In this document: positions 1 to 47,211 of the stretch, one piece after another | Numbering within the stretch: the stretch's first letter is position 1 | How the letters are laid out: each line of letters starts with the position of its first letter | Virus record (IMG/VR): IMGVR_UViG_3300045988_007086 | Span: 1-47,211 of that record | Direction: 5' to 3' (one strand) | DNA length: 47,211 nucleotides | Source of the DNA: a virus | The notes under the pieces: generated by a model | The model's database searches: none | Seen by the model: the letters and a program-made list of their open reading frames with translations, nothing else | Told to the model about the DNA's origin: nothing | Made by a program: the position numbers and the translations under genes

Positions 1-27
1 TGGGTTCGATTCCCGTACGGGTCACCA
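1..27 (+). other. tRNA 3'-end fragment (T-arm, acceptor 3' strand, discriminator A, CCA), the att core
   Basis: tGGG-TTCGATT-CCCGT-ACGGGTC-A-CCA gives a canonical T-loop, 5-bp T-stem 3' half, 7-nt acceptor strand and CCA. No D-arm or anticodon arm lies upstream in the second copy. Confidence 0.8.
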
Positions 28-38
28 AAAAGAGAAAT

Positions 39-72
39 CCCGCAATTCATTGAGATTGCGGGTTTTTCTTTA
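39..72 (+). terminator. Rho-independent terminator following the tRNA fragment
   Basis: CCCGCAAT / ATTGCGGG stem (39..46 and 55..62), 8-nt loop, then TTTTTCTTT. Confidence 0.7.
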
Positions 73-179
73 CATACCAACGCTTTCCGGGTTTTTGTGC
101 GTTGTAATATCTGACGCATTCTTGCATTGTCTGACGCATTCAGGATGCAATTTTCAACACAAAACGCTAACGAAAAATG

Positions 180-653
180 CTAACGTTTTTGCTTCACAAT
201 GCACCTGTAATACGCGCAAAGCTTTTCCTCCGGGCCGGGGCCGTCCTTGTCCATCAAGAACGCCCGCGCCAGTTCCGCGTAGAACTCCGGCACGTTGACT
301 CCGAATTTCCGCGCCACATCGTAGTAGTCCGAATACATCATGTTCATGGTCACACCCCACGCCCAGCGGGGGATGTCGTGCGGGATGCCGCTCGCATCCG
401 CGACGGCGGAAGTCTGATCCATCGTCCAGTGCGGGCCGGTCGTGCCGTCGGCATTCTGCATGCGCTCGGCCCACTGCATGGCCGTCTCTCGGTCAAACTC
501 TGCCGCTTCCGGCTGGTCTTCGCGGCAGTCCAGCTTTTCCAGCCTGCGGATCGTCTTTGCGTACAGGCCGACTTCCTCCGCGCTGCCCAGCGTCACAGGT
601 TTCTCCATGGCCTCGTGCAGCTTTGTGTAAAGCTTTTCGATATATTCTTTCAT
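180..653 (-). CDS. Hypothetical protein (157 aa), moron region
   Basis: Track ORF 180..791 trimmed to ATG 653, preceded by GGAGG (revcomp of 661..670). Upstream gene stops at 658. No family recognised. Confidence 0.75.
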   Translation of the reverse strand: MKEYIEKLYTKLHEAMEKPVTLGSAEEVGLYAKTIRRLEKLDCREDQPEAAEFDRETAMQWAERMQNADGTTGPHWTMDQTSAVADASGIPHDIPRWAWGVTMNMMYSDYYDVARKFGVNVPEFYAELARAFLMDKDGPGPEEKLCAYYRCIVKQKR

Positions 654-657
654 CTCG

Positions 658-996
658 TCACGCCTCCTGCATGTATCGGTAGAGTTTGTCCACGTCGTTC
701 TGATCAAAGCGCAGCTCGCCAATGATCGGCACCGTGACCGGCAGCTTCTGGCCGTCAAAACGCGGCCTTGCCGCATTATAGAGCCGGTCAAGGTCGATGT
801 TCCCGGCCTCGTCCATTACGCCCATCATCTTTACCGCCGGATTCTCGCGCAGCGCAAGGATCTTCTCGCGGCTGCCCTCCATGATGAGTGCCAGCATGAT
901 CCCGGCCCCGATGCCCTTGCCGCCCGGCAGGTGTGGAATGACCTCATTGTCCGCGTAGCGCATCGCGCCGCGCATGGCCTGATCTATCGTTACCAT
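658..996 (-). CDS. Hypothetical protein (112 aa)
   Basis: ATG 996 with GGAGG 7 nt upstream; tightly packed with 180..653. Confidence 0.75.
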   Translation of the reverse strand: MVTIDQAMRGAMRYADNEVIPHLPGGKGIGAGIMLALIMEGSREKILALRENPAVKMMGVMDEAGNIDLDRLYNAARPRFDGQKLPVTVPIIGELRFDQNDVDKLYRYMQEA

Positions 997-1045
997 AAGG
1001 ATACCTCCGTGTTAAGAGTGGGGCGGCGCTTGCCGCCCCTTTTGC

Positions 1046-1681
1046 TTAGCTGTTGCAGCACCCGCCGCACTTCTGGATCGGGTTGTAGAGCGTCTGCGCC
1101 GTGGTCGCGGTGCCCGTGGTGACGTCGGCGACCTGCTTCGGGTAAAAGGTCGCGTTGACGTAGGTGACGATGGAGTTGTCACCGCAGCAGCGGCGCTCGG
1201 CCTCCATCTTGATCGCATCAAGCGCTTCCTTGCGGACGGACTCGACGTCCTGCTTTACCAGCGTGAAACTGTCCTCAGTGCGCTGGTTGTGGACGGCCTG
1301 CTTGCACAGCGCCTCACGGACGTCCTTGAGCTGCCTGTCGATATAACCGTACACCTCCAGCATCTTGCCGTCGTTGTACGTGTTGGCCTTGAGCAGCGCG
1401 ATCTCGCTGTCCTTCGCGGCCAGCTTCTGCTCCCGGTCGAGATCGTAGCGCGTGACCGGCATGTTCTCGCTGCACGTCGGTTCCTGCTGCCGTGCGGCGA
1501 GCATGGCGGCGACCGTCATGGCAGGCGTAACTGCTGCAACGACGTCAGCGGCTGCCGGCTTGTTGTTCTGTCCGATGCCGCCCAGCAGATTGCCGAGCCC
1601 GCCGTTTGCCAGACTCATCGCAGCGCCGCCGATGCCAAAGCCCAGCGCAGTCCCCGCGAGTCCCTTGCTTGCGTACTCCAT
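1046..1681 (-). CDS. Hypothetical protein (211 aa) with glycine-zipper N-terminus, coiled-coil middle and Cys-rich C-terminus (CC...CGGCC)
   Basis: Track ORF 1046..1810 trimmed to ATG 1681 with GGAGG upstream. N-terminus is GLAGTALGFGIGGAAMSLANGGLGNLLGGIG. C-terminus is RRCCGDN...IQKCGGCCNS. Confidence 0.7.
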   Translation of the reverse strand: MEYASKGLAGTALGFGIGGAAMSLANGGLGNLLGGIGQNNKPAAADVVAAVTPAMTVAAMLAARQQEPTCSENMPVTRYDLDREQKLAAKDSEIALLKANTYNDGKMLEVYGYIDRQLKDVREALCKQAVHNQRTEDSFTLVKQDVESVRKEALDAIKMEAERRCCGDNSIVTYVNATFYPKQVADVTTGTATTAQTLYNPIQKCGGCCNS

Positions 1682-1791
1682 AGTAGTACCTCCGATAAAA
1701 TAGTAAGCTGGCCAGCTCCTATGCTCATTATGAGGCATCCACGAAGAACAAAAAACCAACTCTTCGGCCACTTTTCGGGCACAAAATGTAT

Positions 1792-1822
1792 AAAAAAACA
1801 GCCACTCCATACGGAGTGGCTG
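1792..1822 (-). terminator. Rho-independent terminator after the NYN gene
   Basis: Minus strand reads CAGCCACTCC-GTAT-GGAGTGGCTG (10-bp stem) followed by TTTTTTT. Confidence 0.85.
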
Positions 1823-1839
1823 CCTTCACATATGATAGT

Positions 1840-2547
1840 TTAATCCTGTTTTTCAATTGGCATGATCATCTTCTTATGTTCCCGCTTCTTCCAGCACGAC
1901 TTAAGCCCGTCAATGTGCTCGAACAAGTCCTTGGGAATGGTTGCCTCCATTGGATCAAGAATGAAGTCAATTCCCTCTCGTCTGGCCAGTTTTGCTGCTG
2001 GCACAAAGTCGCTGTCGCCTGCCAGTAAAATTATCTGATCTACTTGTTTTTTATACGCAAGTGACGCAATATCTAATCCGATGCGCATATCAACGCCTTT
2101 CTGGTTGAAGGAGATCGTAAAATCTGATTCCGTTAAATCCTCAACGCTTCGTTCCTTTCTGCACAGTGCCTTTGTAGCATCCGCCGAAAGTGCAAAGTGC
2201 GCGCCGGCATCAGACAGCCGACCCATTCGGAGTGCGACCTTGCGTTTCTTTTTCAATTCTTCAAAAAATGCATTTGCCCAACGATAAGTATCGGATTTTC
2301 CAAAGTCGATCCCGCACTTCAACGCAGGATGATAGACCGTCTTTTTCAGCGGCGGGCAATCGTAATAGAAGATACGATACAGTTCACGCTCTTCTCTGTG
2401 GTCACTATCCTTCCCTTCATCGCGAATGTGTGCCATGCAGTAGGCATACAATTCGTTTGCGCGGTCAATCGGGCTTTTATCACCCCGAAGGTAAAACGCC
2501 CGCTTTCTGTAAAACGCACCATCTACAAGAATTGCTGTCTTTTTCAT
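1840..2547 (-). CDS. NYN-domain (LabA/DUF88-like, PIN-fold) putative ribonuclease, 235 aa
   Basis: Three acidic NYN motifs are visible: AILVDGAFY, QKGVDMRIGLD and LLAGDSDFVPA...REG. ATG 2547 with AGGAG 7 nt upstream. Visibly more AT-rich than its neighbours. Confidence 0.8.
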   Translation of the reverse strand: MKKTAILVDGAFYRKRAFYLRGDKSPIDRANELYAYCMAHIRDEGKDSDHREERELYRIFYYDCPPLKKTVYHPALKCGIDFGKSDTYRWANAFFEELKKKRKVALRMGRLSDAGAHFALSADATKALCRKERSVEDLTESDFTISFNQKGVDMRIGLDIASLAYKKQVDQIILLAGDSDFVPAAKLARREGIDFILDPMEATIPKDLFEHIDGLKSCWKKREHKKMIMPIEKQD

Positions 2548-2677
2548 ATGTCAGCTCCTAAAAAAATGATGAAGCCCCCGGTTGCAGCATTCCCCGTATG
2601 AATGGGGTGCTTAATACCGGGGGCCTGTTAATGGCACAACGGACGTAGTAAACAAACATTACTTTCGTTGTGCTTAT

Positions 2678-2706
2678 ATATTATGACAGCAAAAATTCAT
2701 TGTCAA
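2678..2706 (-). promoter_or_regulatory. Sigma-70-type promoter for the NYN gene
   Basis: Minus strand reads TTGACA (2706..2701), 17-nt spacer, TAATAT (2683..2678). Confidence 0.6.
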
Positions 2707-2732
2707 CCCATTTAGTAAAATTTAATATTCAG

Positions 2733-2755
2733 GAGCCGCCCTATCCGGGCGGCTC
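2733..2755 (-). terminator. Hairpin/terminator at the end of the lysis operon
   Basis: GAGCCGCCC / GGGCGGCTC 9-bp stem overlapping the stop of 2741..2965. Followed on the minus strand by an A/U-rich tract, not a clean U-run. Confidence 0.5.
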
Positions 2756-2965
2756 TGTTGCATGTTCCCGCAGTACATTCACGCACCGCGCTATGATCTT
2801 CTTGACGCCGTTTACGCTCAGGCCCTCGCGCTCGGCAATGCGCTCATGGCTCCAATCGTCAAGAATCTTCCGTTTCAGGATTTCCCGGTATCGCTCCGAA
2901 AGAATCCATTCGTCGATCAAATGCTCCCAATCGCTGCGGCTCAGACTCGGCAGCCCCCGCAGCAT
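2741..2965 (-). CDS. Small sigma-70 region-4-like HTH protein (74 aa)
   Basis: The pattern DEWILSERYREILKRKILDDWSHERIAEREGLSVNGVKKIIARC resembles region-4 / LuxR-type HTH proteins. Start is coupled to the endolysin stop (AAGTAAGGAGGGCATG). Confidence 0.6.
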   Translation of the reverse strand: MLRGLPSLSRSDWEHLIDEWILSERYREILKRKILDDWSHERIAEREGLSVNGVKKIIARCVNVLREHATEPPG

Positions 2966-2974
2966 ACGCCCTCC

Positions 2975-3670
2975 TTACTTCGTGTCCAGCACGGCGATAT
3001 TGCCCTTATTGCTGACCCTCAGGCCCAGCGCGGCGGCGATATCGCGCACCTTTACATAGTTCGTGCCGTTTTTCAGGATACGTTCGACGGCGACCTCCTT
3101 GCCGTCCACGATCATTTTGCTTTTTTCTACCACTTCATCTTCAAACCTTTCCAAGAATTTTTTCCACTGCTCGTTGCCAGTGGTGTGATAGTAGGTGTTC
3201 ATGTCCGTGCCTACAAAAGGACGCGGGCAGTACTTCCCGGACACATCATAGTGCCGGATAATGTGATCAGCCGGAATGTTGTGCTCCTCCATGAGCTTGC
3301 AGATGAGCCACTCGGCATTGTCCAGCACCTTTTTCTCGAAGAACCAGTCTGTGTCGTAGGCTCCCATGCGCTTCGGATTGACCTTCTTCGGTCTCAGCTC
3401 TACGCCGATGGAGTTCCAGTTCCGGCACTCCGGATGCAGCGTACCGTCTCCGCAGTGCCACGCCACATCCGTGTCCTTGACGCACCGGTAAATGATATCG
3501 CCCTCGTCTACGGCGTAGTGCGCGCTGGCTCTGGCCTGCGGGTTTTTGAACCACTCGGCCACGCTGGCCGCAGAGCCGAGTGCGCCGAAGTAGTGGACGA
3601 CGATCCATTTCGGCGTGCATCCGCCCGCTCGATGGTTGATCGGCGTGAGTGCGTCCTTAATTACCGGCAT
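2975..3670 (-). CDS. Endolysin: N-acetylmuramoyl-L-alanine amidase (Amidase_2/PGRP) with a C-terminal wall-binding-like domain
   Basis: IVVHYFGA...SAHYAVDEGDIIYRCVKDTDVAWHCGDG...NSIGVEL is typical of Amidase_2. Trimmed to ATG 3670 with GGAGG 8 nt upstream. Sits after the holin genes. Confidence 0.9.
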   Translation of the reverse strand: MPVIKDALTPINHRAGGCTPKWIVVHYFGALGSAASVAEWFKNPQARASAHYAVDEGDIIYRCVKDTDVAWHCGDGTLHPECRNWNSIGVELRPKKVNPKRMGAYDTDWFFEKKVLDNAEWLICKLMEEHNIPADHIIRHYDVSGKYCPRPFVGTDMNTYYHTTGNEQWKKFLERFEDEVVEKSKMIVDGKEVAVERILKNGTNYVKVRDIAAALGLRVSNKGNIAVLDTK

Positions 3671-3872
3671 TGGTTGCGCCTCCATCCACTGCATCCTGCA
3701 CCTTCTGGCTCTGCGTGCCGAAGTAGAACGCGATGATTACCGCGTAGATTGTCATGAAGTCCTGCGAGATCTTCTCGGCCACCGCCATGTAGGCGAACAC
3801 GCCCGTCAGAACCAGCGTCACAAGGCTCTTCACGCTCAGGAGATTCCCGAGCCGCTTGATGATCTTATCCAT
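3657..3872 (-). CDS. Holin (71 aa, two predicted TM segments)
   Basis: Trimmed to ATG 3872 with GGAGG upstream. Hydrophobic stretches SLVTLVLTGVFAYMAV and FMTIYAVIIAFYFG. Overlaps the endolysin start. Confidence 0.75.
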   Translation of the reverse strand: MDKIIKRLGNLLSVKSLVTLVLTGVFAYMAVAEKISQDFMTIYAVIIAFYFGTQSQKVQDAVDGGATNAGN

Positions 3873-4125
3873 CGTATGTACCTCCATCGTCTTTATCATT
3901 TGGTTTTGCAAATACTCTCTTGAGCAGGAGCAAAATCAGCTCCCCGCCGAAGGCCGCGCCCGCGAATACCAGCACATCCGAAAGGTCGCACGTCCTATCC
4001 AGCAGGACGGCGGCGGTTTTCAGGATCATCGCCCATGTGGCCACTGCCGTGAGCATCCACAGGCAGTAGTATACAAGCTCGCGGGCCATACGGCCCTTTG
4101 TCCATCGTTTCTTGTCTCTGCGCAT
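3865..4125 (-). CDS. Small membrane protein of the lysis cassette (86 aa, holin-like)
   Basis: Two hydrophobic helices. ATGA overlap with the upstream gene at 4125. Confidence 0.6.
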   Translation of the reverse strand: MRRDKKRWTKGRMARELVYYCLWMLTAVATWAMILKTAAVLLDRTCDLSDVLVFAGAAFGGELILLLLKRVFAKPNDKDDGGTYDG

Positions 4126-4517
4126 CAGCCCAGCCCCAGCTTCGCCAGCGCAAATCCAATCAGCCCTGCAAGGATCGCCGTGATAACTCCCTTTACGACC
4201 GCCTCCCAGCGGCTTCCCGGCAGCGCCTTGATGCTTTTCACATCGGCCTTGATCTCGTTCACGTTTTCCTCGATCGCCTCCTGCTTGGTCGCCAGCACCT
4301 CCACCGAGGTCGCCAGCTGATGCAGCGCCCTGTTGTCTGCCTCCAGCTCATCGATCCTGTGCGAGTTGCTCTTGCATCGCGCCTCCACGGAGGCGATCTG
4401 CGCCTGAATTCCATCATCCATCTTGATACTCCTTTCAAAGCTTTCTATTTCGCACTCCGGGCAAACCATCCTGCCCTCCGGCACGGCCCGTCCGCAGCAT
4501 ACGCAAGTATCCATCAC
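4125..4517 (-). CDS. XhlA-like lysis-associated protein with an N-terminal zinc ribbon (130 aa; alternative internal start at 4421 gives 98 aa)
   Basis: Coiled coil plus C-terminal TM (VVKGVITAILAGLIGFALAKLG), as in XhlA. N-terminus carries CVCCG...CPEC. Both ATG 4517 (GGAG upstream, ATGA-coupled) and ATG 4421 (AGGAG upstream) have an RBS. Confidence 0.6.
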   Translation of the reverse strand: MMDTCVCCGRAVPEGRMVCPECEIESFERSIKMDDGIQAQIASVEARCKSNSHRIDELEADNRALHQLATSVEVLATKQEAIEENVNEIKADVKSIKALPGSRWEAVVKGVITAILAGLIGFALAKLGLG

Positions 4518-6445
4518 CTGATCTCCTCATTGATCGTCGCAATTACCGCCGACGCATCCGTGCAGATCAGACTTACGCGGATGTAGTGCTCACCGGGTGC
4601 TGTTACCGTGACGATGTCTCCATTGCTGGCGAAATTGAGACTATTCCATGCATGTCCGTTGTATATGTAGCTTGTAGATACCAACGTTGCCGTTGCGCTG
4701 TACTCTGCTGCTGCACTTTTCCCATCATTCGCAGCGGGGAGACTCACACCCTTTATGCGAAGCGTATCGCCAGCCGAAAGGTGAATAAGGCTTGTTGCGT
4801 CCATATTTGCGCCGATTGTCGCCCATCCTACCTGCGCTTTGTTCGTGCCGCTCGATGTGCTCAGCCGCGTATCCGCAGATATGCCGACAGTATTGATGAT
4901 GTTTGTGATCTCTGCTGCACAGGTAATCACAATGTCGCCCAATACTTTTGGAATTGTGATCGTGCTGCCGGATACCACCGAAGCGGAAATGTCAACCCCG
5001 CGCATTGTGACAGTGATCGTGCCAAGCTTTTTGTATGTTCCCGTAGGCGTGAGCGTCGTAGTGTAGGCTGTGCCCTCGGCAATGCTGTCAGCCGTGTTGG
5101 AAGATGCACAGTTGGTGAGATTTAGCTTGATGTCGTAAGTCACAGACGGTGCAGAGGCCGCCGCAGTGATCGTGACTGCTCCCGTCACCTTTGCGATGTT
5201 GATTGCCCCACTACCTGCTGAATAAGCTGTAGATGTAATGTCCACGCCGCCCATTTTGATTACTACCGATGTGATTGTCTTTCCGCTTTCCGGCGTGATA
5301 GTCGCGGTGTACGCCTCGCCGTAATCCACCTGAGATGCACCGTTGCTGATCGTGCATCCTGTGAGATTTTTGGTGATGCTCTGATACCAGTGCAGCGTCT
5401 CTGGCGTTCCGTTGGTCATAGCCGCGCGGTAAGCGTTGATATCAGCCAGCGATATTCCGCATGTGCCAACCGCGAAGTGAACGCATTTGTCACGGAAGCT
5501 GTCACCGGAAACGGCCTTAATGGCATTGATAAGTCCAATCCACTCTGGTTCATTTCTCCGCCGCGCGAGGGCGTCCGTTCCCGAACCGGAATAAAATGTA
5601 GTCAACTCGTAGTCCTTGTCGATATTGCTCTGACTCATACCGAGCAGCCCTTCAAGCACACAAGCCAGCGTGCCGGTTCTGTCCGCGCCTGCCGTGCAAT
5701 GGAAATACACCGGCTCCCGGTGTGTCACCGCGTCAATCACGCACCGGAGGTAGAGCTGCCACGTTGCAACCGGCACCAGTGCGTAAGACGCTGCCTTGTC
5801 GGCAATCGTAAACCACACATCGCTGCCAAGCGGGGATTCCGTTGCAACATCGCCATCGGACGGATCGCGTCCCTCTTTGCCTCTGAGATCGATTTCATGC
5901 TGCACGCCGAGCTGGCCGACCAATACCGCCCGATCTGCGGCAGAGATACGCCCGCCTCGAATCAGCAGCCCGTATTTCACGGTGCCGCCGTCGCAGGCCC
6001 AGCCTCCCAGATCGCGCACATTCCACGCTTCTGCGGAGTTGTTGCGCGTGCGAATCCAGCGTAGCGCATCCAGCGGCTTGAGCGTCCCCGCAGCATTGTT
6101 CCCGGCAAATGGCGTGAGGACATTCGGCACTTCGTTGTAGTGCGTCACCCCGCCCGCCTCCTGCCCGATTGGCTTGTAGTTGCCCACAACTGCCGTCGCA
6201 GGCGCATAATTTGCAATCTGCGACGTGCTGTAATCAGCGGGATCGTATGTGACGTTTGCGAGGTAGTTTCGAACCAGCTCCGGGCATTGATGCCATTCTA
6301 AGGCTTCCACAGCGCCGGTCTCGATTGCCTGAATGGCAGACACAAACCCGGACGGGTACACCAGCTGCGCATCCGTGCCTCCCTTCGCTCGGATTGCGTC
6401 GGCGACAGCCGTCAGATCTGCCGTGTTTGTCAGGTATTCCGCCAT
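4514..6445 (-). CDS. Tail fibre / receptor-binding protein (643 aa) with an embedded tyrosine-phosphatase-like domain, two Ig-like repeats and a C-terminal domain
   Basis: Trimmed to ATG 6445 (ATGA overlap with the collagen fibre gene). Carries WNVRDLGG, then HCTAGADRTG (5672..5701), the CX5R P-loop. Two roughly 80-aa repeats at 4910..5389. It is the last structural gene before lysis. Confidence 0.8.
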   Translation of the reverse strand: MAEYLTNTADLTAVADAIRAKGGTDAQLVYPSGFVSAIQAIETGAVEALEWHQCPELVRNYLANVTYDPADYSTSQIANYAPATAVVGNYKPIGQEAGGVTHYNEVPNVLTPFAGNNAAGTLKPLDALRWIRTRNNSAEAWNVRDLGGWACDGGTVKYGLLIRGGRISAADRAVLVGQLGVQHEIDLRGKEGRDPSDGDVATESPLGSDVWFTIADKAASYALVPVATWQLYLRCVIDAVTHREPVYFHCTAGADRTGTLACVLEGLLGMSQSNIDKDYELTTFYSGSGTDALARRRNEPEWIGLINAIKAVSGDSFRDKCVHFAVGTCGISLADINAYRAAMTNGTPETLHWYQSITKNLTGCTISNGASQVDYGEAYTATITPESGKTITSVVIKMGGVDITSTAYSAGSGAINIAKVTGAVTITAAASAPSVTYDIKLNLTNCASSNTADSIAEGTAYTTTLTPTGTYKKLGTITVTMRGVDISASVVSGSTITIPKVLGDIVITCAAEITNIINTVGISADTRLSTSSGTNKAQVGWATIGANMDATSLIHLSAGDTLRIKGVSLPAANDGKSAAAEYSATATLVSTSYIYNGHAWNSLNFASNGDIVTVTAPGEHYIRVSLICTDASAVIATINEEIR

Positions 6446-7494
6446 CAGAAGCTCCCTCCATTCGCGTTTGCGATCTCTACAGCTGCCCATGCTCCATCCA
6501 CAACGCGCAGGAATTTCCCGTTATCAGCGGATGTAACAGATGGAACACCTTTTGGAATTTCCACGGTTTTCGCCGCGCTTCCGTCGTAGCTCGTTGTCGT
6601 ATCGCCGATCTTGATGTTGAGCGAATAAGGATTTTTGAGTTCCGTCGGAATCGTGGGGATATCGGACTCTTTCGCCAGCGTTCCGGCCCATGCCATCCAA
6701 GCGAACCCGTTGAATGCCACAACTAGATACATCGGTTTTTGCGTCGGATCGTTTGATCCAAGCGCTCCAAATCCAAGCACCACCAACCCGGAAACGCTTG
6801 CCGTGAGCGCAAGTGGAAGTGTGAATGGTCTGTCAGCATCGCTGAACTTTGCAATCGCATACACCGCATACCCTGCCGCATAGGCCGCATACACCTCCTC
6901 AGCCGTTTTGTCTGCGGTTGCGTTGTTGCCGTTTCCTTGCGTCACCGTCACATAAAACGCGCTCTTCGCTGCGCCAGTCGCGCCATTCACGCTTTTAACC
7001 GGCACATCATCCGCGCCGATGGGCGTGAACCCGAGCGCACCGACAACCGCATCCTTCGTGACATTCGCATTGTCCCCGTTTGCGCCCTTCGGAATTCCGA
7101 GGTTAAGCGTAGGCTGTGCGGCTGTTCCGCCCATGCTTGCCGTAGCCTCGCTTCCTGCGGGCAGCGTCGTCACCGTCCCTATCTTGATATCCGGCGTCAC
7201 GCCATCCTTACCGGGTGCTCCATCCTTGCCGGGTGCTCCATCCTCACCGGGTACTCCATCCTTGCCGGGGCTTCCGTCTTTGCCGGGAGCTCCGTCCGGG
7301 CCTGCGGGGCCTGTCGCACCCCTCGACGGCTTCCCGGTGTCCTCGTCTCCGAGATACCAGTTCCCGTTTGCTCCGATCGTCGGCGTAATGCCGTCCTTGC
7401 CGTCCTGCCCGGTGCCGCCGCCTCCGCCCGCCGGAATCTCATAGGTATCCGGAAGCCCCGGAAATGTAACTGATTTTAATGGTTTTTTCACCAA
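6445..7494 (-). CDS. Collagen-like (GXY repeat) tail fibre protein, 349 aa
   Basis: Contains GATGPAGPDGAPGKDGSPGKDGVPGEDGAPGKDGAPGKDG. TTG 7494 (or GTG 7491) after GGGAGGTG. Confidence 0.85.
   Translation of the reverse strand: MVKKPLKSVTFPGLPDTYEIPAGGGGGTGQDGKDGITPTIGANGNWYLGDEDTGKPSRGATGPAGPDGAPGKDGSPGKDGVPGEDGAPGKDGAPGKDGVTPDIKIGTVTTLPAGSEATASMGGTAAQPTLNLGIPKGANGDNANVTKDAVVGALGFTPIGADDVPVKSVNGATGAAKSAFYVTVTQGNGNNATADKTAEEVYAAYAAGYAVYAIAKFSDADRPFTLPLALTASVSGLVVLGFGALGSNDPTQKPMYLVVAFNGFAWMAWAGTLAKESDIPTIPTELKNPYSLNIKIGDTTTSYDGSAAKTVEIPKGVPSVTSADNGKFLRVVDGAWAAVEIANANGGSF
7195..7330. repeat. Tandem 9/18-bp repeats encoding the GXY triplets
   Basis: ccatccttgccgggtgct-type units are repeated. 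Confidence 0.8.
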
Positions 7495-8267
7495 CTGCCA
7501 CCTCCCAAAATCAGAATCTCATACGGCACACTTGCGAACGTCGCTGTGATTGTATTGGGCAGCGCAAACACTGCGCGTCCGCTGCTGTTGTATGCCACAC
7601 CGCCGTATGCGTACTTTTCCGCCTTTGCGCCGGTCGCGGTCATGGACATATACGCACTGAAATCTTCGCTGCAGAATGAACACACGACATTGTTTCCCGT
7701 GATCGTGCTTTTCGTGTAGACCAGCGCAAAGGACGGGGGACTTGCTTGGATCAGCTGCGTCTCCGCCTCGCTCAGCACCAGTGTTTTCTTGTCGATGGAT
7801 GCCTCCGCCGCCGTCATGGTCCTTTTGACGAGCACTGGGTACTGGACTCCCTTCACAAGCACCGACCCCAGCGCGTCATATGCCGCATCCTTCGTCACGG
7901 AGATATCCGAAGCGCCCGGTGTGACCGTCTTGCTCTGCAATTTCATTGCCTGAATGGTCTGTGCGCCCGCGAGATACTTCCCGGCGGGGATGGTCTGCGG
8001 CCGTGTGGACGGCGCATAGGCCGCCGCCGCGAGGCTTTCGATCTCACCCGTGACCTTTCCGCCGTTGACATACGCCGTGTACGGTTTGAGGATCTGTGCG
8101 GCGGTCGCCGTCGCATCGGAAATGTCCGGCCGCGGATCATAATGCCCGGCCTCCTCGGTCAGCTGCTCGATGGTTTTCTTTCCGGTAAACCCGAAGATCG
8201 TCCGCAGCGCCGACGCCAGCGCGTCGAGCTTGCTCTTTGTGACTACTACCTTATCGTTCTCAGCCAT
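7488..8267 (-). CDS. Virion structural protein, fibre/baseplate-associated (259 aa)
   Basis: ATG 8267. Lies between the two collagen-like genes and overlaps both neighbours. Confidence 0.7.
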   Translation of the reverse strand: MAENDKVVVTKSKLDALASALRTIFGFTGKKTIEQLTEEAGHYDPRPDISDATATAAQILKPYTAYVNGGKVTGEIESLAAAAYAPSTRPQTIPAGKYLAGAQTIQAMKLQSKTVTPGASDISVTKDAAYDALGSVLVKGVQYPVLVKRTMTAAEASIDKKTLVLSEAETQLIQASPPSFALVYTKSTITGNNVVCSFCSEDFSAYMSMTATGAKAEKYAYGGVAYNSSGRAVFALPNTITATFASVPYEILILGGGSW

Positions 8268-8856
8268 ATGTCGCCCCGTCTCCGTCCGGCAGCGCGGTCA
8301 ATACCGCCTGCACAAGCTCCGCCTTGTCGGCGGCCGTGAAATAATCCGTCCCCTTGACGGGCGTCTTGCCGTCCGCACCCTTCGCACCCGGGGCCCCTGT
8401 CTCGCCCGTAGCGCCCGCAGGCCCTTTGATGTTGACCGGCGTCGGATTCTCCAAGCCTCCGTCGTTCGTCCAGCTGATAACGCCCTCCGCGCTGACGGAC
8501 GGCGTGAACGTGTATCCGTTCTGCCCGCTCGTTCCGTCTCCTTCGGTCGTCAGCGCCCGGATGATGATGTTCCCGTTGCCGTCGTCCTCGACCACGGTCT
8601 GGAAGCTGTCTCCCTTCGGACCCGGACGGCCCTGCGGGCCGGTCGCGCCGTCCTTGCCGTCTGCGCCTGCGGGGCCTGGCGGCCCCTGCTTGCCCGTTGG
8701 GCCTGCCGGTCCCCGGATGTCTCCGAGATCAGCGGTGCTTCCGTCCGTCAGCGTAAAGATCAGATGCCCTTCGTCCGACACCGCCACAGCCTGGATGCCT
8801 CTGGAAATGAGGCCGTGGATCGTCACCATCACGCTTTCCGGAATTTCGATTTTCAT
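8260..8856 (-). CDS. Collagen-like (GXY repeat) fibre protein, 198 aa
   Basis: Two GXY runs: GPAGPTGKQGPPGPAGADGKDGATGPQGRPGPKGDS and GPAGATGETGAPGAKGADGKT. AAGGAGG upstream of ATG 8856. Confidence 0.85.
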   Translation of the reverse strand: MKIEIPESVMVTIHGLISRGIQAVAVSDEGHLIFTLTDGSTADLGDIRGPAGPTGKQGPPGPAGADGKDGATGPQGRPGPKGDSFQTVVEDDGNGNIIIRALTTEGDGTSGQNGYTFTPSVSAEGVISWTNDGGLENPTPVNIKGPAGATGETGAPGAKGADGKTPVKGTDYFTAADKAELVQAVLTALPDGDGATYG

Positions 8857-8868
8857 ACCCTCGCCTCC

Positions 8869-9225
8869 TTATTCCACACGCGCAATGTTCCCGCTCGCAA
8901 GCGTGGTACGGTTGCCGTGCGTGTATAAAATGTCGTACCGGTAGATTCCGCGCGGGAACTTGGCCGTCACCTCGTCCGTGAACGCCAGCGTTACCGTGTT
9001 CTCGTCCGCTCCGGTGAAGGAGAATTCCTGCACGGCCTTCTTTGTCCAGTCGTAGAATGTGACCTTGATCTTGTCCGTCTGCCCGATGGCCACGTCCGCG
9101 CCGTCCTGGTCCTCCAGCTCCAGCCGGAGCCGGAGGGAGAACGTATCTCCCTCATACCAGCAAATGCACCCGTTCGCAATGCGCGGGCTGACCCGCGCGC
9201 CGGGGATCGTGTTTGCCGCACTCAT
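8869..9225 (-). CDS. Hypothetical virion protein (118 aa)
   Basis: Trimmed to ATG 9225, which forms an ATGA overlap with the stop of the giant gene. Confidence 0.7.
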   Translation of the reverse strand: MSAANTIPGARVSPRIANGCICWYEGDTFSLRLRLELEDQDGADVAIGQTDKIKVTFYDWTKKAVQEFSFTGADENTVTLAFTDEVTAKFPRGIYRYDILYTHGNRTTLASGNIARVE

Positions 9226-12200
9226 TTCTTGTCTCCTTTCCTTTTGTTGGCCTCCCGCCGCCACTTGATGATGTTGTCCCGCGCCTTATCCGCATCGCCT
9301 CCGATAGCCTTGTACGCGCTGATGTAGGCATTCTTGAGCCGTGTCGCCTCGTCGCCGGTCGCCGCCAGCCACGCTTCCTTGAAGTGTTTTGTGAGCTGAG
9401 AGGACAGGTCGCCCTTGTCCACACCGTGCTTCATATACTCCTTGGCAACCTTCCGCGTATCGGCCAGCACGCCCTTGTCCACTGCGTCGAGGAACTGTCC
9501 GTACTTCTTCCAGCCCTCGCCGCCCTTCCACTCTTCGAGCGTCCAGTAAACGTCGTGTTCATCCTCCGCCCCGCAGTACTTTTGCAGATAGTCGGATACC
9601 TCGCTCTCTGGCATGGAGCCGCCCAAATAGTCCTCCTTGAGCTGACTTTTCAGGTCACTCTTCACGGCCTTTTCCGCATCCTCCTGCGCCTTTCCGTCCG
9701 CCACCTTCGCGCTGACGGCGTTCTGGTAAAAAGCATCCCATGTATCGCCGCCCGCTTTCAGCGCCTCCCTGTACCCGCTCCAAGGTTCAAATCCCGTTGC
9801 TGAGTAGTTTGCCGCCAGCAATGCCGACTTCTGACTCCCGGTCAACTCCATGCCGTCGAGGATACCCATCGCTTCGTCGCGCTTACTTCCGGAAATCGTC
9901 TTTCCGTCCGCGTCCTTCTCGCCCTCCACGTTCGCAGCCATCACTGAGTAGGCAATGCTTGCCGATTCCGGAACGCCGTTGTCGGCGAGTTTCTTAAACT
10001 TCTCAACATATGCGTCCGCTTCATAATCGTCGAACAGTACGCCCTTTGCCTGTTCCGCCGCATAGTCGTAGAGCTTCGCAAGCATTTTCGCCTGCTGATC
10101 GTCGCCCGCGCTCTGGAATGCATCAGACTGCACAAGTTCATTGAGGCTGTTTCTGACTGCCTCGCTCCACACCATGTCATATGTCTGCTTCTGATATGCC
10201 TTAAGCTCACGCTTTTCGTCGTGGATATTGACGGAGGACGGCGTGTCCGCCGGGGCCGCGTTCGCGTATCCTGCCTCGTACAGTCTTGCCACTGCCTGCA
10301 CGGCTTCGCTGCTCACATCTACATCCCGCACCTGAAACACGTGCTGCACACGCATCCGCAGCGCGTCTCCCGTCAGCCCTTTCAGCAGATTCCTGTTCGC
10401 CGTCTGCATTGCATCGTCATACGCCGTTCCAAGCGCAGGGGATACCGTCTTGACCGTCCCGAGAATATACGTCTCCAGATTGTTTGCCGGAAGCGAAAAC
10501 CCATATGTGGCGATCTCCTTTGCCAGATTCCGGATGTCTCCGAGCATATCGTTCCCGTACCGTTTCAGGTAAAGTGTCAAATCTCCCTTGTTCTTAATCA
10601 GGTCTGCTCCGTCCGTCACGAACTTGTTGATGTTTTTCCCGTGCGTGTCTATCAGCTCCAGCACTTTGTTGAGCTGCTCCACGCTCTGCGAGTTGAAAAT
10701 GTCATAGAATCGCTCTCCCGACAATGTGCCGCCGATCAGTTCCACGACCTCTTCTCCGCCAATCGACGCGGCTCCCGCGATGCTGGAAAGCAGATCCTCT
10801 CCCATGCCTTTCAGTACGCTCAGCGCCGTCAGGTTCCCGTCGTCGTCTCTGTATTTCTTGTCTCTGTGCTTCAATAGCGCCATGAGGAACGTTACCGCCG
10901 TAGACCATATATAGCCGCCCGCTGCGGAAACGAACGCCTGCCCGACGCGGCGGTTTGCGCGGCGCTGCACTTCGATGGATGCTCCGCTGCGCTTGTAGTA
11001 CTGCGCCTCTCCGATCGCCTGACGTACCGTGTTGTATACCTGCGCCGAGTCCGAACGGAACATGGTGACTGCTTTCGCCAGCGCATTCTTGCTCTTGCGC
11101 AGCCTGCCTTGGTGCATTTCATCGGATGTAGACTGGCTTCGCGCCACAGCGTCGTTGAAGCGCTCTGCGACCTTCTGATAAAACGGGCTTTGCCCTGCGT
11201 CGATCTGTTCCTGCGTCCCGATTTCCAGCTCCGGGTTTTCTCTTCGCACGGCGTTTTCTGCCCACGGCCACAGCGTGCTTGCTGCCCATCCGTCCATGGC
11301 TGTGATCGCGCCGCCTCCGAACGCAAAGTTCAACACTTTGTTGTTCTGAATCTTTGTCGGATGATCCTTGAGCTGCTTTGTCTCCGGCGTCGCGTAGCCC
11401 ATGAGCCGGTAATCGAGCATCTTGGTATACTTTGAGATCAGCGTTCTGTCGATCTGTGCGATTTGCTTCGGGCTTGGCGTGTTCTCCGCGCCGAGATAAG
11501 CCGCTGCCAGGGGAATGGAGCCTGCCTGCTTGAACACGATAGACGGATTGAATCCGAACGTCGCCGCAATGTAGTTGCTGAATATCTTGTCTGCGGCAGT
11601 CGTTACAAAGTCCTGTTCACTGCTTCCGCCCGCCTCCAGCTTTGTAAGCTGATCCATGATGTATTTTTCTGTTACCTCGCCCCATTTCCCGTCGATCACG
11701 GTTTTCATGGATGTCGTGCTTCCGCGCCAGTTGAGCAGTGTTTTCCAGTTCCGCGCCGGGATCGCCATTCCTACGAAGCGTGACGTCTGGCTGACGTTCC
11801 GCTCGAAAGCGTCGTAAGCGCCGATGTTGTATGTCGGATTCTTGGACACCTGCCGCGTCTTGAGGTTTCCGACGCCCTCTGCCGTCGCGTCATAGATTCC
11901 CGGCTCACTCTTCGTGAAGCTGCTGTTCGTGAAGATCGGCGCATAGTTTTTCCCCATGGCCTTGTCGTATCCATACAGAATGTTAGATACACGGTTGATC
12001 TCGCTCTTTGCGTATCCGTTGTAATACCTGTCCAGCACGTCCGCCAGCGCCTTTTCCTCAACGGTCAGGTCGGAAACGATCGCCTTTACCGTCTCCGGCG
12101 CAAGCTTGACCGTAGTCCCTTGCGCGAACGCCTCCTGCCGCTTTCCCTTGCTGTAAAGCTCCCGGTTTGCGAATGTGCGGCCGCCCGCCATGTGGCGGAG

Positions 12201-15200
12201 ATTATCGTAGTTCCTGCTTTCCAGATACATGTGTACCTTCTGTGCTGGTGTCATGTATACCGTGACGGTTTTCCCGAAGATCGGTTTGTCTCCCATGCCC
12301 AGCTCCAGCAGCTCCGGCACCTTGATCTCGTACCAGATCGCATCCTTGCCCTGTCCATCCGACCGCATGACCCATTCCCGGTTTTTCTGCATGAAGTCCT
12401 TCAAGATCTGTGCCGCCGTGACCTGATACGACTGCGCATCGCGTTCGCCCTTCTCCAGCTGCTTCGCCATGCCGTACCATGTGCTGTTGGGATTCCACCC
12501 CGCCATGCGTTCCAGCACGTTCATGGTGCTCAGCTGCTCCATGTTCATAAATCGATCTGTCAGTTTTCCCGTGTATCCGCCCGCTGCGCTGTTGATCTCC
12601 CGCACCGAATCTGCATAAACGTCCTCGAATATGCGCTCTTCCGCGTCCCCAAGCACCCGGTTCCGGTTCGCAAACTCTGTCCGCAGCTCTACCGCCGCCT
12701 GATACAGCTTTCCCAGCGCGTCCAGATCCATGTCCCCGATCTTTCTCGCGTCCAGTCTCGTTACGATGCGCTCAAGCTCCTTTGACGGTAGGAAGTTCGG
12801 GTCGTTTGCTTTCGCATCCTGGTACATCTGCGCCAAATCCCGCCACGTCGCGTTGTACTTTCCAGACCACTGCATTTCGTTTGCAGTGCCGACGGCGTAA
12901 AGATCAATATCACTCAGCACCTCGTCGAACTGCTCACGCAGCTCCTCCGGCGCACGGAAGCGATTCTTGTTGAGCCATTGCAGTGTCTTGAGCGTCTTCT
13001 TCTGAAGCTCCTGAAGCTCCCTTCGCGCCTTCTGCCGCGCGGCCATATCCTTTCGGTCTTGCCGTTCCAGCGCCCTGCGGTTTGCCTCTCTGGCCTTCTC
13101 GCGCTGTATCCTCTCGTCGATCCGCGCCTCCATCGCGTCAATAAGCTTTCCCTTGCTCTTGGCGAGTGCGGCATCCTTCTTCTGCAGCCGTTCATCCGTG
13201 CGGGCCTCCATCGCTTCAATGAGCTTCTGCCTGCTTCTGTCCGTCGCTGCGTCTTTCTTCTGTAGCCGTTCATCCGTGCGGGCCTCCATGGCCTCGATCA
13301 CGCCCGCATTGTTCTGCGATCTCTGCGCATTGCGTTGTGCCGATCTGTCCCGTTCTGCCTCAATGGCCGCCGTCTTGTCGCCCCGAAGCTTCACCTCAAG
13401 CTTTGCCTTTTCGGCGAAAGTCCGCATCGCCCAGTCCAGCTGCCGCTCCATGTTTTCAAGGATCGCATCGTCCGATACAAAATCCTTTCCGGCCAGCGCC
13501 TGCGCGTACTCAGACAGGCTCAGATTCTGATCCTGCGCTTCCTCCGCTGCCTGCACGATCTGCTCCAGCTTTTGCCTCTGGCTCCCGCCGGTCTCGCTGA
13601 ACGTGTCAGGTGCCGCCTCAGACAGTGCCTGTGTCCACGCTTCGGCGCTCCGGTCTGCGGTGCTGTCTGTGAGATAGATCCCGGCCTCGAACGCTCGTTT
13701 GCGGAAGTCGTTCCATTCGCTTCCGAATTCCCGCCTCGCGCGTTCGCTGACATAGAGCCGCCCATCTCCCACGATATCCGGCACAGCGTCCGGCTGCTGC
13801 CGCAGGCTCTCCATCATCGCCCCGGAGGAATAAAGCCTGGCGAGGAACACATCGCGGTCTGTCTGCGTCAGCTCTCCGTTTGTGTAAATGCGGTCTGCAA
13901 AATAATCGATCACGCGTCCAACATCCGTCCGCTGTGTTTTCGATACGGAGAACATTTTGAACAGCGTGCTTTTCAGCTCCCGCTGTGCAATGGTCGGTAG
14001 ATTGACCCGTTCCGACCGCCTCTTGTCCTCCTGACCGTCAGCCGCCTCTGTAACCGAAAATTTTTCTTGACTTTTCTGCTCTGTTCTGCGTATACTGGGT
14101 TCAGAGACGGATGCAGTGTTTCTGTTGGTTCCCGGTGACGGGTTCTCAGCTTTCGCTGCATCGGTCTCTTTTTCTGTGAAAGAGGTTGGCTGCAGATTTA
14201 GAATGTCGTACAGCAACATGCTTCCGCTTTCCCGTGTGCCTACTACCACTTCCGCCGTGTAGCCGTTTCCACCCACGCGCAGCAGCACATTGCCTCTCGC
14301 AAAGTCTGCGATTTTGTCCTTGCGTGGATGGTTCAGCCCTTCGTTCACCCAGTCCGTTGTTGCGCGCAGGATTTCGTCTGCATTGTCCGTGGCGCGCAGT
14401 TTGTCCGCCCGCAGCTGCGGGTCGTTGTTGTAGAGCCACTGCATATACCGCGAGAATGTCATCTCCTGACGGCTCTGATAGTCAATATTGATCTCGTTGT
14501 TCCCCACAGTGATGCCGTTGGGGAACTTTTTCTTCAGGTTCTCCTTGATGGTCTTCACCCAGTCCGCTTCCGGCACGCCCGCGAGGATGTCCTGTTCCAC
14601 CTCCACGAACGGCTTGTTGTCCGTGGTCTTTCCGATGCTATACTTCTCCGGCGGGCCTCGTGTCCCGCCGGTTTTTTCCGCCGTCTGAGCTGTCGTTCGC
14701 AGCTCTGCCGCCTCCCGGACGGTCTGCTGATACTGCTCCGCGTGGGTGCCGAATGCGTTGATTCCCGCATAAGCGTCCGCATAGATCTCTTCCTTGATGG
14801 CATTCAGCGCTTCGTCGAATTCCGCGTCCGTCCCCTCTGTCGGCACGTCATTGACACCGCGCCGGGAACGAATGTATGTCTCGACGATTTGGTCAAATTC
14901 TTCCTCGCTGAACGTATCCCGAATGTGCTGTTCGATCTGCGCATTCAGTCCCGGCGTGTTGTCTGCGATCCAGTGGTATGTCTCATGAGATGCCAGTTGG
15001 TCAATAGTCGCCCGAAGGTTGTCCGCCTGAACGATGATCCTGTCTCCGGTGAACACCGCCGCTGCGCGCGCTGTGCCGCCGTTTGACGTTCTGACCTGCA
15101 AAGGCCCGAGCACATATGTCGTCTCAAGTCCTGTCCGTTGCTTGACTCTCGCCGCAGTCTCTTTCATGCCTGCATCCCAATTTTCCCGCATAAAAACCGT

Positions 15201-18200
15201 GTTGCCGCGATAGCCCGTCCCACGGCTCACCCCAAGCTCGACGGTGCTTACTTTCGGGAGCCGAAGATCTCTTGCACGATTCTGTCTTTCAACTGCTGTT
15301 CTGCTTTGCTGAGCGGCCGCGTTTGTTTTTCCTGTCCTGCCTGCCACTGCTCCAAACGGCTTTCCGGCACGTCGATCAGACTCCCGTCTCGATCCTCCAT
15401 CAGGTACGACGTTTTCTTGCTGCTCTTCAAGTCTTACCGCTCCTTTCTTGTTTGTCTCCTGCACCGGTGCTTCTTCCTGTGTCGCGGTCTGTTCGGCCTG
15501 CTTTGGCCCCGGAAGCGTCGTCTCCCGTGCCAGCTCTTCTGTCTCCTGAACCGCCTGACTTGCCGCCTGTGCAGGTGCCGGCTTCGGTGCTTCTGCTTCC
15601 TGCGTGATCTGCTGTTGCTCCGCTCTTGAAGGCTTCTGCATTTGCTGCGTTTCTGTGCCGCCCGGGATCAGCTCCAGCGCCGCTTGGATCGCTTCCAGCG
15701 TTGCGTCTCGCGTGTATCCGCTCAGCTCCGTGCTTGCCTTTGCCTGCGCCGCTTCGAATATCTCCCGTGTTTCCTGTGTCAGGATGCGCGCTTCTTCCTC
15801 GTTCTCTACAGTCAGTGTACTCAAGTACGAGTTTATAAACCGACTGTTTAGCCAGTTCATCATATAAGCAATGTCCACCGCAGTCCCACTGTTGATCCCG
15901 TATCTGTCTGTATAGTCCCGCTCTATCTGCTTTGTTCTTTTTGCAAACTGCTCGTTTGCGTTGCTCCAGCTTCCAAATATCTCGTCTCTTCGTTCCGGCT
16001 CCAGTGAAAACACTCTGTCTTTTTTTGCTTGCGCCTGCTCGTATTTTGTGAGCTGTGGTTCCTTGTTGAAGTCGATTTCCCGCGTCTCTGCTCGCCGTCC
16101 GGCGTCTGCTTGCGTTCTCTTCCCGGTCTGCGTCTGTACATTCTGTACTTCCTGCACGGCCTGTGTGGTCTGCGCCGGTGTCTGCTGCTGCCTTTCCGCT
16201 TCCTGAACGGCCTGTGCGGGTGCTTGCTGGCGGGCCTCTCTTGCCGCCTGCCGCGCATCCCGCTCATCCGCATACTGGTTGTACGTCTGAAAAGCCGCCT
16301 CGGCCTGCGCGGCCTGATCGGCTTTGACCGCCGAATTCACAACTGCCTGCACCTCTGCCGTCTCCGGCATCTGACCGGCCTTTACCTTGTCCATGACCGC
16401 CTGCGCAGCCTCTGCGGTCGCCTGATCCCCGCGCTCCTTTGCCATCGACTCCACTGCGTCCATGACCTGTCCGATCACGTTCAGCTGTTTGCCCCTGTTG
16501 CGTGCCTCCACGGCCTTGTTCGTTCCTGCGTATGCTCCGGACATGGCAAGACCGGAAATGCCGCCCGCGAGGAACGAAAGCCCGTCCTCTTTCAGCATGT
16601 CTCCCAGCGTCAGCGCAAGCGCCTTTTCCTTTGTATTGCCCTTTGAAAGATACTCCGCATACGCGCCCATGACCTCGCCCCGGTCGTGCTTTGCCACAAC
16701 GTCGTAGATTCGGTTGAGCCAGTTGGAGGCGATCTCTTCCGCGCCCTCGGACGCGAACGCCCGCATCACTTTCTTCCACACCTGCTTTCCGCTGAGCATG
16801 GTCTTGATCTTGTCGCCCACAGAGTATTTCTCCGTTAAGCCCTCGATTGCGCCCTCAACAATGCCGTCAATAAGCGCCTCCTGATTGGATTTGCCGCTCT
16901 GAATTCCCGCATACACGGAATCCGCCGCGACCTGCGACCCCATCACCCAGTTCATCGTCTCTGCCACCGCCGAGGACGCCGCTTCTCCGCTGAGTCCCGT
17001 CGTTCCGACGATTGCGGTCGATGCGGCCATGTTGACCGCGCTGTCCAGCGCGGATGTTCCTGCCTGATACAAAAACTGTCCGACCGGCCCCATGCCCTCC
17101 ATGACGCCGCTGCGGATGCCGCTCGACTCGTGCGTTGCGAAATACAGTGGGCTGTAGATGTTTGTCGGCATGTCCTCGTTCTGGTATCCGCCGAGCCACT
17201 TCGGCAGAATGCCGCGAAGCGATTCGATGTTTCCGAGTGCCTTGAACGGGGCGAGCAGGGAAGAAGCGACGGTCGATGTGACCGGCGCGTCTTGGCCGAA
17301 CTTCCGCGCGCTTTGCGACCGCTTCTGGTAATCCTCGAAGTCCTCCAGATACTTTTCGTATTCTGCCAGCCGTTTGATCTGATCGTATGAGTATCCCTTC
17401 TGCCGAAGCTTCCATTCTGCTCCTTCGTTGTCTGCCAGGTATCCGGTCTTGTTGTATTCCCGCAGAAGCTCCCGTGTCTCCTCATCCAGCGCGCCGATCG
17501 TGTTCTCCGCCTGCCCCAGTGCGCGTGCGGAATCCAGCGCCGCTTTTCTGGTCTCCAGCGTGTCGATCTCGCTCTGTATGTCCCTGACCCCTCGAGCCTG
17601 CCTGCGCGTCCCGTTCTCATCGGTGTACCAAGCCGTCCCGTTCTCGTCAAACTGATAGTCTCGGAAATGCTCGTCGGATTTCTGCTCATATAGCTGATCC
17701 AGTTGCTTCTGTATCTCTGCCGAAGTCCGCTTCATGCCGCGCAGCTGATCCGGAAGGACCGTCTCCCTGTATCGCTTTTCCTGCTCCGCAGCCCGTCTTT
17801 CCAGCTCCCCGTCGAACTGATTCAGACCGATCAGGCGGCTATAGTCCTGCCCGGCATTCGTCGCCGCCTGCTGGGCCGCCGTTCCGGTCTGCACCTTGCG
17901 CTGAAACTGTAGATACTTCTGAATATCCTGTGCCGCCTGTACGCGCGGCTGCATATCCCCGTCGAGCTGATTCAGGCCGAGCATGCGGCTGTAGTCCCGC
18001 TTCTGGCTTCCGCCCGCCTGCTGGGCAGCCGTGCCGACGGATACCCTGCGTGGGAATTCCGTCTGCTTCTGGTACTCCGCGACATACTGCTTGTACTGCT
18101 GATACGCTGCCTCATAGCTCTGCGGCGTCGCTTTCTTGGTGTTCGTCCGGTAATCCGGATTATACGGGCCGTTCGTGACGTTCTGCCTGCCGCCGCTTGC

Positions 18201-18350
18201 CTCATACTCCCGCAGAGCATCAAGCCCGCTGCGCCACGTTCCGCCGGAGCTGCCTGCGTTTCCCGTCTGCTGGTTTCCGCTCTGCGTCTGCCGTCCGCTC
18301 CGCGCCTCATACTCCCGCAGAGCATCAAGCCCTGTGCGTTTCTTTGCCAT
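9222..18350 (-). CDS. Giant multidomain virion (internal/ejection, polyvalent-type) protein, 3,042 aa
   Basis: Uninterrupted 9,129-nt ORF. ATG 18350 after AAGGAG. Contains an HExxH motif (HETYH, 14973..14987), internal tandem repeats, and long helical/Q-rich linkers. Sits between head-completion genes and fibres. Confidence 0.9.
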   Translation of the reverse strand: MAKKRTGLDALREYEARSGRQTQSGNQQTGNAGSSGGTWRSGLDALREYEASGGRQNVTNGPYNPDYRTNTKKATPQSYEAAYQQYKQYVAEYQKQTEFPRRVSVGTAAQQAGGSQKRDYSRMLGLNQLDGDMQPRVQAAQDIQKYLQFQRKVQTGTAAQQAATNAGQDYSRLIGLNQFDGELERRAAEQEKRYRETVLPDQLRGMKRTSAEIQKQLDQLYEQKSDEHFRDYQFDENGTAWYTDENGTRRQARGVRDIQSEIDTLETRKAALDSARALGQAENTIGALDEETRELLREYNKTGYLADNEGAEWKLRQKGYSYDQIKRLAEYEKYLEDFEDYQKRSQSARKFGQDAPVTSTVASSLLAPFKALGNIESLRGILPKWLGGYQNEDMPTNIYSPLYFATHESSGIRSGVMEGMGPVGQFLYQAGTSALDSAVNMAASTAIVGTTGLSGEAASSAVAETMNWVMGSQVAADSVYAGIQSGKSNQEALIDGIVEGAIEGLTEKYSVGDKIKTMLSGKQVWKKVMRAFASEGAEEIASNWLNRIYDVVAKHDRGEVMGAYAEYLSKGNTKEKALALTLGDMLKEDGLSFLAGGISGLAMSGAYAGTNKAVEARNRGKQLNVIGQVMDAVESMAKERGDQATAEAAQAVMDKVKAGQMPETAEVQAVVNSAVKADQAAQAEAAFQTYNQYADERDARQAAREARQQAPAQAVQEAERQQQTPAQTTQAVQEVQNVQTQTGKRTQADAGRRAETREIDFNKEPQLTKYEQAQAKKDRVFSLEPERRDEIFGSWSNANEQFAKRTKQIERDYTDRYGINSGTAVDIAYMMNWLNSRFINSYLSTLTVENEEEARILTQETREIFEAAQAKASTELSGYTRDATLEAIQAALELIPGGTETQQMQKPSRAEQQQITQEAEAPKPAPAQAASQAVQETEELARETTLPGPKQAEQTATQEEAPVQETNKKGAVRLEEQQENVVPDGGSRRESDRRAGKPFGAVAGRTGKTNAAAQQSRTAVERQNRARDLRLPKVSTVELGVSRGTGYRGNTVFMRENWDAGMKETAARVKQRTGLETTYVLGPLQVRTSNGGTARAAAVFTGDRIIVQADNLRATIDQLASHETYHWIADNTPGLNAQIEQHIRDTFSEEEFDQIVETYIRSRRGVNDVPTEGTDAEFDEALNAIKEEIYADAYAGINAFGTHAEQYQQTVREAAELRTTAQTAEKTGGTRGPPEKYSIGKTTDNKPFVEVEQDILAGVPEADWVKTIKENLKKKFPNGITVGNNEINIDYQSRQEMTFSRYMQWLYNNDPQLRADKLRATDNADEILRATTDWVNEGLNHPRKDKIADFARGNVLLRVGGNGYTAEVVVGTRESGSMLLYDILNLQPTSFTEKETDAAKAENPSPGTNRNTASVSEPSIRRTEQKSQEKFSVTEAADGQEDKRRSERVNLPTIAQRELKSTLFKMFSVSKTQRTDVGRVIDYFADRIYTNGELTQTDRDVFLARLYSSGAMMESLRQQPDAVPDIVGDGRLYVSERARREFGSEWNDFRKRAFEAGIYLTDSTADRSAEAWTQALSEAAPDTFSETGGSQRQKLEQIVQAAEEAQDQNLSLSEYAQALAGKDFVSDDAILENMERQLDWAMRTFAEKAKLEVKLRGDKTAAIEAERDRSAQRNAQRSQNNAGVIEAMEARTDERLQKKDAATDRSRQKLIEAMEARTDERLQKKDAALAKSKGKLIDAMEARIDERIQREKAREANRRALERQDRKDMAARQKARRELQELQKKTLKTLQWLNKNRFRAPEELREQFDEVLSDIDLYAVGTANEMQWSGKYNATWRDLAQMYQDAKANDPNFLPSKELERIVTRLDARKIGDMDLDALGKLYQAAVELRTEFANRNRVLGDAEERIFEDVYADSVREINSAAGGYTGKLTDRFMNMEQLSTMNVLERMAGWNPNSTWYGMAKQLEKGERDAQSYQVTAAQILKDFMQKNREWVMRSDGQGKDAIWYEIKVPELLELGMGDKPIFGKTVTVYMTPAQKVHMYLESRNYDNLRHMAGGRTFANRELYSKGKRQEAFAQGTTVKLAPETVKAIVSDLTVEEKALADVLDRYYNGYAKSEINRVSNILYGYDKAMGKNYAPIFTNSSFTKSEPGIYDATAEGVGNLKTRQVSKNPTYNIGAYDAFERNVSQTSRFVGMAIPARNWKTLLNWRGSTTSMKTVIDGKWGEVTEKYIMDQLTKLEAGGSSEQDFVTTAADKIFSNYIAATFGFNPSIVFKQAGSIPLAAAYLGAENTPSPKQIAQIDRTLISKYTKMLDYRLMGYATPETKQLKDHPTKIQNNKVLNFAFGGGAITAMDGWAASTLWPWAENAVRRENPELEIGTQEQIDAGQSPFYQKVAERFNDAVARSQSTSDEMHQGRLRKSKNALAKAVTMFRSDSAQVYNTVRQAIGEAQYYKRSGASIEVQRRANRRVGQAFVSAAGGYIWSTAVTFLMALLKHRDKKYRDDDGNLTALSVLKGMGEDLLSSIAGAASIGGEEVVELIGGTLSGERFYDIFNSQSVEQLNKVLELIDTHGKNINKFVTDGADLIKNKGDLTLYLKRYGNDMLGDIRNLAKEIATYGFSLPANNLETYILGTVKTVSPALGTAYDDAMQTANRNLLKGLTGDALRMRVQHVFQVRDVDVSSEAVQAVARLYEAGYANAAPADTPSSVNIHDEKRELKAYQKQTYDMVWSEAVRNSLNELVQSDAFQSAGDDQQAKMLAKLYDYAAEQAKGVLFDDYEADAYVEKFKKLADNGVPESASIAYSVMAANVEGEKDADGKTISGSKRDEAMGILDGMELTGSQKSALLAANYSATGFEPWSGYREALKAGGDTWDAFYQNAVSAKVADGKAQEDAEKAVKSDLKSQLKEDYLGGSMPESEVSDYLQKYCGAEDEHDVYWTLEEWKGGEGWKKYGQFLDAVDKGVLADTRKVAKEYMKHGVDKGDLSSQLTKHFKEAWLAATGDEATRLKNAYISAYKAIGGDADKARDNIIKWRREANKRKGDKK
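13090..13325. repeat. Three tandem 78-bp (26-aa) repeats inside the giant gene
   Basis: IEAMEARTDERLQKKDAATDRSRQKL / IEAMEARTDERLQKKDAALAKSKGKL / IDAMEARIDERIQREKAREA. The gcctccat landmark recurs at 13133, 13211 and 13289. Confidence 0.85.
18200..18332. repeat. Two exact 28-bp repeats 105 bp apart at the 5' end of the giant gene
   Basis: cctcatactcccgcagagcatcaagccc at 18200..18227 and 18305..18332. Each encodes GLDALREYEA. Confidence 0.85.
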
Positions 18351-18360
18351 ATTGAACTCC

Positions 18361-19497
18361 TTATTCCTTCGGGATTCCGTAGCCCGCCTTGTTCAGGATG
18401 CTGACCAGCTCGTTATACTGCTTCTTTCCGGTCGAATTGCTCAGATTGAGTTGACCCGCCATACTCAAAAACAGGTCGTATGCCTTTTCCGGCTGTCCCG
18501 CCATGATCCACTCGGTCATGCCGCGCTTGAGCTGGTTGTACGTCTGTGCCATTGCACCGCCCGCACCGCCGCTGTTGTAGGTGTTGTCGATATACCCCTT
18601 TCCGCTTCCGGTTCCGGAGCTGCCCGCTCTTCCGCCTCCGCTGCCGCCGCTTCCACCTGCGGCCCTCTGCTGCGACTGCCAATAGGCCTGCTCCTGCGCA
18701 GCCTTCTGCTGCCAGTAGCTGAGCTGATCCGACCACTGTGTGTAATCTTTGTTCCACTCGGAGTCGTAGGAGCTCCGCGCGTCGGCAAGGTCATTGTAGT
18801 AGTCCGATACCGTGTCCCGGTACTTGCTGTAGTCCATGCTCTCCCGGTCGCTCACGAGGCCGTACCGGTTGTAGAGATCCTGCCCCTCGTCCTGATACCG
18901 GCCATACGCCCGGTCGTAGAGTTCCGGCACAATGTCGTTCAGGCTCTGGAGGTATGCGTTGTATGTCTGCTGCCCGACCTGCTCCGCGTAGGTCGAGCCG
19001 TAGCCGCCCGTGAGGCTGGCCGCCTGACCCATCGTGTCCTGCATGGCCGTCCTGCCGAGTCGCTGATACTGCTCCTTGTACTGCTGATACAGCGCGTCCT
19101 GGTTGAGATCGTACTGGAACGGCTTGCGGTTGGTGATCTGGTCGTACAGGCTGTCCAGCTCCGCATCCCACCGCGACTGATACGCGCCCGGCCTCCGGCT
19201 CTGCACCTGCTGGAGGTATGCCTTCGCCTGCGACACCGCGCCGGAAGGGGAGTAGCCCCTTTCGAGATTCCCGAGTCTGCCCGCCGTGTAGTCGGAATAG
19301 CCCGGCAGCGTGTTCCGCGTGGAATAGCCGCCCTTGTAGTTCTGCGTGGTCTGGCCCTTGTTTACGAGCGTGGACTTGTACTGTCCGTCCGCACCCACGC
19401 TGTCGATGCGGTAAGTACCGCCAGCCGTGACCACCTCGTCGCCGACACCAAGCCCGGACGGCGCACGGCCGTCGTCATTTACTCTGTACAGTGCCAT
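18361..19497 (-). CDS. Y/Q/D-rich low-complexity virion protein (378 aa)
   Basis: ATG 19497 after AAGGAGG. Contains a GGSGGSGGGRAGSSGTGSG tract and many YxxY/QQ motifs. Confidence 0.75.
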   Translation of the reverse strand: MALYRVNDDGRAPSGLGVGDEVVTAGGTYRIDSVGADGQYKSTLVNKGQTTQNYKGGYSTRNTLPGYSDYTAGRLGNLERGYSPSGAVSQAKAYLQQVQSRRPGAYQSRWDAELDSLYDQITNRKPFQYDLNQDALYQQYKEQYQRLGRTAMQDTMGQAASLTGGYGSTYAEQVGQQTYNAYLQSLNDIVPELYDRAYGRYQDEGQDLYNRYGLVSDRESMDYSKYRDTVSDYYNDLADARSSYDSEWNKDYTQWSDQLSYWQQKAAQEQAYWQSQQRAAGGSGGSGGGRAGSSGTGSGKGYIDNTYNSGGAGGAMAQTYNQLKRGMTEWIMAGQPEKAYDLFLSMAGQLNLSNSTGKKQYNELVSILNKAGYGIPKE

Positions 19498-19678
19498 CTT
19501 CCGCGTCCTCCTTCTCCGGCGGCCTTGCTGCCTCTGCCGTCTCCTGCATCTCCACGAGCCTTTGCAGCTCTGCCCGGTAGCTGTCGAGCACCAGAGCCGC
19601 CACGACCGGTGGCAGCCTCGACCCGTTCAGGGCCTCTGCGATCTTCTGTCTCAGCTCTTTTACTTCTCTTACCATCAT
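19475..19678 (-). CDS. Small hypothetical protein (67 aa)
   Basis: ATGATG at 19678 after GAGGAGG; overlaps both neighbours. Confidence 0.55.
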   Translation of the reverse strand: MMVREVKELRQKIAEALNGSRLPPVVAALVLDSYRAELQRLVEMQETAEAARPPEKEDAEDGTVQSK

Positions 19679-20943
19679 GTTGCCTCCTCGGTACCCTCCG
19701 TGACGTTTCCGGAGGTGTTGATGCTGGCCCCGTTAAAGGTGAGGCTCGTTCCCTTGATTTTGATTTCTCCGTTTTCTGTAATGTGGATATACGCGCTGTT
19801 GTCGCTCAGTGCCAGATACACCGAGCCGCTGTCTGCCAGAATTCGCACGGCTCCATAGGAAAACAGCTCCACCGCCGAGGACGCCGTGCTGGCGCCCGTG
19901 ATGCTCAGCCATCCCCGGTTGCCAATGTTGAGGTTGAGTGAGTCCAGCCCGCCGTTGGTGTTTGTGCTGACCGTTGCGGCCAGCGCCGTCAGCTCCTGCA
20001 CGTCCGCGATCAGCGACGAAAGCTGCATCTGAATGCTGGTGTAGCTGCCGTCCTGGTTGAGCAGCAGATCGCTTGCCTTGATGGAGCCGGTGATATCCGC
20101 GCCCGTCGCTGTCAGTTTGCCGCTTGCGTCCACCTTGAATGCGCTCCCGATGGAAAGCCCGTCCGTGCCGAAGTAAAGCCCGGCCCCGCCCCATGTGTTG
20201 TCGGTGCGGTAGATGCTGCTATCCGAAATGCTCCACGGGCCGAAGCTCGACCCCGCCGCCGCCGTGACCGTTCCGGTCAGCTTCGCGTCGAATGCCTCCA
20301 GCGTCCCGGAAGGGAAGTGGAGCTTTTTCTGTGCCAGATAGGCTACCTCACTGCCGCCCTGCCAGAAGCTGACCCTGCCGGACGTGACGGTCAGCAGCTC
20401 GTTCTGCGTCTTGTCGATCACTTCCTTGTCGTTGGACACGGTCGTCTCGATGTTGCCGACGCCCACGCCATAGACCGGCGTCACGCCGTTGTAGTACAGC
20501 AGCCCCGTCTTGACGTACTGCTTCGAGTTCACGGTAAAAGCGTTGTTGACGCCCGCCGAGAACTCATACAGCTGCCGGATGCCGAATTCGTTTCCGTCAA
20601 TGGTCATGCTGGCCTCCTGCCAGTACTTCCCGAAGTCCGACACGGCCACATAATTTCCGCTGAGCTTCAGCTTGAATGCCTCGGAGTTCTCCGCCGCGAA
20701 ATCCGCCGTCTTGATGATGAGCGTCTTGAGCGCGGCAAAGCCGCTCAGCTCCGTCAGCCGATCCTCCTTCGACAGTGCGCTTGCATCGATGGCCTGCGAG
20801 ATCTGCGTGAGCACCGCTCCCGCCGACCAGTCCGCGCCGTTCAGCTCATCCGTCAGCTGTACCAGATACCGCCGCAGCCCGTCCAGCTGCTGCGCGGCGT
20901 CCCCGCCGGTCATGGGCGGGTATTGTAAAGTCAGGCTCCCCAT
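19675..20943 (-). CDS. Putative tail protein (422 aa)
   Basis: ATG 20943. N-terminal helical region and a Gly/Ser/Thr-rich beta-type C-terminus. The call is based on position only. Confidence 0.7.
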   Translation of the reverse strand: MGSLTLQYPPMTGGDAAQQLDGLRRYLVQLTDELNGADWSAGAVLTQISQAIDASALSKEDRLTELSGFAALKTLIIKTADFAAENSEAFKLKLSGNYVAVSDFGKYWQEASMTIDGNEFGIRQLYEFSAGVNNAFTVNSKQYVKTGLLYYNGVTPVYGVGVGNIETTVSNDKEVIDKTQNELLTVTSGRVSFWQGGSEVAYLAQKKLHFPSGTLEAFDAKLTGTVTAAAGSSFGPWSISDSSIYRTDNTWGGAGLYFGTDGLSIGSAFKVDASGKLTATGADITGSIKASDLLLNQDGSYTSIQMQLSSLIADVQELTALAATVSTNTNGGLDSLNLNIGNRGWLSITGASTASSAVELFSYGAVRILADSGSVYLALSDNSAYIHITENGEIKIKGTSLTFNGASINTSGNVTEGTEEAT

Positions 20944-20950
20944 ATGCGCC

Positions 20951-21406
20951 TCACAGATGGATGAACGGTGCCGTCATTTTCGGCATGTTCGTCCGGTTGT
21001 AAAAATCCTGATACGCCGTGTAGTAGGCGTTGTACTTGGCCATTGCGTTGTTGTACCGCACCATTTCTCCATTCGCGTCGGAGATCTTCATTTCCAGATA
21101 CCAGCGGTATATCTCGTCATACGGCCACGGAATGCGCAGCTTCGTGTCGAGATCGACCGTTTCCGGATACCCTTCGAACGTCTGTTCGCTTGGCTTCTCC
21201 TGCGGCACACAGCCGCACCATTCGCGGTCGAGCGGATCTCGCGTCCGCACCCACGGCTCGCAGACCGGATTCCCGCTCCCGTGTGTTTTTTCTATTTCCA
21301 GATAGACCACGCCGTCCAGCTCACTGAGCCAGCGCACCTTATCGATGTTCTCATATTGATTTGGCGTGAGCCGGTCAACGGCTTCGATCGCCTCTCGGAT
21401 GGTCAT
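20951..21406 (-). CDS. Putative head-completion/adaptor protein (151 aa)
   Basis: Trimmed to ATG 21406 with GGAGG 8 nt upstream. Lies downstream of the capsid operon terminator. Confidence 0.65.
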   Translation of the reverse strand: MTIREAIEAVDRLTPNQYENIDKVRWLSELDGVVYLEIEKTHGSGNPVCEPWVRTRDPLDREWCGCVPQEKPSEQTFEGYPETVDLDTKLRIPWPYDEIYRWYLEMKISDANGEMVRYNNAMAKYNAYYTAYQDFYNRTNMPKMTAPFIHL

Positions 21407-21440
21407 GCTCACTGCCTCCTTTTCACATTCCAAATTCGAT

Positions 21441-21462
21441 AAAAGGGCCGCTTGCGCGGCCC
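21441..21462 (-). terminator. Terminator/attenuator after the capsid genes
   Basis: Minus strand reads GGGCCGC-GCAA-GCGGCCC followed by TTTTATCGAATTT. Confidence 0.6.
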
Positions 21463-21468
21463 TCTTTA

Positions 21469-21702
21469 TCACTGCTGCTGCTGCATTTCGTGGACGCGCT
21501 CAAAAAGCTCCGTCTCCTGCATCTGCGCATGCTCCAGCACCTCGGCCACCGCCAGCGGCACCTCCACGGGCTTGCCGCGCGGCACCTGATATGCCTTGCC
21601 GTTGATGCATACGAACTCGAACTGCTGTTCTGTCTCCGATGCGCGCGGCAGGAAGATGCTCTTCGTTGCCTGCGCTTCGGCCTTGGTCTTTACCTCTGCC
21701 AT
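21469..21702 (-). CDS. Small protein downstream of the capsid gene (77 aa)
   Basis: ATG 21702 after TAAGGAGG, which overlaps the capsid stop. Confidence 0.65.
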   Translation of the reverse strand: MAEVKTKAEAQATKSIFLPRASETEQQFEFVCINGKAYQVPRGKPVEVPLAVAEVLEHAQMQETELFERVHEMQQQQ

Positions 21703-21713
21703 GGTTTCCCTCC

Positions 21714-22817
21714 TTAGTTGGCCTCGTCCGTGCCGGAGTACTCCGACAGGCTCTCTACGCGGACCATGCGATCCTGATAGAGGATCTTCGTCGCGGTGGA
21801 GAACTTATAGCCGAGCGTGCTGAACTGGTTCAGCGGGCCGCCCGCCTGCTCCTTGCTCTTTACGATCATTTCCAGGCCGCCGCCCTCCGGATCGATCATA
21901 CCGAAGGCGTCCTTGCCGAGGAAGAGCGTGGAATACACGCTGTAGTAGGTCGCCGCAGGCGTACCGCCCGAACCGGCTGCCGTCTTGACGGGGCAGGTGT
22001 TGTTGTTCCAGATCTTCGCCTCGGTCGTCTCGATGAAGCGAACGCCGTGCAGCTCGCCGATCTCGCCGGTGAACAGCGGGGTGACGTCTGCGTACTTGTG
22101 CGCCTCGATCCAGTCTTTGTTCTCGCGCAGATCATAGGTCACGGACGGGTGGATGATGGCGACGTACTTGCCGTTGATCGTCGGGGCCTTGAGCTTCTTC
22201 AGCGTCGTCACGGCCTTGTTGATCTCGGTCGGCGTCAGCTTGGACGTGGTGTCCATGCCTGCGCGGCTGTCCACGGCGGTGTGCGCGCCCGCAGCGCTGA
22301 CCTTGTCGCAGTACTGCACGCTCGTGCCCGCTGCCAGCGTGTCGCGGACGAGCTTGTCCTGCGTGGTGCCCGCCGATGCGCCCAGCTCCTCGGTCGCGCC
22401 GAGGATCACGTCATCAATGGCGTGCAGCTCCAGCTGGTCGGACACGGTGACGTAGGTACCGTGCTGTACGATGGAGCCTGTCATGCTCGACTGGCCCAGC
22501 TTCTGGCCCGTGGGAATCACGCCCTCGGTCAGTGCCGGCGCGTCCGCAAGCGTGTTCCACTTGCGCCACTCGACCTTCTTGCCCCGTCCCTTCGGCAGCG
22601 GCTGCTTTCTGGCGAACTGCGCGTGAATGAGGTTCGGACGCGCGTTTTCCAGCAGCTCCGTGTCATAGTATGTCTTCATCAGCGACGACAGGTCGTTGGG
22701 CGCTGCGAACGCCGTGGTCGAGCCGTCGTAAGCGTTTACATAGTTCTGCGTGGTGTTGACCAGCGTACCGGCGTCCGGTGCGTGGCAGACCTGCATGATC
22801 TCAAAAAGTTTCTTCAA
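21714..22817 (-). CDS. Major capsid protein, N4-gp56-like (HK97 fold) family, 367 aa
   Basis: Follows the scaffold gene. The pattern ...KGRGKKVEWRKWNTL...LTEGVIPTG...VQHGTYVTVSDQLE... resembles the N4-gp56 capsid family. TTG 22817 after GGGAG (ATG alternative at 22796). Confidence 0.8.
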   Translation of the reverse strand: MKKLFEIMQVCHAPDAGTLVNTTQNYVNAYDGSTTAFAAPNDLSSLMKTYYDTELLENARPNLIHAQFARKQPLPKGRGKKVEWRKWNTLADAPALTEGVIPTGQKLGQSSMTGSIVQHGTYVTVSDQLELHAIDDVILGATEELGASAGTTQDKLVRDTLAAGTSVQYCDKVSAAGAHTAVDSRAGMDTTSKLTPTEINKAVTTLKKLKAPTINGKYVAIIHPSVTYDLRENKDWIEAHKYADVTPLFTGEIGELHGVRFIETTEAKIWNNNTCPVKTAAGSGGTPAATYYSVYSTLFLGKDAFGMIDPEGGGLEMIVKSKEQAGGPLNQFSTLGYKFSTATKILYQDRMVRVESLSEYSGTDEAN

Positions 22818-22845
22818 AATTTAGCTCCCTTCCCGGGGCTGACAC

Positions 22846-23751
22846 TCAAAAGGTGATCTTCTCGCCCCGATTGACTCGTGCGCGAATTTCGTCGCGCTGT
22901 TGTTTCGTGAGCTTTCGAGGGTCAAACTGTACGGGCATGCCGCTTCCGGCGTTGGCCGCGCCCTCCGGAGGGCGCATCCCGTTTGCCTGGATACCGGCGA
23001 CGATCTGCTGCTGTGTTGCCTGCGCGACGGCGCGCGTCCGCGCTGCCGCCAGCTCCGCCTTGTGTACGACCTCATAGGCCGTCAGCGCCGGGACGCCGTT
23101 GGATACCAGCCGCCCGAAGTCCGGGTTTGCCAGCTCCTGCGACAGATCCGCCTGCGGGTACATCGCCTGCACCTCCGCAAACTGCCCGACGATGCGGTCA
23201 AATTCCGCCCGCCGCTGCATCTCTCCTTGTGCCGCTGCATTCTCGCGCTGGAGTGCGGCGTTCTGCCGCTCCAGCTGCTTCGTGTGCATCAGCGTTTCCA
23301 GCGGGATACCCTTCTCCATGGCCTCGGCCTCATAAAGCCGCTTGTCGTCGGTCAGCCTTCTGGTCAGCGCGTCATAGTCGATCTTGTCCGGATCGGAGAC
23401 GTCGATGCCGTACTGCTGGCCCAGCACATCGAGGATCGGGGAGAACTTGCTGATCGTCGCTTTCGTGCCCTTGAGCCGTTCCATGACGGCTTTCTTCACG
23501 CGCTGATCGTACTCCGTTTTGTACTTGCCCTTGATGAGACTCTCGAAAGTTTCTTCCTGCTGCACCTGAGCGCCGGGTGCGTTCTGACCGGTCGGCGGGA
23601 AGCCCGGGCTGCCCTGCGGACCTGTCGGGTCGCCGGCCGGACCGTTCTGTGTCGCGACCGGGCTGCTCATGTTCGGCTGGGCGCTGGCCGTCATACCGCC
23701 CGTGCCGCCTGCGTCGGCGGCGAAAAATGGGATAAACGATTTGTAAAACAT
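22846..23751 (-). CDS. Scaffolding protein (301 aa)
   Basis: Lies between portal and capsid. Disordered P/G/Q-rich N-terminus followed by a long helical region (FESLIKGKYKTEYDQRVKKAV...). Confidence 0.75.
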   Translation of the reverse strand: MFYKSFIPFFAADAGGTGGMTASAQPNMSSPVATQNGPAGDPTGPQGSPGFPPTGQNAPGAQVQQEETFESLIKGKYKTEYDQRVKKAVMERLKGTKATISKFSPILDVLGQQYGIDVSDPDKIDYDALTRRLTDDKRLYEAEAMEKGIPLETLMHTKQLERQNAALQRENAAAQGEMQRRAEFDRIVGQFAEVQAMYPQADLSQELANPDFGRLVSNGVPALTAYEVVHKAELAAARTRAVAQATQQQIVAGIQANGMRPPEGAANAGSGMPVQFDPRKLTKQQRDEIRARVNRGEKITF

Positions 23752-23832
23752 ATGGTTCCTTTCAGCCCGTCGGTGGGCGAGCCCTTGAATTTATCTCGTC
23801 GCGCTGTGCGCGGTCGATACGTTTTCTGCCGG

Positions 23833-25716
23833 TCAGTCCGGCTGCGTGCTCTTCTGCGACTGCTCACGCGCATCCTTCACGGTCTTTGCCTCCGTGCCTG
23901 CTCCTTCTCCTGGCATTTCTGCCTTTGCGCTTCCGGCGGCCGGAGCCTGTGCCTGTGCATCCGCGCCAAGGATCTGCTGTGCCAGTCCGTCCGCCATGGC
24001 CGGGTCGAAGCGCTCCGCCAGTGCCAGCGCCATCTGCTGCCAGCTGGCCAGCTCCTGCTGGAGCGTCCCATTCTGCGCGATCTTCTGGCTGATCTCGTCC
24101 TTGCCTTCAAAATCCATCATGTCGAGCGTCGCCAACGCCTGATCTGCCCTTGTCGGATCGAAGAACCCGAGCTGATAGAATTGCAGCGCCAGCTCGTTCT
24201 GGCTGAGCCTCGTATATTCGGAGGACTTCTGCGCGGATACCTCGATATCGAATACCGGCTTTCGCCAGGACACATCTCCGCCAAGGCCCAGCAGCTCCTG
24301 CTGCTTGAGGTTCTGGTTGGAGTAGGTGACGTATTCCTCCGTCCCGAGCTGGCCCCGGATGCGGAACTTTCTCGGCAGATCGTAAAACTGCCGGATGCGC
24401 TCGATCACCATGCGGATGAGCCGTGCGTATGCCCGGTATGCCGAGCGCGTCGCGTCCTTGGAGCTTCGCCCGGACGCCTCCTGCAATGCGGCAATGGCGC
24501 TGGCCGCCGTCACGCCGGAGGACACCGAGCCGTTGTTTACGTCCGTGTTGCCGGTCGTCCACTTCAACTCCTCGATCTTGTTCTGGATGACGTTTATGTA
24601 GTTGGCCGACAGGGGACTGACCGTGATCGGCATCACCGAGTCCTGTCCCAGATTGCCGTCCGTGTGTACGAACGGCTTGCGCCAGTCGGCATATTCCTTT
24701 TCGTTGATGCTTCCGTCGCTGCGGATGAACCAGCGCGGCGTGGACGCCATCACGGAGTTTTTCAGGATCGCCTGATTGAGCAGGTCGATCTGCTCCTGTG
24801 CGCTCTTGCCGATGTCGATATATCCGTATCCGGCAATGGAACCCTTCACCGGGAACAGCGCGTCGATCACGAACGGATAATCTCCGTCCTCGTAAAGCCC
24901 GCTCTGCATATTGGGGTCGTTCTCGGTCGCGGAAAGGACCGTCTCGCCCACGAATTTGCAGAAGTGGAGCACGCTTTTTCCGTTTTCAATCTTCTTGTAG
25001 TACCAGTCCACCACGAGCGACTTGTTCGTCGTATCCACCTGATCGTCCGTCTTGTACTTGCTGACAAATGTGTTGTCGCTTCGAAGCGTGTCGCCGACCT
25101 GTGGATACCGCTGCCTGATCACGTCGTTGTCCACCAGCTCCGCGTAGAACAGGTTTTTGCTTTTCTGGATGTCGGTCACACCCGGCTCCCAGAAGAGGTT
25201 GAGCAGATCGATCTCCCGGATGGATACATCCCCGAGGCCGTTGAGCTTGGAGCTGTCCCAGAAAACGCCCCATGCCAGTGTTCCCTGCTTCATCTTCGTC
25301 CAGCACGAATCGGAGTAGGTCTCCTCGAAATCGTTCTGCTCGAGGATCACCGGCACGATGCTGGTCAGCATCGCCGCCTCGGATCGGTCGTCCGGCTCTC
25401 TTGGCCGGATAGCAGGCTCCGGGAACGCCGCCACGGCGTCCGCGTGCTTGCCCATAATGACGTTGAAGAGCCAAGCAGATCGCCACTGTGGGTCGTATGG
25501 ATTCCCGCTCGGACTCATTTCCTGCCAGTGCTGGAGTTTCCACCACTGCTCGCAGGCAATGAGCCGCTTTTCAAGCGCTGACTTTCCGGCCTTGTACTTG
25601 GTCAGCGTGTCCATGGCCGTCCGGATCTGCGCCACGCCGATGGGCTGCATCGCCTCACCCGCTCCAATGTCGCCCAGCACGTCCTGTATCGTCGTCATAT
25701 TCGTGTTTCCGTCCAT
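23833..25716 (-). CDS. Portal protein (627 aa)
   Basis: Called from size and position (between terminase and scaffold). Acidic/helical C-terminus. AAGGAGG upstream of ATG 25716. Confidence 0.65.
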   Translation of the reverse strand: MDGNTNMTTIQDVLGDIGAGEAMQPIGVAQIRTAMDTLTKYKAGKSALEKRLIACEQWWKLQHWQEMSPSGNPYDPQWRSAWLFNVIMGKHADAVAAFPEPAIRPREPDDRSEAAMLTSIVPVILEQNDFEETYSDSCWTKMKQGTLAWGVFWDSSKLNGLGDVSIREIDLLNLFWEPGVTDIQKSKNLFYAELVDNDVIRQRYPQVGDTLRSDNTFVSKYKTDDQVDTTNKSLVVDWYYKKIENGKSVLHFCKFVGETVLSATENDPNMQSGLYEDGDYPFVIDALFPVKGSIAGYGYIDIGKSAQEQIDLLNQAILKNSVMASTPRWFIRSDGSINEKEYADWRKPFVHTDGNLGQDSVMPITVSPLSANYINVIQNKIEELKWTTGNTDVNNGSVSSGVTAASAIAALQEASGRSSKDATRSAYRAYARLIRMVIERIRQFYDLPRKFRIRGQLGTEEYVTYSNQNLKQQELLGLGGDVSWRKPVFDIEVSAQKSSEYTRLSQNELALQFYQLGFFDPTRADQALATLDMMDFEGKDEISQKIAQNGTLQQELASWQQMALALAERFDPAMADGLAQQILGADAQAQAPAAGSAKAEMPGEGAGTEAKTVKDAREQSQKSTQPD

Positions 25717-25733
25717 GTTTCCTCCTTCTCGCG

Positions 25734-27488
25734 TCAGGCGTCGCTTCCGGCTTCCAGCACACGCCCGATGCTGTAGAGCTTAAACGGCCCTTTCCCTGTG
25801 ATCCGGAACCGCAGATGGTCACACCGCTGCGGGCGGATCGGCAGCAGGAACGTCCGCAGTCCGTGTCCGTCCATGTGTCCGGCGTGCCGGAACTCCCCGC
25901 AGGAGTCGTACTCGATCCAGAAGTCGCACGCGCTTCCGACGGGCAGCTGCATCCGCAGATTCAGCCGTGAGATATATTTCTTTCCGACGAGGCCGCATGT
26001 CATGATCCCGGTTGTCGCCGACCATGGGATCTCCGGCTCGACGTTTCCGCCGCCGGAGCCGTAGGCCGTGACGAGCATCCCGTCCGCGCTGAGCATATAA
26101 AGCTCATCGTCGAGCGCGGCGAACTGCGTCGCGTGCATGCCGTCCTCCCGGTGCCAAAGCCCCTTGAGCGTGTCATATACGAAAAGCTGCCAGGCATCGC
26201 TGCTGTCCTGCATCGAGATAAAATACTTTCCGCGCACGCCTCCGGCAGCCGCCTTGCGGTAAAGCTCCGTCCCGAAGGCGTCCGAGATCAGATAGGGGAG
26301 GGAGCCGTCATAGACGCACACGCCGTCCCGTGCCTTGTAATAGAGCTTATCGGCAATGACGGTCAGGCTCTGCTCACTTCCGCGCTGCACGCCTCGGGCC
26401 TTGATCTCCTTGACCTGATGCGCGCCCTGCGCGCTCGGATAAATGCGGTGAAAGCAGTCCTCTTTGAAGAAAATCGGGCTGTCTGCCAGCGTCGCGGCTC
26501 CTGTGAAGCGTCCGTCCGTACCGCAGCTTGCGCGCCATGAATCCGTCGAAATGCCCTGATAGCACTCCCAGTTCTTGAAATCACCCAGCTTGCAGCAGTA
26601 CAGTTCGTTGACGGTTTTCCCGTCCGACACGCCGTACCGGCAGCCCCAGAGTCGGTTCCCGCTCTCGGTGATGTAGTCCATCTTCGGCACACGCCGGGCG
26701 GCCTTGACCTCACCTGTGCTCTGGCTCGCGTCCGCGTCCACGATCCCGACGATCACAAGGTAGTTGTCGCCGACGTCCTGCAAAACGTGGGAGCCGTTGA
26801 GCTTTTCGACCTGATCCGTCCCGTCGAGTCCGCTGATCTGCACGCCGTCGTACTTTTTGAAGCCCGCTCCGATGCCGTTTGCCTCCATCTTGACGTATAC
26901 CGTCGGGATGCTCACCCACTGGCTCTGCACGGAGCTCCACTGCTTGAGTTCATGCTTGCCCGTATCCAGCCAGTAGGCGTCATTCGCGGCGTCCTCCGGC
27001 ATGGCCTGCTGCCGGTATGTGATCGTGATAACGGCCCCGTCCACGGTGCAGACCTTGATGGAAAGCGCCGTCTGCGTGCAGTCCACGAGGTTTTCATGGC
27101 CCATGTAGCCGTTGTCCGTGTAGTCCTCGGTGTTGAAATACCATCCGTCCGGGAAAACGCAGATGTACGCGCCCATGGACACCATCTGTTTTTGTCCCTC
27201 GGAGAGCAGCACCCCGCCCATGTACGGAGCCATGGGCAGTGCGTTGTACCACAGCACGCCGTCCTCGATCCATGCCAGCGCGTCCTTTGCCAGTAGCCCT
27301 TGGATGCCGGCAAAATCTCCGACCATTGCGCGGGCCGCGCGCTGAGACAGCAGGGGATAGTAGTCCGAGGTGAGATTCTGCATCTCGTAGAATTCGCCAT
27401 CGGCAATGCGCAGGTTGTGGTTGTAGCCCGCGAAGGCCTCCGTAACCAGCTGTTCCTGCGCAGGCGCGTTCAGTTCGGGGTAAAGCAT
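25734..27488 (-). CDS. Large hypothetical virion protein (584 aa), possibly a beta-propeller tail/nozzle protein
   Basis: Track ORF trimmed to ATG 27488 (TAATG overlap with the TerL stop, GGAGGAAAGA upstream). Beta-rich with repeated W/Y/G blades. The function is inferred. Confidence 0.7.
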   Translation of the reverse strand: MLYPELNAPAQEQLVTEAFAGYNHNLRIADGEFYEMQNLTSDYYPLLSQRAARAMVGDFAGIQGLLAKDALAWIEDGVLWYNALPMAPYMGGVLLSEGQKQMVSMGAYICVFPDGWYFNTEDYTDNGYMGHENLVDCTQTALSIKVCTVDGAVITITYRQQAMPEDAANDAYWLDTGKHELKQWSSVQSQWVSIPTVYVKMEANGIGAGFKKYDGVQISGLDGTDQVEKLNGSHVLQDVGDNYLVIVGIVDADASQSTGEVKAARRVPKMDYITESGNRLWGCRYGVSDGKTVNELYCCKLGDFKNWECYQGISTDSWRASCGTDGRFTGAATLADSPIFFKEDCFHRIYPSAQGAHQVKEIKARGVQRGSEQSLTVIADKLYYKARDGVCVYDGSLPYLISDAFGTELYRKAAAGGVRGKYFISMQDSSDAWQLFVYDTLKGLWHREDGMHATQFAALDDELYMLSADGMLVTAYGSGGGNVEPEIPWSATTGIMTCGLVGKKYISRLNLRMQLPVGSACDFWIEYDSCGEFRHAGHMDGHGLRTFLLPIRPQRCDHLRFRITGKGPFKLYSIGRVLEAGSDA

Positions 27489-28846
27489 TATCTTTCCTCC
27501 ATCATGTTCAGCGGGTCGATCCACTGCGGCTTTTCCGGCACGGCCAGCATCGGCTTCACCGGCCTCGACATGCAGAAATACCGCCATTCGTCCGCGACGT
27601 GATCCTCAAGGCTCGTGTCGAGGTCCTCCGGCTTGTGCTCATCGTACATGAGCAGCGGGATCGTCCGGAGAAACGCCTTGCAGGTGTTGAAAACGTACAT
27701 GCGCGGGTACCCGTTCTCATCGAATTGCAGCCGGTAGTGGCATTGCATCCAGCCCGGAATGCGTTTGTTGTCGCCCGGCGTGAAGTAAACGCGGTATCTG
27801 GCCGCTGTCTGCGCCACGCTTTCTCCGCGCGAAGCGTCCCAGATCGAAGGGTCGGCCACGCCGGTGATCTGCTTCCCGGCCAGCCATGGATGCTCTCGCT
27901 CCATCTTCGCGATCTCTTGAAACTGCACATCCGGCGACCACTTGACGCCGGTGTTCGGCTCGCGCGTGCATCCGTAAAGCTCCAGAATGCGGTAGATCAC
28001 GCCGTCGTAATCGACGGCCCACCACGCGCAGGAGAACGGCTTTCCGTATCCGAAGTCGTAGCTCCGGCAGATCGTCCATCCCGGATCGGGCGTAAACGGC
28101 TCGATCACATGGGTGTTCTGCCGTGTCCGGTAGCCCTCCGGGTTGTTGATAAAGTCCTCAAAGAACTGGCCCTCGTAAATATCCCACCGGCCCTCCAGCC
28201 ATGCCTGCCGGAGCTTTTCCGGCAGCTTTTGCAGCGTCTGGACGTACTCCGGCTGCGTCTCCATGAGCGCTTTATTGTCGGTCACAAGCGCCTGGATGAA
28301 CGTGTAGTTCTCCGGCTTTTCGCCTTCCTCAAAAATGCGATCAATGAACAGCCGCTTGAAATATCCGTGGCTCTGACCGCCCGGATTGAGCGTGTAGTAG
28401 GTGCGCTTCGGAAATCCGTTTGTACCGCGCACCGTTGTGTCGATGGCGTCCAGCCACTCCTTTTTGAGCTGCGCGGCCTCGTCGATGAAGACCACATCGT
28501 ACTCCGCGCCCTGATACTGGAGCATATCGTTATCATTCGCGCAGTAGCCGAACTTGATCGTCGATCTGTTGAAGAAGTGCAGCGTGCGCTCCGACTTGTT
28601 GTACCGTGCAATCCCGGCCAGTTCCTGCACCAGTACGTTGATGTGGTTGTTGAGCAGCTCCGGATATGTACGGCGCACGATGAGGATCTTGATTTCCGGC
28701 CACTTGGAGGCCAGCAGCTTTGCCTTCGCGCGCACGGCCCAGCTCTTTCCGCCGCCGCGCGCACCTCCGTAAGCCACGTGTCTGTGGCGGTCCAGCAGGA
28801 ATTTTCGCTGCTTTTCGTTGGGTTCGCCAATCACGATCTCTCTCAT
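27488..28846 (-). CDS. terL: Terminase large subunit (452 aa)
   Basis: Walker A YGGARGGGKSW and Walker B-like VVFIDEA, with the nuclease half downstream. ATGA overlap with TerS. Confidence 0.92.
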   Translation of the reverse strand: MREIVIGEPNEKQRKFLLDRHRHVAYGGARGGGKSWAVRAKAKLLASKWPEIKILIVRRTYPELLNNHINVLVQELAGIARYNKSERTLHFFNRSTIKFGYCANDNDMLQYQGAEYDVVFIDEAAQLKKEWLDAIDTTVRGTNGFPKRTYYTLNPGGQSHGYFKRLFIDRIFEEGEKPENYTFIQALVTDNKALMETQPEYVQTLQKLPEKLRQAWLEGRWDIYEGQFFEDFINNPEGYRTRQNTHVIEPFTPDPGWTICRSYDFGYGKPFSCAWWAVDYDGVIYRILELYGCTREPNTGVKWSPDVQFQEIAKMEREHPWLAGKQITGVADPSIWDASRGESVAQTAARYRVYFTPGDNKRIPGWMQCHYRLQFDENGYPRMYVFNTCKAFLRTIPLLMYDEHKPEDLDTSLEDHVADEWRYFCMSRPVKPMLAVPEKPQWIDPLNMMEER

Positions 28847-29409
28847 CCGGCGTAGTCCTCCGCGTCCTCGCTCATGGCCACGCGCACGCCCTCATGCTTT
28901 GCGCTGTCGGCCTCATTCCAGCCGAAACGCCGTTCCAGATGGAACTTTGCGCCGTTCGCTGCGGAGCTGTCGAGCCGCTGGATGTTGTAGATCTCGATTC
29001 GCGCCCCTGCGCGCGCGCAGGTCTTTGCGAACTCCTCCGATGCGCGCATCGCATCCCATTGCTTTTCGTCCAGCCCCAGCGCGCCCAGCAGCTCCGGCAT
29101 GCACGGAGGCCGTATCCATACCTCGCGCATGAGCGGCTTTTTCCCGCGCATCACCGGCACGACCGCCGTCTGCGTGTGTCCGTATTTGTCGAGCGCGGGG
29201 CATTGCATCACGATCCGTTCTCCGTTTTTGATAAATTCCCGATCCTCCAGCACCGGCTCCGTCCTCGTCACCGGCTCCCGGTAGCAGATCGATGCGAAAT
29301 ACCGATCGATTGCGGAGCGAAGCTCCCGCGCGCTTTTGTATACCTTTTCGTTCAGGCTCTTCGCCCCCTTTCGTTTTTCGGAAGCTCTGCCAGGCGCGGA
29401 GGTCCCCAA
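28843..29409 (-). CDS. terS: Terminase small subunit (start uncertain; TTG 29409 proposed)
   Basis: GRASEKRKG...ELRSAIDRYF...MPELLGALGLDEKQWDAMR...FHLERRFGWNE is a typical gp3-type TerS pattern. The track start at 29556 lies upstream of a terminator, so it is rejected. Confidence 0.6.
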   Translation of the reverse strand: MGTSAPGRASEKRKGAKSLNEKVYKSARELRSAIDRYFASICYREPVTRTEPVLEDREFIKNGERIVMQCPALDKYGHTQTAVVPVMRGKKPLMREVWIRPPCMPELLGALGLDEKQWDAMRASEEFAKTCARAGARIEIYNIQRLDSSAANGAKFHLERRFGWNEADSAKHEGVRVAMSEDAEDYAG

Positions 29410-29486
29410 CTCCGCGCCCAGTAGGAAGGAAAGAACATGGCTCGTACTGTCTCGGGCCTTCGCCCGGCACAGCCTCCGAAATATGC

Positions 29487-29522
29487 AAAAAAGCCGGACC
29501 TCCGCTTTCGCGGAGATCCGGC
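29487..29522 (-). terminator. Rho-independent terminator separating the early and packaging operons
   Basis: Minus strand reads GCCGGATCTCCGC-GAAA-GCGGAGGTCCGGC followed by TTTTTT. Confidence 0.8.
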
Positions 29523-29587
29523 TTTCGCTTGCCCATATTGCCCTTCGGATGCACAAGCAGCCGACGACCTCCGCAGCAGCGGACAGA

Positions 29588-29839
29588 TCATCGGCTCAGG
29601 CTCATAGGCTCAGGCTCAGTATTCACGATCGTGGTGTTCCTGCAATTTTTGCAGTACAGAGGGAAGTCCCGGAGCCGTGTGGACCCCAGCAGTCGAACCG
29701 ACGTCCGTCTGCCGCATATCGGGCAGACGACGCGGTCTCCTTCCCTCACTAGCACCTTACCACACTTTTGTTCGCATTGCAAGTACTTTTTTCGCCTCCC
29801 CTCGGCATCGTCGCAAAACCCTACACATTTACAAGGCAA
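29588..29839 (-). CDS. Cysteine-rich KTR-type zinc-ribbon protein (83 aa or shorter)
   Basis: VVCPICGRRTSVRLLGSTRLRDFPLYCKNCRNTTIVN matches the Cys-rich KTR pattern. The start is TTG and uncertain. Confidence 0.6.
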   Translation of the reverse strand: MPCKCVGFCDDAEGRRKKYLQCEQKCGKVLVREGDRVVCPICGRRTSVRLLGSTRLRDFPLYCKNCRNTTIVNTEPEPMSLSR

Positions 29840-29862
29840 GATTTAAGCGGCTCCCGTCCGCT

Positions 29863-30609
29863 TCAATTTTTCATCCTTTTGGGATCGAATACATATTTAT
29901 AGTATTGGTATCCGTACTGTGTGGCTCTGGCCTCGACGAGCACATAGCCGCGCGGGGCGACCGGCGGATGCTCCGGGCTGTACTCGCGCACGGCCTCGGT
30001 CGCAGGCTCTGGCTCCGGCTTGGTGCAGGTGCGGCTTGCCTTGTATCTGTGGCCCCCGAACTCCTTCTGCCAGTGACCGTGCAGGTAGTTCGCCAGCGCC
30101 TCGTAGTCCTGCCCATGATCTACCTTTTCACCGTTCTGGTTTACATAATAGTTGTGCTTGCGAAGGTGCTTGCTCTCGACCACGCTTCCGAGGCCCCACA
30201 GCTTCGCAATGGCGTCCTCCGGGATGCCGTCGGAGATCATGTGGATGTGGAAGCGGTTCGTAGATTTTCCGCGCCCGTATACCATCACGATCTTTGCCTC
30301 CGGGTATCGGTATGTAAGCCTGCGCCAGTAATTGTCGCGGATGCGCTTGATCTCTTCCACGGTATGCGCCTCAAACTCCGCGCTGAGCGTCAGCGTGGAG
30401 TAGAGGCTGGTCGGGCCGAAGTTGGCGTTGATAAGCGCCGCGAATTTTCCCGCTGAAATTTTGGAGTTGAATTCGTCGCGCTCTGCCTGCGTGGCGAAGC
30501 GCGGCTTTCTCTGCCTGCTGCTCTTGATATCCGCCTGTTCGCTCACGTTGTAGACGATCTGTGTGCATACCGCCCCGGCAAATAACCGCCGCTTGTGCCT
30601 TTTTGCCAT
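29863..30609 (-). CDS. Putative HUH-type rolling-circle replication initiator (248 aa)
   Basis: HUH-like RFHIHMI and a Tyr motif DYEALANYLHGHW. No other replication protein is recognisable in the genome. Confidence 0.45.
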   Translation of the reverse strand: MAKRHKRRLFAGAVCTQIVYNVSEQADIKSSRQRKPRFATQAERDEFNSKISAGKFAALINANFGPTSLYSTLTLSAEFEAHTVEEIKRIRDNYWRRLTYRYPEAKIVMVYGRGKSTNRFHIHMISDGIPEDAIAKLWGLGSVVESKHLRKHNYYVNQNGEKVDHGQDYEALANYLHGHWQKEFGGHRYKASRTCTKPEPEPATEAVREYSPEHPPVAPRGYVLVEARATQYGYQYYKYVFDPKRMKN

Positions 30610-30622
30610 ACTCCATCATCCT

Positions 30623-31300
30623 TTATGCAAACAGTGATAGCTGCGCCGTATGCGCGGCGAAACGCTCCTCTTGTGCTGCAAAATAATCCTTGTCGATCTC
30701 GCACCCCACAAAATCCAGCCCTGCGTCATATGCAGCGATCCGGCTGCTTCCGCTGCCAAGGTGCGTATCAAGAATCTTGTCGCCCGGCTTTGCGTACCTA
30801 GCAAAGATCCAATCATAGAGCGCGATTGGCTTTTGCGTTGGATGTATCCTTCGCTCATTCTTGCTCTTGTTGCCTTGCATTACGTCGCCCTCCGCGATGC
30901 TCTTTCCTTGCATCATGCCATTCCACATATAGCGGATCAGCCTTGTGCTATCATGGCAATTTGTCGCCGCCAGCTCGCAATCGCTGAAGCTGCTCCCTTG
31001 GTTGCATTTGTCCCAAACGATCCTCCCCGGCGGGAAAGCATACCCGTAGTAATTGCATCCCCACACTATAAATCTCCGTGCAACGCGCCGAAGCTCTTCG
31101 AAATATTCTGTTCCCGGCACCTTCCATTCCGGGGATATCGGATAATCCCTGTGTACGCCGATTTTGCTCACCTTGCATCCGTAGTATCCGCGCCGTTCAG
31201 GCCCTGAAAAATACGGAGGATCTACCACAGCGAGATCAAATGCCTTATCCGGCAGCGCCCGCATATACTCCATGCAATCCATGTTATACGCAATGTTCAT
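30623..31300 (-). CDS. DNA methyltransferase, N6-adenine/N4-cytosine (beta class), 225 aa
   Basis: DPPY motif (VVDPPYF), then HPTQKP and the AdoMet motif ILDTHLGSGSS. Confidence 0.9.
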   Translation of the reverse strand: MNIAYNMDCMEYMRALPDKAFDLAVVDPPYFSGPERRGYYGCKVSKIGVHRDYPISPEWKVPGTEYFEELRRVARRFIVWGCNYYGYAFPPGRIVWDKCNQGSSFSDCELAATNCHDSTRLIRYMWNGMMQGKSIAEGDVMQGNKSKNERRIHPTQKPIALYDWIFARYAKPGDKILDTHLGSGSSRIAAYDAGLDFVGCEIDKDYFAAQEERFAAHTAQLSLFA

Positions 31301-31367
31301 AGTGATCCCTCCTGTTCTGCCCGTTCAAAGCGTGGCCGGAGCCTCCGGCCATGCGTTCAGCGTGCAG

Positions 31368-31712
31368 TTATATCTCCACTGCCTCGTCCAGCCGCACATT
31401 GATCTTCTTCCCGCCGGACTCGATCACATATCCTCCGTGTCCTCCGTACCTTGCCTCAAATTTCAGCGCATCATACACTGCACCCACCTTGGGCTGAAGC
31501 TTCTGGAATACCGGTATCCTTGTCATGATCCGGATGCGCGTCTGCGTCGGGAAATTTTTCTTTTCGAACGGAATGCCCTCGCGGTCCTGCGCCGCCTGTT
31601 TTGCCGCGCACACCTGGCTGCAATAAAACTTTTTTGCATGATTCATCCTGTGCAGCTCTCGCTGGAATACCTTCCCGCAGTGTGCGCACTGCATCGTTAT
31701 CATCGTCGGCAT
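31368..31712 (-). CDS. Zinc-ribbon hypothetical protein (114 aa)
   Basis: CAHCG...CSQVC. AGGAGG upstream of ATG 31712. Confidence 0.65.
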   Translation of the reverse strand: MPTMITMQCAHCGKVFQRELHRMNHAKKFYCSQVCAAKQAAQDREGIPFEKKNFPTQTRIRIMTRIPVFQKLQPKVGAVYDALKFEARYGGHGGYVIESGGKKINVRLDEAVEI

Positions 31713-31832
31713 ACTATCCTCCTAATTTTTACCCGGGCGCGGCCTTTGCAGCTGCCGCGCCCGGAGCCTTAAGCCGGGTCTCCCTCCTGCGCACCTCATG
31801 GCACAGTGCGCAGGCATAAGTCCATCAAAAAA

Positions 31833-32192
31833 TCAGTTCTCCCGGCTGTTTGCCGTCTCGATCTCCTTGCGCTCCTGCATAAATCCGTGCAGGAACATCT
31901 CCAATAGACTTGCCGCACCGTTTACCATCTTGGTAAGATCTTTTTTGCTGATCTGGAGTTTGCCGGTCGTTACGACCTGCAAGTCCGGCCTGCCGATGAT
32001 CTGTACCGTCGGACTCGGCTCGATCGTCCGTTTTCCGTCCTCCTCGATCTTATAGAGAGGCGGTGTCGCCTGCTCCATCACGATCCTCGGGGGATACTCC
32101 GTTCCAACGAAATCCACATCCCAATGCTTGCCGTTGTACTCATTTACAAACGAATCCAGCTCTACGGCAAAATATTGCATGATTTCAGCCAT
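31833..32192 (-). CDS. Hypothetical protein (119 aa)
   Basis: GGAGGG 8 nt upstream of ATG 32192. Confidence 0.65.
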   Translation of the reverse strand: MAEIMQYFAVELDSFVNEYNGKHWDVDFVGTEYPPRIVMEQATPPLYKIEEDGKRTIEPSPTVQIIGRPDLQVVTTGKLQISKKDLTKMVNGAASLLEMFLHGFMQERKEIETANSREN

Positions 32193-32382
32193 CTGTAGTT
32201 CCCTCCATTCCTACATGTTTTCGTCGCACGCCGTTTTCATCCTCCGTGAGCGGCAATGCCTTTCTGCGTGCCCGCTCCTCCGGCTGCCATCCGCAGTGCG
32301 TGCAGGCCTCGTCGCCCGCGTACTCCATCATGCAGCATCGCGCCGACTTCGGCAGCGTGCAGCGCTTTTCATCCTCTGCCAT
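32185..32382 (-). CDS. Small Cys-containing hypothetical protein (65 aa)
   Basis: AGGAGGTG upstream of ATG 32382. Confidence 0.55.
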   Translation of the reverse strand: MAEDEKRCTLPKSARCCMMEYAGDEACTHCGWQPEERARRKALPLTEDENGVRRKHVGMEGTTDG

Positions 32383-32384
32383 CC

Positions 32385-32843
32385 CTACACCTCCTGTATG
32401 TCGACCCCGTATTGGGATCGCATCATTTTTTTGTTGCGCAGGTACTCCTTGGTGCGCGTGGGCTTGGACTTTACATCCTCCACCACCAGCTTCCCGCCGA
32501 AGCGGTAAGAAAAGTCCGCCGTGTATCGGATCGCGCGGATGCGCTGGCCGTTCTCTGTGAGATAGCTCTCCTGCAGCGTAAACTGCGGCTGCAATCGCAG
32601 ATCTGTAATGATCTCCGCGCGGAGCATCACCATCAGCTCGTCGTACCGCCGCGCCTCTTTCTGGCTGTCGAAGCGCACCGCGCCGCGCTCTGCCTTCTGG
32701 CTTCCGTATTTCGTTTTCCCTTGGCTCCCCTTCGCAAGGGGAGCTGGCGCCGCAGCGCCTGAGAGGTCGCGCGCCTGCTTCGCGTAAAGCTCCCGCATCC
32801 TCGGCGGCATGTCCGCCATCGTTTCAAATCTCAGCCCGCTCAT
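32385..32843 (-). CDS. DUF1064-family protein (PD-(D/E)XK-like), start uncertain
   Basis: KYGSQKAERGAVRFDSQKEARRYDEL...IRYTADFSY...VEDVKSKPTRTKEY matches the DUF1064 pattern. Confidence 0.7.
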   Translation of the reverse strand: MSGLRFETMADMPPRMRELYAKQARDLSGAAAPAPLAKGSQGKTKYGSQKAERGAVRFDSQKEARRYDELMVMLRAEIITDLRLQPQFTLQESYLTENGQRIRAIRYTADFSYRFGGKLVVEDVKSKPTRTKEYLRNKKMMRSQYGVDIQEV

Positions 32844-33039
32844 TGCTCGGCCTTTCTTGCTTCCATAGTCCACTCGCAGAAGCCGTAGGCAGTGGCGGCC
32901 ATGGATATGTGTACGGCTTGCACTCCGGGATATCGATCCATTCCCATTGGTTGTCGCGGTAAATCAGAAATATTTCCGCCTCCGGCTGGACGGCATACAC
33001 CGTGAACACGCCACCAGATAAAAGCTCAACCTGAAACAT
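32824..33039 (-). CDS. Small hypothetical protein (71 aa)
   Basis: Trimmed to ATG 33039 after AGGGGGG. Confidence 0.55.
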   Translation of the reverse strand: MFQVELLSGGVFTVYAVQPEAEIFLIYRDNQWEWIDIPECKPYTYPWPPLPTASASGLWKQERPSNERAEI

Positions 33040-33427
33040 TGCCGTTCCCCCCTGTATTTGTCTGATACTCGCCGTAACTGCAAAAATCGTCCGGCGCAAT
33101 CTCCATATCGCTGATGCCGCAGATGAGAAAACCGTTAGCGTTAATCGTCGCGTCAACAAGATACTTGCAGGCTCGGCACCGCACCACCTCCGCAACGTCG
33201 GCGGCGGGTTCATCTTCAATTTCAAATTCTTCCGATAGCCACTTGAACACATACGAAAGGTAAAACGAGCCGTACCCAACGTGCCATTTTTTATCTACCG
33301 GGTCAAAATACAGAATGTTGTAATACGGCTTTTCAGCCGATCCACAAACAAAGATTTTGGCAAAGTTGGTCTTAATTTTATTCTTGTTGGTGCAAGCATC
33401 TGCGCTCTGCATATCTCTTTCAGGCAT
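33026..33427 (-). CDS. Hypothetical protein (133 aa)
   Basis: Trimmed to ATG 33427 after GGAGG. Contains a PAADVAEVV motif shared with the next gene. Confidence 0.6.
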   Translation of the reverse strand: MPERDMQSADACTNKNKIKTNFAKIFVCGSAEKPYYNILYFDPVDKKWHVGYGSFYLSYVFKWLSEEFEIEDEPAADVAEVVRCRACKYLVDATINANGFLICGISDMEIAPDDFCSYGEYQTNTGGNGNVSG

Positions 33428-33740
33428 TTTCGCAACCTCCATCCATCTTCGCGCCGCAGTTGGGGCAGTGTTTCGGCAGGCACTTCGGGTTATCCGTGCC
33501 GTCGTCGATGCAGTATCCGCATTGAGAGCAATGCCACACATCAAGCACAATCTCGCCGTCTGCGTATCCGTCTCCCTCACCTTCCCATTGCCCCTGCACC
33601 ACCTCCGCAACGTCTGCGGCGGGCATTTCCCGAATTTCGGCATATGCGCGTTCCAACCGTGTTAGTGCCGTCATGCTTCCACCGCGTTCTGCTTTCCGTA
33701 ACGCAAATAGCGCATCCTCGCGCCGGATATAATCAGTCAT
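33420..33740 (-). CDS. Zinc-ribbon hypothetical protein (106 aa)
   Basis: CSQCG...CPNCG; contains the PAADVAEVV motif. Confidence 0.6.
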   Translation of the reverse strand: MTDYIRREDALFALRKAERGGSMTALTRLERAYAEIREMPAADVAEVVQGQWEGEGDGYADGEIVLDVWHCSQCGYCIDDGTDNPKCLPKHCPNCGAKMDGGCENA

Positions 33741-33933
33741 AAGCCATATACTCCCTTACGATTCTGCTTTGCATTTCCGGGCTAAAGACGTAAAGCGGCG
33801 TGCATCTACGCAGGATCTCTGCTTTCAAAAGCCGCTCCGCCTGCCTCTTGGTCAGCTGCGGCTCTCGCTTCTTCGGCGGCAGCTCGCCTTTTGCTGCCGC
33901 AATAGCGGTCGGGTTGTGCTTATGTTGCCCCAT
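33733..33933 (-). CDS. Small hypothetical protein (66 aa)
   Basis: Trimmed to ATG 33933 after GGAGGTG. Confidence 0.55.
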   Translation of the reverse strand: MGQHKHNPTAIAAAKGELPPKKREPQLTKRQAERLLKAEILRRCTPLYVFSPEMQSRIVREYMAYD

Positions 33934-34153
33934 CGTCCCGCACCTCCACGCCAGCCTCGTCCAGCAGGTCACAAAGATCGGTGTCCACGCTGCTACCAAT
34001 AAACTCGCCATTTTCGTCGTAGTGGTTGTACTCCGTGGTCGGCCGGGATTCTATCCCTGCAAACTCTTTTAAAAGTCTCAGGTATTCGTCGTTATCGATG
34101 AGCTGAGCCTGATAGAGTTGGCTCAACTGCGCTTTGGTTATGCGCTTAGCCAT
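33920..34153 (-). CDS. Small hypothetical protein (77 aa)
   Basis: GGAGG upstream of ATG 34153. Confidence 0.6.
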   Translation of the reverse strand: MAKRITKAQLSQLYQAQLIDNDEYLRLLKEFAGIESRPTTEYNHYDENGEFIGSSVDTDLCDLLDEAGVEVRDDGAT

Positions 34154-34646
34154 CCTTTTTGTCCTCCATTTCCTGCAAAGCCTTCTCGGCTTCTTCGCGG
34201 CTCAAAAATACAGTTTTCCCTATGGAACTTTCCACGCATGGGCAGAACGGGTACGTTTCAATGTCCCACCGTCCCTGTATTGCGAAGTATTTCATGCTCC
34301 CGACTCGTTGCTCGAAGATTTCTCCGGCAAACACTCTGTATAATATATCGCCCACCTTGCACGGCTGCACGACCACGCGCCCGTCTTTCTCTGCTTCGGC
34401 AAGCTCGCGGATGTGCTTGAGCAATGTAAGCTGTTCAGCCAGCGTTTTTGATTCTTTAAGCGCGTAATCGAACAGCTCTCCTTGCGCAGTTACCTCTTTT
34501 GGCGTCAGACCCGTGTCCTCGTATGATTTCAGCCGCGTCCAAACCTTCTTCTGGCTGCACGAGCCATCCTCGCAGAAGCTTCCTCCCGGAACATCGCGGC
34601 ACTGTGCAATATCGCAGAAGTTGCCTTCAAACGTTAGTCGTTCCAT
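34146..34646 (-). CDS. Hypothetical protein (166 aa)
   Basis: AGGAGGGG upstream of ATG 34646. Confidence 0.65.
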   Translation of the reverse strand: MERLTFEGNFCDIAQCRDVPGGSFCEDGSCSQKKVWTRLKSYEDTGLTPKEVTAQGELFDYALKESKTLAEQLTLLKHIRELAEAEKDGRVVVQPCKVGDILYRVFAGEIFEQRVGSMKYFAIQGRWDIETYPFCPCVESSIGKTVFLSREEAEKALQEMEDKKDG

Positions 34647-34654
34647 AGCCCCTC

Positions 34655-35011
34655 CTATTCAATCCAAAACGTCGCAACCGGAACAAGCTCTTCATACCAT
34701 TGCTGGAAATCATTCCAATCGTTAAGAATGTTCCGGAAGAATTGTGCTGTCCCTTTTACCGTTCCCCATCCGTTCGATGCTTCGTATTCTTCGAATTTGT
34801 CGGGGTTCTGCTCCAAATTTCTCAAGCCAACCTCGATTTTCGGAATTACGTCCACGCAAAGCCCGTTGTTCTGGCAGTTCTTCCATTCCAGCCCCGTCGA
34901 CTTCTCTATAATTTTCCGGACGTTCCACGTTATATTTGCGTCGCACGTACCAACTGGGACGTAGGCATCAACCCCTTCGACTTTGACTTTGAACGAAATA
35001 TTGTAGCTCAT
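34655..35011 (-). CDS. Hypothetical protein (118 aa)
   Basis: GGAGGAAGGAGG upstream of ATG 35011. Confidence 0.65.
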   Translation of the reverse strand: MSYNISFKVKVEGVDAYVPVGTCDANITWNVRKIIEKSTGLEWKNCQNNGLCVDVIPKIEVGLRNLEQNPDKFEEYEASNGWGTVKGTAQFFRNILNDWNDFQQWYEELVPVATFWIE

Positions 35012-35391
35012 GCCTTACCTCCTTCCTCCGGCGCGTCCGGCAATCCGCGCCATTCCCAGTGGCTGGAATTGCCGCATCCGGCGCATGGACAATTTTTCGT
35101 CACACAGTTCATGCATTCGATAACAGTCGCATTATCAAATTCGCAGTAGTCGAAATGCTTACAATCCAGACACGAGCGACGCGCTTTTATCTGCTCAAGC
35201 AGCGCGTCCCTCTCGGCTTCTGCCTCTGCCTGCTTCTCCCGCAGCGCCGCGTTCTCGGCGGTCAGGCGCTCGATCAGGTCAGCGCTCACCTTCGGGCATC
35301 CGTCGCATCCAGCGACCGCCGTAAACGGGCAGTCCTCTGCTTCTCCGCTTGCGCAATCCCGCAGCGCCTGCACGATTTCTTTATTCGTCAC
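35008..35391 (-). CDS. Cys-rich hypothetical protein (127 aa, GTG start)
   Basis: Track ORF trimmed to GTG 35391, preceded by GGAGGGAAAAAC. The remaining upstream part overlaps the radical-SAM gene. Confidence 0.55.
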   Translation of the reverse strand: MTNKEIVQALRDCASGEAEDCPFTAVAGCDGCPKVSADLIERLTAENAALREKQAEAEAERDALLEQIKARRSCLDCKHFDYCEFDNATVIECMNCVTKNCPCAGCGNSSHWEWRGLPDAPEEGGKA

Positions 35392-36244
35392 GTTTTTCCC
35401 TCCAATATTCGTTGAACTTTTTCCCCGTAATGATCGGTCTGCACCACTCGCGCTGGAAGCGCCGCCAATCCGGATCATATTTTCCATCTTCTCCGCGAAA
35501 CAGCATTGCATACGGGACAAATCCTGCCTGCATAGTCTGTACGAGACGCTTTTCGGCGTCCTCAAAACTGTCACCGTCATAGCCGCACAGCACATAGCAG
35601 CACATTGTGTGGCTCGACGGCCTGAATCCTGCCGCGCGGAATTTTCGTCCCATTTCGATCAGCGGTTCCAGATCGTCTTTCGTATCGTAGGCCGTGTAAA
35701 TGCGGGCCGGTTTCACTTCGCGCAGCAAATCCGCCTGCCACTGCTGCAAAAGTGCTGGCTCCAAGCCTCCCGTAAATATCGCCGGATGTGCTTGCCGCTT
35801 AAGCATCTCGCAAACTGCCAGGAAGTGCCGTTCGGACGTGCCTAAAATGTTATCATCGAGGATGTTCCAACCATCCACGATTGGAAGTTCCTTGATTTGC
35901 CCATGCGCGCAGCGTGGTACAGAGCAAAACCAGCATTCTTTCGTGCAACCGCGAGACGTGAATATGTATCCGTCGCGCAGATACATACCCGGTGTAAAAT
36001 TTCCCATGCGATCATCAAAAGCAGGGCCGCCCACCTCGACAGGCACGCCCAACACCTGCCACGCATAATACAGTTCTTCCGCCGTCTCTATATCCCAAGT
36101 GAATGTTACGGATATGTGGACTTGTGTCACATTTGCCTTGATGCAATCTGCGATGTTTTCGATGGTCGGCGCACCGAAAAATGCCAGTGGATCGATGGGA
36201 GAAGCTTTTGTCTTGCGCGGAAACACTCTTGCAATCGAATTCAT
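35381..36244 (-). CDS. Radical SAM domain protein (about 287 aa)
   Basis: CxxxCxxC cluster motif SRGCTKECWFC (35924..35947), followed by the NILDDN and FTGGLEP segments typical of the radical-SAM half-barrel. The start (ATG 36244) is uncertain. Confidence 0.7.
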   Translation of the reverse strand: MNSIARVFPRKTKASPIDPLAFFGAPTIENIADCIKANVTQVHISVTFTWDIETAEELYYAWQVLGVPVEVGGPAFDDRMGNFTPGMYLRDGYIFTSRGCTKECWFCSVPRCAHGQIKELPIVDGWNILDDNILGTSERHFLAVCEMLKRQAHPAIFTGGLEPALLQQWQADLLREVKPARIYTAYDTKDDLEPLIEMGRKFRAAGFRPSSHTMCCYVLCGYDGDSFEDAEKRLVQTMQAGFVPYAMLFRGEDGKYDPDWRRFQREWCRPIITGKKFNEYWREKRDE

Positions 36245-36416
36245 TGCTGTAAGGCTTTTACCCCCTTCCATCAATCGGCACAAGTTGCCCGTGAATGATC
36301 TCCGTCGCCTCTTGCAAATATGGATTTTTCATGGTATACTCTCCTTGTACTTGATTTTCACAGAGAAGCGCAGGCTTCTCCGCCCTCGTCCGGCTGCAAC
36401 CGGTCGAGGGCATTTT

Positions 36417-36674
36417 TTATCCGATCAGGAACTCCGGCTTATAGTGGAGCTTCACCGCCCTGGCGTTTTGGTGGTATTCCGGCGCGCTCCACTTATAGCC
36501 CCAATATTTGGCCGCCGTAAAGATCGCGGCCAGCTCGTCTCCCGCGCGTACCGTAATGCTCTGATTGCGGTACGCGACGGCGTAATAATTTTTCCCGGTA
36601 TACCCGGCCTGCGCGATCACGCACTGCCTGCGCGGTGCCCGCTCTCCCGAGTAATCGGTGCTATTTTGCCGCAT
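36417..36674 (-). CDS. Hypothetical protein (85 aa)
   Basis: AAGGAAGGGG upstream of ATG 36674. Confidence 0.6.
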   Translation of the reverse strand: MRQNSTDYSGERAPRRQCVIAQAGYTGKNYYAVAYRNQSITVRAGDELAAIFTAAKYWGYKWSAPEYHQNARAVKLHYKPEFLIG

Positions 36675-36903
36675 ACAAATGCCCCTTCCTTACTTTCCTC
36701 CCGGCGTGCGCGATCTCCCGCTGCGCCACGAAATTCAGCTCCTGCGCGTGCTTCTCTGCGAGCTGCTTTTGATAGATGTGCTCCCGTATGGACTGATACA
36801 GCATCCACGAGCAGCACATCGCGCTACATCCCGGCGCACGTCCCGGGCAGTCTCTCCCGCAGGGAGGCGGGATCGGCTTTGTTTTCGGTGTGTACCGTAT
36901 CAT
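36661..36903 (-). CDS. Cys-rich hypothetical protein (80 aa)
   Basis: Trimmed to ATG 36903 (ATGA overlap). Contains PPCGRDCPGRAPGCSAMCCSW. Confidence 0.55.
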   Translation of the reverse strand: MIRYTPKTKPIPPPCGRDCPGRAPGCSAMCCSWMLYQSIREHIYQKQLAEKHAQELNFVAQREIAHAGRKVRKGHLYAAK

Positions 36904-37127
36904 TCGTCCTCGGCCTCCTCCCACAAATGCTGCATCCACGCCGCCAGCGTCAGCAGGCGCTTGCGCGTCTCCAGCAGCATTCCGACGGTCTCCCGGTCTA
37001 TGCGCGGCTGGCTGCTCAGTATCTCTGCGTCCTCCTGATTTTGCTCAGCGGCCCGTGTAGCCGCATCGATCAGGTCCTCCATCTGCTCCGGCGTCAGCTC
37101 CACCGGAATTTTCCCTTCATGCATCAT
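36900..37127 (-). CDS. Small hypothetical protein (75 aa)
   Basis: In the operon and overlapping its neighbours. Confidence 0.55.
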   Translation of the reverse strand: MMHEGKIPVELTPEQMEDLIDAATRAAEQNQEDAEILSSQPRIDRETVGMLLETRKRLLTLAAWMQHLWEEAEDE

Positions 37128-37857
37128 TCGTGCCCTGTTCCGCTATCTTCATTGCCTCGCGGATCACGTCTCCACCATATGCATCCTTGGTCAGCTCAAA
37201 GAATGCCTCGCGCGTCATATATGCGCTCAGGTCGATTCCGTGATCCTTCGCAAATGCCTTTCGCCCGGCCTCGCAACTCCCAGTCAGCCGATGATGCCAG
37301 TCGTACAGCGTCATCACCGGATACGCTGTATTCGGCTTGATCGCATTCAGAAATGCGGTGATCCGCTCCTCCTGCGGCATGTCCTCAAACGCCTTATCGC
37401 GCGCATCCGTCACAGCCTGACGCACCGTCTCCCCGTGCGCGAAACAGTCTTCAACTTTCGCGATGAAGCATGGCGTCAGCGTCAGATCGCCTTGCAGGAT
37501 AAAGCCCTTCGCAATGTCCCCGTGTACCGCCGTTATGATCGTCTGCACACCATCGATCATATGTACATCTTCTCCGTCGTACTTTTTAATGCCGTCGCCG
37601 TAGCCGTCGCCGGAGCCGGAGCCGGAGCCGTAGCCGGAGCCGTAGCCGTAGCCGGAGCCGTAGCCGGAGCCGGAGCCGGAGCCGTCGCCGTAGCCGGAGC
37701 CGTCGCCGGAGCCGTCGCCGGAGCCGTCGCCGGAGCCGGAGCCGGAGCCGGAGCCGTAGCCGGAGCCGTAGCCGTAGCCGGAGCCGTAGCCGGAGCCGGA
37801 GCCGGAGCCGTCGCCGGATCGCGCGTCCAGAAACTCTTTGATTTTTATCGTTTCCAT
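37117..37857 (-). CDS. Protein with an 80-aa G-S-Y-D low-complexity tract and a conserved-looking C-terminal domain (246 aa)
   Basis: Trimmed to ATG 37857. SGDGSGSGSGYGSGYGYGSGYGSGSG... is followed by a globular region (IDGVQTIITAVHGDIAKGF...). Confidence 0.7.
   Translation of the reverse strand: METIKIKEFLDARSGDGSGSGSGYGSGYGYGSGYGSGSGSGSGDGSGDGSGDGSGYGDGSGSGSGYGSGYGYGSGYGSGSGSGDGYGDGIKKYDGEDVHMIDGVQTIITAVHGDIAKGFILQGDLTLTPCFIAKVEDCFAHGETVRQAVTDARDKAFEDMPQEERITAFLNAIKPNTAYPVMTLYDWHHRLTGSCEAGRKAFAKDHGIDLSAYMTREAFFELTKDAYGGDVIREAMKIAEQGTNDA
37591..37817. repeat. Hexanucleotide-type coding repeat array (gagccg/tagccg/tcgccg units) with an internal duplication of about 66 bp
   Basis: Read directly from the sequence. 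It is in frame within 37117..37857. Confidence 0.9.
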
Positions 37858-38141
37858 ACTCTTACTCCATTGATGCTCCGCACCGCCTCGTCGGTGCAAG
37901 GGATGATCTCAATAATCCCGAGTACCGTCATTGCCGGTATCGTTACCGTAAACTTGCAGTTTCCCGGTGCCTTCACCCCCTCCGTTGCGAGCTGGGACAA
38001 GCTCGCAGCTCCATCCCAATACCACAGCCTTCGGCAATCAACCAGATCTGCCTCGGCACCTCTGCGCTCCGCGATCTTTGCGAGGAATACGCCCGCCCGA
38101 TCACACCGAATGATGTAATACTGCTCGTTTTTGTTTTTCAT
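37845..38141 (-). CDS. Hypothetical protein (98 aa)
   Basis: Trimmed to ATG 38141 after AAGGAGGAAACAATA. Confidence 0.65.
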   Translation of the reverse strand: MKNKNEQYYIIRCDRAGVFLAKIAERRGAEADLVDCRRLWYWDGAASLSQLATEGVKAPGNCKFTVTIPAMTVLGIIEIIPCTDEAVRSINGVRVWKR

Positions 38142-38203
38142 TATTGTTTCCTCCTTAAATTTCGTTTCCCGGCAGCTTCGCTCGAAGCGCCCTGATAATA
38201 TCC

Positions 38204-38470
38204 TCACAGCTCATACAGCACACTCCCCAGTACAGCGCTGATCGCCGCCGCTCCGCCGAAGGCCAGCGCCGCACCGGCCAGCTCCAAGGCCAGCAGCACC
38301 AGCGCCATGCCGGACAAAAACGCCCCTGCCAGCCAGCAGACGGAGAGCGCCGTCCGACGCACCCGTTCTCTCTTTTCCCGCAGGCCGTCCCTTTTGGCTC
38401 TGCGTGCTTCCCATTCGCGTTCCCGCGCTCTCTGGTGATTGATTCCCGTGATAAACTCCACATCGCTCAT
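38204..38470 (-). CDS. Small membrane protein (88 aa)
   Basis: Basic N-terminus, then WLAGAFLSGMALVLLALELAGAALAFGGAAAISAVLG. Confidence 0.6.
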   Translation of the reverse strand: MSDVEFITGINHQRAREREWEARRAKRDGLREKRERVRRTALSVCWLAGAFLSGMALVLLALELAGAALAFGGAAAISAVLGSVLYEL

Positions 38471-38483
38471 ATTCTTTCCTCCC

Positions 38484-38723
38484 TCAGTATGGATAACAGA
38501 TCGTCTCCCGCACCCTTTCGATCGGCACGGACAGCTTCCGCATCAGCGGCAGCACCTTGTCAAAGTACGCGGTCGGCTGCTCGAAAACGCGGTAGAGCGT
38601 CTTTTCGCTGCATCCTGCGTACCGGCTCGCCACTTCGATGGTGACGCCCTGCGCGGCCATTTCCCCCCGGATCATCGCCCGCAGGCGGTAATCCGTCGTC
38701 CGCTCGACTCGCATCTTCGGCAT
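38484..38723 (-). CDS. Small HTH DNA-binding protein (79 aa), Cro/Aca-like candidate
   Basis: HTH-like VTIEVASRYAGCSEKTLYRVF. It is the third gene of the early operon. Confidence 0.55.
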   Translation of the reverse strand: MPKMRVERTTDYRLRAMIRGEMAAQGVTIEVASRYAGCSEKTLYRVFEQPTAYFDKVLPLMRKLSVPIERVRETICYPY

Positions 38724-38738
38724 ATTCTCACGCCTCCC

Positions 38739-39050
38739 TTAAAACTTCCTCTTCTCGAACGCGCGGTTTTTCAGGATATCAAGGATTTCCGACTGTGCAT
38801 CCTCTCCCGCCGCGTGGAAGCTCTTCACCACGAAGGCGTCCACGCTGTTCATGCCCCACGCGACCACGCTGTTCTCCGGCGGCTCCGCATGCTCCGGCAT
38901 CCCGATTTCATGCAAAATCTTGATGCAGCGTTCCGCATTGCCGCGCGCCTCTGCGTACTGCTGCGCGTCCTGCGCTCCGCCGTAGCCGGATAAAAGCGCC
39001 CCAATCTCTTCCAGCAGCGCACGAAGCACCGCCCGTTTCAGTTCTTCCAT
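38739..39050 (-). CDS. Hypothetical early protein (103 aa)
   Basis: AAGGAGG upstream of ATG 39050. Confidence 0.6.
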   Translation of the reverse strand: MEELKRAVLRALLEEIGALLSGYGGAQDAQQYAEARGNAERCIKILHEIGMPEHAEPPENSVVAWGMNSVDAFVVKSFHAAGEDAQSEILDILKNRAFEKRKF

Positions 39051-39054
39051 GTCC

Positions 39055-39201
39055 TCACGCCTCCTTCCGTTCCGCCTGCATCAGCTTTGCCGCCGTTGCC
39101 ATACCCTGCATATATGTGATCATGACCTCGATCTGCTGCGGGTTCATATGCTTCATCTCGTGCAGCACGCCGTCGATCTTCTTCTTCTGTTCCTCGGACA
39201 T
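39055..39201 (-). CDS. Small early protein (48 aa)
   Basis: Track ORF 39055..39459 trimmed to ATG 39201. The upstream part lies in the promoter region and is not protein-like. Confidence 0.45.
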   Translation of the reverse strand: MSEEQKKKIDGVLHEMKHMNPQQIEVMITYMQGMATAAKLMQAERKEA

Positions 39202-39217
39202 CTCTTCACCTTCTTCC

Positions 39218-39246
39218 TTGACACTTCCTGTTCCTGCCTGTAAAAT
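39218..39246 (+). promoter_or_regulatory. Sigma-70-type promoter, plus strand
   Basis: TTGACA (39218..39223), 17 nt, TAAAAT (39241..39246). Confidence 0.6.
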
Positions 39247-39392
39247 TGAGTCACCCGGGCAGCTCGGGGATCCTCCACGGAAAGGGGGTGTTGCCTTATG
39301 GAGACCCTGATTTCTTCCATAATGCCTCCCTCGATCTGTGTGCGCCGTAAGTTTCTCACAGTCGCCGCCCCCGGGTAACTCAATTTTGCAGG
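39237..39392. promoter_or_regulatory. 23-bp inverted repeat pair (candidate operators)
   Basis: CCTGTAAAATTGAGTCACCCGGG (39237..39259) matches the reverse complement of 39370..39392 (CCTGCAAAATTGAGTTACCCGGG) at 21 of 23 positions. The left arm overlaps the -10 of the 39218 promoter. Confidence 0.6.
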
Positions 39393-39407
39393 CAGTCCCA
39401 TCCTCCC

Positions 39408-39435
39408 TTGACACCTCCCTTCCGTATGCTAAAAT
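39408..39435 (+). promoter_or_regulatory. Second plus-strand promoter with extended -10
   Basis: TTGACA (39408..39413), 16 nt, TGCTAAAAT (-10 at 39430..39435). Confidence 0.55.
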
Positions 39436-39457
39436 ACAGTCAAAAGGAGGTGCTCCC

Positions 39458-39889
39458 ATGTTTGAGCATGTAACGGATACCCGTTATATCCCGCTGGCCC
39501 TGCTCTATGGCGTCGGCGGGCGTATGCAGTTTGTTGACCTGATGAATCAGGCCGTCACGCTTTCCGGCCTCGACGTTCTCCAGACGAAAGCTCTTCTGAA
39601 AACCATGCGCGGCCAGAGCCTCATTTCCTGCGACTTCTCGGCCGGCTCCTACGTCCAGCTGGAGCAGCCCGGCGCGGAGCTGTTTCTTTCCCTCCAAAAG
39701 GAGGCGAAAGAGCGTCTACAGCTTGCCGAGAAGGAAGCGAAACAGCATGCCGAGGAAAAACGTCAGAAGAAGCTTAGCAACGTGCTGGCAATAGCAGCGA
39801 TTTTTGAACATTTTATAGTCTTCATCCTCGGTGCCTTTTTTGAGCATCGCGCCCAGATTATCTCTTTGCTCGCGTCCCTTTTTCACTGA
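39458..39889 (+). CDS. Hypothetical protein with a C-terminal TM segment (143 aa); first gene of the plus-strand lysogeny operon
   Basis: Trimmed to ATG 39458 after AAGGAGG. C-terminus is LAIAAIFEHFIVFILGAFF. Confidence 0.6.
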   Translation: MFEHVTDTRYIPLALLYGVGGRMQFVDLMNQAVTLSGLDVLQTKALLKTMRGQSLISCDFSAGSYVQLEQPGAELFLSLQKEAKERLQLAEKEAKQHAEEKRQKKLSNVLAIAAIFEHFIVFILGAFFEHRAQIISLLASLFH

Positions 39890-39950
39890 CTTCCCACCCC
39901 CTTCCAATCGACATTTCTTTTCTCGGTTACGTCCTCTGTAACTTGGTTTC

Positions 39951-39979
39951 ATGCTATCACATCTCTGATTCATTGTCAA
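39951..39979 (-). promoter_or_regulatory. Minus-strand promoter (candidate early lytic promoter)
   Basis: Minus strand reads TTGACA (39979..39974), 17 nt, TGA-TAGCAT (-10 at 39956..39951, extended TG). Confidence 0.55.
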
Positions 39980-40011
39980 GCACTTTTGTGAATCCCAGTT
40001 TCATTATTTTC

Positions 40012-40040
40012 TTGACAATGCATTTTTTCTGTGGTAACTT
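40012..40040 (+). promoter_or_regulatory. Promoter of the CI-like repressor gene
   Basis: TTGACA (40012..40017), 17 nt, TAACTT (40035..40040). Its -35 lies in CTTGACAATG, the exact inverted repeat of CATTGTCAAG at 39971..39980. Confidence 0.5.
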
Positions 40041-40062
40041 AGTTTCAGAAAGGAGGTCGCAC

Positions 40063-40437
40063 ATGAATAGCATCAACCAGCGGATCGATTTTCTGATAAA
40101 GGAACTAGGTATTACAAAAACGAAATTTTCCGAAGCGATCCATGTTTCTTCTCAATTCGTCTCCGCTATTTGTTCTGGCTCAAAGGTGCCGAGCGACCGC
40201 ACGATTGCAGACATCTGCCGCGAGTTCAACGTATCTCTTGCATGGCTGGAGACCGGGGAAGGGGAGATGTACGTCCAGCGCAGTGAGAACGAGCGCATGG
40301 CCCTGATGTTTGCCGACGTTCTGGCCGAGGCCGACGAATCCACCCGCAAGCGCTGCATCGCTGCGGCAATGGAGATGCCCCCTGAGTTCTGGGACAGCAT
40401 CTACGAGTACGCGAAAAAAATCACCGGAAGCGCATGA
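40063..40437 (+). CDS. XRE-family HTH repressor (CI-like), 124 aa
   Basis: Trimmed to ATG 40063 after AAGGAGG. HTH reads ITKTKFSEAIHVSSQFVSAICSGSKVPSDRTIADICREFNVSLAWL. Confidence 0.75.
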   Translation: MNSINQRIDFLIKELGITKTKFSEAIHVSSQFVSAICSGSKVPSDRTIADICREFNVSLAWLETGEGEMYVQRSENERMALMFADVLAEADESTRKRCIAAAMEMPPEFWDSIYEYAKKITGSA

Positions 40438-40457
40438 CCGCTTCCGGTGATTTCTTA
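40414..40457. terminator. Bidirectional terminator between convergent genes
   Basis: ATCACCGGAAGCG / CGCTTCCGGTGAT perfect 13-bp stem, flanked by AAAAAAA on the left and TTCTT on the right. The repressor stop codon sits in the loop. Confidence 0.75.
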
Positions 40458-40556
40458 TCGAAGGATCTTTTCTGCCAGCCGCAGCAGCAGCCAGACCTGC
40501 TCATCAGTCGCCCGCTCAAGGATGTTTTTCAGTCTTTCTCTTGCCTTTTCCATCAT
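40455..40556 (-). CDS. Small ORF (33 aa), not in the ORF track
   Basis: GGGAGGAA then ATGATG. Translation is MMEKARERLKNILERATDEQVWLLLRLAEKILR, followed by the bidirectional terminator. Confidence 0.4.
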   Translation of the reverse strand: MMEKARERLKNILERATDEQVWLLLRLAEKILR

Positions 40557-40676
40557 TTCCTCCCTTTCTCAACAAAAACGCCGTTCATTTTTCGTTCATA
40601 TTTCCATCTTGCACCAAATGTAATTTGGGCATAAGCTATAAGTATCACAATAATTTCTCTATATGGGGGTGATTTT

Positions 40677-41066
40677 CTGAAACGAAGTTTAATTTGTATA
40701 ATCGTCACATTCCTTGTTTGCCTTGTTATTTCGATCTGTGTAATCAATAGTCAAAACCGACTCGCCGCCGAACGCCTTGACAATGCAAAAATTGAGCAGT
40801 ACGACCAGGGTTACACGGATGGTTACAACGACGGCCACGAAGACGGTTATTCCGAAGGTTCGTCTTCTGGCTATGATGAAGGCTATGGCGATGGAAAAGA
40901 GGGGAACTTATCTCCTGCGGACAAGCGCACCGTTTATGTGACACCGTCCGGCAGAAAATATCATCGCAAGAGCTGTAGCAGCATCAAGGGGCATGACACC
41001 GAAAAACTTCAGACATGGGAAGCCAAGGAGCGCGGCTATACCGCTTGCGCTCGATGTAATCCGTAA
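40677..41066 (+). CDS. Membrane-anchored protein with G/Y/D-rich linker and C-terminal YH..C...C..C zinc-binding motif (129 aa, apparent CTG start); not in the ORF track
   Basis: Open frame from 40635 to TAA 41064..41066. GGGGGTGA lies 5 nt before CTG 40677. The product starts (M)KRSLICIIVTFLVCLVISICVI and ends YVTPSGRKYHRKSCSSIKGHDTEKLQTWEAKERGYTACARCNP. Confidence 0.6.
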   Translation: MKRSLICIIVTFLVCLVISICVINSQNRLAAERLDNAKIEQYDQGYTDGYNDGHEDGYSEGSSSGYDEGYGDGKEGNLSPADKRTVYVTPSGRKYHRKSCSSIKGHDTEKLQTWEAKERGYTACARCNP

Positions 41067-41243
41067 CCGCCTGTCGCCTCCGCCCCGTGACAGCGTGCCG
41101 TCGCCGCCTCGGGGCTTCGGCCTGCAAGCGATTGGGAGCCGCCTGTAGTTCAACCATACGCTTTCACCAATGGTTATGTACAGCCCTTCCCATGGTTTTT
41201 CCCGCCCCAATCATGGTTTTTTGGAGTGATTTTCTTGGAAAAA

Positions 41244-41633
41244 ATGTTGTGGCAGCTCTGCCGCGAAGCAAAGGAGGCTTCGCATCTCACAAATCAGGCC
41301 ATTGCCGACCGCGCCGGTCTCGCCCTGAATACGGTTTCTCAGTACCTGCGCGGCGAATCAAAAAGCGCCTCTGTCTACACCGTCGGCCCGATCTGCTATG
41401 CCCTCGGCATCGACATGAACGCGTACTTCGGTATCTCGCCGCCCGCTCCGGAATCCGTCTCCGAGCTGCTTCGTCTGGAAAACAAAAGCCTCCGCATCCA
41501 GCGCGATCAGCTTCGAAAATCCCTGAAAATGCACCGCATCACCACCCTTGTCCTGCTCAGCATCGTCGCGCTTTGCGCTTTTGCTCTGGTTGTGGATATC
41601 CTAAGCCCAACCCTCGGTTGGTTCCGTGCATAA
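41244..41633 (+). CDS. Membrane-anchored XRE-type HTH protein (about 129 aa; GTG 41226 alternative start)
   Basis: HTH reads LTNQAIADRAGLALNTVSQYLRGE. C-terminal TM is ITTLVLLSIVALCAFALVV. Confidence 0.65.
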   Translation: MLWQLCREAKEASHLTNQAIADRAGLALNTVSQYLRGESKSASVYTVGPICYALGIDMNAYFGISPPAPESVSELLRLENKSLRIQRDQLRKSLKMHRITTLVLLSIVALCAFALVVDILSPTLGWFRA

Positions 41634-41693
41634 AAAAATAGCCGCCCCGGCGCACTGCCGGAGCGGTATTCTGTATCCCTTGGAGGTGTCCCC

Positions 41694-42734
41694 ATGAAAG
41701 TCCCCGAGCCTCGAAAGCTGAAATCCGGCACATGGTTCATCCAGCTCCGCCTTGGCGGCGAGAGCATCCCCGTCTCCGCCCTCACGCGCTCCGACTGCAT
41801 CAAGCAGGCGCAGCTCATCAAGGCCCAGCACCGCGCCGACGCCCGCGAAATCAAATACAAGACGGACAAGACCGTCCGTGATATTATACAGGATTATATT
41901 GACGCACTGCCCGCCGGTACGTCTCCATCGACAGTGCGAGGCTACTTAAGCGTTGCTTCGACACGATTCGCATCGGTCATGGATAAGACCCCGTCGAGCG
42001 TGCGCGACTGGCAGGCCGTGATCGATGCCGAAGCAAAGTCTGTCTCTCCGAAAACCGTAAAAAATGCGTGGGGCCTGCTTTCGTCTGCCCTGCGCAGCGC
42101 AGAGATCCCCGTCCCACGCATCCGCCTTCCGCAGCCTCACAAGGCGGAGAAACTTTGGCTGGAGCCGGAGCAACTTCCGGAATTCGTTCGACTCATTCAC
42201 GGCGACCGTTTTGAAATTCCTATGCTTTTGGCTCTGCACGGCCTCCGGCGCTCCGAGATTCTCGCCATGACCTACGACAAAATCGACCTTAAACGCGGCA
42301 CCATCACCGTCCACGGTGCCGCAGTCCTCGACCGTGACGGCGCAATGGTGCAAAAGGCCGAAAATAAGAATGCCAGCTCCCGCCGCGTTATCCCGATCAT
42401 GATTCCAGCCCTTGCGGCAGCCATCGAAGCCGTGCCTCCTGAACAGCGCACCGGCTTGATCTACGACGCCAATCCCACAACGTTGTATTGGCGCATAAAT
42501 ACCATCTGCAAAAACAACGGTCTCCCGGCGGTCGGCGTCCACGGCCTGCGCCACAGCTTCGCGTCGCTGGCATATCATCTTGGCTTGTCTGCGCAGGAAA
42601 CAATGGAGCTTGGCGGCTGGGCCGACAGCGATACCATGCTCAAGATTTATACGCACCTCGCGCAGGCCGACCGACTCAAGAGTCAGAATAAAATCGCCGC
42701 CTTTTTCGCAGAAAATGCTAACCAAAATGCTTAA
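41694..42734 (+). CDS. int: Tyrosine recombinase / phage integrase (346 aa)
   Basis: C-terminal catalytic region with LHGLRRSE, HGLRHSFASLA and IYTH (R..HxxR..Y). GGAGGTG upstream of ATG 41694. attP lies immediately downstream. Confidence 0.9.
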   Translation: MKVPEPRKLKSGTWFIQLRLGGESIPVSALTRSDCIKQAQLIKAQHRADAREIKYKTDKTVRDIIQDYIDALPAGTSPSTVRGYLSVASTRFASVMDKTPSSVRDWQAVIDAEAKSVSPKTVKNAWGLLSSALRSAEIPVPRIRLPQPHKAEKLWLEPEQLPEFVRLIHGDRFEIPMLLALHGLRRSEILAMTYDKIDLKRGTITVHGAAVLDRDGAMVQKAENKNASSRRVIPIMIPALAAAIEAVPPEQRTGLIYDANPTTLYWRINTICKNNGLPAVGVHGLRHSFASLAYHLGLSAQETMELGGWADSDTMLKIYTHLAQADRLKSQNKIAAFFAENANQNA

Positions 42735-42779
42735 TTTTCAAAAAGTAATTGTACCCCAACGCTTTTTCGCTTCATTTCT

Positions 42780-42806
42780 TGGGTTCGATTCCCGTACGGG
42801 TCACCA
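42780..42806 (+). other. tRNA 3'-end fragment (attP core) 45 nt downstream of the integrase stop
   Basis: Same 27 nt as 1..27. Preceded by non-tRNA sequence (..ttcatttctt), so it is a fragment and not a gene. Confidence 0.8.
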
Positions 42807-42817
42807 AAAAGAGAAAT

Positions 42818-42851
42818 CCCGCAATTCATTGAGATTGCGGGTTTTTCTTTA
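42818..42851 (+). terminator. Second copy of the tRNA-type terminator
   Basis: Identical to 39..72. Confidence 0.7.
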
Positions 42852-42958
42852 CATACCAACGCTTTCCGGGTTTTTGTGCGTTGTAATATCTGACGCATTC
42901 TTGCATTGTCTGACGCATTCAGGATGCAATTTTCAACACAAAACGCTAACGAAAAATG

Positions 42959-43432
42959 CTAACGTTTTTGCTTCACAATGCACCTGTAATACGCGCAAAG
43001 CTTTTCCTCCGGGCCGGGGCCGTCCTTGTCCATCAAGAACGCCCGCGCCAGTTCCGCGTAGAACTCCGGCACGTTGACTCCGAATTTCCGCGCCACATCG
43101 TAGTAGTCCGAATACATCATGTTCATGGTCACACCCCACGCCCAGCGGGGGATGTCGTGCGGGATGCCGCTCGCATCCGCGACGGCGGAAGTCTGATCCA
43201 TCGTCCAGTGCGGGCCGGTCGTGCCGTCGGCATTCTGCATGCGCTCGGCCCACTGCATGGCCGTCTCTCGGTCAAACTCTGCCGCTTCCGGCTGGTCTTC
43301 GCGGCAGTCCAGCTTTTCCAGCCTGCGGATCGTCTTTGCGTACAGGCCGACTTCCTCCGCGCTGCCCAGCGTCACAGGTTTCTCCATGGCCTCGTGCAGC
43401 TTTGTGTAAAGCTTTTCGATATATTCTTTCAT
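42959..43432 (-). CDS. Second copy of 180..653
   Basis: Identical at +42779. Confidence 0.75.
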   Translation of the reverse strand: MKEYIEKLYTKLHEAMEKPVTLGSAEEVGLYAKTIRRLEKLDCREDQPEAAEFDRETAMQWAERMQNADGTTGPHWTMDQTSAVADASGIPHDIPRWAWGVTMNMMYSDYYDVARKFGVNVPEFYAELARAFLMDKDGPGPEEKLCAYYRCIVKQKR

Positions 43433-43436
43433 CTCG

Positions 43437-43775
43437 TCACGCCTCCTGCATGTATCGGTAGAGTTTGTCCACGTCGTTCTGATCAAAGCGCAGCTCGCCA
43501 ATGATCGGCACCGTGACCGGCAGCTTCTGGCCGTCAAAACGCGGCCTTGCCGCATTATAGAGCCGGTCAAGGTCGATGTTCCCGGCCTCGTCCATTACGC
43601 CCATCATCTTTACCGCCGGATTCTCGCGCAGCGCAAGGATCTTCTCGCGGCTGCCCTCCATGATGAGTGCCAGCATGATCCCGGCCCCGATGCCCTTGCC
43701 GCCCGGCAGGTGTGGAATGACCTCATTGTCCGCGTAGCGCATCGCGCCGCGCATGGCCTGATCTATCGTTACCAT
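43437..43775 (-). CDS. Second copy of 658..996
   Basis: Identical at +42779. Confidence 0.75.
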   Translation of the reverse strand: MVTIDQAMRGAMRYADNEVIPHLPGGKGIGAGIMLALIMEGSREKILALRENPAVKMMGVMDEAGNIDLDRLYNAARPRFDGQKLPVTVPIIGELRFDQNDVDKLYRYMQEA

Positions 43776-43824
43776 AAGGATACCTCCGTGTTAAGAGTGG
43801 GGCGGCGCTTGCCGCCCCTTTTGC

Positions 43825-44460
43825 TTAGCTGTTGCAGCACCCGCCGCACTTCTGGATCGGGTTGTAGAGCGTCTGCGCCGTGGTCGCGGTGCCCGTGGTG
43901 ACGTCGGCGACCTGCTTCGGGTAAAAGGTCGCGTTGACGTAGGTGACGATGGAGTTGTCACCGCAGCAGCGGCGCTCGGCCTCCATCTTGATCGCATCAA
44001 GCGCTTCCTTGCGGACGGACTCGACGTCCTGCTTTACCAGCGTGAAACTGTCCTCAGTGCGCTGGTTGTGGACGGCCTGCTTGCACAGCGCCTCACGGAC
44101 GTCCTTGAGCTGCCTGTCGATATAACCGTACACCTCCAGCATCTTGCCGTCGTTGTACGTGTTGGCCTTGAGCAGCGCGATCTCGCTGTCCTTCGCGGCC
44201 AGCTTCTGCTCCCGGTCGAGATCGTAGCGCGTGACCGGCATGTTCTCGCTGCACGTCGGTTCCTGCTGCCGTGCGGCGAGCATGGCGGCGACCGTCATGG
44301 CAGGCGTAACTGCTGCAACGACGTCAGCGGCTGCCGGCTTGTTGTTCTGTCCGATGCCGCCCAGCAGATTGCCGAGCCCGCCGTTTGCCAGACTCATCGC
44401 AGCGCCGCCGATGCCAAAGCCCAGCGCAGTCCCCGCGAGTCCCTTGCTTGCGTACTCCAT
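43825..44460 (-). CDS. Second copy of 1046..1681
   Basis: Identical at +42779. Confidence 0.7.
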   Translation of the reverse strand: MEYASKGLAGTALGFGIGGAAMSLANGGLGNLLGGIGQNNKPAAADVVAAVTPAMTVAAMLAARQQEPTCSENMPVTRYDLDREQKLAAKDSEIALLKANTYNDGKMLEVYGYIDRQLKDVREALCKQAVHNQRTEDSFTLVKQDVESVRKEALDAIKMEAERRCCGDNSIVTYVNATFYPKQVADVTTGTATTAQTLYNPIQKCGGCCNS

Positions 44461-44618
44461 AGTAGTACCTCCGATAAAATAGTAAGCTGGCCAGCTCCTA
44501 TGCTCATTATGAGGCATCCACGAAGAACAAAAAACCAACTCTTCGGCCACTTTTCGGGCACAAAATGTATAAAAAAACAGCCACTCCATACGGAGTGGCT
44601 GCCTTCACATATGATAGT

Positions 44619-45326
44619 TTAATCCTGTTTTTCAATTGGCATGATCATCTTCTTATGTTCCCGCTTCTTCCAGCACGACTTAAGCCCGTCAATGTGCTCG
44701 AACAAGTCCTTGGGAATGGTTGCCTCCATTGGATCAAGAATGAAGTCAATTCCCTCTCGTCTGGCCAGTTTTGCTGCTGGCACAAAGTCGCTGTCGCCTG
44801 CCAGTAAAATTATCTGATCTACTTGTTTTTTATACGCAAGTGACGCAATATCTAATCCGATGCGCATATCAACGCCTTTCTGGTTGAAGGAGATCGTAAA
44901 ATCTGATTCCGTTAAATCCTCAACGCTTCGTTCCTTTCTGCACAGTGCCTTTGTAGCATCCGCCGAAAGTGCAAAGTGCGCGCCGGCATCAGACAGCCGA
45001 CCCATTCGGAGTGCGACCTTGCGTTTCTTTTTCAATTCTTCAAAAAATGCATTTGCCCAACGATAAGTATCGGATTTTCCAAAGTCGATCCCGCACTTCA
45101 ACGCAGGATGATAGACCGTCTTTTTCAGCGGCGGGCAATCGTAATAGAAGATACGATACAGTTCACGCTCTTCTCTGTGGTCACTATCCTTCCCTTCATC
45201 GCGAATGTGTGCCATGCAGTAGGCATACAATTCGTTTGCGCGGTCAATCGGGCTTTTATCACCCCGAAGGTAAAACGCCCGCTTTCTGTAAAACGCACCA
45301 TCTACAAGAATTGCTGTCTTTTTCAT
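44619..45326 (-). CDS. Second copy of the NYN-domain gene
   Basis: Identical at +42779. Confidence 0.8.
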   Translation of the reverse strand: MKKTAILVDGAFYRKRAFYLRGDKSPIDRANELYAYCMAHIRDEGKDSDHREERELYRIFYYDCPPLKKTVYHPALKCGIDFGKSDTYRWANAFFEELKKKRKVALRMGRLSDAGAHFALSADATKALCRKERSVEDLTESDFTISFNQKGVDMRIGLDIASLAYKKQVDQIILLAGDSDFVPAAKLARREGIDFILDPMEATIPKDLFEHIDGLKSCWKKREHKKMIMPIEKQD

Positions 45327-45519
45327 ATGTCAGCTCCTAAAAAAATGATGAAGCCCCCGGTTGCAGCATTCCCCGTATGAATGGGGTGCTTAATACCGGG
45401 GGCCTGTTAATGGCACAACGGACGTAGTAAACAAACATTACTTTCGTTGTGCTTATATATTATGACAGCAAAAATTCATTGTCAACCCATTTAGTAAAAT
45501 TTAATATTCAGGAGCCGCC

Positions 45520-45744
45520 CTATCCGGGCGGCTCTGTTGCATGTTCCCGCAGTACATTCACGCACCGCGCTATGATCTTCTTGACGCCGTTTACGCTCAG
45601 GCCCTCGCGCTCGGCAATGCGCTCATGGCTCCAATCGTCAAGAATCTTCCGTTTCAGGATTTCCCGGTATCGCTCCGAAAGAATCCATTCGTCGATCAAA
45701 TGCTCCCAATCGCTGCGGCTCAGACTCGGCAGCCCCCGCAGCAT
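45520..45744 (-). CDS. Second copy of the sigma-70 region-4-like HTH gene
   Basis: Identical at +42779. Confidence 0.6.
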   Translation of the reverse strand: MLRGLPSLSRSDWEHLIDEWILSERYREILKRKILDDWSHERIAEREGLSVNGVKKIIARCVNVLREHATEPPG

Positions 45745-45753
45745 ACGCCCTCC

Positions 45754-46449
45754 TTACTTCGTGTCCAGCACGGCGATATTGCCCTTATTGCTGACCCTCA
45801 GGCCCAGCGCGGCGGCGATATCGCGCACCTTTACATAGTTCGTGCCGTTTTTCAGGATACGTTCGACGGCGACCTCCTTGCCGTCCACGATCATTTTGCT
45901 TTTTTCTACCACTTCATCTTCAAACCTTTCCAAGAATTTTTTCCACTGCTCGTTGCCAGTGGTGTGATAGTAGGTGTTCATGTCCGTGCCTACAAAAGGA
46001 CGCGGGCAGTACTTCCCGGACACATCATAGTGCCGGATAATGTGATCAGCCGGAATGTTGTGCTCCTCCATGAGCTTGCAGATGAGCCACTCGGCATTGT
46101 CCAGCACCTTTTTCTCGAAGAACCAGTCTGTGTCGTAGGCTCCCATGCGCTTCGGATTGACCTTCTTCGGTCTCAGCTCTACGCCGATGGAGTTCCAGTT
46201 CCGGCACTCCGGATGCAGCGTACCGTCTCCGCAGTGCCACGCCACATCCGTGTCCTTGACGCACCGGTAAATGATATCGCCCTCGTCTACGGCGTAGTGC
46301 GCGCTGGCTCTGGCCTGCGGGTTTTTGAACCACTCGGCCACGCTGGCCGCAGAGCCGAGTGCGCCGAAGTAGTGGACGACGATCCATTTCGGCGTGCATC
46401 CGCCCGCTCGATGGTTGATCGGCGTGAGTGCGTCCTTAATTACCGGCAT
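45754..46449 (-). CDS. Second copy of the Amidase_2 endolysin
   Basis: Identical at +42779. Confidence 0.9.
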   Translation of the reverse strand: MPVIKDALTPINHRAGGCTPKWIVVHYFGALGSAASVAEWFKNPQARASAHYAVDEGDIIYRCVKDTDVAWHCGDGTLHPECRNWNSIGVELRPKKVNPKRMGAYDTDWFFEKKVLDNAEWLICKLMEEHNIPADHIIRHYDVSGKYCPRPFVGTDMNTYYHTTGNEQWKKFLERFEDEVVEKSKMIVDGKEVAVERILKNGTNYVKVRDIAAALGLRVSNKGNIAVLDTK

Positions 46450-46651
46450 TGGTTGCGCCTCCATCCACTGCATCCTGCACCTTCTGGCTCTGCGTGCCGA
46501 AGTAGAACGCGATGATTACCGCGTAGATTGTCATGAAGTCCTGCGAGATCTTCTCGGCCACCGCCATGTAGGCGAACACGCCCGTCAGAACCAGCGTCAC
46601 AAGGCTCTTCACGCTCAGGAGATTCCCGAGCCGCTTGATGATCTTATCCAT
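46436..46651 (-). CDS. Second copy of the holin
   Basis: Identical at +42779. Confidence 0.75.
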   Translation of the reverse strand: MDKIIKRLGNLLSVKSLVTLVLTGVFAYMAVAEKISQDFMTIYAVIIAFYFGTQSQKVQDAVDGGATNAGN

Positions 46652-46904
46652 CGTATGTACCTCCATCGTCTTTATCATTTGGTTTTGCAAATACTCTCTT
46701 GAGCAGGAGCAAAATCAGCTCCCCGCCGAAGGCCGCGCCCGCGAATACCAGCACATCCGAAAGGTCGCACGTCCTATCCAGCAGGACGGCGGCGGTTTTC
46801 AGGATCATCGCCCATGTGGCCACTGCCGTGAGCATCCACAGGCAGTAGTATACAAGCTCGCGGGCCATACGGCCCTTTGTCCATCGTTTCTTGTCTCTGC
46901 GCAT
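46644..46904 (-). CDS. Second copy of the small lysis-cassette membrane protein
   Basis: Identical at +42779. Confidence 0.6.
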   Translation of the reverse strand: MRRDKKRWTKGRMARELVYYCLWMLTAVATWAMILKTAAVLLDRTCDLSDVLVFAGAAFGGELILLLLKRVFAKPNDKDDGGTYDG

Positions 46905-47211
46905 CAGCCCAGCCCCAGCTTCGCCAGCGCAAATCCAATCAGCCCTGCAAGGATCGCCGTGATAACTCCCTTTACGACCGCCTCCCAGCGGCTTCCCGGC
47001 AGCGCCTTGATGCTTTTCACATCGGCCTTGATCTCGTTCACGTTTTCCTCGATCGCCTCCTGCTTGGTCGCCAGCACCTCCACCGAGGTCGCCAGCTGAT
47101 GCAGCGCCCTGTTGTCTGCCTCCAGCTCATCGATCCTGTGCGAGTTGCTCTTGCATCGCGCCTCCACGGAGGCGATCTGCGCCTGAATTCCATCATCCAT
47201 CTTGATACTCC
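46904..47211 (-). CDS. Second copy of the XhlA-like gene, 5' end cut by the window edge
   Basis: Identical to 4125..4432. Confidence 0.6.
   Translation of the reverse strand, partial: SIKMDDGIQAQIASVEARCKSNSHRIDELEADNRALHQLATSVEVLATKQEAIEENVNEIKADVKSIKALPGSRWEAVVKGVITAILAGLIGFALAKLGLG

Follow-up and report, generated by a model that had tools for sequence, protein, structure and literature searches.

The window, by which we mean the whole 47,211-nt stretch of DNA analysed here, holds the circular genome of a temperate phage of 42.8 kb. Its G+C content is 57.5%, below the value of roughly 60% given in the original prediction. The window wraps round the circle, bases 1..4432 being identical to 42780..47211 (0 mismatches). 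Near its beginning lies a unit composed of a promoter, a leader, a gene for a NYN-domain protein and a terminator, all on the minus strand, which appears a second time at 44571..45485 (minus strand) through the wrap of the circular genome (offset 42779). A small sigma70-region-4 protein (2741..2965) is encoded between this module and an amidase endolysin ORF (2975..3694). On the other side, three further ORFs (1046..1810, 658..996 and 180..791) separate the NYN gene from the integrase end of the genome, the integrase gene int being located at 41694..42734 on the plus strand. Searches of these three ORFs against Pfam, PHROG and PADLOC returned only DUF7841 and no partner candidate.

Transcription of the module is predicted to start from a sigma-70-type promoter, TTGACA-17-TAATAT (2678..2706, 10/12 match), the highest-scoring sigma-70-like site of the first 8 kb. 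The number of such promoter-like sites in the region is not above chance (7 vs. a shuffle expectation of 4.7 ± 2.2), and the weight of the promoter call comes rather from its conservation: a match of at least 10/12 was present within 150 nt upstream in 45 of 67 non-identical homologous loci, compared with 5.7% of control windows. The leader is approximately 124 nt long and the AGGAG ribosome-binding site (2555..2559) directly follows a U-run, 7 nt before the ATG. The promoter at 2706..2678, the ribosome-binding site and a leader of about 120 nt had all been called correctly from the letters of the DNA. Between the end of the hairpin model described below and the start codon, family members have 2 to 33 nt. 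The intrinsic terminator used by the module (1792..1822) has a stem of about 15 bp (-26.6 kcal/mol, z = -6.6) followed by U7. It is as strong as originally thought, but it was wrongly attributed to the moron, as this element belongs to the phage backbone and is kept in sibling phages that have nothing inserted at this site. With 46.3% G+C for the NYN gene and 45.5% for the whole unit, against 57.5% for the genome, the gene is indeed more AT-rich than its surroundings; the unit is the lowest-G+C 915-nt segment of the genome, a rank that it shares with the lysogeny switch near 39.8 kb.

The NYN gene (1840..2547) encodes a 235-aa protein in which the three acidic NYN/LabA motifs reported earlier (VDGAFY, QKGVDMRIGLD and AGDSDF) are all present, an assignment now backed by Pfam, by the fold and by the conservation of the aspartates. 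The match to the Pfam NYN family (PF01936) scored 39.7 bits (cutoff 24.2, E = 9e-10) and covers only aa 135-197, while phrog_5783, a PHROG of unknown function, matches the protein over its full length (E = 5.5e-89). The match to NCBIfam TIGR00288 falls far short of its cutoff, and a PDB search with the protein sequence gave no match. In the structural comparison suggested alongside the original prediction, an AF2 model of the protein (pLDDT 83.4) was used as query and the sole PDB matches at E ≤ 1e-3 were NYN structures, namely 2qip (2e-6) and MARF1 5yaa_C (9e-4), with target-normalised TM-scores of 0.57-0.66. A structure search of BFVD placed viral NYN/LabA models at ranks 2 and 3, after an unnamed top match. 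Among 55 homologues (31-56% identity), no substitution was found at D9 or D159, and conservation reaches at least 90% at D153, D178 and D180; in close homologues, all five are invariant. On sequence and modelled structure, this is a NYN-fold nuclease with conserved catalytic aspartates and a predicted RNase activity. It shares its fold and acidic catalytic motifs with the NYN/LabA-like nucleases (PF01936; VPA0982 2qip, NYN domain of MARF1). Unlike 2qip and MARF1, the phage family carries an extra beta/alpha insertion of about 70 residues (about aa 64-130), and it also differs from general NYN/LabA nucleases by having its own PHROG (phrog_5783) and family-specific invariant residues (Y62, D63, P66, R107, G109 and D213).

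The leader of the NYN gene contains two predicted RNA structures. The first is a stem-loop at the 5' end of the transcript (2634..2673; -13.5 kcal/mol, z = -3.4), whose sequence varies from locus to locus while its presence is conserved, 30 of 32 loci having a hairpin where the transcript is predicted to begin (z < -2 in 19 of these). The second is a conserved hairpin (2572..2626) abutting the U-run and the ribosome-binding site. Its outer stem counts 11 bp; above it come an internal loop and a C-rich apical stem closed by a loop that contains AUA. The internal loop occupies the place where the family has an AGUA/GAA (sarcin-ricin-like) motif, which reads AUUA/GCA in the window copy. R1, a covariance model built only from leaders of NYN homologues, matches the window at 2561..2633 with 69.8 bits (E = 6e-16) and again in the wrapped copy at 45340..45412. 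Compensatory changes were observed at 15 of 15 pairs in alignment A1 (42 sequences), with 90.9% of cells paired; none of 500 shuffles reached the observed pairing, and slid controls gave 21-62%. Judged by this covariation, the hairpin is under structural selection. In most family hairpins (55/66), at least five of the 8 nt that follow the stem are U, compared with four in the window's clade, where 5 nt separate the U-run (2560..2566) from the stem, so that the terminator is probably weak there. Together with the AUUA/GCA variant, this suggests that attenuation may be weak in the window copy. The enterobacterial clade, including Stx2a phages, has a second hairpin class with a U-run and its own compensatory changes.

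Several other readings of the leader were discarded. A guide-RNA (sgRNA-like) role was rejected because the variable 5' segment is self-paired as a hairpin, and in staphylococcal and streptococcal copies it amounts to a few nucleotides only. A leader peptide was considered as well, since a 33-codon ORF runs through the hairpin of the window, but its ATG is missing in the close relatives L010 and L011. The AGUA/GAA motif resembles 5S rRNA loop E and the 23S sarcin-ricin loop, but mimicry of these elements is no more than a remote idea: there was no Rfam rRNA match even at E ≤ 5, and the apical part differs. Rfam matches to ceN48, mir-245, IS128 and DUF3800-I were at chance level.

How a lysogen would tolerate a PIN-like RNase under a constitutive promoter is a question to which a dedicated RNA partner offers a testable answer. 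A conserved protein partner was sought by clustering 1,203 ORFs in the neighbourhood of NYN at 126 non-redundant loci; the only recurrent families were those of repressors, ImmA and recombinases, at variable distances, and a protein partner was therefore rejected. The RNA behaves differently. In 84 of 85 viral loci, R1 had a match on the strand of the NYN gene and immediately before it, with one extra match in 624 kb; nearly all homologues sharing about 44-80% identity with the phiE202 protein were matched as well. We also searched from the RNA side, scanning the genome and virus collections with two specific sub-family RNA patterns, as low-information patterns were too unspecific. A NYN start lay less than 150 nt downstream in 37 of the 41 matches in viral contigs, and the same held for 6 of 7 matches in genomes. 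These reciprocal searches show the RNA and the NYN gene to be a conserved pair across temperate phages of Firmicutes and Proteobacteria; carriers include phages of gut Firmicutes, Burkholderia and Moraxella as well as Stx2a-converting E. coli phages. The original prediction described the gene as stand-alone, with no obvious partner or antitoxin. That description no longer holds for the locus, and the leader RNA is the obvious candidate for a partner or regulator of the NYN protein. The associated idea of a defence effector acting without any partner and kept safe only by its substrate specificity is consistent with the intact nuclease motifs and with the lack of a conserved partner protein. 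Nonetheless, it ignores a structured leader RNA that has been conserved alongside the gene at almost every locus examined, and we consider it highly improbable.

The hairpin belongs to a class that already has a name. On the window, Rfam RF03535 (TEG147) aligned over model positions 1-60 with all stems formed (cmscan), at 39.0 bits (E about 2e-6 to 4e-5), which is below the gathering score of 56.1. The window copy thus has its secondary structure and conserved loop sequences in common with TEG147 while falling short of the Rfam threshold. Conversely, R1 matches the TEG147 locus of Staphylococcus schweitzeri at 51.2 bits, and its scores at TEG147-type loci of staphylococci and streptococci are 45-63 bits. 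Copies in staphylococci and streptococci stand upstream of NYN genes. Annotation in S. aureus describes TEG147 as a 60-nt sRNA of a genomic island (PMC5826253, PMC3053349). The representative S. aureus genome gave no match to the exact RNA pattern; its sister species S. schweitzeri, of the S. aureus complex, was matched, and there TEG147 is an orphan whose NYN gene has decayed. No paper connecting TEG147 with NYN was found in the literature. This orphan Rfam and S. aureus sRNA can now be assigned a genomic context and a likely origin. Other copies of the RNA without a NYN gene were found in L188, L241 and L244, suggesting that the RNA can persist or act alone.

Such orphan copies also fit another explanation, in which the hairpin would be only a cis-acting attenuator or terminator and mRNA-stability element setting a low constitutive level of NYN; a host factor rather than NYN would then read it, and NYN would be an RNA-processing moron of benefit to the lysogen or the phage and unrelated to exclusion. 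Indeed, the 55 hairpins with a U-rich end resemble intrinsic terminators, the element is placed between promoter and ribosome-binding site, and in L054 an unrelated DUF3800-like ORF is followed by a terminator of a similar AGUA/GAA type. However, a generic terminator needs no invariant internal and apical loops kept across phyla, the hairpin is linked almost exclusively to one protein family, and the second RNA class tracks the enterobacterial protein clade. We regard this explanation as unlikely.

A survey of gene neighbourhoods, proposed with the original prediction, placed the homologues overwhelmingly in prophage lysogeny modules, beside the repressor and the integrase. Among 126 non-redundant loci, NYN adjoins a tyrosine integrase in 50 (immediately downstream and on the same strand in 32 of them) and lies downstream of an HTH repressor in 73. 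In Javan85 and in integrated gut prophages, it has the repressor on one side and int on the other; in the lambdoid phage ev099 and, by homology, in Stx2a phages, it lies between cI and N. The cI-N interval is the slot of rexAB in lambda. In L188, a second copy of the hairpin stands directly in front of the integrase ORF.

This adjacency to integrase and repressor, and the hairpin preceding the integrase ORF of L188, would agree with a function in the control or maintenance of lysogeny, either as an addiction module (post-segregational killing) stabilizing the prophage or through an RNase tuning int, cI or lytic transcripts. The retroregulation of lambda int by RNase III and sib provides an analogy for the tuning of int. 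In the window phage, however, the module follows the lysis genes, at the opposite end of the prophage. Moreover, most otherwise near-identical siblings are without it, which indicates that it is dispensable for the life cycle, and its slot alternates with ToxN/AbiQ. A role in lysogeny control therefore appears rather improbable to us. The location next to the late and lysis region of the window phage, and the fact that the RNase is phage-encoded, could instead point to counter-defence or host takeover, for example through the degradation, in the lytic cycle, of host mRNA or of RNAs used in host defence. But the gene has its own sigma-70 promoter and is not under late control, most homologues lie in the lysogeny module and are oriented like the repressor and int, and the slot is one common to toxin-antitoxin (TA) and abortive-infection (Abi) cargo. 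Of the explanations considered here, this one seems to us the least probable.

Defence databases gave partial matches only. With PADLOC-DB v2, the NYN protein matched PDLC01154 'NYN' (1.7e-5) and HEC-09 (8.7e-4), the matches being confined to about 45 residues around the catalytic motifs, as was also the case for three distant family members. The protein is in no defence system modelled in PADLOC-DB v2, where it had no full-length component match and no match to AbiQ, and our literature search found no paper tying this NYN family to defence. The early remark that a stand-alone NYN gene is not an established defence family was thus well founded.

Comparison with sibling phages delimited the inserted segment. 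The cassette (1832..2761, minus strand) is about 930 nt long with about 45-46% G+C, as determined against siblings with an empty slot or other cargo; the insertion site is the 3' end of the sigma70-region-4 gene, ahead of the backbone terminator, with a short CAT repeat at the borders. Of 42 siblings, five carry the NYN cassette and two (L290 and L309) have nothing in the slot, which in all others is filled with different cargo. An own promoter, a deviant composition and presence or absence among syntenic phages, which characterize moron cargo, are all found here, and the original view of an AT-rich, self-promoted cargo unit proved right. In siblings L272 and L297, ToxN/AbiQ fills the same slot. 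L244 has an orphan RNA with its promoter and, after it, a full ToxIN system adjoining the integrase, with three 36-nt repeats, a terminator and ToxN (E = 1e-49). From these comparisons, the cassette is shown to be presence/absence cargo of prophage hot spots that alternatively hold type III TA systems of the ToxN/AbiQ type. ToxIN and AbiQ are known as abortive-infection cargo, and the putative defence role, suggested by position, is strengthened by two independent exchanges between NYN and ToxIN. Co-location in hot spots is circumstantial, and such slots also carry non-defence morons.

The organization of the module recalls type III TA/Abi systems (ToxIN, AbiQ-antiQ, CptIN and TenpIN), in which a promoter, a small structured RNA, a terminator-like hairpin and an endoribonuclease gene follow one another in this order. 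The same layout, with an RNA and an RNase gene under one promoter and a terminator between them, is found in the NYN module, with a weaker U tail in the window copy. Like these systems, the module has no protein antitoxin, travels on mobile elements and occupies the same prophage slots. It differs by its enzyme, which is NYN/PIN-like and not of the ToxN/AbiQ/CptN/TenpN fold (Pfam, fold), and by its RNA, a single hairpin instead of tandem 34-36-nt repeats. TRF detected no tandem repeats in 1700..2800, the ToxI-like array of L244, which was detected, serving as a positive control. To our knowledge, every described type III antitoxin has tandem repeats. Regnase-1/ZC3H12A, E. coli RNase III and RNase E regulate themselves through a hairpin in their own mRNA, and the NYN module resembles them in concept by the conserved stem-loop in the transcript of the nuclease, an action of NYN on its leader being hypothetical. 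The NYN hairpin lies in the leader, unlike the element of Regnase-1, which is in the 3' UTR. Lambda RexAB and BTP1 BstA are prophage exclusion genes beside the repressor, and NYN takes the same genomic position in lambdoid phages (cI-N in ev099), although the proteins are unrelated. We know of no RNA partner for RexAB or BstA.

Taken at about even chances, our preferred interpretation is that of a two-component mobile cassette in which the RNA gates the NYN RNase and which probably acts as prophage exclusion or abortive-infection cargo; we infer both the RNA-enzyme interaction and the defence role. In this model, the sigma-70 promoter would drive a short transcript that opens with a protective 5' stem-loop and then forms the 55-nt TEG147-class hairpin against the U-run and ribosome-binding site of the NYN gene, coding for a PIN-like, metal-dependent endoribonuclease. 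In the lysogen, most transcripts would halt at, or be held by, the hairpin, and little NYN would be made. The protein may recognize the hairpin of its own leader, which could serve either as a translational or attenuation operator giving negative feedback on NYN, or as a decoy or antitoxin RNA in the manner of ToxI and ToxN; either way, the RNase would stay harmless. A superinfecting phage that perturbs transcription or RNA turnover might shift the balance between RNA and enzyme, and the freed NYN would cleave phage and/or host RNA, so that the invader is excluded or the infection aborted.

A broader proposal, possible but on balance doubtful, is that these cassettes represent a widespread new class of RNA-protein TA/Abi systems in which a single TEG147-class hairpin gates or neutralizes NYN, which are interchangeable with ToxIN/AbiQ and of which S. 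aureus TEG147 would be a relic. If an antitoxin role of the RNA were confirmed, the type III TA/Abi systems would gain a nuclease fold new to them and an RNA without repeats. Siblings with an empty slot, NYN or ToxIN form a natural series that, along with the lambdoid versions of E. coli, makes the idea directly testable. It would also concern a large uncharacterized phage protein family, phrog_5783, now a candidate RNA-gated nuclease system. At 50% identity, this family forms more than 200 clusters with E ≤ 1e-30. It has matches in 275 of 5,426 complete E. coli genomes, 74 of them near full length, with STEC among these.

The window goes once round a circular genome of 42,779 bp and beyond, positions 1..4432 recurring as 42780..47211 (an exact 4,432-bp overlap), so each feature of the first 4.4 kb is duplicated in it and the NYN unit is present twice (1792..2706 and 44571..45485). 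This genome is that of a temperate phage and encodes a tyrosine integrase (41694..42734, plus strand), a cI-like HTH protein (39943..40437, plus strand), an amidase endolysin (2975..3694, minus strand) and a holin-like ORF (3657..3911, minus strand). The 235-aa NYN ORF was found at 1840..2547 on the minus strand with the motifs quoted in the original prediction, and every element claimed for its transcription unit was located on the same strand: the promoter TTGACA-17-TAATAT (2706..2678), a leader of approximately 124 nt, the AGGAG RBS (2555..2559) and a terminator (1792..1822; -26.6 kcal/mol, z = -6.6) followed by U7. The unit was AT-rich as described, with a G+C content of 45.5% that no other 915-nt window undercut in a whole-genome scan, but the genome itself had 57.5% rather than roughly 60%.

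The encoded protein belongs to the NYN/LabA family. Its Pfam NYN match was above threshold and confined to residues 135-197, while phrog_5783 ("unknown function") matched it end to end (E = 5.5e-89). An AlphaFold2 model (pLDDT 83.4) had only two significant PDB neighbours, VPA0982 (2qip) and MARF1 (5yaa), both NYN proteins, relative to which an extra beta/alpha element is inserted at approximately residues 64-130. Residue conservation was scored over 55 homologues (31-56% identity): D9 and D159 were invariant, D153, D178 and D180 were at least 90% conserved, and the family-specific residues Y62, D63, P66, R107, G109 and D213 were likewise invariant. The Pfam match, the fold neighbours and the conserved aspartates support the NYN identity proposed initially. 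Only two PADLOC models, "NYN" and "HEC-09", matched, weakly and over about 45 residues. Judging from the residue pattern, the protein is a predicted enzyme under purifying selection with an intact putative nuclease active site. The family comprised 2024 clusters (50% identity) at E ≤ 1e-3 and 204 at E ≤ 1e-30.

The gene had been described as stand-alone with no obvious partner. This was not borne out, as a conserved, structured leader RNA co-occurs with the NYN gene. Positions 2568..2629 (minus strand) matched Rfam family RF03535 (TEG147), a small RNA of S. aureus with the Rfam type "Cis-reg", at 39 bits, which is below the gathering score of 56.1 yet clearly non-random (E ~2e-6). We inspected the upstream regions in Dorea DO134P1, Streptococcus Javan85, Burkholderia phiE202, Moraxella Mcat4 and E. 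coli ev099; all five annotated phages had a promoter, then a hairpin and U-run, immediately 5' of the RBS. The same layout was present in 80 viral contigs examined, except two truncated by the contig end. Aligning 42 distinct hairpins gave a consensus with an outer stem of 9 bp, an internal loop reading AGUA on its 5' strand and GAA on its 3' strand, and a short G-C helix with a C-rich apical stem, the closed loop containing AUA. A sarcin-ricin motif with the same internal-loop signature was independently flagged for the TEG147 Rfam family (PMC13085918). Compensatory changes occurred in 15 of 15 pairs and 90.9% of cells were paired; none of 500 column shuffles did as well, and pairing fell to 21-62% when the partner was shifted by 1-3 columns. 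Structural selection acts on this leader RNA, which is homologous to Rfam TEG147, though outside that model's threshold and described scope. At 84 of 85 loci, a covariance model of the hairpin placed the element immediately 5' of NYN and in the same orientation, with just one more match (E < 0.01) elsewhere in 624 kb.

The surrounding anatomy was also shared. Of 67 distinct loci, 45 had a sigma-70-like promoter (at least 10/12) no more than 150 nt upstream, compared to 5.7% of control windows. In 30 of 32 loci the predicted transcript start was followed by a stem-loop (z < -2 in 19 of those) of unrelated sequence; hairpins at the 5' terminus are well known to stabilise RNA. As in intrinsic terminators, at least five U occurred in the 8 nt past the conserved hairpin (55/66), and the RBS abuts the hairpin, the start codon coming 2-33 nt after the model ends. 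The window's clade was atypical, with an AUUA/GCA internal loop and a U-run shifted by 5 nt, for which reason termination at this copy is probably leaky. A 33-codon ORF (2564..2665, minus strand, ATG at 2665) spans the hairpin, its stop codon lying within the U-run; it is probably spurious, since its start codon is not kept in close relatives.

The covariance model also matched nearly all more distant homologues (approximately 44-80% identity to the phiE202 protein), and the one clade without a match was that of the enterobacterial lambdoid and Stx2a phages. These carried a different, equally conserved hairpin and U-run (class B, ...CCCCGTTCGCAGACAATTGTTAATATCTGCATAACGG...) about 70-80 nt upstream of the NYN start (L100-L134; ~3920..3990 in L005), with compensatory changes of its own: AGCCCAG/CTGGGCT varied to AGCCCGG/CCGGGCT, GGCTTGG/CCAAGCC or AGCCTAG/CTAGGC, and GCAGA/TCTGC to GTAGA/TCTAC. 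Class B precedes a longer, 285-aa NYN protein sited between cI and N.

The association was also searched from the RNA side. A sub-family pattern of the TEG147-class hairpin (class A) was found in 41 viral contigs, 37 of which had an NYN start less than 150 nt downstream; one of the others ends too early and three were orphans. A TEG147-type pattern was found in the genomes of seven species, with a complete hairpin in 7/7 and NYN downstream in 6/7, that of S. intermedius (L086) being frameshifted. In Staphylococcus schweitzeri (S. aureus complex; L090, 1263..1333), the hairpin was intact, but the NYN gene had shrunk to ~45 nt from its 5' end (K V A I L I Y G E F before a stop). In the literature, TEG147 itself is a "bona fide" sRNA of 60 nt, unusually rich in GC, whose expression is from a genomic island (PMC5826253, PMC3053349). 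By extension, and provided that S. aureus resembles S. schweitzeri, TEG147 would probably have been the leader of an NYN module that decayed and left it orphaned. The RNA and NYN form a conserved pair. One locus (L188) had two hairpins (2924..2995 and 3936..4007), a divergent one preceding NYN and a canonical class A hairpin with U-run and RBS immediately 5' of the integrase ORF; the latter may be a relic of cassette exchange, or the hairpin may control other genes.

Among 126 non-redundant NYN loci, no conserved protein partner was found, the recurring neighbours being repressors, ImmA-type peptidases and recombinases only. In agreement with the prophage context predicted, an HTH repressor preceded NYN in the same orientation in 73 loci and a tyrosine integrase was a neighbour in 50, directly following NYN in the same orientation in 32 of them; a serine recombinase was present in 12. 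Integrated gut prophages had the order repressor, ImmA, variable genes, NYN, integrase and an attachment site beside smpB. In lambdoid ev099 the gene lies between cI and N, and in P2-like phiE202 it adjoins the integrase and a toxin-antitoxin pair.

We then compared 42 sibling phages whose endolysins are nearly identical and whose sequence extends far enough downstream for the slot to be assessed. Just five carried the NYN cassette, and in L290 and L309 the slot between the sigma-r4 gene (a small sigma70-region-4 ORF) and the backbone terminator was empty. The gene is cargo as proposed. Junctions with the siblings set the cassette limits at approximately 1832..2761 and showed the terminator at 1792..1822 to be phage backbone and not part of a self-contained moron. 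Most other siblings had a different AT-rich cargo of ~1.05 kb (L264, 5952..6996, and many siblings) with three ORFs of 87, 120 and 89-94 aa, the last with a weak DUF2283 match, which may be a small toxin-antitoxin-like set. A hairpin, GAGCCGCCCGGATAGGGCGGCTC, overlapping the end of the sigma-r4 gene (2741..2764, minus strand; ~5938..5960 in L264), was common to both cargoes and missing from the empty-slot siblings, and could represent a shared cassette border or a site of recombination. In L272 and L297 the slot held ToxN/AbiQ (PF13958, 3e-44; PADLOC AbiQ, 3e-44). Independently, L244 (2218..3200, minus strand; same element in L242) had an orphan class A RNA with promoter and 5' stem-loop and no NYN after it. 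What followed was a complete type III system (promoter, three 36-nt repeats, terminator and ToxN, E = 1e-49) and then an integrase, ToxIN apparently standing in place of a former NYN ORF. These siblings and L244 indicate that NYN plus RNA and ToxIN were exchanged in two different prophage slots. The NYN cassette behaves as cargo in hot spots where AbiQ/ToxIN is found as well.

A two-part cassette of RNA and NYN is thus very likely. The leader RNA would serve as regulator or neutraliser of the enzyme, through attenuation at the U-run, occlusion of the adjacent RBS when the hairpin is bound, or action as a stable decoy RNA, routes that are not mutually exclusive. The conserved internal and apical loops exceed the needs of a terminator and argue for a specific ligand, and NYN is the RNA's only constant companion; we consider the chances of gating by direct recognition to be about even. 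The enzyme could be a prophage-expressed, RNA-targeting effector, and phage exclusion or abortive infection is a plausible function that we propose with rather less confidence. Against an RNA-gated defence role count the orphan RNAs, the non-repetitive leader RNA and the presence of non-defence genes in the same hot spots. Type III toxin-antitoxin/Abi systems are the closest in inferred way of working, but two of their defining features, a tandem-repeat RNA and the ToxN fold, are absent, and the module was therefore not filed with them. We found no literature linking NYN proteins with TEG147, type III toxin-antitoxin systems or prophage defence. We regard the cassette as RNase cargo and a variant of a known theme, the RNA gating being an evenly balanced part of that reading. 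The RNA partner makes it more interesting than the original prediction had it, and tractable experimental systems exist: 275 of 5426 complete E. coli genomes contained a match to the E. coli version, which in 74 of them covered at least 80% of the query.

Several other features were observed. L054 has a terminator-like hairpin (2525..2588) with an AGUA/GAA internal loop 3' of a DUF3800-like ORF (1825..2526), and the window's backbone terminator (1789..1856) gave a chance-level match to the Rfam DUF3800-I RNA (24.9 bits). The structural region contains a single ORF of 3,042 aa (9222..18350, minus strand), unusually long for a 42.8-kb phage. A 658-aa late-region protein (4514..6490, minus strand) has a tyrosine-phosphatase-family domain (PF13350, E = 7e-24), odd where a tail-fibre-like gene is expected, and a sub-threshold Ig-like (Big_12) match.

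Follow-up and report, generated by a model that had tools for sequence, protein, structure and literature searches.

A fibre-type protein of a temperate gut phage carries a conserved, predicted Cys-based phosphatase domain

Enzymes on phage fibres set host range and serve as tools for dissecting bacterial surfaces; the known repertoire covers glycosidases, lyases and esterases, along with a few phosphodiesterases. What, then, would a Cys-based phosphatase do on a fibre? The question is raised by a gene in a viral sequence of 47,211 nt (IMG/VR record IMGVR_UViG_3300045988_007086; this whole stretch is the window), whose product carries the motifs of such an enzyme and lies among fibre and lysis genes. 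If confirmed, a conserved fibre Cys-phosphatase would represent an additional enzyme class.

The gene encodes 643 aa beginning with MAEYLTN (translation of 4514..6445, minus strand). Homologues, 640–646 aa in length, begin at this same start, whereas a longer ORF of 658 aa, starting from 6490, runs into the upstream gene; two ENA contigs carry the identical protein call. The initial annotation counted residues along the 658-aa ORF, its C265 being C250 in the numbering used here. Its ATGA coupling needs correcting: both gene junctions read TGATG, a one-base overlap, so that a single base at 6445 belongs both to the ATG and to the TGA with which the collagen-like gene upstream ends. The gene and its surroundings comprise:

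2975..3694, minus strand: Amidase_2 endolysin gene (Amidase_2 and endolysin PHROGs)
3657..3911, minus strand: holin-like gene (PHROG matches)
4125..4517, minus strand: XhlA-like gene, the first past the fibre gene (PHROG matches)
4514..6445, minus strand: complete gene of the fibre protein with the phosphatase domain, ending in a stop codon at 4514..4516 (junction sequence, ORF list)
6445..7494, minus strand: upstream collagen-like fibre gene, 349 aa (Pfam Collagen, PHROG tail and tail-fibre matches)
6453..6459, minus strand: Shine-Dalgarno sequence GGAGGGA, 7 nt 5′ of the ATG at 6445 (direct sequence reading)

The phage genome is 42.8 kb and temperate, including an integrase, with a gene order of TerS, TerL, portal, major head protein, a 3042-aa protein, collagen-like genes, the fibre gene, and the XhlA-like, holin-like and endolysin genes; profile matches in the lysis region were to phrog_937, phrog_13256, Amidase_2 and endolysin PHROGs, and a tail tube, sheath or tape measure was not recognisable in this genome. 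The gene sits in the tail-fibre module, after the structural and before the lysis genes, and this order agrees with its earlier description as the distal structural gene ahead of lysis with a collagen-like gene upstream. Placement is comparable in other loci; an 85%-identical protein occurs among the fibre genes of an unrelated ~160-kb contig, and one homologue is encoded by a phage with a P22-type portal. The closest genomic relative (77%) resides in a Subdoligranulum variabile MAG, and most others in Oscillospiraceae, Ruminococcus or Clostridia MAGs, with one in an isolate, Brotocaccenecus cirricatena CLA-AA-H272; the host is probably a gut Oscillospiraceae member.

Assignment to the protein tyrosine phosphatase (PTP) fold, as proposed in the initial annotation, is borne out by Pfam, by PDB profile search and by an AlphaFold (AF2) model searched with Foldseek. 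Pfam PF13350 (Y_phosphatase3) matched residues 139–298 at 85.5 bits against a gathering cut-off of 22.2 bits (E 7.2e-24), a match far outside chance. With an alignment profile as query, the PDB yielded 8dhi, a PTP of C. difficile (E 1.8e-16), and PtpB (8e-7), and the PDB sequence search also matched 8dhi and MptpB (1ywf). In the AF2 model (pLDDT 94.7), residues 139–350 adopt a PTP alpha/beta fold, the top Foldseek matches being 8dhj, 8dhi, 1ywf and 2oz5 (E 3.5e-8 to 1e-6, probability 1.0; TM by target 0.55–0.63, for a predicted structure). Ranked lower were Siw14 (6byf), PTPMT1 (3rgo), and 4kyr and 4rkk (E about 3–5e-3), which we take to be the glucan phosphatases LSF2 and laforin. The features of this region are:

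6032..6313, minus strand: conserved extension N-terminal to the phosphatase domain, residues 45–138, WHQCP...LKPLDALRWI (consensus)
5396..6031, minus strand: Cys-based phosphatase domain, Y_phosphatase3 type, residues 139–350 (Pfam, PDB profile search, Foldseek)
6002..6025, minus strand: WNVRDLGG motif, residues 141–148, running into the family-specific GGWxCDGG block (translation)
5672..5701, minus strand: P-loop HCTAGADRTG, residues 249–258, with nucleophile Cys250, Asp255 and Arg256 (translation)

By translation, both motifs lie exactly where they had first been placed. With PtpB (1ywf, 2oz5) and the C. difficile PTP (8dhi, 8dhj), the phage domain shares the fold, the N-terminal NxRDxGG motif and the HCxAGxDRTG P-loop followed by DY, yet identity is only about 20%. 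Those enzymes are free-standing proteins of about 240–300 aa, whereas the phage domain forms part of a larger protein of 643 aa with several domains. Particular to it are the GGWxCDGG block, a DKDYELTxF motif and, on its N-terminal side, a conserved extension of 94 aa. Within this extension (dN/dS 0.12), residues Q53, Y67, P92, P107, G120 and R129 are nearly invariant among 150 cluster representatives, many of which begin aligning at residue 41–49.

The remainder of the protein is made up of further modules:

6314..6445, minus strand: N-terminal adaptor of two helices, residues 1–44 (translation and model)
5150..5389, minus strand: Ig-like repeat 1, residues 353–432 (beta strands in the model, weak Big_12 match)
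4910..5149, minus strand: Ig-like repeat 2, residues 433–512 (model, Foldseek matches to Ig-domain chains)
4517..4909, minus strand: C-terminal beta-sandwich, residues 513–643, candidate receptor-binding head (stand-alone model)
4586..4723, minus strand: variable patch inside the C-terminal domain, residues 575–620 (conservation and dN/dS)

The adaptor, with modelled helices at residues 8–22 and 32–40, is the gene's most variable or recombining segment. Proteins from MT835551 and MT835607 share it at their N-termini with ~80% identity and then diverge: in MT835551, the adaptor leads into PKD plus BspA-type LRR domains, and in a further locus (L097) into DUF6273, while the phosphatase homologue of L097 is without an adaptor and begins at the block of residues 45–138. 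Judged from these sequences, the adaptor is exchangeable among different fibre payloads. It is accompanied in other phages by the C-terminal tail of the collagen-like gene (...DNGKFLRV..GAWAA..NANGGSF), whose last 35 aa are 80% identical directly upstream of the adaptor-bearing gene of MT835551 and also occur in L097. Within the same phage, the adjacent protein of 259 aa shows no similarity to the adaptor at its N-terminus.

The two ~80-aa repeats that had been read as Ig-like (4910..5389) are tandem duplicates of 41% identity (E 2e-7), all-beta in the model and matched by Ig chains in Foldseek, in support of that reading. The C-terminal domain, present in 80 of the 150 representatives, folds independently into a beta-sandwich (stand-alone model, pLDDT 97.5). 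A PDB fold search with it gave no significant match, and resemblance to CBM6, CBM32 and fucose-binding modules is weak; with CBM6 as best match at E 0.027, below significance, we do not classify it as a CBM. C-termini vary between representatives and, among 120 close homologues, residues 581–620 have the lowest conservation (0.61–0.63), the dN/dS of the patch being 0.32 vs. 0.08 for the phosphatase domain. The suggestion that this domain is the receptor binder is hence plausible as regards the variable patch that it holds, but does not gain from the fold search. Outside the phosphatase domain, the sequence looks like that of a modular receptor-binding protein.

The family is large, with 419 clusters at E<1e-30 plus 227 contigs in IMG/VR, and its members stem solely from gut and rumen samples, with human, ruminant and other animal guts as sources; those from the genome collection were retrieved by an alignment-based scan. 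Homologues of the phosphatase domain occur together with Phage_fiber_rpt in two fusion proteins (P0146 and P0186), share a 1748-aa protein with GDSL esterase domains (P0264), and occur as 3–4 tandem copies in a fourth (P0142). BFVD contains viral proteins labelled calcineurin-like phosphoesterase or GDSL lipase in which the Ig and C-terminal modules are found again.

Is the phosphatase domain likely to be active? Conservation was assessed over 150 representatives of 50%-identity clusters, sharing 34–78% identity with the protein. In the P-loop, H249 is kept in 146/149, C250 in 148/149, G253 in 149/149, D255 in 148/149, R256 in 143/149 and T257 in 145/149, so that the CX5R signature on which the initial assignment was founded holds across the homologous fibre-type proteins. 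N142, R144, D145, G147, G148, W149, C151, D152, G153 and G154 are 95–100% conserved. Among the 120 close homologues, the motif blocks are the best-conserved stretches of the protein (P-loop, 0.99), and the dN/dS of the domain, about 0.08, is the lowest in the gene; from these alignments, the phosphatase domain is the gene's most constrained part. Retention of phosphatase activity is therefore likely, given P-loop residues conserved at 96–100%, the best-conserved motif blocks and the lowest dN/dS. The general-acid loop, singled out for inspection at the outset, turned out otherwise: residue 216, an Asp in this protein and presumably equivalent to PtpB Asp82, is Asp or Glu in only ~51% of representatives. 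With this position variable, catalysis would need either Asp255 of the P-loop, which is 99% conserved and could stand in as general acid, or a good leaving group.

The variable general-acid position also suits a different view, in which the domain serves mainly for binding, recognising phosphate or sulfate and turning over little or nothing, i.e. a lectin-like adhesin built on a phosphatase fold. Other phages fill the same slot with adhesin-type payloads (BspA LRR, DUF6273), and tandem copies like those of P0142 are common for binding repeats. However, binding-only pseudophosphatases typically lose the Cys, which is retained here in all but one of 149 representatives along with His249 and Asp255, and the low dN/dS suits an enzyme; we regard a pure binding function as unlikely.

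The explanation that best accommodates these observations, and to which we give about even chances, is an exchangeable distal subunit of the collagen-like fibre with a phosphatase that removes a terminal phosphate from the host surface. Docking would go through the 44-aa adaptor, which would attach to the conserved tail at the C-terminus of the collagen-like fibre. The two Ig-like repeats would be spacers, and strain-specific binding would fall to the C-terminal beta-sandwich and the variable patch on it. Held between adaptor and spacers, a catalytically competent phosphatase (residues 45–350; Cys250, Arg256, Asp255) would take the terminal phosphate off a phosphorylated glycopolymer or lipid of the host surface, the outcome being either a receptor processed during adsorption or virions freed from decoys and debris. 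On this view, the protein would modify the receptor much as esterases and phosphodiesterases on other fibres do. Virion location, adaptor docking, turnover, surface substrate and biological role are what we infer; the fibre role is suggested by gene position, by the adaptor shared with LRR and DUF6273 payloads, by the fusions to Phage_fiber_rpt and GDSL domains and by the C-terminal variable patch. Of 123 related loci, only 47 have a collagen-like gene upstream; such a partner is not universal, and the docking model may accordingly not generalise. That the family as a whole constitutes a large class of gut-virome receptor-binding proteins, with an active Cys-phosphatase that dephosphorylates an Oscillospiraceae surface glycopolymer or lipid during adsorption, is a more tentative proposal, which we hold at somewhat below even; we know of no phosphomonoester-bearing surface polymer in Oscillospiraceae-type hosts.

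A rival reading concerns the external location. Among solved structures, the nearest relatives dephosphorylate proteins or lipids, and some are secreted effectors, such as the M. tuberculosis virulence factor MptpB; the gene also adjoins the lysis cassette; the protein might thus be ejected into the cell to act on host proteins, in signalling or kinase-based defence, or be a non-virion protein released at lysis. Yet Ig-like repeats, like a beta-sandwich of variable sequence at the C-terminus, typify surface-exposed binding proteins, the adaptor is common to adhesin-type payloads, fibre repeats and GDSL esterases occur as fusion partners in homologues, and the gene is translationally coupled to that of the collagen-like fibre, all of which make an internal or lysis-released protein distinctly unlikely.

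As to the substrate of a surface-acting fibre phosphatase, CX5R Cys-based enzymes of the PTP fold proceed through a cysteinyl-phosphate intermediate and act on terminal phosphates, i.e. phosphomonoesters and phosphoanhydrides. The phosphodiester-linked teichoic acids first put forward as substrate clash with this chemistry. In keeping with it, the structural neighbours (PtpB, TpbA, Siw14, PTPMT1 and the glucan phosphatases) are all monoester or phosphoanhydride enzymes, and we know of no PTP-fold teichoicase. Since CX5R enzymes hydrolyse terminal phosphates, a phosphomonoesterase for surface glycans or lipids is more likely than a teichoic-acid phosphodiesterase. An enzyme depolymerising phosphodiester-linked wall glycopolymers, be they teichoic acids or phosphopolysaccharides, would fit the fibre context and the monoderm host, and adsorption devices of Gram-positive phages do carry phosphodiesterases: in PMC6116005 (citing PMC4521036 and PMC4974393), the baseplate GDPD glycerophosphodiesterase of Lactobacillus phage Ld17 and the tail-spike appendage gp12 of phi29 are described as cleaving and degrading teichoic acid, respectively. 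These known teichoic-acid-cleaving enzymes, however, use other folds, and their phosphodiester cleavage has been shown experimentally, whereas the fibre phosphatase is a prediction. Searching the 643-aa protein against Pfam returned no GDPD and no family beyond the phosphatase and Ig matches, and the fold searches returned PTP and Ig folds only; the protein belongs to neither the GDPD (Ld17) nor the phi29 gp12 family. We therefore consider phosphodiester depolymerisation very unlikely. What the systems have in common is a phosphate-ester enzyme on the host-recognition apparatus of a phage with a monoderm host, and by this proposed functional analogy the fibre protein may work like the Ld17 and phi29 enzymes.

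For phosphomonoester removal from polysaccharides, a mechanistic parallel comes from laforin, SEX4 and LSF2, which use a PTP/DSP fold to strip phosphomonoesters off polysaccharides and are often fused to CBMs. As in the phage protein, beta-sandwich modules accompany a catalytic domain of the PTP fold, but they are eukaryotic members of the DSP subfamily and the phage C-terminal domain has no significant CBM match, so that the analogy is mechanistic only. SGNH/GDSL deacetylase fibres and spikes likewise place a non-glycosidase modifying enzyme in a modular fibre, although catalytic fold and attacked bond differ from those of the phage phosphatase. A substrate from the gut environment (phytate, phosphorylated dietary glycans or mucins) is scarcely credible: the family is restricted to gut and rumen samples and PTP-fold phytases occur in rumen anaerobes, but the P-loop, HC(S/A/T)AGADRTG, is without the extra basic residues carried by inositol-polyphosphate phosphatases, Pfam gives no match to the PTP-like phytase family, and architecture and module swapping obey a host-range logic.

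Were the surface phosphomonoesterase to prove true, both its catalytic fold and its chemistry, the removal of phosphomonoesters, would be new among the receptor-modifying enzymes of phages, and it would imply an undescribed phosphorylated surface structure on abundant Oscillospiraceae commensals. Once confirmed, it would offer a handle on the almost unknown envelope chemistry of these bacteria (Subdoligranulum, Ruminococcus and relatives). The adaptor and collagen-tail cassette, in turn, suggests a defined docking interface for swapping distal fibre payloads.

The initial annotation knew of no characterised fibre with a Cys-phosphatase fold, and none emerged from the family libraries, GenBank phages or literature searched. 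No PHROGs or NCBIfam family matches the 643-aa protein or ties it to a known fibre. Against GenBank phages, tblastn matches to the whole protein were confined to its adaptor and Ig parts and came from three contigs of faecal metagenomes. The phosphatase domain alone, at a lax threshold, matched no classified isolate, all matches being of ≤32% identity and falling either on faecal contigs or on fragmentary ones named 'Listeria phage LM' and 'Enterococcus phage Efs'. True homologues of the same architecture, ≤83% identical, are UniProt A0A8S5QN55, A0A8S5V632 and A0A8S5T7U1 and the nr entry for P0114; these uncultured-gut-phage entries bear the automatic label 'Tyrosine phosphatase family protein', and no tail-fibre assignment, function or paper was found for them. 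A full-text literature search yielded no paper on a phosphatase of phage fibres; one candidate precedent, PMC7291167, was discarded, as it merely cites a vertebrate receptor-type PTP. In the sources searched, the enzyme type is thus previously unstudied on a phage fibre, although the family is common in gut viromes.

A bacterial homologue with the GGWxC motif is encoded by Treponema socranskii as a stand-alone enzyme of 229 aa. Its neighbourhood gives no clear pointer to a substrate; judged by eye, the gene adjoins a 265-aa metallophosphoesterase-like ORF and three sugar-ABC-transporter-like ORFs.

The phosphatase gene occupies window positions 4514..6445 on the minus strand, as the initial annotation had it, and encodes a 643-aa protein beginning MAEYLTN, with homologues of 640–646 aa sharing the identical start. 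A ribosome-binding site (GGAGGGA) lies 7 nt 5′ of the ATG. The ATG and the TGA that ends the collagen-like gene upstream overlap by one base. Coupling to that gene is therefore real, albeit through a one-base TGATG overlap and not the 'ATGA' junction originally described; the same overlap recurs between the 3′ end and the next gene. Translation placed WNVRDLGG at 6002..6025 and the P-loop HCTAGADRTG at 5672..5701, both as claimed, the cysteine formerly numbered C265 (counted from a longer, 658-aa ORF) being Cys250.

Residues 139–298 matched Y_phosphatase3 (PF13350; E 7.2e-24, 85.5 bits at a Pfam cut-off of 22.2 bits). Among solved structures, the best sequence matches were a Clostridioides difficile PTP (8dhi/8dhj) and M. 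tuberculosis PtpB (1ywf), and the match to 8dhi improved to E 1.8e-16 in a family profile search. When a confident AlphaFold2 model built from a 140-sequence alignment (mean pLDDT 94.7, pTM 0.73) was compared with the PDB by Foldseek, the top matches were 8dhj, 8dhi, 1ywf and 2oz5 (E 3.5e-8 to 1e-6, probability 1.0, TM on target 0.55–0.63), followed by TpbA, Siw14, PTPMT1, many dual-specificity phosphatases, and 4kyr and 4rkk, which we take to be the glucan phosphatases LSF2 and laforin. As Pfam, PDB sequence and profile searches and the Foldseek matches of the model agree, the proposed PTP fold is supported.

Searching 1.84 billion cluster representatives yielded 10,136 proteins at E<1e-3, of which 419 reached E<1e-30. 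In the best 150 of these (34–78% identical, 214–1748 aa), both hallmark residues of the CX5R signature were almost always retained.

P-loop residues kept among the 149 aligned representatives
His249, 146/149
Cys250, 148/149
Gly253, 149/149
Asp255, 148/149
Arg256, 143/149
Thr257, 145/149

In the same 150 proteins, an N-terminal NxRDxGG motif, running on into a family-specific WxCDGG, and a DKDYELTxF block that follows the P-loop helix are each >90% conserved; across a set of 120 close homologues, no 20-residue windows were better conserved than these two blocks of the N-terminal motif and the P-loop (0.99). For selection, Nei-Gojobori dN/dS was computed on 30 different genes of full length taken from viral contigs, and the phosphatase domain came out lowest of all segments.

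dN/dS by segment, meaningful as a ranking only because dS was saturated at about 1
Phosphatase domain, 0.08
Extension before the phosphatase domain, 0.12
Ig-like repeats, 0.12
C-terminal domain, 0.16
Residues 575–620, 0.32
N-terminal 44 residues, 0.36

The pattern of conservation and selection favors a functional enzyme over a relic; the domain may alternatively be a binding module with little turnover. Only the general-acid loop failed to hold up: Asp216 presumably sits at the PtpB general-acid position, yet its column is acidic (Asp or Glu) in no more than about half of the representatives. Asp255, invariant in the P-loop, is a candidate to take over this role.

Enzymes of the CX5R type act on terminal phosphates via a cysteinyl-phosphate intermediate and, to our knowledge, the structural neighbours listed all take monoesters or phosphoanhydrides as substrates, whether in proteins, lipids, inositol phosphates or glucans. 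For these reasons, phosphomonoesterase activity on a glycan or lipid of the cell surface, by analogy to the glucan phosphatases, is more plausible than the initially favored hydrolysis of phosphodiester bonds in teichoic acids. Since Arg256 is the sole basic residue of the P-loop, a polyphosphorylated substrate is not suggested. Phages known to split teichoic-acid phosphodiesters rely on a GDPD domain or, in phi29, on the gp12 tail spike (PMC6116005). The phosphatase domain may still be a true phosphodiesterase, or the enzyme may target gut substrates instead of the host.

Residues 1–44, two helices in the model, behave like an interchangeable adaptor; they are ~80% identical to N-termini in two other faecal phage contigs (MT835551 and MT835607) whose downstream parts diverge. 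The MT835551 protein carries a PKD domain and BspA-type leucine-rich repeats behind the adaptor; in the IMG/VR locus L097 it precedes DUF6273, and the phosphatase protein is the next gene, starting at the WHQCPELVR block without an adaptor. A collagen-like fibre gene precedes the adaptor-bearing gene in all three phages (window phage, MT835551 and L097), with a common C-terminal tail (...DNGKFLRV..GAWAA..NANGGSF), and we infer that this tail docks to the adaptor. The ~35-aa tail and 44-aa adaptor are conserved jointly in three phages ahead of different payloads (phosphatase, PKD plus BspA LRR, DUF6273), and the pair looks like a docking interface or the boundary of a recombination cassette:

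Window 6445..6550 (−) with 6314..6445 (−), collagen tail and adaptor
L084:3894-4132, the pair in another phage
L097:5900-6150, the pair in the DUF6273 locus

Residues 45–138 form an extension conserved across the family. The two Ig-like repeats noted earlier were borne out as tandem units (residues 353–432 and 433–512; 41% identity, E 2e-7, all-beta in the model). Residues 513–643 are predicted to fold as a separate beta-sandwich (pLDDT 97.5), found again in 80 of the best 150 representatives. Its earlier designation as likely receptor binder is plausible from its position and the variable patch at 575–620, but gains no fold identity, as no significant PDB match was obtained (best CBM6, CBM32 and a fucose-binding module; E 0.03–0.1, TM ~0.3). 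Overall, the protein would most likely serve as distal subunit of a modular fibre and combine three functions: docking onto the collagen-like shaft (adaptor), strain-specific binding (C-terminal sandwich) and modification of a phosphorylated surface molecule (phosphatase).

Window positions 1..4432 recur at the other end (42780..47211) as an exact 4,432-bp copy with 0 mismatches. The genome is therefore 42,779 bp long, circular or circularly permuted, and was read past its start, which is why several genes, among them the lysis genes and the NYN gene, occur twice. All structural and lysis genes named here lie on the minus strand, in the order small and large terminase, internal-virion-protein-like, portal, major head protein, three unassigned genes, 3042-aa protein, 131-aa gene, collagen-like (198 aa), 259-aa gene, collagen-like (349 aa), phosphatase protein, XhlA-like, 86-aa ORF, holin-like and Amidase_2 endolysin. 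The phosphatase gene thus directly precedes the lysis genes, as first read, and its product may instead be an intracellular or lysis-released enzyme. Other features are:

9222..18350 (−), 3042-aa ORF between head and fibre genes
41694..42734 (+), tyrosine integrase, opposite in strand to the structural genes
1840..2547 (−), NYN-domain protein (235 aa), downstream of the endolysin gene
2741..2965 (−), Sigma70_r4-type small protein (74 aa), downstream of the endolysin gene

Encoding an integrase, the phage is temperate. The 3042-aa ORF had no Pfam match and hit only the function-unknown PHROGs 22978 and 28077; it carries an HExxH motif (HETYH) as well as IEAMEARTDERLQKKDAA-type tandem repeats. 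Because searches across the window revealed no family of tail tube, sheath or tape-measure proteins, the particle may be short-tailed, with the 3042-aa product as a giant protein that is internal or ejected. A Subdoligranulum variabile MAG harbours the nearest genomic relative (77%); most of the rest come from MAGs of Oscillospiraceae, Ruminococcus or Clostridia, sampled in the guts of humans, ruminants and other animals, and one from an isolate (Brotocaccenecus cirricatena), making a monoderm Clostridia host likely.

Among the matches listed, at least 3,300 clusters at 90% identity match the phosphatase protein, and relatives are encoded on 227 IMG/VR contigs. The module moves between phage backbones: a homologue occurs in a phage with a P22-type portal, and an 85%-identical copy on a much larger contig (L001, ENA contig k141_1422866, 163.7 kb; gene 10001-11923) indicates recent transfer between unrelated backbones. 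That copy lies among fibre-like genes (DUF6273 giant protein, Phage_fiber_rpt/Gp10_C, YadA_head-like) and precedes CHAP, holin and Amidase_3 genes. Among homologues, the domain is fused to Phage_fiber_rpt (P0146, P0186), C-terminal to GDSL esterase domains (P0264, 1748 aa), or repeated as three to four tandem Y_phosphatase3 domains (P0142, 990 aa). BFVD holds three auto-annotated 'Tyrosine phosphatase family protein' entries from uncultured phages, one 83% identical, and, in other phages, Ig or C-terminal modules joined to calcineurin-like phosphoesterase or GDSL lipase domains.

As the domain label exists in automatic database annotations, the sequence family itself is not new. PHROG and NCBIfam gave no family for the protein, the INPHARED set contained no classified cultured phage with the domain, and full-text literature searches found no paper on a phage fibre phosphatase. 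The protein would fall within the known kind of enzyme-bearing receptor-binding proteins; the fibre location of the phosphatase and its scale in gut viromes appear undescribed so far.

Distant Y_phosphatase3 matches (~25% identity) in short fragmentary records labeled 'Listeria phage LM 4-14-1 / 4-11-1' (OR849395, OR846814 and others) and 'Enterococcus phage Efs 1-1-1' (OR846620) may be host chromosomal DNA, not phage genes. A stand-alone, 229-aa cellular homologue sharing the family-specific GGWxC motif is encoded in Treponema socranskii ATCC 35535 (L077:7992-8681). Judged by eye, the adjacent 265-aa ORF is metallophosphoesterase-like and three downstream ORFs are sugar-ABC-transporter-like (solute-binding protein and two permeases), a neighborhood that may point to a sugar phosphate as substrate in the cellular branch.

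Follow-up and report, generated by a model that had tools for sequence, protein, structure and literature searches.

Many phage genomes encode giant polyvalent proteins, which have hardly been studied by experiment. Based on gene context and on MuF fusions, Iyer et al. argued that such proteins are packaged and injected, and that those captured by hosts may serve in defence (PMC5512222). The 2,811-aa polyvalent protein gp47 of phage phi24B is abundant in the virion proteome of this podovirus and absent from its cryo-EM map; a role as encapsidated ejection protein was proposed for it, and its storage in the capsid and its expulsion were posed as a question by the same authors (bioRxiv 10.64898/2026.04.10.717836). 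In Clostridium clostridioforme LM41, the prophages phi1 and phi4 contain 8-kb ORFs of about 20% of the genome; these have weak LPD3 similarity and were read as polyvalent proteins, in a passing mention with no dissection (PMC11318856). A metallopeptidase domain has also been described by Iyer et al. in gp50, the virion RNA polymerase of N4 (PMC5512222).

The locus described here belongs to the genome of a temperate gut phage (IMG/VR record IMGVR_UViG_3300045988_007086). The window, i.e. the whole stretch of 47,211 nucleotides analysed, comprises a 42,779-bp genome plus an exact wrap-around of 4,432 bp (4432/4432 identical), and because of this repetition the share of the giant gene is counted over the 42,779 bp, of which its 9,129 bp make up 21.3%, in accordance with an earlier note on this DNA that described a single uninterrupted ORF of 3,042 aa covering about 21% of the genome (Table 1). 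The gene lies on the minus strand, a detail absent from that note. The good ribosome-binding site reported there, AAGGAG at 18357..18362 (minus strand), is spaced 7 nt from the ATG and overlaps the TAA stop of the 378-aa ORF upstream, with a gap of 10 nt between the two genes, and the stop of the giant gene overlaps the ATG of a 118-aa ORF (ATGA at 9222-9225); the gene is translationally coupled on both flanks, as had been noticed for the following gene. There is a negligible probability that several genes were fused into this long ORF by an error of assembly or gene calling: pieces of the protein do occur as separate ORFs in some contigs, but most short versions are ORFs truncated at contig ends, and no internal ribosome-binding site with an in-frame start is found at any module junction. 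In fact, when independent assemblies were searched for interruptions of the ORF, as had been proposed, it was found intact and full-length in more than 50 protein clusters (2,950-3,050 aa, 75-98% identity) from differing samples and assemblers. Several contigs bearing orthologues measure 42-46 kb, at least 16 contigs share an identical gene order around an orthologue with 75% identity, and the intact gene stands in the same order in dozens of independent assemblies, including L012, L013 and L014.

Table 1. Location in the window of the giant gene, its immediate neighbours and the parts of the encoded protein.
Feature	Residues (aa)	Position (nt)	Strand	Remarks
Coupled 118-aa ORF (phrog_1084)		8869..9225	-	always follows the giant gene
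Giant ORF	1-3042	9222..18350	-	3,042 aa, 338.8 kDa (~339 kDa), pI 5.6, single Cys; uninterrupted
Conserved 378-aa and 422-aa ORFs		18361..20943	-	upstream of the giant gene; no family match
Polar N-terminal region	1-300	17451..18350	-	carries both duplicated motifs
"TEKYS" N-domain	310-735	16146..17423	-	family-defining; Gly/Ala/Ser-rich, predicted helical
Q/A/E/P-rich linker	736-1013	15312..16145	-	lineage-variable, predicted largely disordered
Putative zincin-like metallopeptidase domain	1014-1240	14631..15311	-	HExxH...E; GPPEKYSI (aa 1232-1240) at end
Exchangeable cassette	1241-1428	14067..14630	-	~190 aa; LPD3-like in this allele
Middle region	1429-1780	13011..14066	-	includes charged coiled segment
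Three 26-aa tandem repeats	1685-1762	13065..13298	-	I(E/D)AMEAR(T/I)DER(L/I)Q(K/R)...
Helical C-module ("chassis")	1781-2836	9843..13010	-	~1,000 aa, mostly helical
C-terminal tail domain	2837-3042	9225..9842	-	

The gene order is TerS, TerL, portal, MCP and, further on, the giant gene, the fibres and the lysis genes, and it is the same in L012-L014. Within the late operon the giant gene stands between the 422-aa and 378-aa ORFs, which by their position are candidate adaptor or nozzle proteins, and collagen-like fibres. In T7 (genes 14-16) and in P22 (genes 7, 20 and 16), the ejection-protein genes are found at the equivalent position. The capsid protein is, as had been suspected, of the N4-gp56 family (TIGR04387, 253 bits against a cutoff of 60) and the portal is of the P22/SU10 type; among cultured phages, the capsid is closest to those of the podophages Page and Pony and of the AD45 phages of Alteromonas, and the podovirus AP-20-A shares its capsid and portal PHROGs with this phage. 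Scans of the neighbours with PHROGs, Pfam and NCBIfam revealed no family of the tail-tube, sheath, G/GT chaperone, Dit, Tal or tape-measure kind, and this, together with the capsid and portal lineage, suggests that the phage is short-tailed. A gene that follows the head genes and precedes the fibre genes, and whose product has long helical stretches and Gly/Ala/Ser-rich hydrophobic segments like those of many tape measures, could also encode the tape-measure protein of a long-tailed phage. Nevertheless, this is very improbable, and the earlier note had already argued against a conventional tape measure: the gene families just listed were not found in any neighbour, the upstream ORF is immediately adjacent, the capsid and portal are of the types given above, and at ~1.5 Å per residue the 3,042 aa would correspond to a tail of ~450 nm. 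Moreover, the protein contains compact globular modules (the C-module, with a pTM of 0.67, and the globular zincin-like domain), and in close relatives, of 2,637-3,671 aa, the interior is replaced by modules that are not collinear.

The protein can be divided into eight parts, from an N-terminal repeat region to a conserved C-terminal tail, and the sequence features noticed at first reading (duplicated motifs, Gly/Ala/Ser-rich stretch, Q/A/E-rich linkers, HExxH and 26-aa repeats) are all present. GLDALREYEA is found at aa 7 and aa 42 and DYSR(M/L)(L/I)GLNQ(L/F)DG at aa 125 and aa 175, with no other occurrence of GLDALREYEA- or GLNQ(L/F)DG-type motifs in the genome; the region that carries them is kept in the close clade only and was found in 4 of 116 distant relatives. 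The TEKYS N-domain displays three hallmark motifs, G-x-I-E-G-L-T-E-K-Y-S-V (aa ~500-511), SEGAEE...ASN (aa ~534-544) and FLAGGISG (aa ~593-600). G, A and S make up 42% of aa 401-500, hydrophobicity peaks at aa 590-608, and the AlphaFold confidence of this domain is low (25-45). With an exhaustive HMMER search, this domain was recovered at E<=1e-3 in at least 623 representative clusters, of which 287 reach E<=1e-10; almost all of these proteins are 2,000-4,362 aa long, and the domain has no match in Pfam, PDB or NCBIfam. The content of Q/A/E reaches 42-45% in aa 601-800 and aa 901-1000. The 26-aa repeats start at aa 1685, 1711 and 1737, and Tandem Repeats Finder detects them at 13126-13289 as 2.1 copies of a 78-nt unit. 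The middle region that contains them was found in 27 of the 116 distant relatives; both in the P0113 group and in versions encoded separately, it is inherited together with the C-module.

The C-terminal half, which could not be assigned at first, proved to hold a recognisable conserved module common to many giant phage proteins, and not a unique cargo. The core of this C-module (aa ~1910-2450) is very conserved and a hydrophobic helix is located at aa 2474-2492. In segment-wise modelling with AlphaFold, as recommended in the earlier note, a compact model was obtained for the C-module (pLDDT 76.6, pTM 0.67) and a confident prediction for the zincin-like domain. For the C-module the best PDB match had E=0.3, and neither of the two fold searches gave a PDB neighbour, T7-type core proteins and zincins included. 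A search of a viral library with the C-module fold gave 79 matches (top E=7e-28, TM 0.54), in the C-terminal portions of giant proteins from phages. Among them are a protein labelled "structural protein" in Tenacibaculum phage Gundel_1, which TEM has confirmed as a podovirus, and proteins from records of uncultured phages labelled Myoviridae or Siphoviridae sp.; should these labels be right, phages with short tails are not the only ones to have the module. It occurs in 71 of the 116 distant relatives, a further 14 have a remote homologue, and the alternative C-region of the P0057 type is a remote homologue of the C-module (hhalign probability 96.5%, E=8e-10). The C-terminal tail shows 66-84% identity across all close lineages, irrespective of the content of the middle of the protein. 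The N-domain and the C-module are the two largest conserved modules, and no Pfam model matches either of them.

Based on sequence and on the predicted fold, aa 1014-1240 are assigned as a zincin-like metallopeptidase domain. The putative zincin residues are H1122-E1123-x-x-H1126 (HETYH at aa 1122, the sole HExxH) and E1188/D1192 in EEIYADAYAG. Among 19 copies with 15-32% identity, the HExxH and a Glu 62 residues downstream are the sole invariant residues other than Gly, and the predicted structure (pLDDT 77-88) has the order helix, five-stranded sheet, HExxH helix and Glu helix, which corresponds to the helix/beta-sheet/helix core with a downstream Glu helix expected of zincins. The fold search was uninformative for this domain, and the metallopeptidase matches of single members were all sub-threshold, no curated peptidase model being reached. 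In the ART and MuF_C lineages HALFH replaces HExxH; the catalytic Glu is therefore lost in those lineages and self-processing by the zincin-like domain cannot be universal. The cassette that follows is bordered by EKYSI (aa 1236-1240) and EKFSV (aa 1430-1434), the DNA identity to L012 is interrupted precisely over aa 1241-1426, and other alleles have a different cassette in this slot, one of them containing LPD23. The comparison of homologues that the earlier note called for has separated a conserved scaffold from an exchangeable slot. In this allele the cassette scores 17.0 bits against LPD3 (PF18798) in the whole protein and 21.4 bits when the segment is taken alone, with positions 5-111 of the 114 in the profile covered; since the Pfam gathering threshold is 27 bits, and hhalign against true LPD3 gave E=0.1, it is named LPD3-like only.

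The giant protein is a new member of an already known class, the polyvalent proteins of Iyer and Aravind, and the resemblance to polyvalent proteins proposed at the outset is borne out by alleles of the same locus. On near-identical backbones, these alleles encode ART-PolyVal, MuF_C, PBECR5, LPD23 and LPD3 domains above the Pfam thresholds, and alleles with MuF_C and with ART-PolyVal are found in genomes that are 96% identical outside the giant gene. Among 13 distant relatives, seven have ART-PolyVal and four PBECR5, and others have LPD23, LPD38, PBECR3 or a C5 methylase. The N-domain, the zincin block, the C-module and the C-terminal tail are common to the giant protein and to P0100 (ART, 71.8 bits), P0113 (PBECR5, 192 bits; LPD23, 72 bits) and P0182 (ART, 125 bits), and in the same-locus alleles and 7 of the 13 distant relatives the peptidase is combined with ART, RNase or methylase domains. 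Like the polyvalent proteins already described, the giant protein is a multi-module protein of a portal-terminase phage encoded beside late and virion genes, and its hub is an HExxH domain of the zincin-like kind; its sister alleles have ART-PolyVal, MuF_C, PBECR3/5 and LPD3/23/38, and its mosaicism is extensive, similar to that described for Helicobacter jhp1044 (PMC5512222). It differs from them in that its N-domain and C-module are outside Pfam and in that this allele has no catalogue domain above the curated threshold and no second recognisable enzyme, the zincin-like and the sub-threshold LPD3-like domains being the only ones recognised.

We hypothesize, and consider fairly probable, that the giant protein is a phage-type polyvalent protein which is encapsidated and ejected as a scaffold able to carry effectors. 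It would be made late in infection alongside the virion proteins, packed in a few copies in the capsid of this presumably short-tailed temperate phage of gut Oscillospiraceae, and expelled through the portal and tail as infection begins, before or with the DNA. The N-domain and the C-module with its tail would constitute the scaffold, carry the packaging and ejection functions and perhaps aid the passage of DNA across the Gram-positive envelope, while, of the two elements placed between the scaffold halves, the peptidase would probably cut the disordered linkers, after delivery or within the capsid, and the cassette slot would accommodate passengers. In sister phages the region after the zincin-like domain contains host-directed effectors (ADP-ribosyltransferase, BECR-type RNases, MuF_C, LPD23), and in this allele the slot contains an LPD3-like domain only. 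The earlier idea that the protein delivers something into the host is kept in this model, although in this allele, which has no recognisable effector enzyme, the cargo may be mainly the scaffold itself.

The position of the gene, among tail and fibre genes and coupled to them, may also be explained if the product were located on the outside of the virion, e.g. as the hub, plug or needle of the tail or as a tail protein with which a Gram-positive phage penetrates the cell wall. The 422-aa, 378-aa and 118-aa neighbours could form a tail complex with it, and its metallopeptidase could attack peptidoglycan cross-links, as suggested for gp47 by the phi24B authors. We regard this as unlikely, given that nearly the whole protein is either helical or disordered and lacks repeats of the fibre type (beta-helix, Ig-like, collagen or other), and that its interior is swapped freely while the neighbours are 96% identical, a freedom hardly to be expected of a tail part that must fit tightly. 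Furthermore, the relatives carry ADP-ribosyltransferases, RNases and a DNA methylase directed at the cytoplasm, enzymes that are sensible only if delivered into the cell. The product might also be a non-virion conflict protein, cytoplasmic or expressed from the prophage (e.g. in anti-defence or superinfection exclusion), whose gene is in the late region by chance. The possible defensive use of host-captured polyvalent proteins and the separately encoded C-module of L004, which is located after the lysis genes and beside the integrase, a moron-like position less typical of a structural gene, would be in agreement with this proposal, to which we give slightly less weight still. In every assembly examined, however, the giant gene is coupled within the structural operon, and expression this late would not help the producing infection. 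The protein also has a single Cys in 3,042 residues, compared with ~2% in other ORFs, and the neighbouring virion proteins are as Cys-poor.

For the encapsidated scaffold that we favour, gp47 of the Stx phage phi24B is the only close analogue with virion proteomics. Gp47 and the giant protein are polyvalent proteins of comparable size (~2,800 aa for gp47) from temperate phages that are short-tailed, presumably so in the present case, but gp47 has LPD1, LPD5, LPD38 and MuF-C domains, its host is Gram-negative and its gene is at the far end of the late region. HMM and profile-profile comparisons revealed no homology of gp47 to the N-domain or the C-module, and Page_20 has no detectable homology to the giant protein; hence this precedent is an analogy. 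By their published description, the LM41 phi1 and phi4 ORFs are alike in being single ORFs of ~20% of a gut-Firmicute prophage genome with LPD3 similarity. N4 gp50, to which the protein had initially been likened, is also giant (~3,500 aa), encapsidated and ejected, and comes from a phage with the same capsid family. No RNA polymerase domain was detected in the giant protein by PDB sequence search, Pfam or NCBIfam, and the Foldseek match to 9pnt (E=2.9, TM 0.06) covered aa 1780-2840 only; with no homology found, the comparison holds as analogy only. The ejection proteins of T7 (gp14-16) and P22 (gp7, gp16 and gp20) are helical and conformationally flexible, and have the role proposed here; in these short-tailed phages their genes lie between those of the tail or adaptor and that of the fibre. 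In contrast, they are several small or medium proteins instead of a single giant one, they act on Gram-negative hosts, and the likeness is confined to gene position, no sequence or fold similarity being found.

A bolder extension, for which we see a minor chance, is that the N-domain and the C-module represent a hitherto unnamed and very widespread "ejection chassis", especially in phages of Gram-positive gut bacteria, on which effectors are optional passengers swapped at (P/Q)-E-K-(Y/F)-S-(I/V) linker motifs that mark DNA recombination breakpoints and may also be cutting sites of the zincin-like domain. If so, the existence of an effector-poor allele would imply that the chassis itself performs the essential job, that of moving DNA across the envelope. 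A scaffold acting as an ejection device would help to explain how short-tailed phages cross the Gram-positive envelope, and how a 340-kDa protein is stored in a capsid and expelled from it. The family is represented by hundreds of clusters at 50% identity, mostly from gut metagenomes, and by distinguishing the scaffold from the slot the module map provides targets for study, namely the part that directs packaging, the cutting of linkers by the peptidase and the action of cassettes against host defences. The C-module is also encoded as a separate gene in L005, as in L004. In phages that are otherwise 96% identical, two swapped loci were found, the giant gene and the receptor-binding region, and the swap pattern of the former is that expected for an arms-race gene.

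The giant gene of this phage is a single uninterrupted ORF encoding a protein of 3,042 aa and 339 kDa with only one cysteine. An AAGGAG ribosome-binding site (RBS) lies 7 nt 5' of its ATG and is overlapped by the TAA stop of an upstream 378-aa ORF, while its own stop overlaps the start codon of a 118-aa ORF (ATGA), in agreement with the coupling to the next gene proposed in the earlier note. Bases 1-4432 of the window are an exact copy of 42780-47211 (4432/4432 identical), and ORFs within these segments appear twice in listings. The window represents a circular or permuted genome of 42,779 bp plus wrap-around, and the giant gene accordingly takes up 21.3% of it, close to the previously claimed 21%. 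Upon re-examination of the sequence, all the listed details were found in their places, namely the two duplicated N-terminal motifs, the Gly/Ala/Ser-rich stretch, the Q/A/E linkers, the HExxH and the three 26-aa repeats. The N-terminal motifs are absent from every other ORF of the genome, and thus do not represent a common capsid-targeting signal. No internal RBS with an in-frame start was found at any module junction, so that separate products would need proteolysis.

A search of the gene at the DNA level against 50,697 phage records returned no match. In a large protein database, more than 50 clusters of 2,950-3,050 aa share 75-98% identity with the giant protein; they derive from independent assemblies, several on contigs of 42-46 kb, and an orthologue at 75% identity is present on at least 16 contigs. 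Three genomes carrying relatives (L012, L013 and L014) display an identical gene order around the giant gene: TerL, a 584-aa protein, portal, a 300-aa protein, the capsid protein, proteins of 76-82, 151, 422, 66 and 378 aa, the giant, a 118-aa protein and a collagen-like fibre. The earlier note had named interruption of the ORF in independent assemblies, as expected of an assembly fusion, as an observation that would speak against its reading; the intact clusters and the conserved gene order remove this objection, and the chance that the ORF is an artefact is negligible.

BLAST against homologues and blastn against two sister genomes delimited eight parts in the protein, which are compiled below with the remaining features of the window.

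Features of the window and modules of the giant protein
Feature	Nucleotides	Strand	Residues (aa)	Remarks
Giant ORF	18350-9222	-	1-3042	
Polar repeat region			1-300	clade-specific
N-domain			310-735	
Q/A/E linker			736-1013	variable
HExxH domain			1014-1240	
HExxH motif			1122	single copy
Exchangeable cassette			1241-1428	
Middle region			1429-1780	includes 26-aa repeats
Three 26-aa repeats			1685-1762	
Large C-module			1781-2836	
C-terminal tail			2837-3042	kept in all close lineages
TEKYS(V/I)	16821-16835	-	506-510	N-domain motif
PEKYSI	14634-14648	-	1235-1239	cassette boundary
QEKFSV	14052-14066	-	1429-1433	cassette boundary
658-aa ORF	4514-6490	-		receptor-binding region; Y_phosphatase3 (tyrosine phosphatase), 85 bits; weak Big_12 Ig-like match
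Collagen triple-helix repeat ORFs	8260-8856, 6445-7494	-		downstream of giant
617-aa ORF (584 aa in orthologues)	25734-27587	-		between terminase and portal; phrog_511 "internal virion protein"
Rolling-circle-type Rep	29863-30609	-		replication initiator
Radical-SAM protein	35381-36283	-		
Tyrosine integrase	41694-42734	+		opposite strand to nearly all other genes

The N-domain defines a large family. Searched exhaustively with HMMER, aa 1-740 retrieved 623 representative clusters at E<=1e-3 (287 at E<=1e-10), nearly all of them proteins of 2,000-4,362 aa in which the match, covering query aa ~310-735, lies near the N-terminus. Its hallmarks are G-x-I-E-G-(L/I)-T-E-K-(Y/F)-S-(I/V), A-E-G-S-E-E...A-S-N and F-L-A-G-G-L-S-G. 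The domain has no match in Pfam, NCBIfam or PDB, and AlphaFold predicts it to be helical in a poor model of very low confidence.

The C-terminal half, which the earlier note had been unable to assign, turned out to be a conserved scaffold rather than cargo unique to this phage, as judged from its presence in relatives and its fold matches. Modelled with 34 homologues, the C-module consists mainly of helices and has one small sheet (pLDDT 76.6, pTM 0.67). Foldseek found no significant neighbour in PDB (best E=0.3, TM below 0.1); the top matches, multi-pass helical transporters and alpha-solenoids, are non-significant and were not counted as evidence, and PDB sequence searches with the whole protein and with the C-module profile likewise gave nothing significant. 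A viral structure library yielded 79 significant matches, the best with E=7e-28 and TM 0.54 over ~1,100 columns at 11-18% identity. Of the 50 matches listed, all but two correspond to the second or third chunk of a giant phage protein, with annotations that include PolyVal ART, MuF_C, nuclease, LPD, acetyltransferase and kinase. Among the matches is a "structural protein" encoded by Tenacibaculum phage Gundel_1, which electron microscopy shows to be a podovirus. In iterative searches, 71 of the 116 distant proteins with the N-domain had the module core, and 14 further ones had an alternative C-region of the type seen in the homologue P0057; none had both. Profile comparison showed this second type of region to be remotely homologous to the C-module (hhalign probability 96.5%, E=8e-10), and hence wholesale replacement of the module in the lineages carrying ART and MuF_C was rejected. 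Two further temperate gut phages encode the C-module as a gene of its own, 1,541-1,634 aa long. Most apparent stand-alone genes of ~1,000 aa proved to be ORFs cut off at contig ends, the real ones being only P0128 and P0173 (probably also P0125). In one such locus (L005, 3713-14626) the order is capsid gene, 125-aa ORF, 506-aa collagen protein, 124-aa ORF and the 1,541-aa C-module gene, with a rolling-circle Rep upstream, an integrase downstream and few other recognisable virion genes in the stretch seen.

When searched alone against Pfam, the giant protein gives a single, sub-threshold match to LPD3 (17-21 bits, cutoff 27), and membership of LPD3 could not be demonstrated by transitivity. Its class is settled by the polyvalent domains of its alleles: P0100 carries MuF_C and ART-PolyVal, P0113 carries LPD23, LPD3 and PBECR5 (192 bits), and P0074 carries LPD23 and LPD3, which upholds the architectural likeness to polyvalent proteins suggested earlier. 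Among 13 distant relatives, ART-PolyVal occurs in seven and PBECR5 in four, the remaining domains being LPD23, MuF_C, LPD38, PBECR3, a C5 DNA methylase and a putative metallopeptidase. All these domains were defined by Iyer et al. (PMC5512222), who also argue that a zincin-like peptidase is the commonest hub domain of the class.

In this respect, 19 copies of the HExxH domain, at 15-32% identity, have as their only invariant non-glycine residues the H-E-x-x-H and a Glu 62 residues downstream (aa 1122, 1123, 1126 and 1188), D1192 being near-invariant. A second AlphaFold model is confident only in the HExxH stretch (pLDDT 77-88), and the predicted order of elements, a helix, a five-stranded sheet, the HExxH helix and a later helix bearing the Glu, is that of the gluzincin pattern; the adjacent cassette falls in a low-confidence part. 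The domain reached none of the curated peptidase models, three of its ten weak matches being metallopeptidase families. A sequence search of PDB with the zincin profile gave nothing significant, and Foldseek found nothing with a model of aa 330-1450, itself mostly of low confidence. In the ART/MuF_C lineages (P0057-P0112), HALFH stands at the position aligned to aa 1122-1126: both His are retained, as is the EE..AD helix downstream, but the catalytic Glu is lost. Their peptidase may be inactive or repurposed.

Comparison with the sister genomes locates the exchange of parts precisely. By blastn, L014 is 96.6% identical across 12.8 kb up to aa 946 of the giant, shows no nucleotide similarity between aa 946 and aa 2922, and is 94% identical thereafter. 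L012 is ~96% identical throughout, save at aa 89-679, at aa 1241-1426 and in the receptor-binding region (82% identical). EKYSI (aa 1236-1240) and EKFSV (aa 1430-1434) mark the exact limits of the interval aa 1241-1426, and the homologues P0020 and P0032 have protein-level breakpoints at the same places. The giant contains three copies of the strict motif [EQ][KR][YF]S[IVLYFM] versus 0.07 expected, a count reached in none of 2,000 shuffles, and both junction copies lie within predicted disordered linkers. In the 116 distant relatives the motif was observed 68 times versus 8.6 expected, but this enrichment is due almost wholly to the invariant N-domain copy; a family-wide cleavage signal was therefore rejected, and the junction copies are clade-specific cassette boundaries. 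An additional role for them as cleavage sites is speculative. The invariant N-domain motif resembles both boundary motifs, a likeness that a common recognition site, a site of cleavage or a recombination joint might explain.

The phage is temperate and carries nearly all its genes on the minus strand, with a DNA methylase and a Holliday-junction resolvase besides the genes tabulated; GC skew is negative over the whole window. The N4-gp56-like capsid remarked on earlier was confirmed, its closest cultured relatives being those of the Bacillus megaterium podophages Page and Pony and of the Alteromonas AD45 phages. The portal of orthologous genomes matches P22_portal and SU10_portal in Pfam, and the capsid and portal PHROGs also occur together in podovirus AP-20-A. 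Scans of the giant's neighbours with PHROGs, Pfam and NCBIfam revealed no tube, sheath, chaperone, tape-measure, Dit or Tal families, as the earlier note had observed for the first three, which makes a tape measure very improbable; the 422-aa and 378-aa ORFs located shortly before the giant gave no family match. A short-tailed morphology is a well-supported inference from these gene families; morphology labels on records of uncultured phages are unreliable. Where N-domain relatives occur in bacterial genome bins, the bin is in every case an Oscillospiraceae or Clostridiales MAG, and one homologue sits in an Oscillibacter prophage. In an Oscillibacter sp. MAG (GCA_014799795.1; L003, 6285-12988) the giant gene is represented by two adjacent ORFs (1,064 and 995 aa) at a prophage edge, which may be a split or decaying copy.

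We favor, with some reserve, a role in which the giant would be packed into the capsid and expelled during infection. This reading draws on the location of its gene between candidate adaptor/nozzle genes and the fibres, the tight translational coupling on both sides, a cysteine depletion like that of virion proteins, and a composition of helical and disordered segments that would suit passage along a narrow channel. It also draws on the argument of Iyer et al. (PMC5512222) that polyvalent proteins are packaged in virions and injected together with the DNA, and on the precedent of phi24B gp47. This analogous polyvalent protein is abundant in the proteome of a podovirus but missing from the cryo-EM map, and has been proposed as an ejection protein carried inside the capsid (bioRxiv 10.64898/2026.04.10.717836). 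Homology to gp47, as well as to Page_20, was rejected by BLAST, HMMs with filters off and hhalign. We regard an external tail component as unlikely and a conflict protein acting outside the virion as quite unlikely. In a packed and expelled protein, the conserved N-domain, C-module and C-terminal tail would serve packaging and ejection and the exchangeable slot host manipulation; since this allele has no recognisable effector enzyme, the scaffold itself may perform the essential function.

Polyvalent proteins have been known since 2017 (PMC5512222), an 8-kb ORF with LPD3 similarity making up ~20% of Clostridium clostridioforme prophage genomes was reported in 2024 (PMC11318856), and virion association of an analogous giant in 2026 (bioRxiv 10.64898/2026.04.10.717836). 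What the present analysis adds is a map of the modules, the extent of the N-domain family, the precise cassette boundaries and the finding that the C-module, its divergent form included, is a shared scaffold.

Among the other genes, the 617-aa phrog_511 ORF may encode a second encapsidated protein; it has 14 cysteines, unlike other virion proteins, and overlaps the TerL ORF by ~100 nt. The collagen-repeat ORFs are probably tail fibres. Besides the giant gene, the receptor-binding region is the second variable locus: in the sister genomes the place of the 658-aa ORF is taken by different proteins, among them a 618-aa Big_2 protein and, next to it, a 774-aa ORF with a weak GDSL-lipase match.

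Follow-up and report, generated by a model that had tools for sequence, protein, structure and literature searches.

The window, by which we mean the whole stretch of viral DNA analysed here (47,211 nucleotides), carries a gene for a protein with the cysteine motif of radical SAM enzymes, and a small ORF (uORF) and two hairpins lie in front of it. Two questions arise from this locus. What does the enzyme modify, and do the uORF and the hairpins form a leader that controls it? The original prediction, made from the letters of the DNA, left the substrate open, named nucleic-acid or nucleotide modification against restriction or defence as an attractive possibility, and suggested translational coupling or leader control. 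Here we compare the gene, its product and its surroundings with those of its relatives. We tentatively favour a joint explanation, to which we give somewhat less than an even chance, in which a radical SAM enzyme acting on nucleic acid is expressed by way of an ORF left behind as a deletion scar. The features discussed are collected in Table 1.

Table 1. Positions in the window of the radical SAM gene, its motifs and the surrounding features.
Feature	Position	Strand	Description or basis
Radical SAM gene	35381..36244	minus	287 aa, 33 kDa, pI 5.7; ORF with start fixed by homologues
CX3CX2C motif (C100, C104, C107)	35924..35947	minus	Putative [4Fe-4S] cluster ligands
GGLE (G159, G160, E162)	35759..35770	minus	'GGE' SAM-binding motif, end of core strand beta-3
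Truncated Rossmann-like N-domain, ~75 aa	36020..36244	minus	IARVFPRKT..SP.D ... HISVTF ... VGGPAF
127-aa Cys-rich gene	35008..35391	minus	Downstream of the radical SAM gene; GTG start
24-codon ORF MKNPYLQEATEIIHGQLVPIDGRG	36258..36332	minus	tblastn, ORF maps of L008, L014 and L026, upstream alignments
AAGGAG Shine-Dalgarno sequence of the uORF	36341..36346	minus	8 nt before the uORF ATG
Hairpin 2	36362..36381	minus	8-bp stem, no U tract after it
Hairpin 1	36382..36411	minus	12-bp stem, one mismatch within it; starts 5 nt past the 85-aa gene's stop
85-aa gene	36417..36674	minus	Upstream; ends just before hairpin 1
CI-like repressor	39943..40437	plus	

The radical SAM gene and its place in the genome

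The ORF of about 287 residues that had been predicted is present as a 287-aa CDS. Its start had been regarded as poorly defined, but the homologues contradict this. Because 19 of 22 homologues start 0-5 residues before the conserved IARVFPRKT, the start is fixed at the ATG at 36244 and not at the TTG at 36283. The latter and a further candidate, the ATG at 36271, were rejected, as both lack a Shine-Dalgarno sequence and support from homologues. A frameshift that would fuse the uORF to the radical SAM gene was also rejected, because the two frames differ, the homologues start with M..IARVFPRKT and the tail of the uORF is that of another gene. No Shine-Dalgarno sequence lies at a usable distance from the ATG at 36244.

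The gene is located among early genes, as had been proposed, in an early leftward operon between the genes for the CI-like repressor and the terminase. Downstream of it, the GTG start of a 127-aa Cys-rich gene lies in an 11-nt overlap with the end of the radical SAM gene, and GGAGGG precedes the GTG by 6 nt; homologous starts are found in two related loci (L008 and L014). Upstream, an 85-aa gene is conserved in L008, L014 and L026. Searches for a family match returned none for either the 127-aa or the 85-aa product.

This gut phage is temperate, having an integrase in addition to the CI-like repressor, and radical SAM enzymes consume SAM. Both facts would suit a role in prophage defence or superinfection exclusion, through a viperin-like toxic or chain-terminating nucleotide or through a drain on SAM that disables SAM-dependent restriction or BREX. 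However, the gene sits inside the early lytic operon, with translational links to its neighbours, and does not form a moron with its own transcription beside the lysogeny module. PADLOC gave no match to a defence-system family at E values up to 1, and the conserved motifs of the N-domain, which lie outside the SAM site, argue for a specific substrate. We regard a role in defence as highly improbable.

Motifs and predicted structure

The cysteine motif is found at exactly the position first given for it, as CTKECWFC at residues 100-107. The original prediction was staked on the conservation of these three cysteines, and they are conserved: they are invariant in the 23 close sequences of our first alignment (A1), and 227 of the 232 family members that reach 240 aa or more have an uninterrupted CX3CX2C. 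To judge from these alignments, the triad is not a chance match. In one member (P0129) an intein is inserted at the second cluster cysteine, inside the motif itself. This intein, with its HNH domain, is the only insertion in the 10 unusually long family members that we surveyed for fusions, and none of the 10 has an informative fused domain. The residues of the GGLE motif (G172, G173 and E175 in the numbering of the 300-aa ORF) are likewise invariant in the alignment, as is the longer stretch FTGGLEP.

The AlphaFold2 model (pLDDT 85, pTM 0.81) has six beta-alpha units arranged as a partial (beta/alpha)6 TIM barrel, with a strand (E169-174) at the GGLE motif. In front of the barrel, the N-domain of ~75-85 aa is modelled as four strands and two helices. 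The protein ends ~25 residues after core helix 6. It has no SPASM/twitch, TRAM or peptide-recognition domain, TRAM having been sought in Pfam, and no B12-binding match (PF02310) was found in Pfam. The N-domain has a weak similarity (E ~1) to cobalamin-binding proteins at its S-x-L...GG part. No conserved cysteine is present upstream of the radical SAM motif in either alignment (A1 and A2). The model thus shows what is predicted to be a compact, single-cluster enzyme, made of a truncated Rossmann-like N-domain and a (beta/alpha)6 radical SAM core, and the 287-aa product appears to be a genuine radical-SAM-type protein.

We also considered the isoelectric point as a clue to nucleic-acid binding and set it aside, since the clades contradict each other. 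Proteins of the window's clade are acidic (~5.7), which does not suggest DNA binding, whereas distant members are basic with a median of 8.95.

A large viral family without a curated model

The radical SAM protein matches no curated family. The Pfam model Radical_SAM (PF04055) scores 22.4 bits against a gathering cut-off of 29.5, and a precomputed match to it is recorded in about a third of the 120 close homologues listed. NCBIfam returned only noise (E values of at least 0.01), with the weak matches mostly to B12/radical SAM families. The only family-level match is to PHROG 9298 (E 7.1e-17), which covers residues 106-280 of the 300-aa ORF and leaves the N-domain outside. Sequence searches of the PDB, with the single protein and with two profiles, gave matches to the cluster loop only, at E values of at least 0.007. 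HMM searches matched RimO, MiaB, TokK and CysS at the cluster motif, and the GYxGDT strand is covered by a RimO match below threshold. We found no paper on this family in the literature.

A fold comparison, one of the checks named with the original prediction, did return radical SAM enzymes together with TIM barrels; it did not yield a diagnostic family. In Foldseek, AprD4 was found at E 7.8e-4 (TMq 0.48) and RimO at E 4e-3. Across the PDB and BFVD the best TM scores are ~0.5, for AprD4 and an unnamed viral protein, neither of which is diagnostic. At the cluster region the protein comes closest to RimO/MiaB and class-B radical SAM enzymes, and its fold is closest to that of AprD4.

A host-takeover or metabolic function, as a glycyl-radical activase or in a cofactor or small-metabolite role that boosts anaerobic metabolism, has two points in its favour. 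Most members of the family come from phages and prophages whose host taxa are known to be anaerobic, and AprD4, the best structural match, acts on a small molecule. But the activase models NrdG and PflA are unmatched in NCBIfam. The cluster motif stands at residue 100 behind an extra domain, unlike the N-terminal motif of activases, and no metabolic genes recur as neighbours of the dereplicated loci. An activase identity was therefore rejected, and we hold the broader metabolic function to be very unlikely. The housekeeping activase that the original prediction had named as its competitor is not borne out by the rest of the genome either, since no NrdD is among the families listed for the window. 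The early claim that signatures of the QueE, NrdG and viperin type are missing was correct, in that no such family model matched (for QueE, at E values up to 1). The usual partners are missing too, with no Que or Nrd partner among 25 of the 27 families matched by ORFs of the window; among the Pfam families listed for its 96 ORFs there is no Que protein, FolE, TGT or NrdD.

The family is large. Nearly all of it is carried by viruses or prophages, and the anaerobes concerned belong to many phyla. We found 5873 homologues and, with E values up to 1e-30, 268 clusters at 50% identity. In IMG/VR, 163 and at least 567 stretches were confirmed; the profile scan of that collection used a 12-sequence subset of the 73-sequence alignment. 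GTDB species genomes contain 37 loci, most of them in MAGs from taxa known to be anaerobic, and the closest relatives in bacterial genomes are from MAGs of gut Oscillospiraceae and other Clostridia. Among 50,697 deposited phage records, tblastn found 4 distant matches, which represent 3 distinct phages. These relatives are unannotated or called 'radical SAM domain protein' only, and their neighbours are uninformative. Of 50 cultured or deposited phage records in which hits were tested, 47 have no relative.

Genes next to the radical SAM gene

The gene context of homologues, another of the checks named at the outset, was surveyed at 198 loci, dereplicated to 92, whose neighbours were clustered all against all. 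It revealed neighbours that are recurrent and optional; no obligate partner gene exists among these loci. Counted raw, the 133 immediate same-strand neighbours, from at most 92 dereplicated loci, include 8 of the PAPS_reduct family, the most frequent Pfam family. DNA methyltransferases come next (4 C5, 1 Dam and 1 D12), followed by DUF5131 and YopX with 2 each. Methyltransferases are common in phage early regions. None of these families adjoins the radical SAM gene in the window, which has an N6_N4 methyltransferase elsewhere (30623..31300).

Could the enzyme be one half of a two-enzyme cassette? In that case a position in nucleic acid would be adenylated or thiolated by a PAPS-reductase-like PP-loop ATPase, with the radical SAM enzyme completing the modification, and the window would have lost the partner by deletion. 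A deleted partner would imply that a PP-loop enzyme of the host is used, or that only part of the pathway is left. In addition to its rank as the most frequent immediate neighbour, the PAPS-like gene often adjoins the radical SAM gene with a 4-nt overlap, and it does so in both gene orders, at loci whose radical SAM proteins share 47-88% identity. Sister phages retain remnants of the PAPS gene directly upstream of the radical SAM gene: a scar beginning MDLEQTAIERL in L011-L016 and L019-L025, and a 102-aa fragment in L008. Moreover, the nearest relatives by sequence, RimO and MiaB, are sulfur-inserting enzymes. Against the cassette, a PAPS-like gene is within 5 kb in only 11 of the 92 dereplicated loci (~12%; 56 of all 198). 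The window has no such gene anywhere, yet its radical SAM gene is kept under strong purifying selection (dN/dS 0.08-0.14 in unsaturated comparisons). The family also has no auxiliary-cluster cysteines of the kind that methylthiotransferases use for sulfur. In this genome the radical SAM gene does not need a phage-encoded partner, and we think a cassette with a deleted partner rather unlikely. Identity as a methylthiotransferase was itself rejected, there being neither a three-Cys auxiliary-cluster site in the N-domain nor a TRAM domain.

Other neighbours might point to protein or peptide modification, for example of the adjoining small Cys-rich proteins, by a RiPP-like enzyme or a protein maturase. 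The 127-aa product of the overlapping downstream gene is rich in cysteine, and a Cys-rich 148-aa gene precedes the radical SAM gene in L008. However, such neighbours are confined to the clade of the window, at about 4 of the 92 dereplicated loci, and no conserved peptide gene accompanies the family. The protein, in addition, ends with its radical SAM core and has no SPASM/twitch or peptide-recognition domain. A protein or peptide substrate is hardly to be expected.

The small upstream ORF and the hairpins

The uORF described in the original prediction is present with its 24 codons, and the strong ribosome-binding site claimed for it is confirmed as the AAGGAG ahead of its ATG. Its distance from the radical SAM gene needs correction: the stop codon (TAA, 36260..36258) is 13 nt before the ATG at 36244, not 11 nt. 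The CAAGGA core is invariant in 10 of 10 aligned related loci. Both hairpins are real as well, although their span, first given as 36372..36410, is replaced by the two intervals in Table 1. Hairpin 1 is conserved in 10 aligned loci. At the position of hairpin 2 the relatives have three different sequences, all of which fold into a hairpin. For the 64 nt that comprise the hairpins and their 3' flank, the folding energy is -34.9 kcal/mol (z = -5.2), a value reached by 0 of 200 shuffled sequences. An intrinsic terminator at the hairpins was considered and rejected; there is no U tract and the terminator scan calls none.

Comparison with the relatives reveals where the uORF comes from. Codons 1-15 are a lineage-specific leader start, and codons 17-24 with the stop are the 3' end of the 148-aa gene that is found in L008. 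The uORF is confined to near-identical relatives (L005-L007, L009 and L010). By its sequence, it is a chimera made by deletion, in which the leader start was fused in frame to the tail of the 148-aa gene. The leader start and the hairpins travel with the upstream 85-aa gene and are missing from most radical SAM loci.

These findings bear on whether the uORF and the two hairpins are a dedicated regulatory leader, or attenuator, that evolved for the radical SAM gene. The strong Shine-Dalgarno sequence of the uORF, its stop 13 nt before an ATG that lacks one of its own, and the conservation of the hairpins as structures would all fit such a leader. A short ORF of 20-40 codons with the same start is also kept in the related loci examined. 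But in L008, L011, L013-L015 and L068 it is a C5 DNA methyltransferase that follows the hairpins and leader start, and the 3' third of the uORF derives from another gene's tail. Of the first 84 loci, 74 have unrelated sequence ahead of the radical SAM gene, usually with a GGAGG of its own; most family members have other upstream genes and a Shine-Dalgarno sequence of their own. Hairpin 2 moreover lacks a U tract. A leader that evolved for this gene is thus unlikely. Of the control first proposed, the coupling survives and the dedicated leader does not: given the spacing, the radical SAM gene of this phage may plausibly be coupled translationally to the uORF.

Proposed mechanism and significance

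For the enzyme and its expression, we suggest the following scheme. The uORF may have arisen when a strong leader start, placed after tandem hairpins, was fused to the tail of a formerly preceding gene. Ribosomes that terminate on this 24-codon scar, 13 nt upstream, probably go on to translate the radical SAM gene. In the enzyme, a flavodoxin or ferredoxin of the host would reduce the [4Fe-4S] cluster, whose ligands would be C100, C104 and C107. The SAM molecule at the GGLE motif would then be cleaved to give a 5'-deoxyadenosyl radical, which would abstract hydrogen from the substrate. This substrate is most likely nucleic acid, either phage DNA or possibly RNA, and the product may be a modification that serves the phage early in infection, for instance through escape from restriction. 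In a minority of phages the enzyme seems to act alongside the adjacent PAPS-reductase-like PP-loop ATPase.

Nucleic-acid modification is our best-supported guess for the activity. We hypothesize a role in anti-restriction on the basis of the DNA-modification genes that recur as neighbours. We count against the preferred explanation that the associations with PAPS-like and methyltransferase genes occur in a minority of loci. The acidic pI of the window's clade, the Pfam score below its cut-off and the weak structural matches (TM 0.48) are counted on the same side.

It is possible, though doubtful, that this minimal enzyme of ~285 aa, found in hundreds of lineages of phages that infect anaerobes, uses radical chemistry to place a hitherto undescribed modification on the DNA of the phage or on RNA of either phage or host, alone or with a PP-loop PAPS-reductase-like enzyme. 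If true, this would be a new class of phage nucleic-acid modification and of counter-defence chemistry. Radical SAM chemistry goes beyond that of ordinary methyltransferases and glycosyltransferases, and the few solved phage cases, QueE and the thymidine-hypermodification isomerase, led to new DNA bases. The family is a well-defined target, with thousands of proteins, hundreds of viral contigs, a range limited to the mobile elements of anaerobes, strong selection, and neither a curated model nor a solved structure. We take the intein in the active-site motif as a sign of its importance. The recurrent, optional pairing with PAPS-reductase-like enzymes provides a second handle on these phage enzymes. 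The uORF illustrates a different point. When mosaic early regions undergo deletion, short ORFs are left as in-frame scars that can keep downstream genes translated, and such ORFs should be called regulatory leaders only with caution.

Comparison with known systems

AprD4 is a B12-free relative of the class-B radical SAM enzymes (COG1032; PDB codes: 6fd2, 7kdx, 9n1b, 9ccb). The phage protein differs from class-B enzymes in its short, four-stranded N-domain without a Pfam B12-binding match, and it is half the size of any characterised member.

RimO and MiaB (COG0621; PDB codes: 2qgq, 4jc0, 7mjv) are among the best PDB sequence matches, at E values of 0.01-0.05 scored over ~30 residues. They have in common with the family the cluster-loop signature GC-x3-C-x-FC-x-VP-x3-G-x-R, and the sub-threshold RimO match extends to the strand-5 motif 'L/V-GYxGDT/E' of the family. 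In them, as in the phage protein, the radical SAM core is preceded by an N-terminal domain of the flavodoxin-like type. However, the phage protein has ~285 aa against their ~440 aa, and the three-Cys site and TRAM domain are on their side only.

Within viruses, the family-level match is PHROG 9298, 'radical SAM domain protein', with examples such as vir215_00033 of a Methanomassiliicoccales virus and the related UF08_54 of Marinitoga camini virus 1. These are also phage early-region genes with no annotated partners. They are longer (343-360 aa), and their identity to the query is 27-32% across 62% of its length. No function is attached to the PHROG. In the Thermus phages Cumys and phiMa, a conserved three-gene module contains a radical SAM protein and DUF483, and its authors suspect DNA modification (PMC11437467). 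This too is an orphan phage radical SAM locus. Its DUF483 partner is not seen in the window, and no Thermus phage record was returned by the phage tblastn.

The remaining comparison is with phage radical SAM enzymes whose pathways are established, namely QueE, which serves 7-deazaguanine DNA, and the radical SAM isomerase of thymidine hypermodification in phage M6 (PMC8989533). The present locus differs from both, since QueE is unmatched, the four distant phage tblastn matches are annotated as neither, and QueC, QueD, FolE, thymidylate-synthase and kinase genes are absent among the Pfam families listed for the window. In these pathways a phage radical SAM enzyme takes part in a DNA modification that evades restriction, and this is the analogy that we favour for the protein described here.

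Radical SAM protein and its start

Our analyses show that the product of the window gene is a radical SAM enzyme with a single cluster, expressed from the early operon, and that it is conserved by selection. The original prediction of a phage radical SAM protein with a CX3CX2C motif was right at its core, and its position for CTKECWFC (35924..35947, minus strand) is exact. The Cys triad (C100, C104 and C107), the GGxE motif and the AlphaFold model identify the protein as a genuine radical-SAM-type enzyme, and it is very probably active. The triad is invariant in 23 of 23 aligned sequences at 57-86% identity, and the GGxE SAM motif (FTGGLEP) is invariant in this close set. In a wider alignment (73 sequences, 32-60% identical to the reference), two of the Cys never vary, and conservation of the third is 90% or higher. 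Among family members of at least 240 aa, 227 of 232 have a contiguous CX3CX2C; the other five comprise one intein-interrupted protein, two with variant Cys spacing, one that is N-terminally short and one with the motif deleted. Two findings would have spoken against the prediction, a Cys triad that varies among homologues and membership of a well-known activase family with its partner in the host; neither was obtained.

Indispensable active-site motifs are favoured intein sites. In P0129, a 550-aa family member, an intein that carries an HNH homing endonuclease lies between GCPNK and CWFC, so its +1 nucleophile is the second cluster ligand, and splicing would restore CX3CX2C. The AlphaFold model, built from the family alignment, is confident (pLDDT 85, pTM 0.81). 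It has a four-stranded Rossmann-like N-domain of ~75-85 residues, a linker bearing the conserved GGPAFDDRMG.F.PG, and six beta-alpha units. Against close relatives, the dN/dS of the gene is 0.08-0.14. The start had been considered poorly defined, which is not so: 19 of 22 homologues start 0-5 residues before the conserved IARVFPRKT, and thus the protein is the 287-aa product of ATG 36244. Its pI is 5.7; the median is 6.3 for the 260-310-aa proteins of the retrieved set (P0001-P0268, mostly of the window's clade), and distant family representatives are basic (median 8.95).

The phage genome

The window consists of a complete 42,779-bp genome and an exact 4,432-bp copy of its own start (1..4432 against 42780..47211, 0 mismatches), and this terminal repeat indicates a circular or circularly permuted assembly. 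The phage is temperate and tailed, with almost all genes on the minus strand, and an Amidase_2 lysin domain is present among its ORFs. No close DNA-level relative was found among deposited phages. Among bacterial genomes, human-gut MAGs of Oscillospiraceae and Clostridia carry the nearest relatives of the radical SAM gene. A Pfam summary of 96 window ORFs also includes a Y_phosphatase3-type tyrosine phosphatase, an NYN-domain (RNase-like) protein and DUF7841.

Coordinates of features in the window
Feature	Position	Strand	Remark
3042-aa ORF	9222..18350	minus	matches only function-less PHROGs 22978 and 28077; presumably a giant virion or tail protein
Portal	23833..25716	minus	P22/SU10-type
Large terminase	27488..28846	minus	
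Small terminase	28843..29556	minus	gp3-like
DNA methyltransferase	30623..31300		N6_N4-type, the only one in the window; 4 kb downstream of radical SAM gene
DUF1064	32385..32873		Pfam summary
Radical SAM gene	35381..36244	minus	287 aa
uORF	36258..36332	minus	24 codons, behind AAGGAG
Hairpin 2	36362..36381	minus	
Hairpin 1	36382..36411	minus	
85-aa gene	36417..36674	minus	
260-aa ORF	37117..37899	minus	~90-residue Gly/Ser/Tyr tract (GSGYGY/GDGS)n, then globular C-terminal part; no significant match in family search
DUF6948	37845..38207		Pfam summary
CI-like repressor	39943..40437	plus	
Integrase	41694..42734	plus	

The upstream ORF and the tandem hairpins

The original prediction described a 24-codon uORF with a strong ribosome-binding site, and it is present as described except that the gap from its stop to ATG 36244 is 13 nt, not 11. 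Its 24-aa peptide is found, exactly or nearly so, only in five near-identical relatives (loci L005-L007, L009 and L010). The sister phage L008 (97% identity in radical SAM) shares the hairpins, the Shine-Dalgarno sequence and MKNPYLQEATEIIRG, and there they open a 40-codon ORF; next come a C5 DNA methyltransferase, a PAPS-reductase-like fragment and a 148-aa Cys-rich gene. The last codons of this 148-aa gene (...LVPIDGRG-stop) and the 13-nt spacer match the 3' portion of the window uORF exactly. The uORF is thus an in-frame fusion left by deletion of ~1.8 kb of cargo genes. In locus L014, this leader start gives a 20-codon ORF, the stop of which overlaps the methyltransferase Shine-Dalgarno sequence. 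Translational coupling or leader control had been suggested for the uORF; its reading as a regulatory leader is largely explained away as a recombination scar.

In loci L011-L016 and L019-L025, a short ORF beginning MDLEQTAIERL(K/R)MASDMSLRL... lies directly before the radical SAM gene, ~100 nt upstream. It is made up of the initial codons of a PAPS-like gene that deletion has truncated, and L008 has such a fragment at 4275..4583; this is a second, independent scar at the same junction. Of the first 84 loci, 74 have an unrelated sequence ahead of the radical SAM gene; as a rule it carries GGAGG 6-8 nt from the start codon, and stop and start codons often overlap. Since in the window the only Shine-Dalgarno-like run ahead of ATG 36244, GGAAGGGGG, stops 16 nt short of it, we reasonably infer that the radical SAM gene would be translated by re-initiation after the uORF stop.

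The two predicted hairpins are real and span slightly more than had been proposed. The folding energy of the pair plus 3' flank (64 nt) is -34.9 kcal/mol, which 0 of 200 shuffles equal. The tandem element recurs at homologous sites in L005-L014 and L068 and is conserved as structure, hairpin 2 having three different sequences that all fold. The hairpins are tied to the junction that follows the 85-aa gene, whichever gene comes next. Since they lack a U tract behind them, they do not form a canonical terminator, and a terminator scan called none there.

Genomic context

Genes were called in 198 loci and all products were clustered; dereplication at 85% radical SAM identity left 92 loci. No consistent companion of the radical SAM gene emerged from this clustering. 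Among 133 immediate same-strand neighbours from the 92 loci, with exemplar identities confirmed, the commonest Pfam family was PAPS_reduct (8), followed by C5 DNA methylase (4), DUF5131 and YopX (2 each), and Dam and D12 methylases (1 each). Of the 198 loci, 56 have a PAPS-reductase-like PP-loop gene no more than 5 kb away, as do 11 of the 92 dereplicated ones. This gene very often directly adjoins the radical SAM gene, with a 4-nt overlap in several loci; adjacent pairs occur in L029, L041, L068, L071, L080, L098, L100, L106, L162, L184 and L196. Since the pairs recur in both gene orders and over a wide range of radical SAM identity to the window (47% to 88%), a real but optional functional link is suggested.

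A search across the window ORFs found no PAPS-like and no DUF5131 gene, and family searches assigned no known function to the ten genes around the radical SAM gene. The usual partners had been reported missing, and indeed the Pfam families listed for the window include none of the Que, Nrd or thymidylate types. Thus, the enzyme of this phage must act either by itself or together with host factors.

Distribution

A search of a 90%-identity collection gave 5873 proteins at E of 1e-3 or lower, and none of the 120 homologues listed has an informative name. Matching 50%-identity clusters number 268 (E up to 1e-30), 817 (1e-10) and 1663 (1e-3); among the 150 listed, the majority are 270-300-aa proteins with a single domain. 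In IMG/VR, the window's subfamily accounts for 163 confirmed stretches, and a second subfamily for at least 567. Just 37 of 185,579 species-representative genomes carry the gene, in Oscillospiraceae, other Clostridia, Synergistales, Desulfobacterales, Dehalococcoidia, Patescibacteria, Kiritimatiellaeota, Bacteroidales and Lentisphaeria. Judged from their names, these taxa are probably mostly anaerobes. Even distant relatives occur in just 3 distinct phages (4 records) among 50,697 deposited phage records.

Discussion

We propose that the reduced cluster would cleave SAM, and that the resulting 5'-deoxyadenosyl radical would attack a specific substrate, possibly a nucleic acid. This overall mechanism with a nucleic-acid substrate is put forward tentatively. 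To our knowledge, QueE and the thymidine-hypermodification isomerase represent the two phage radical SAM pathways that have been worked out. A nucleic-acid substrate is suggested because both of these serve DNA modification (PMC8989533, PMC5889632), because the gene has a variable early "DNA-modification" neighbourhood (methyltransferases, PAPS-like, DUF5131 and ASCH-like genes), and because its closest relatives, the methylthiotransferases, modify RNA and protein. In the search for new phage nucleic-acid chemistry, the family makes a good target.

No curated model in Pfam, NCBIfam or PADLOC claims the protein. Pfam Radical_SAM scores 22.4 bits, under its 29.5-bit cut-off; NCBIfam gives noise-level matches only, chiefly to B12/radical SAM families and also to RimO; and PADLOC gives none. 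The sole family match is PHROG 9298 ("radical SAM domain protein", E 7e-17). PDB profile searches reach an unnamed radical SAM protein (9ccb), RimO and MiaB at E 0.007-0.05; the scored matches span the cluster loop only, and a sub-threshold RimO match also spans the "GYxGDT" strand. The best Foldseek matches are RimO and AprD4 (E 8e-4, TM 0.48), the latter a B12-free relative of class-B enzymes. A BFVD structure search found nothing close.

From the sequence and fold matches to RimO, MiaB and AprD4, the enzyme belongs, much reduced, near the COG0621/COG1032 part of the superfamily. It is without auxiliary-cluster cysteines and without a TRAM or SPASM domain, and it keeps only a stump of the N-terminal Rossmann domain. 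Part of this stump shows weak similarity (E about 1) to the S-x-L...GG region of cobalamin-binding domains. The protein represents an uncharacterised subfamily within a well-known superfamily, rather than a new kind of system.
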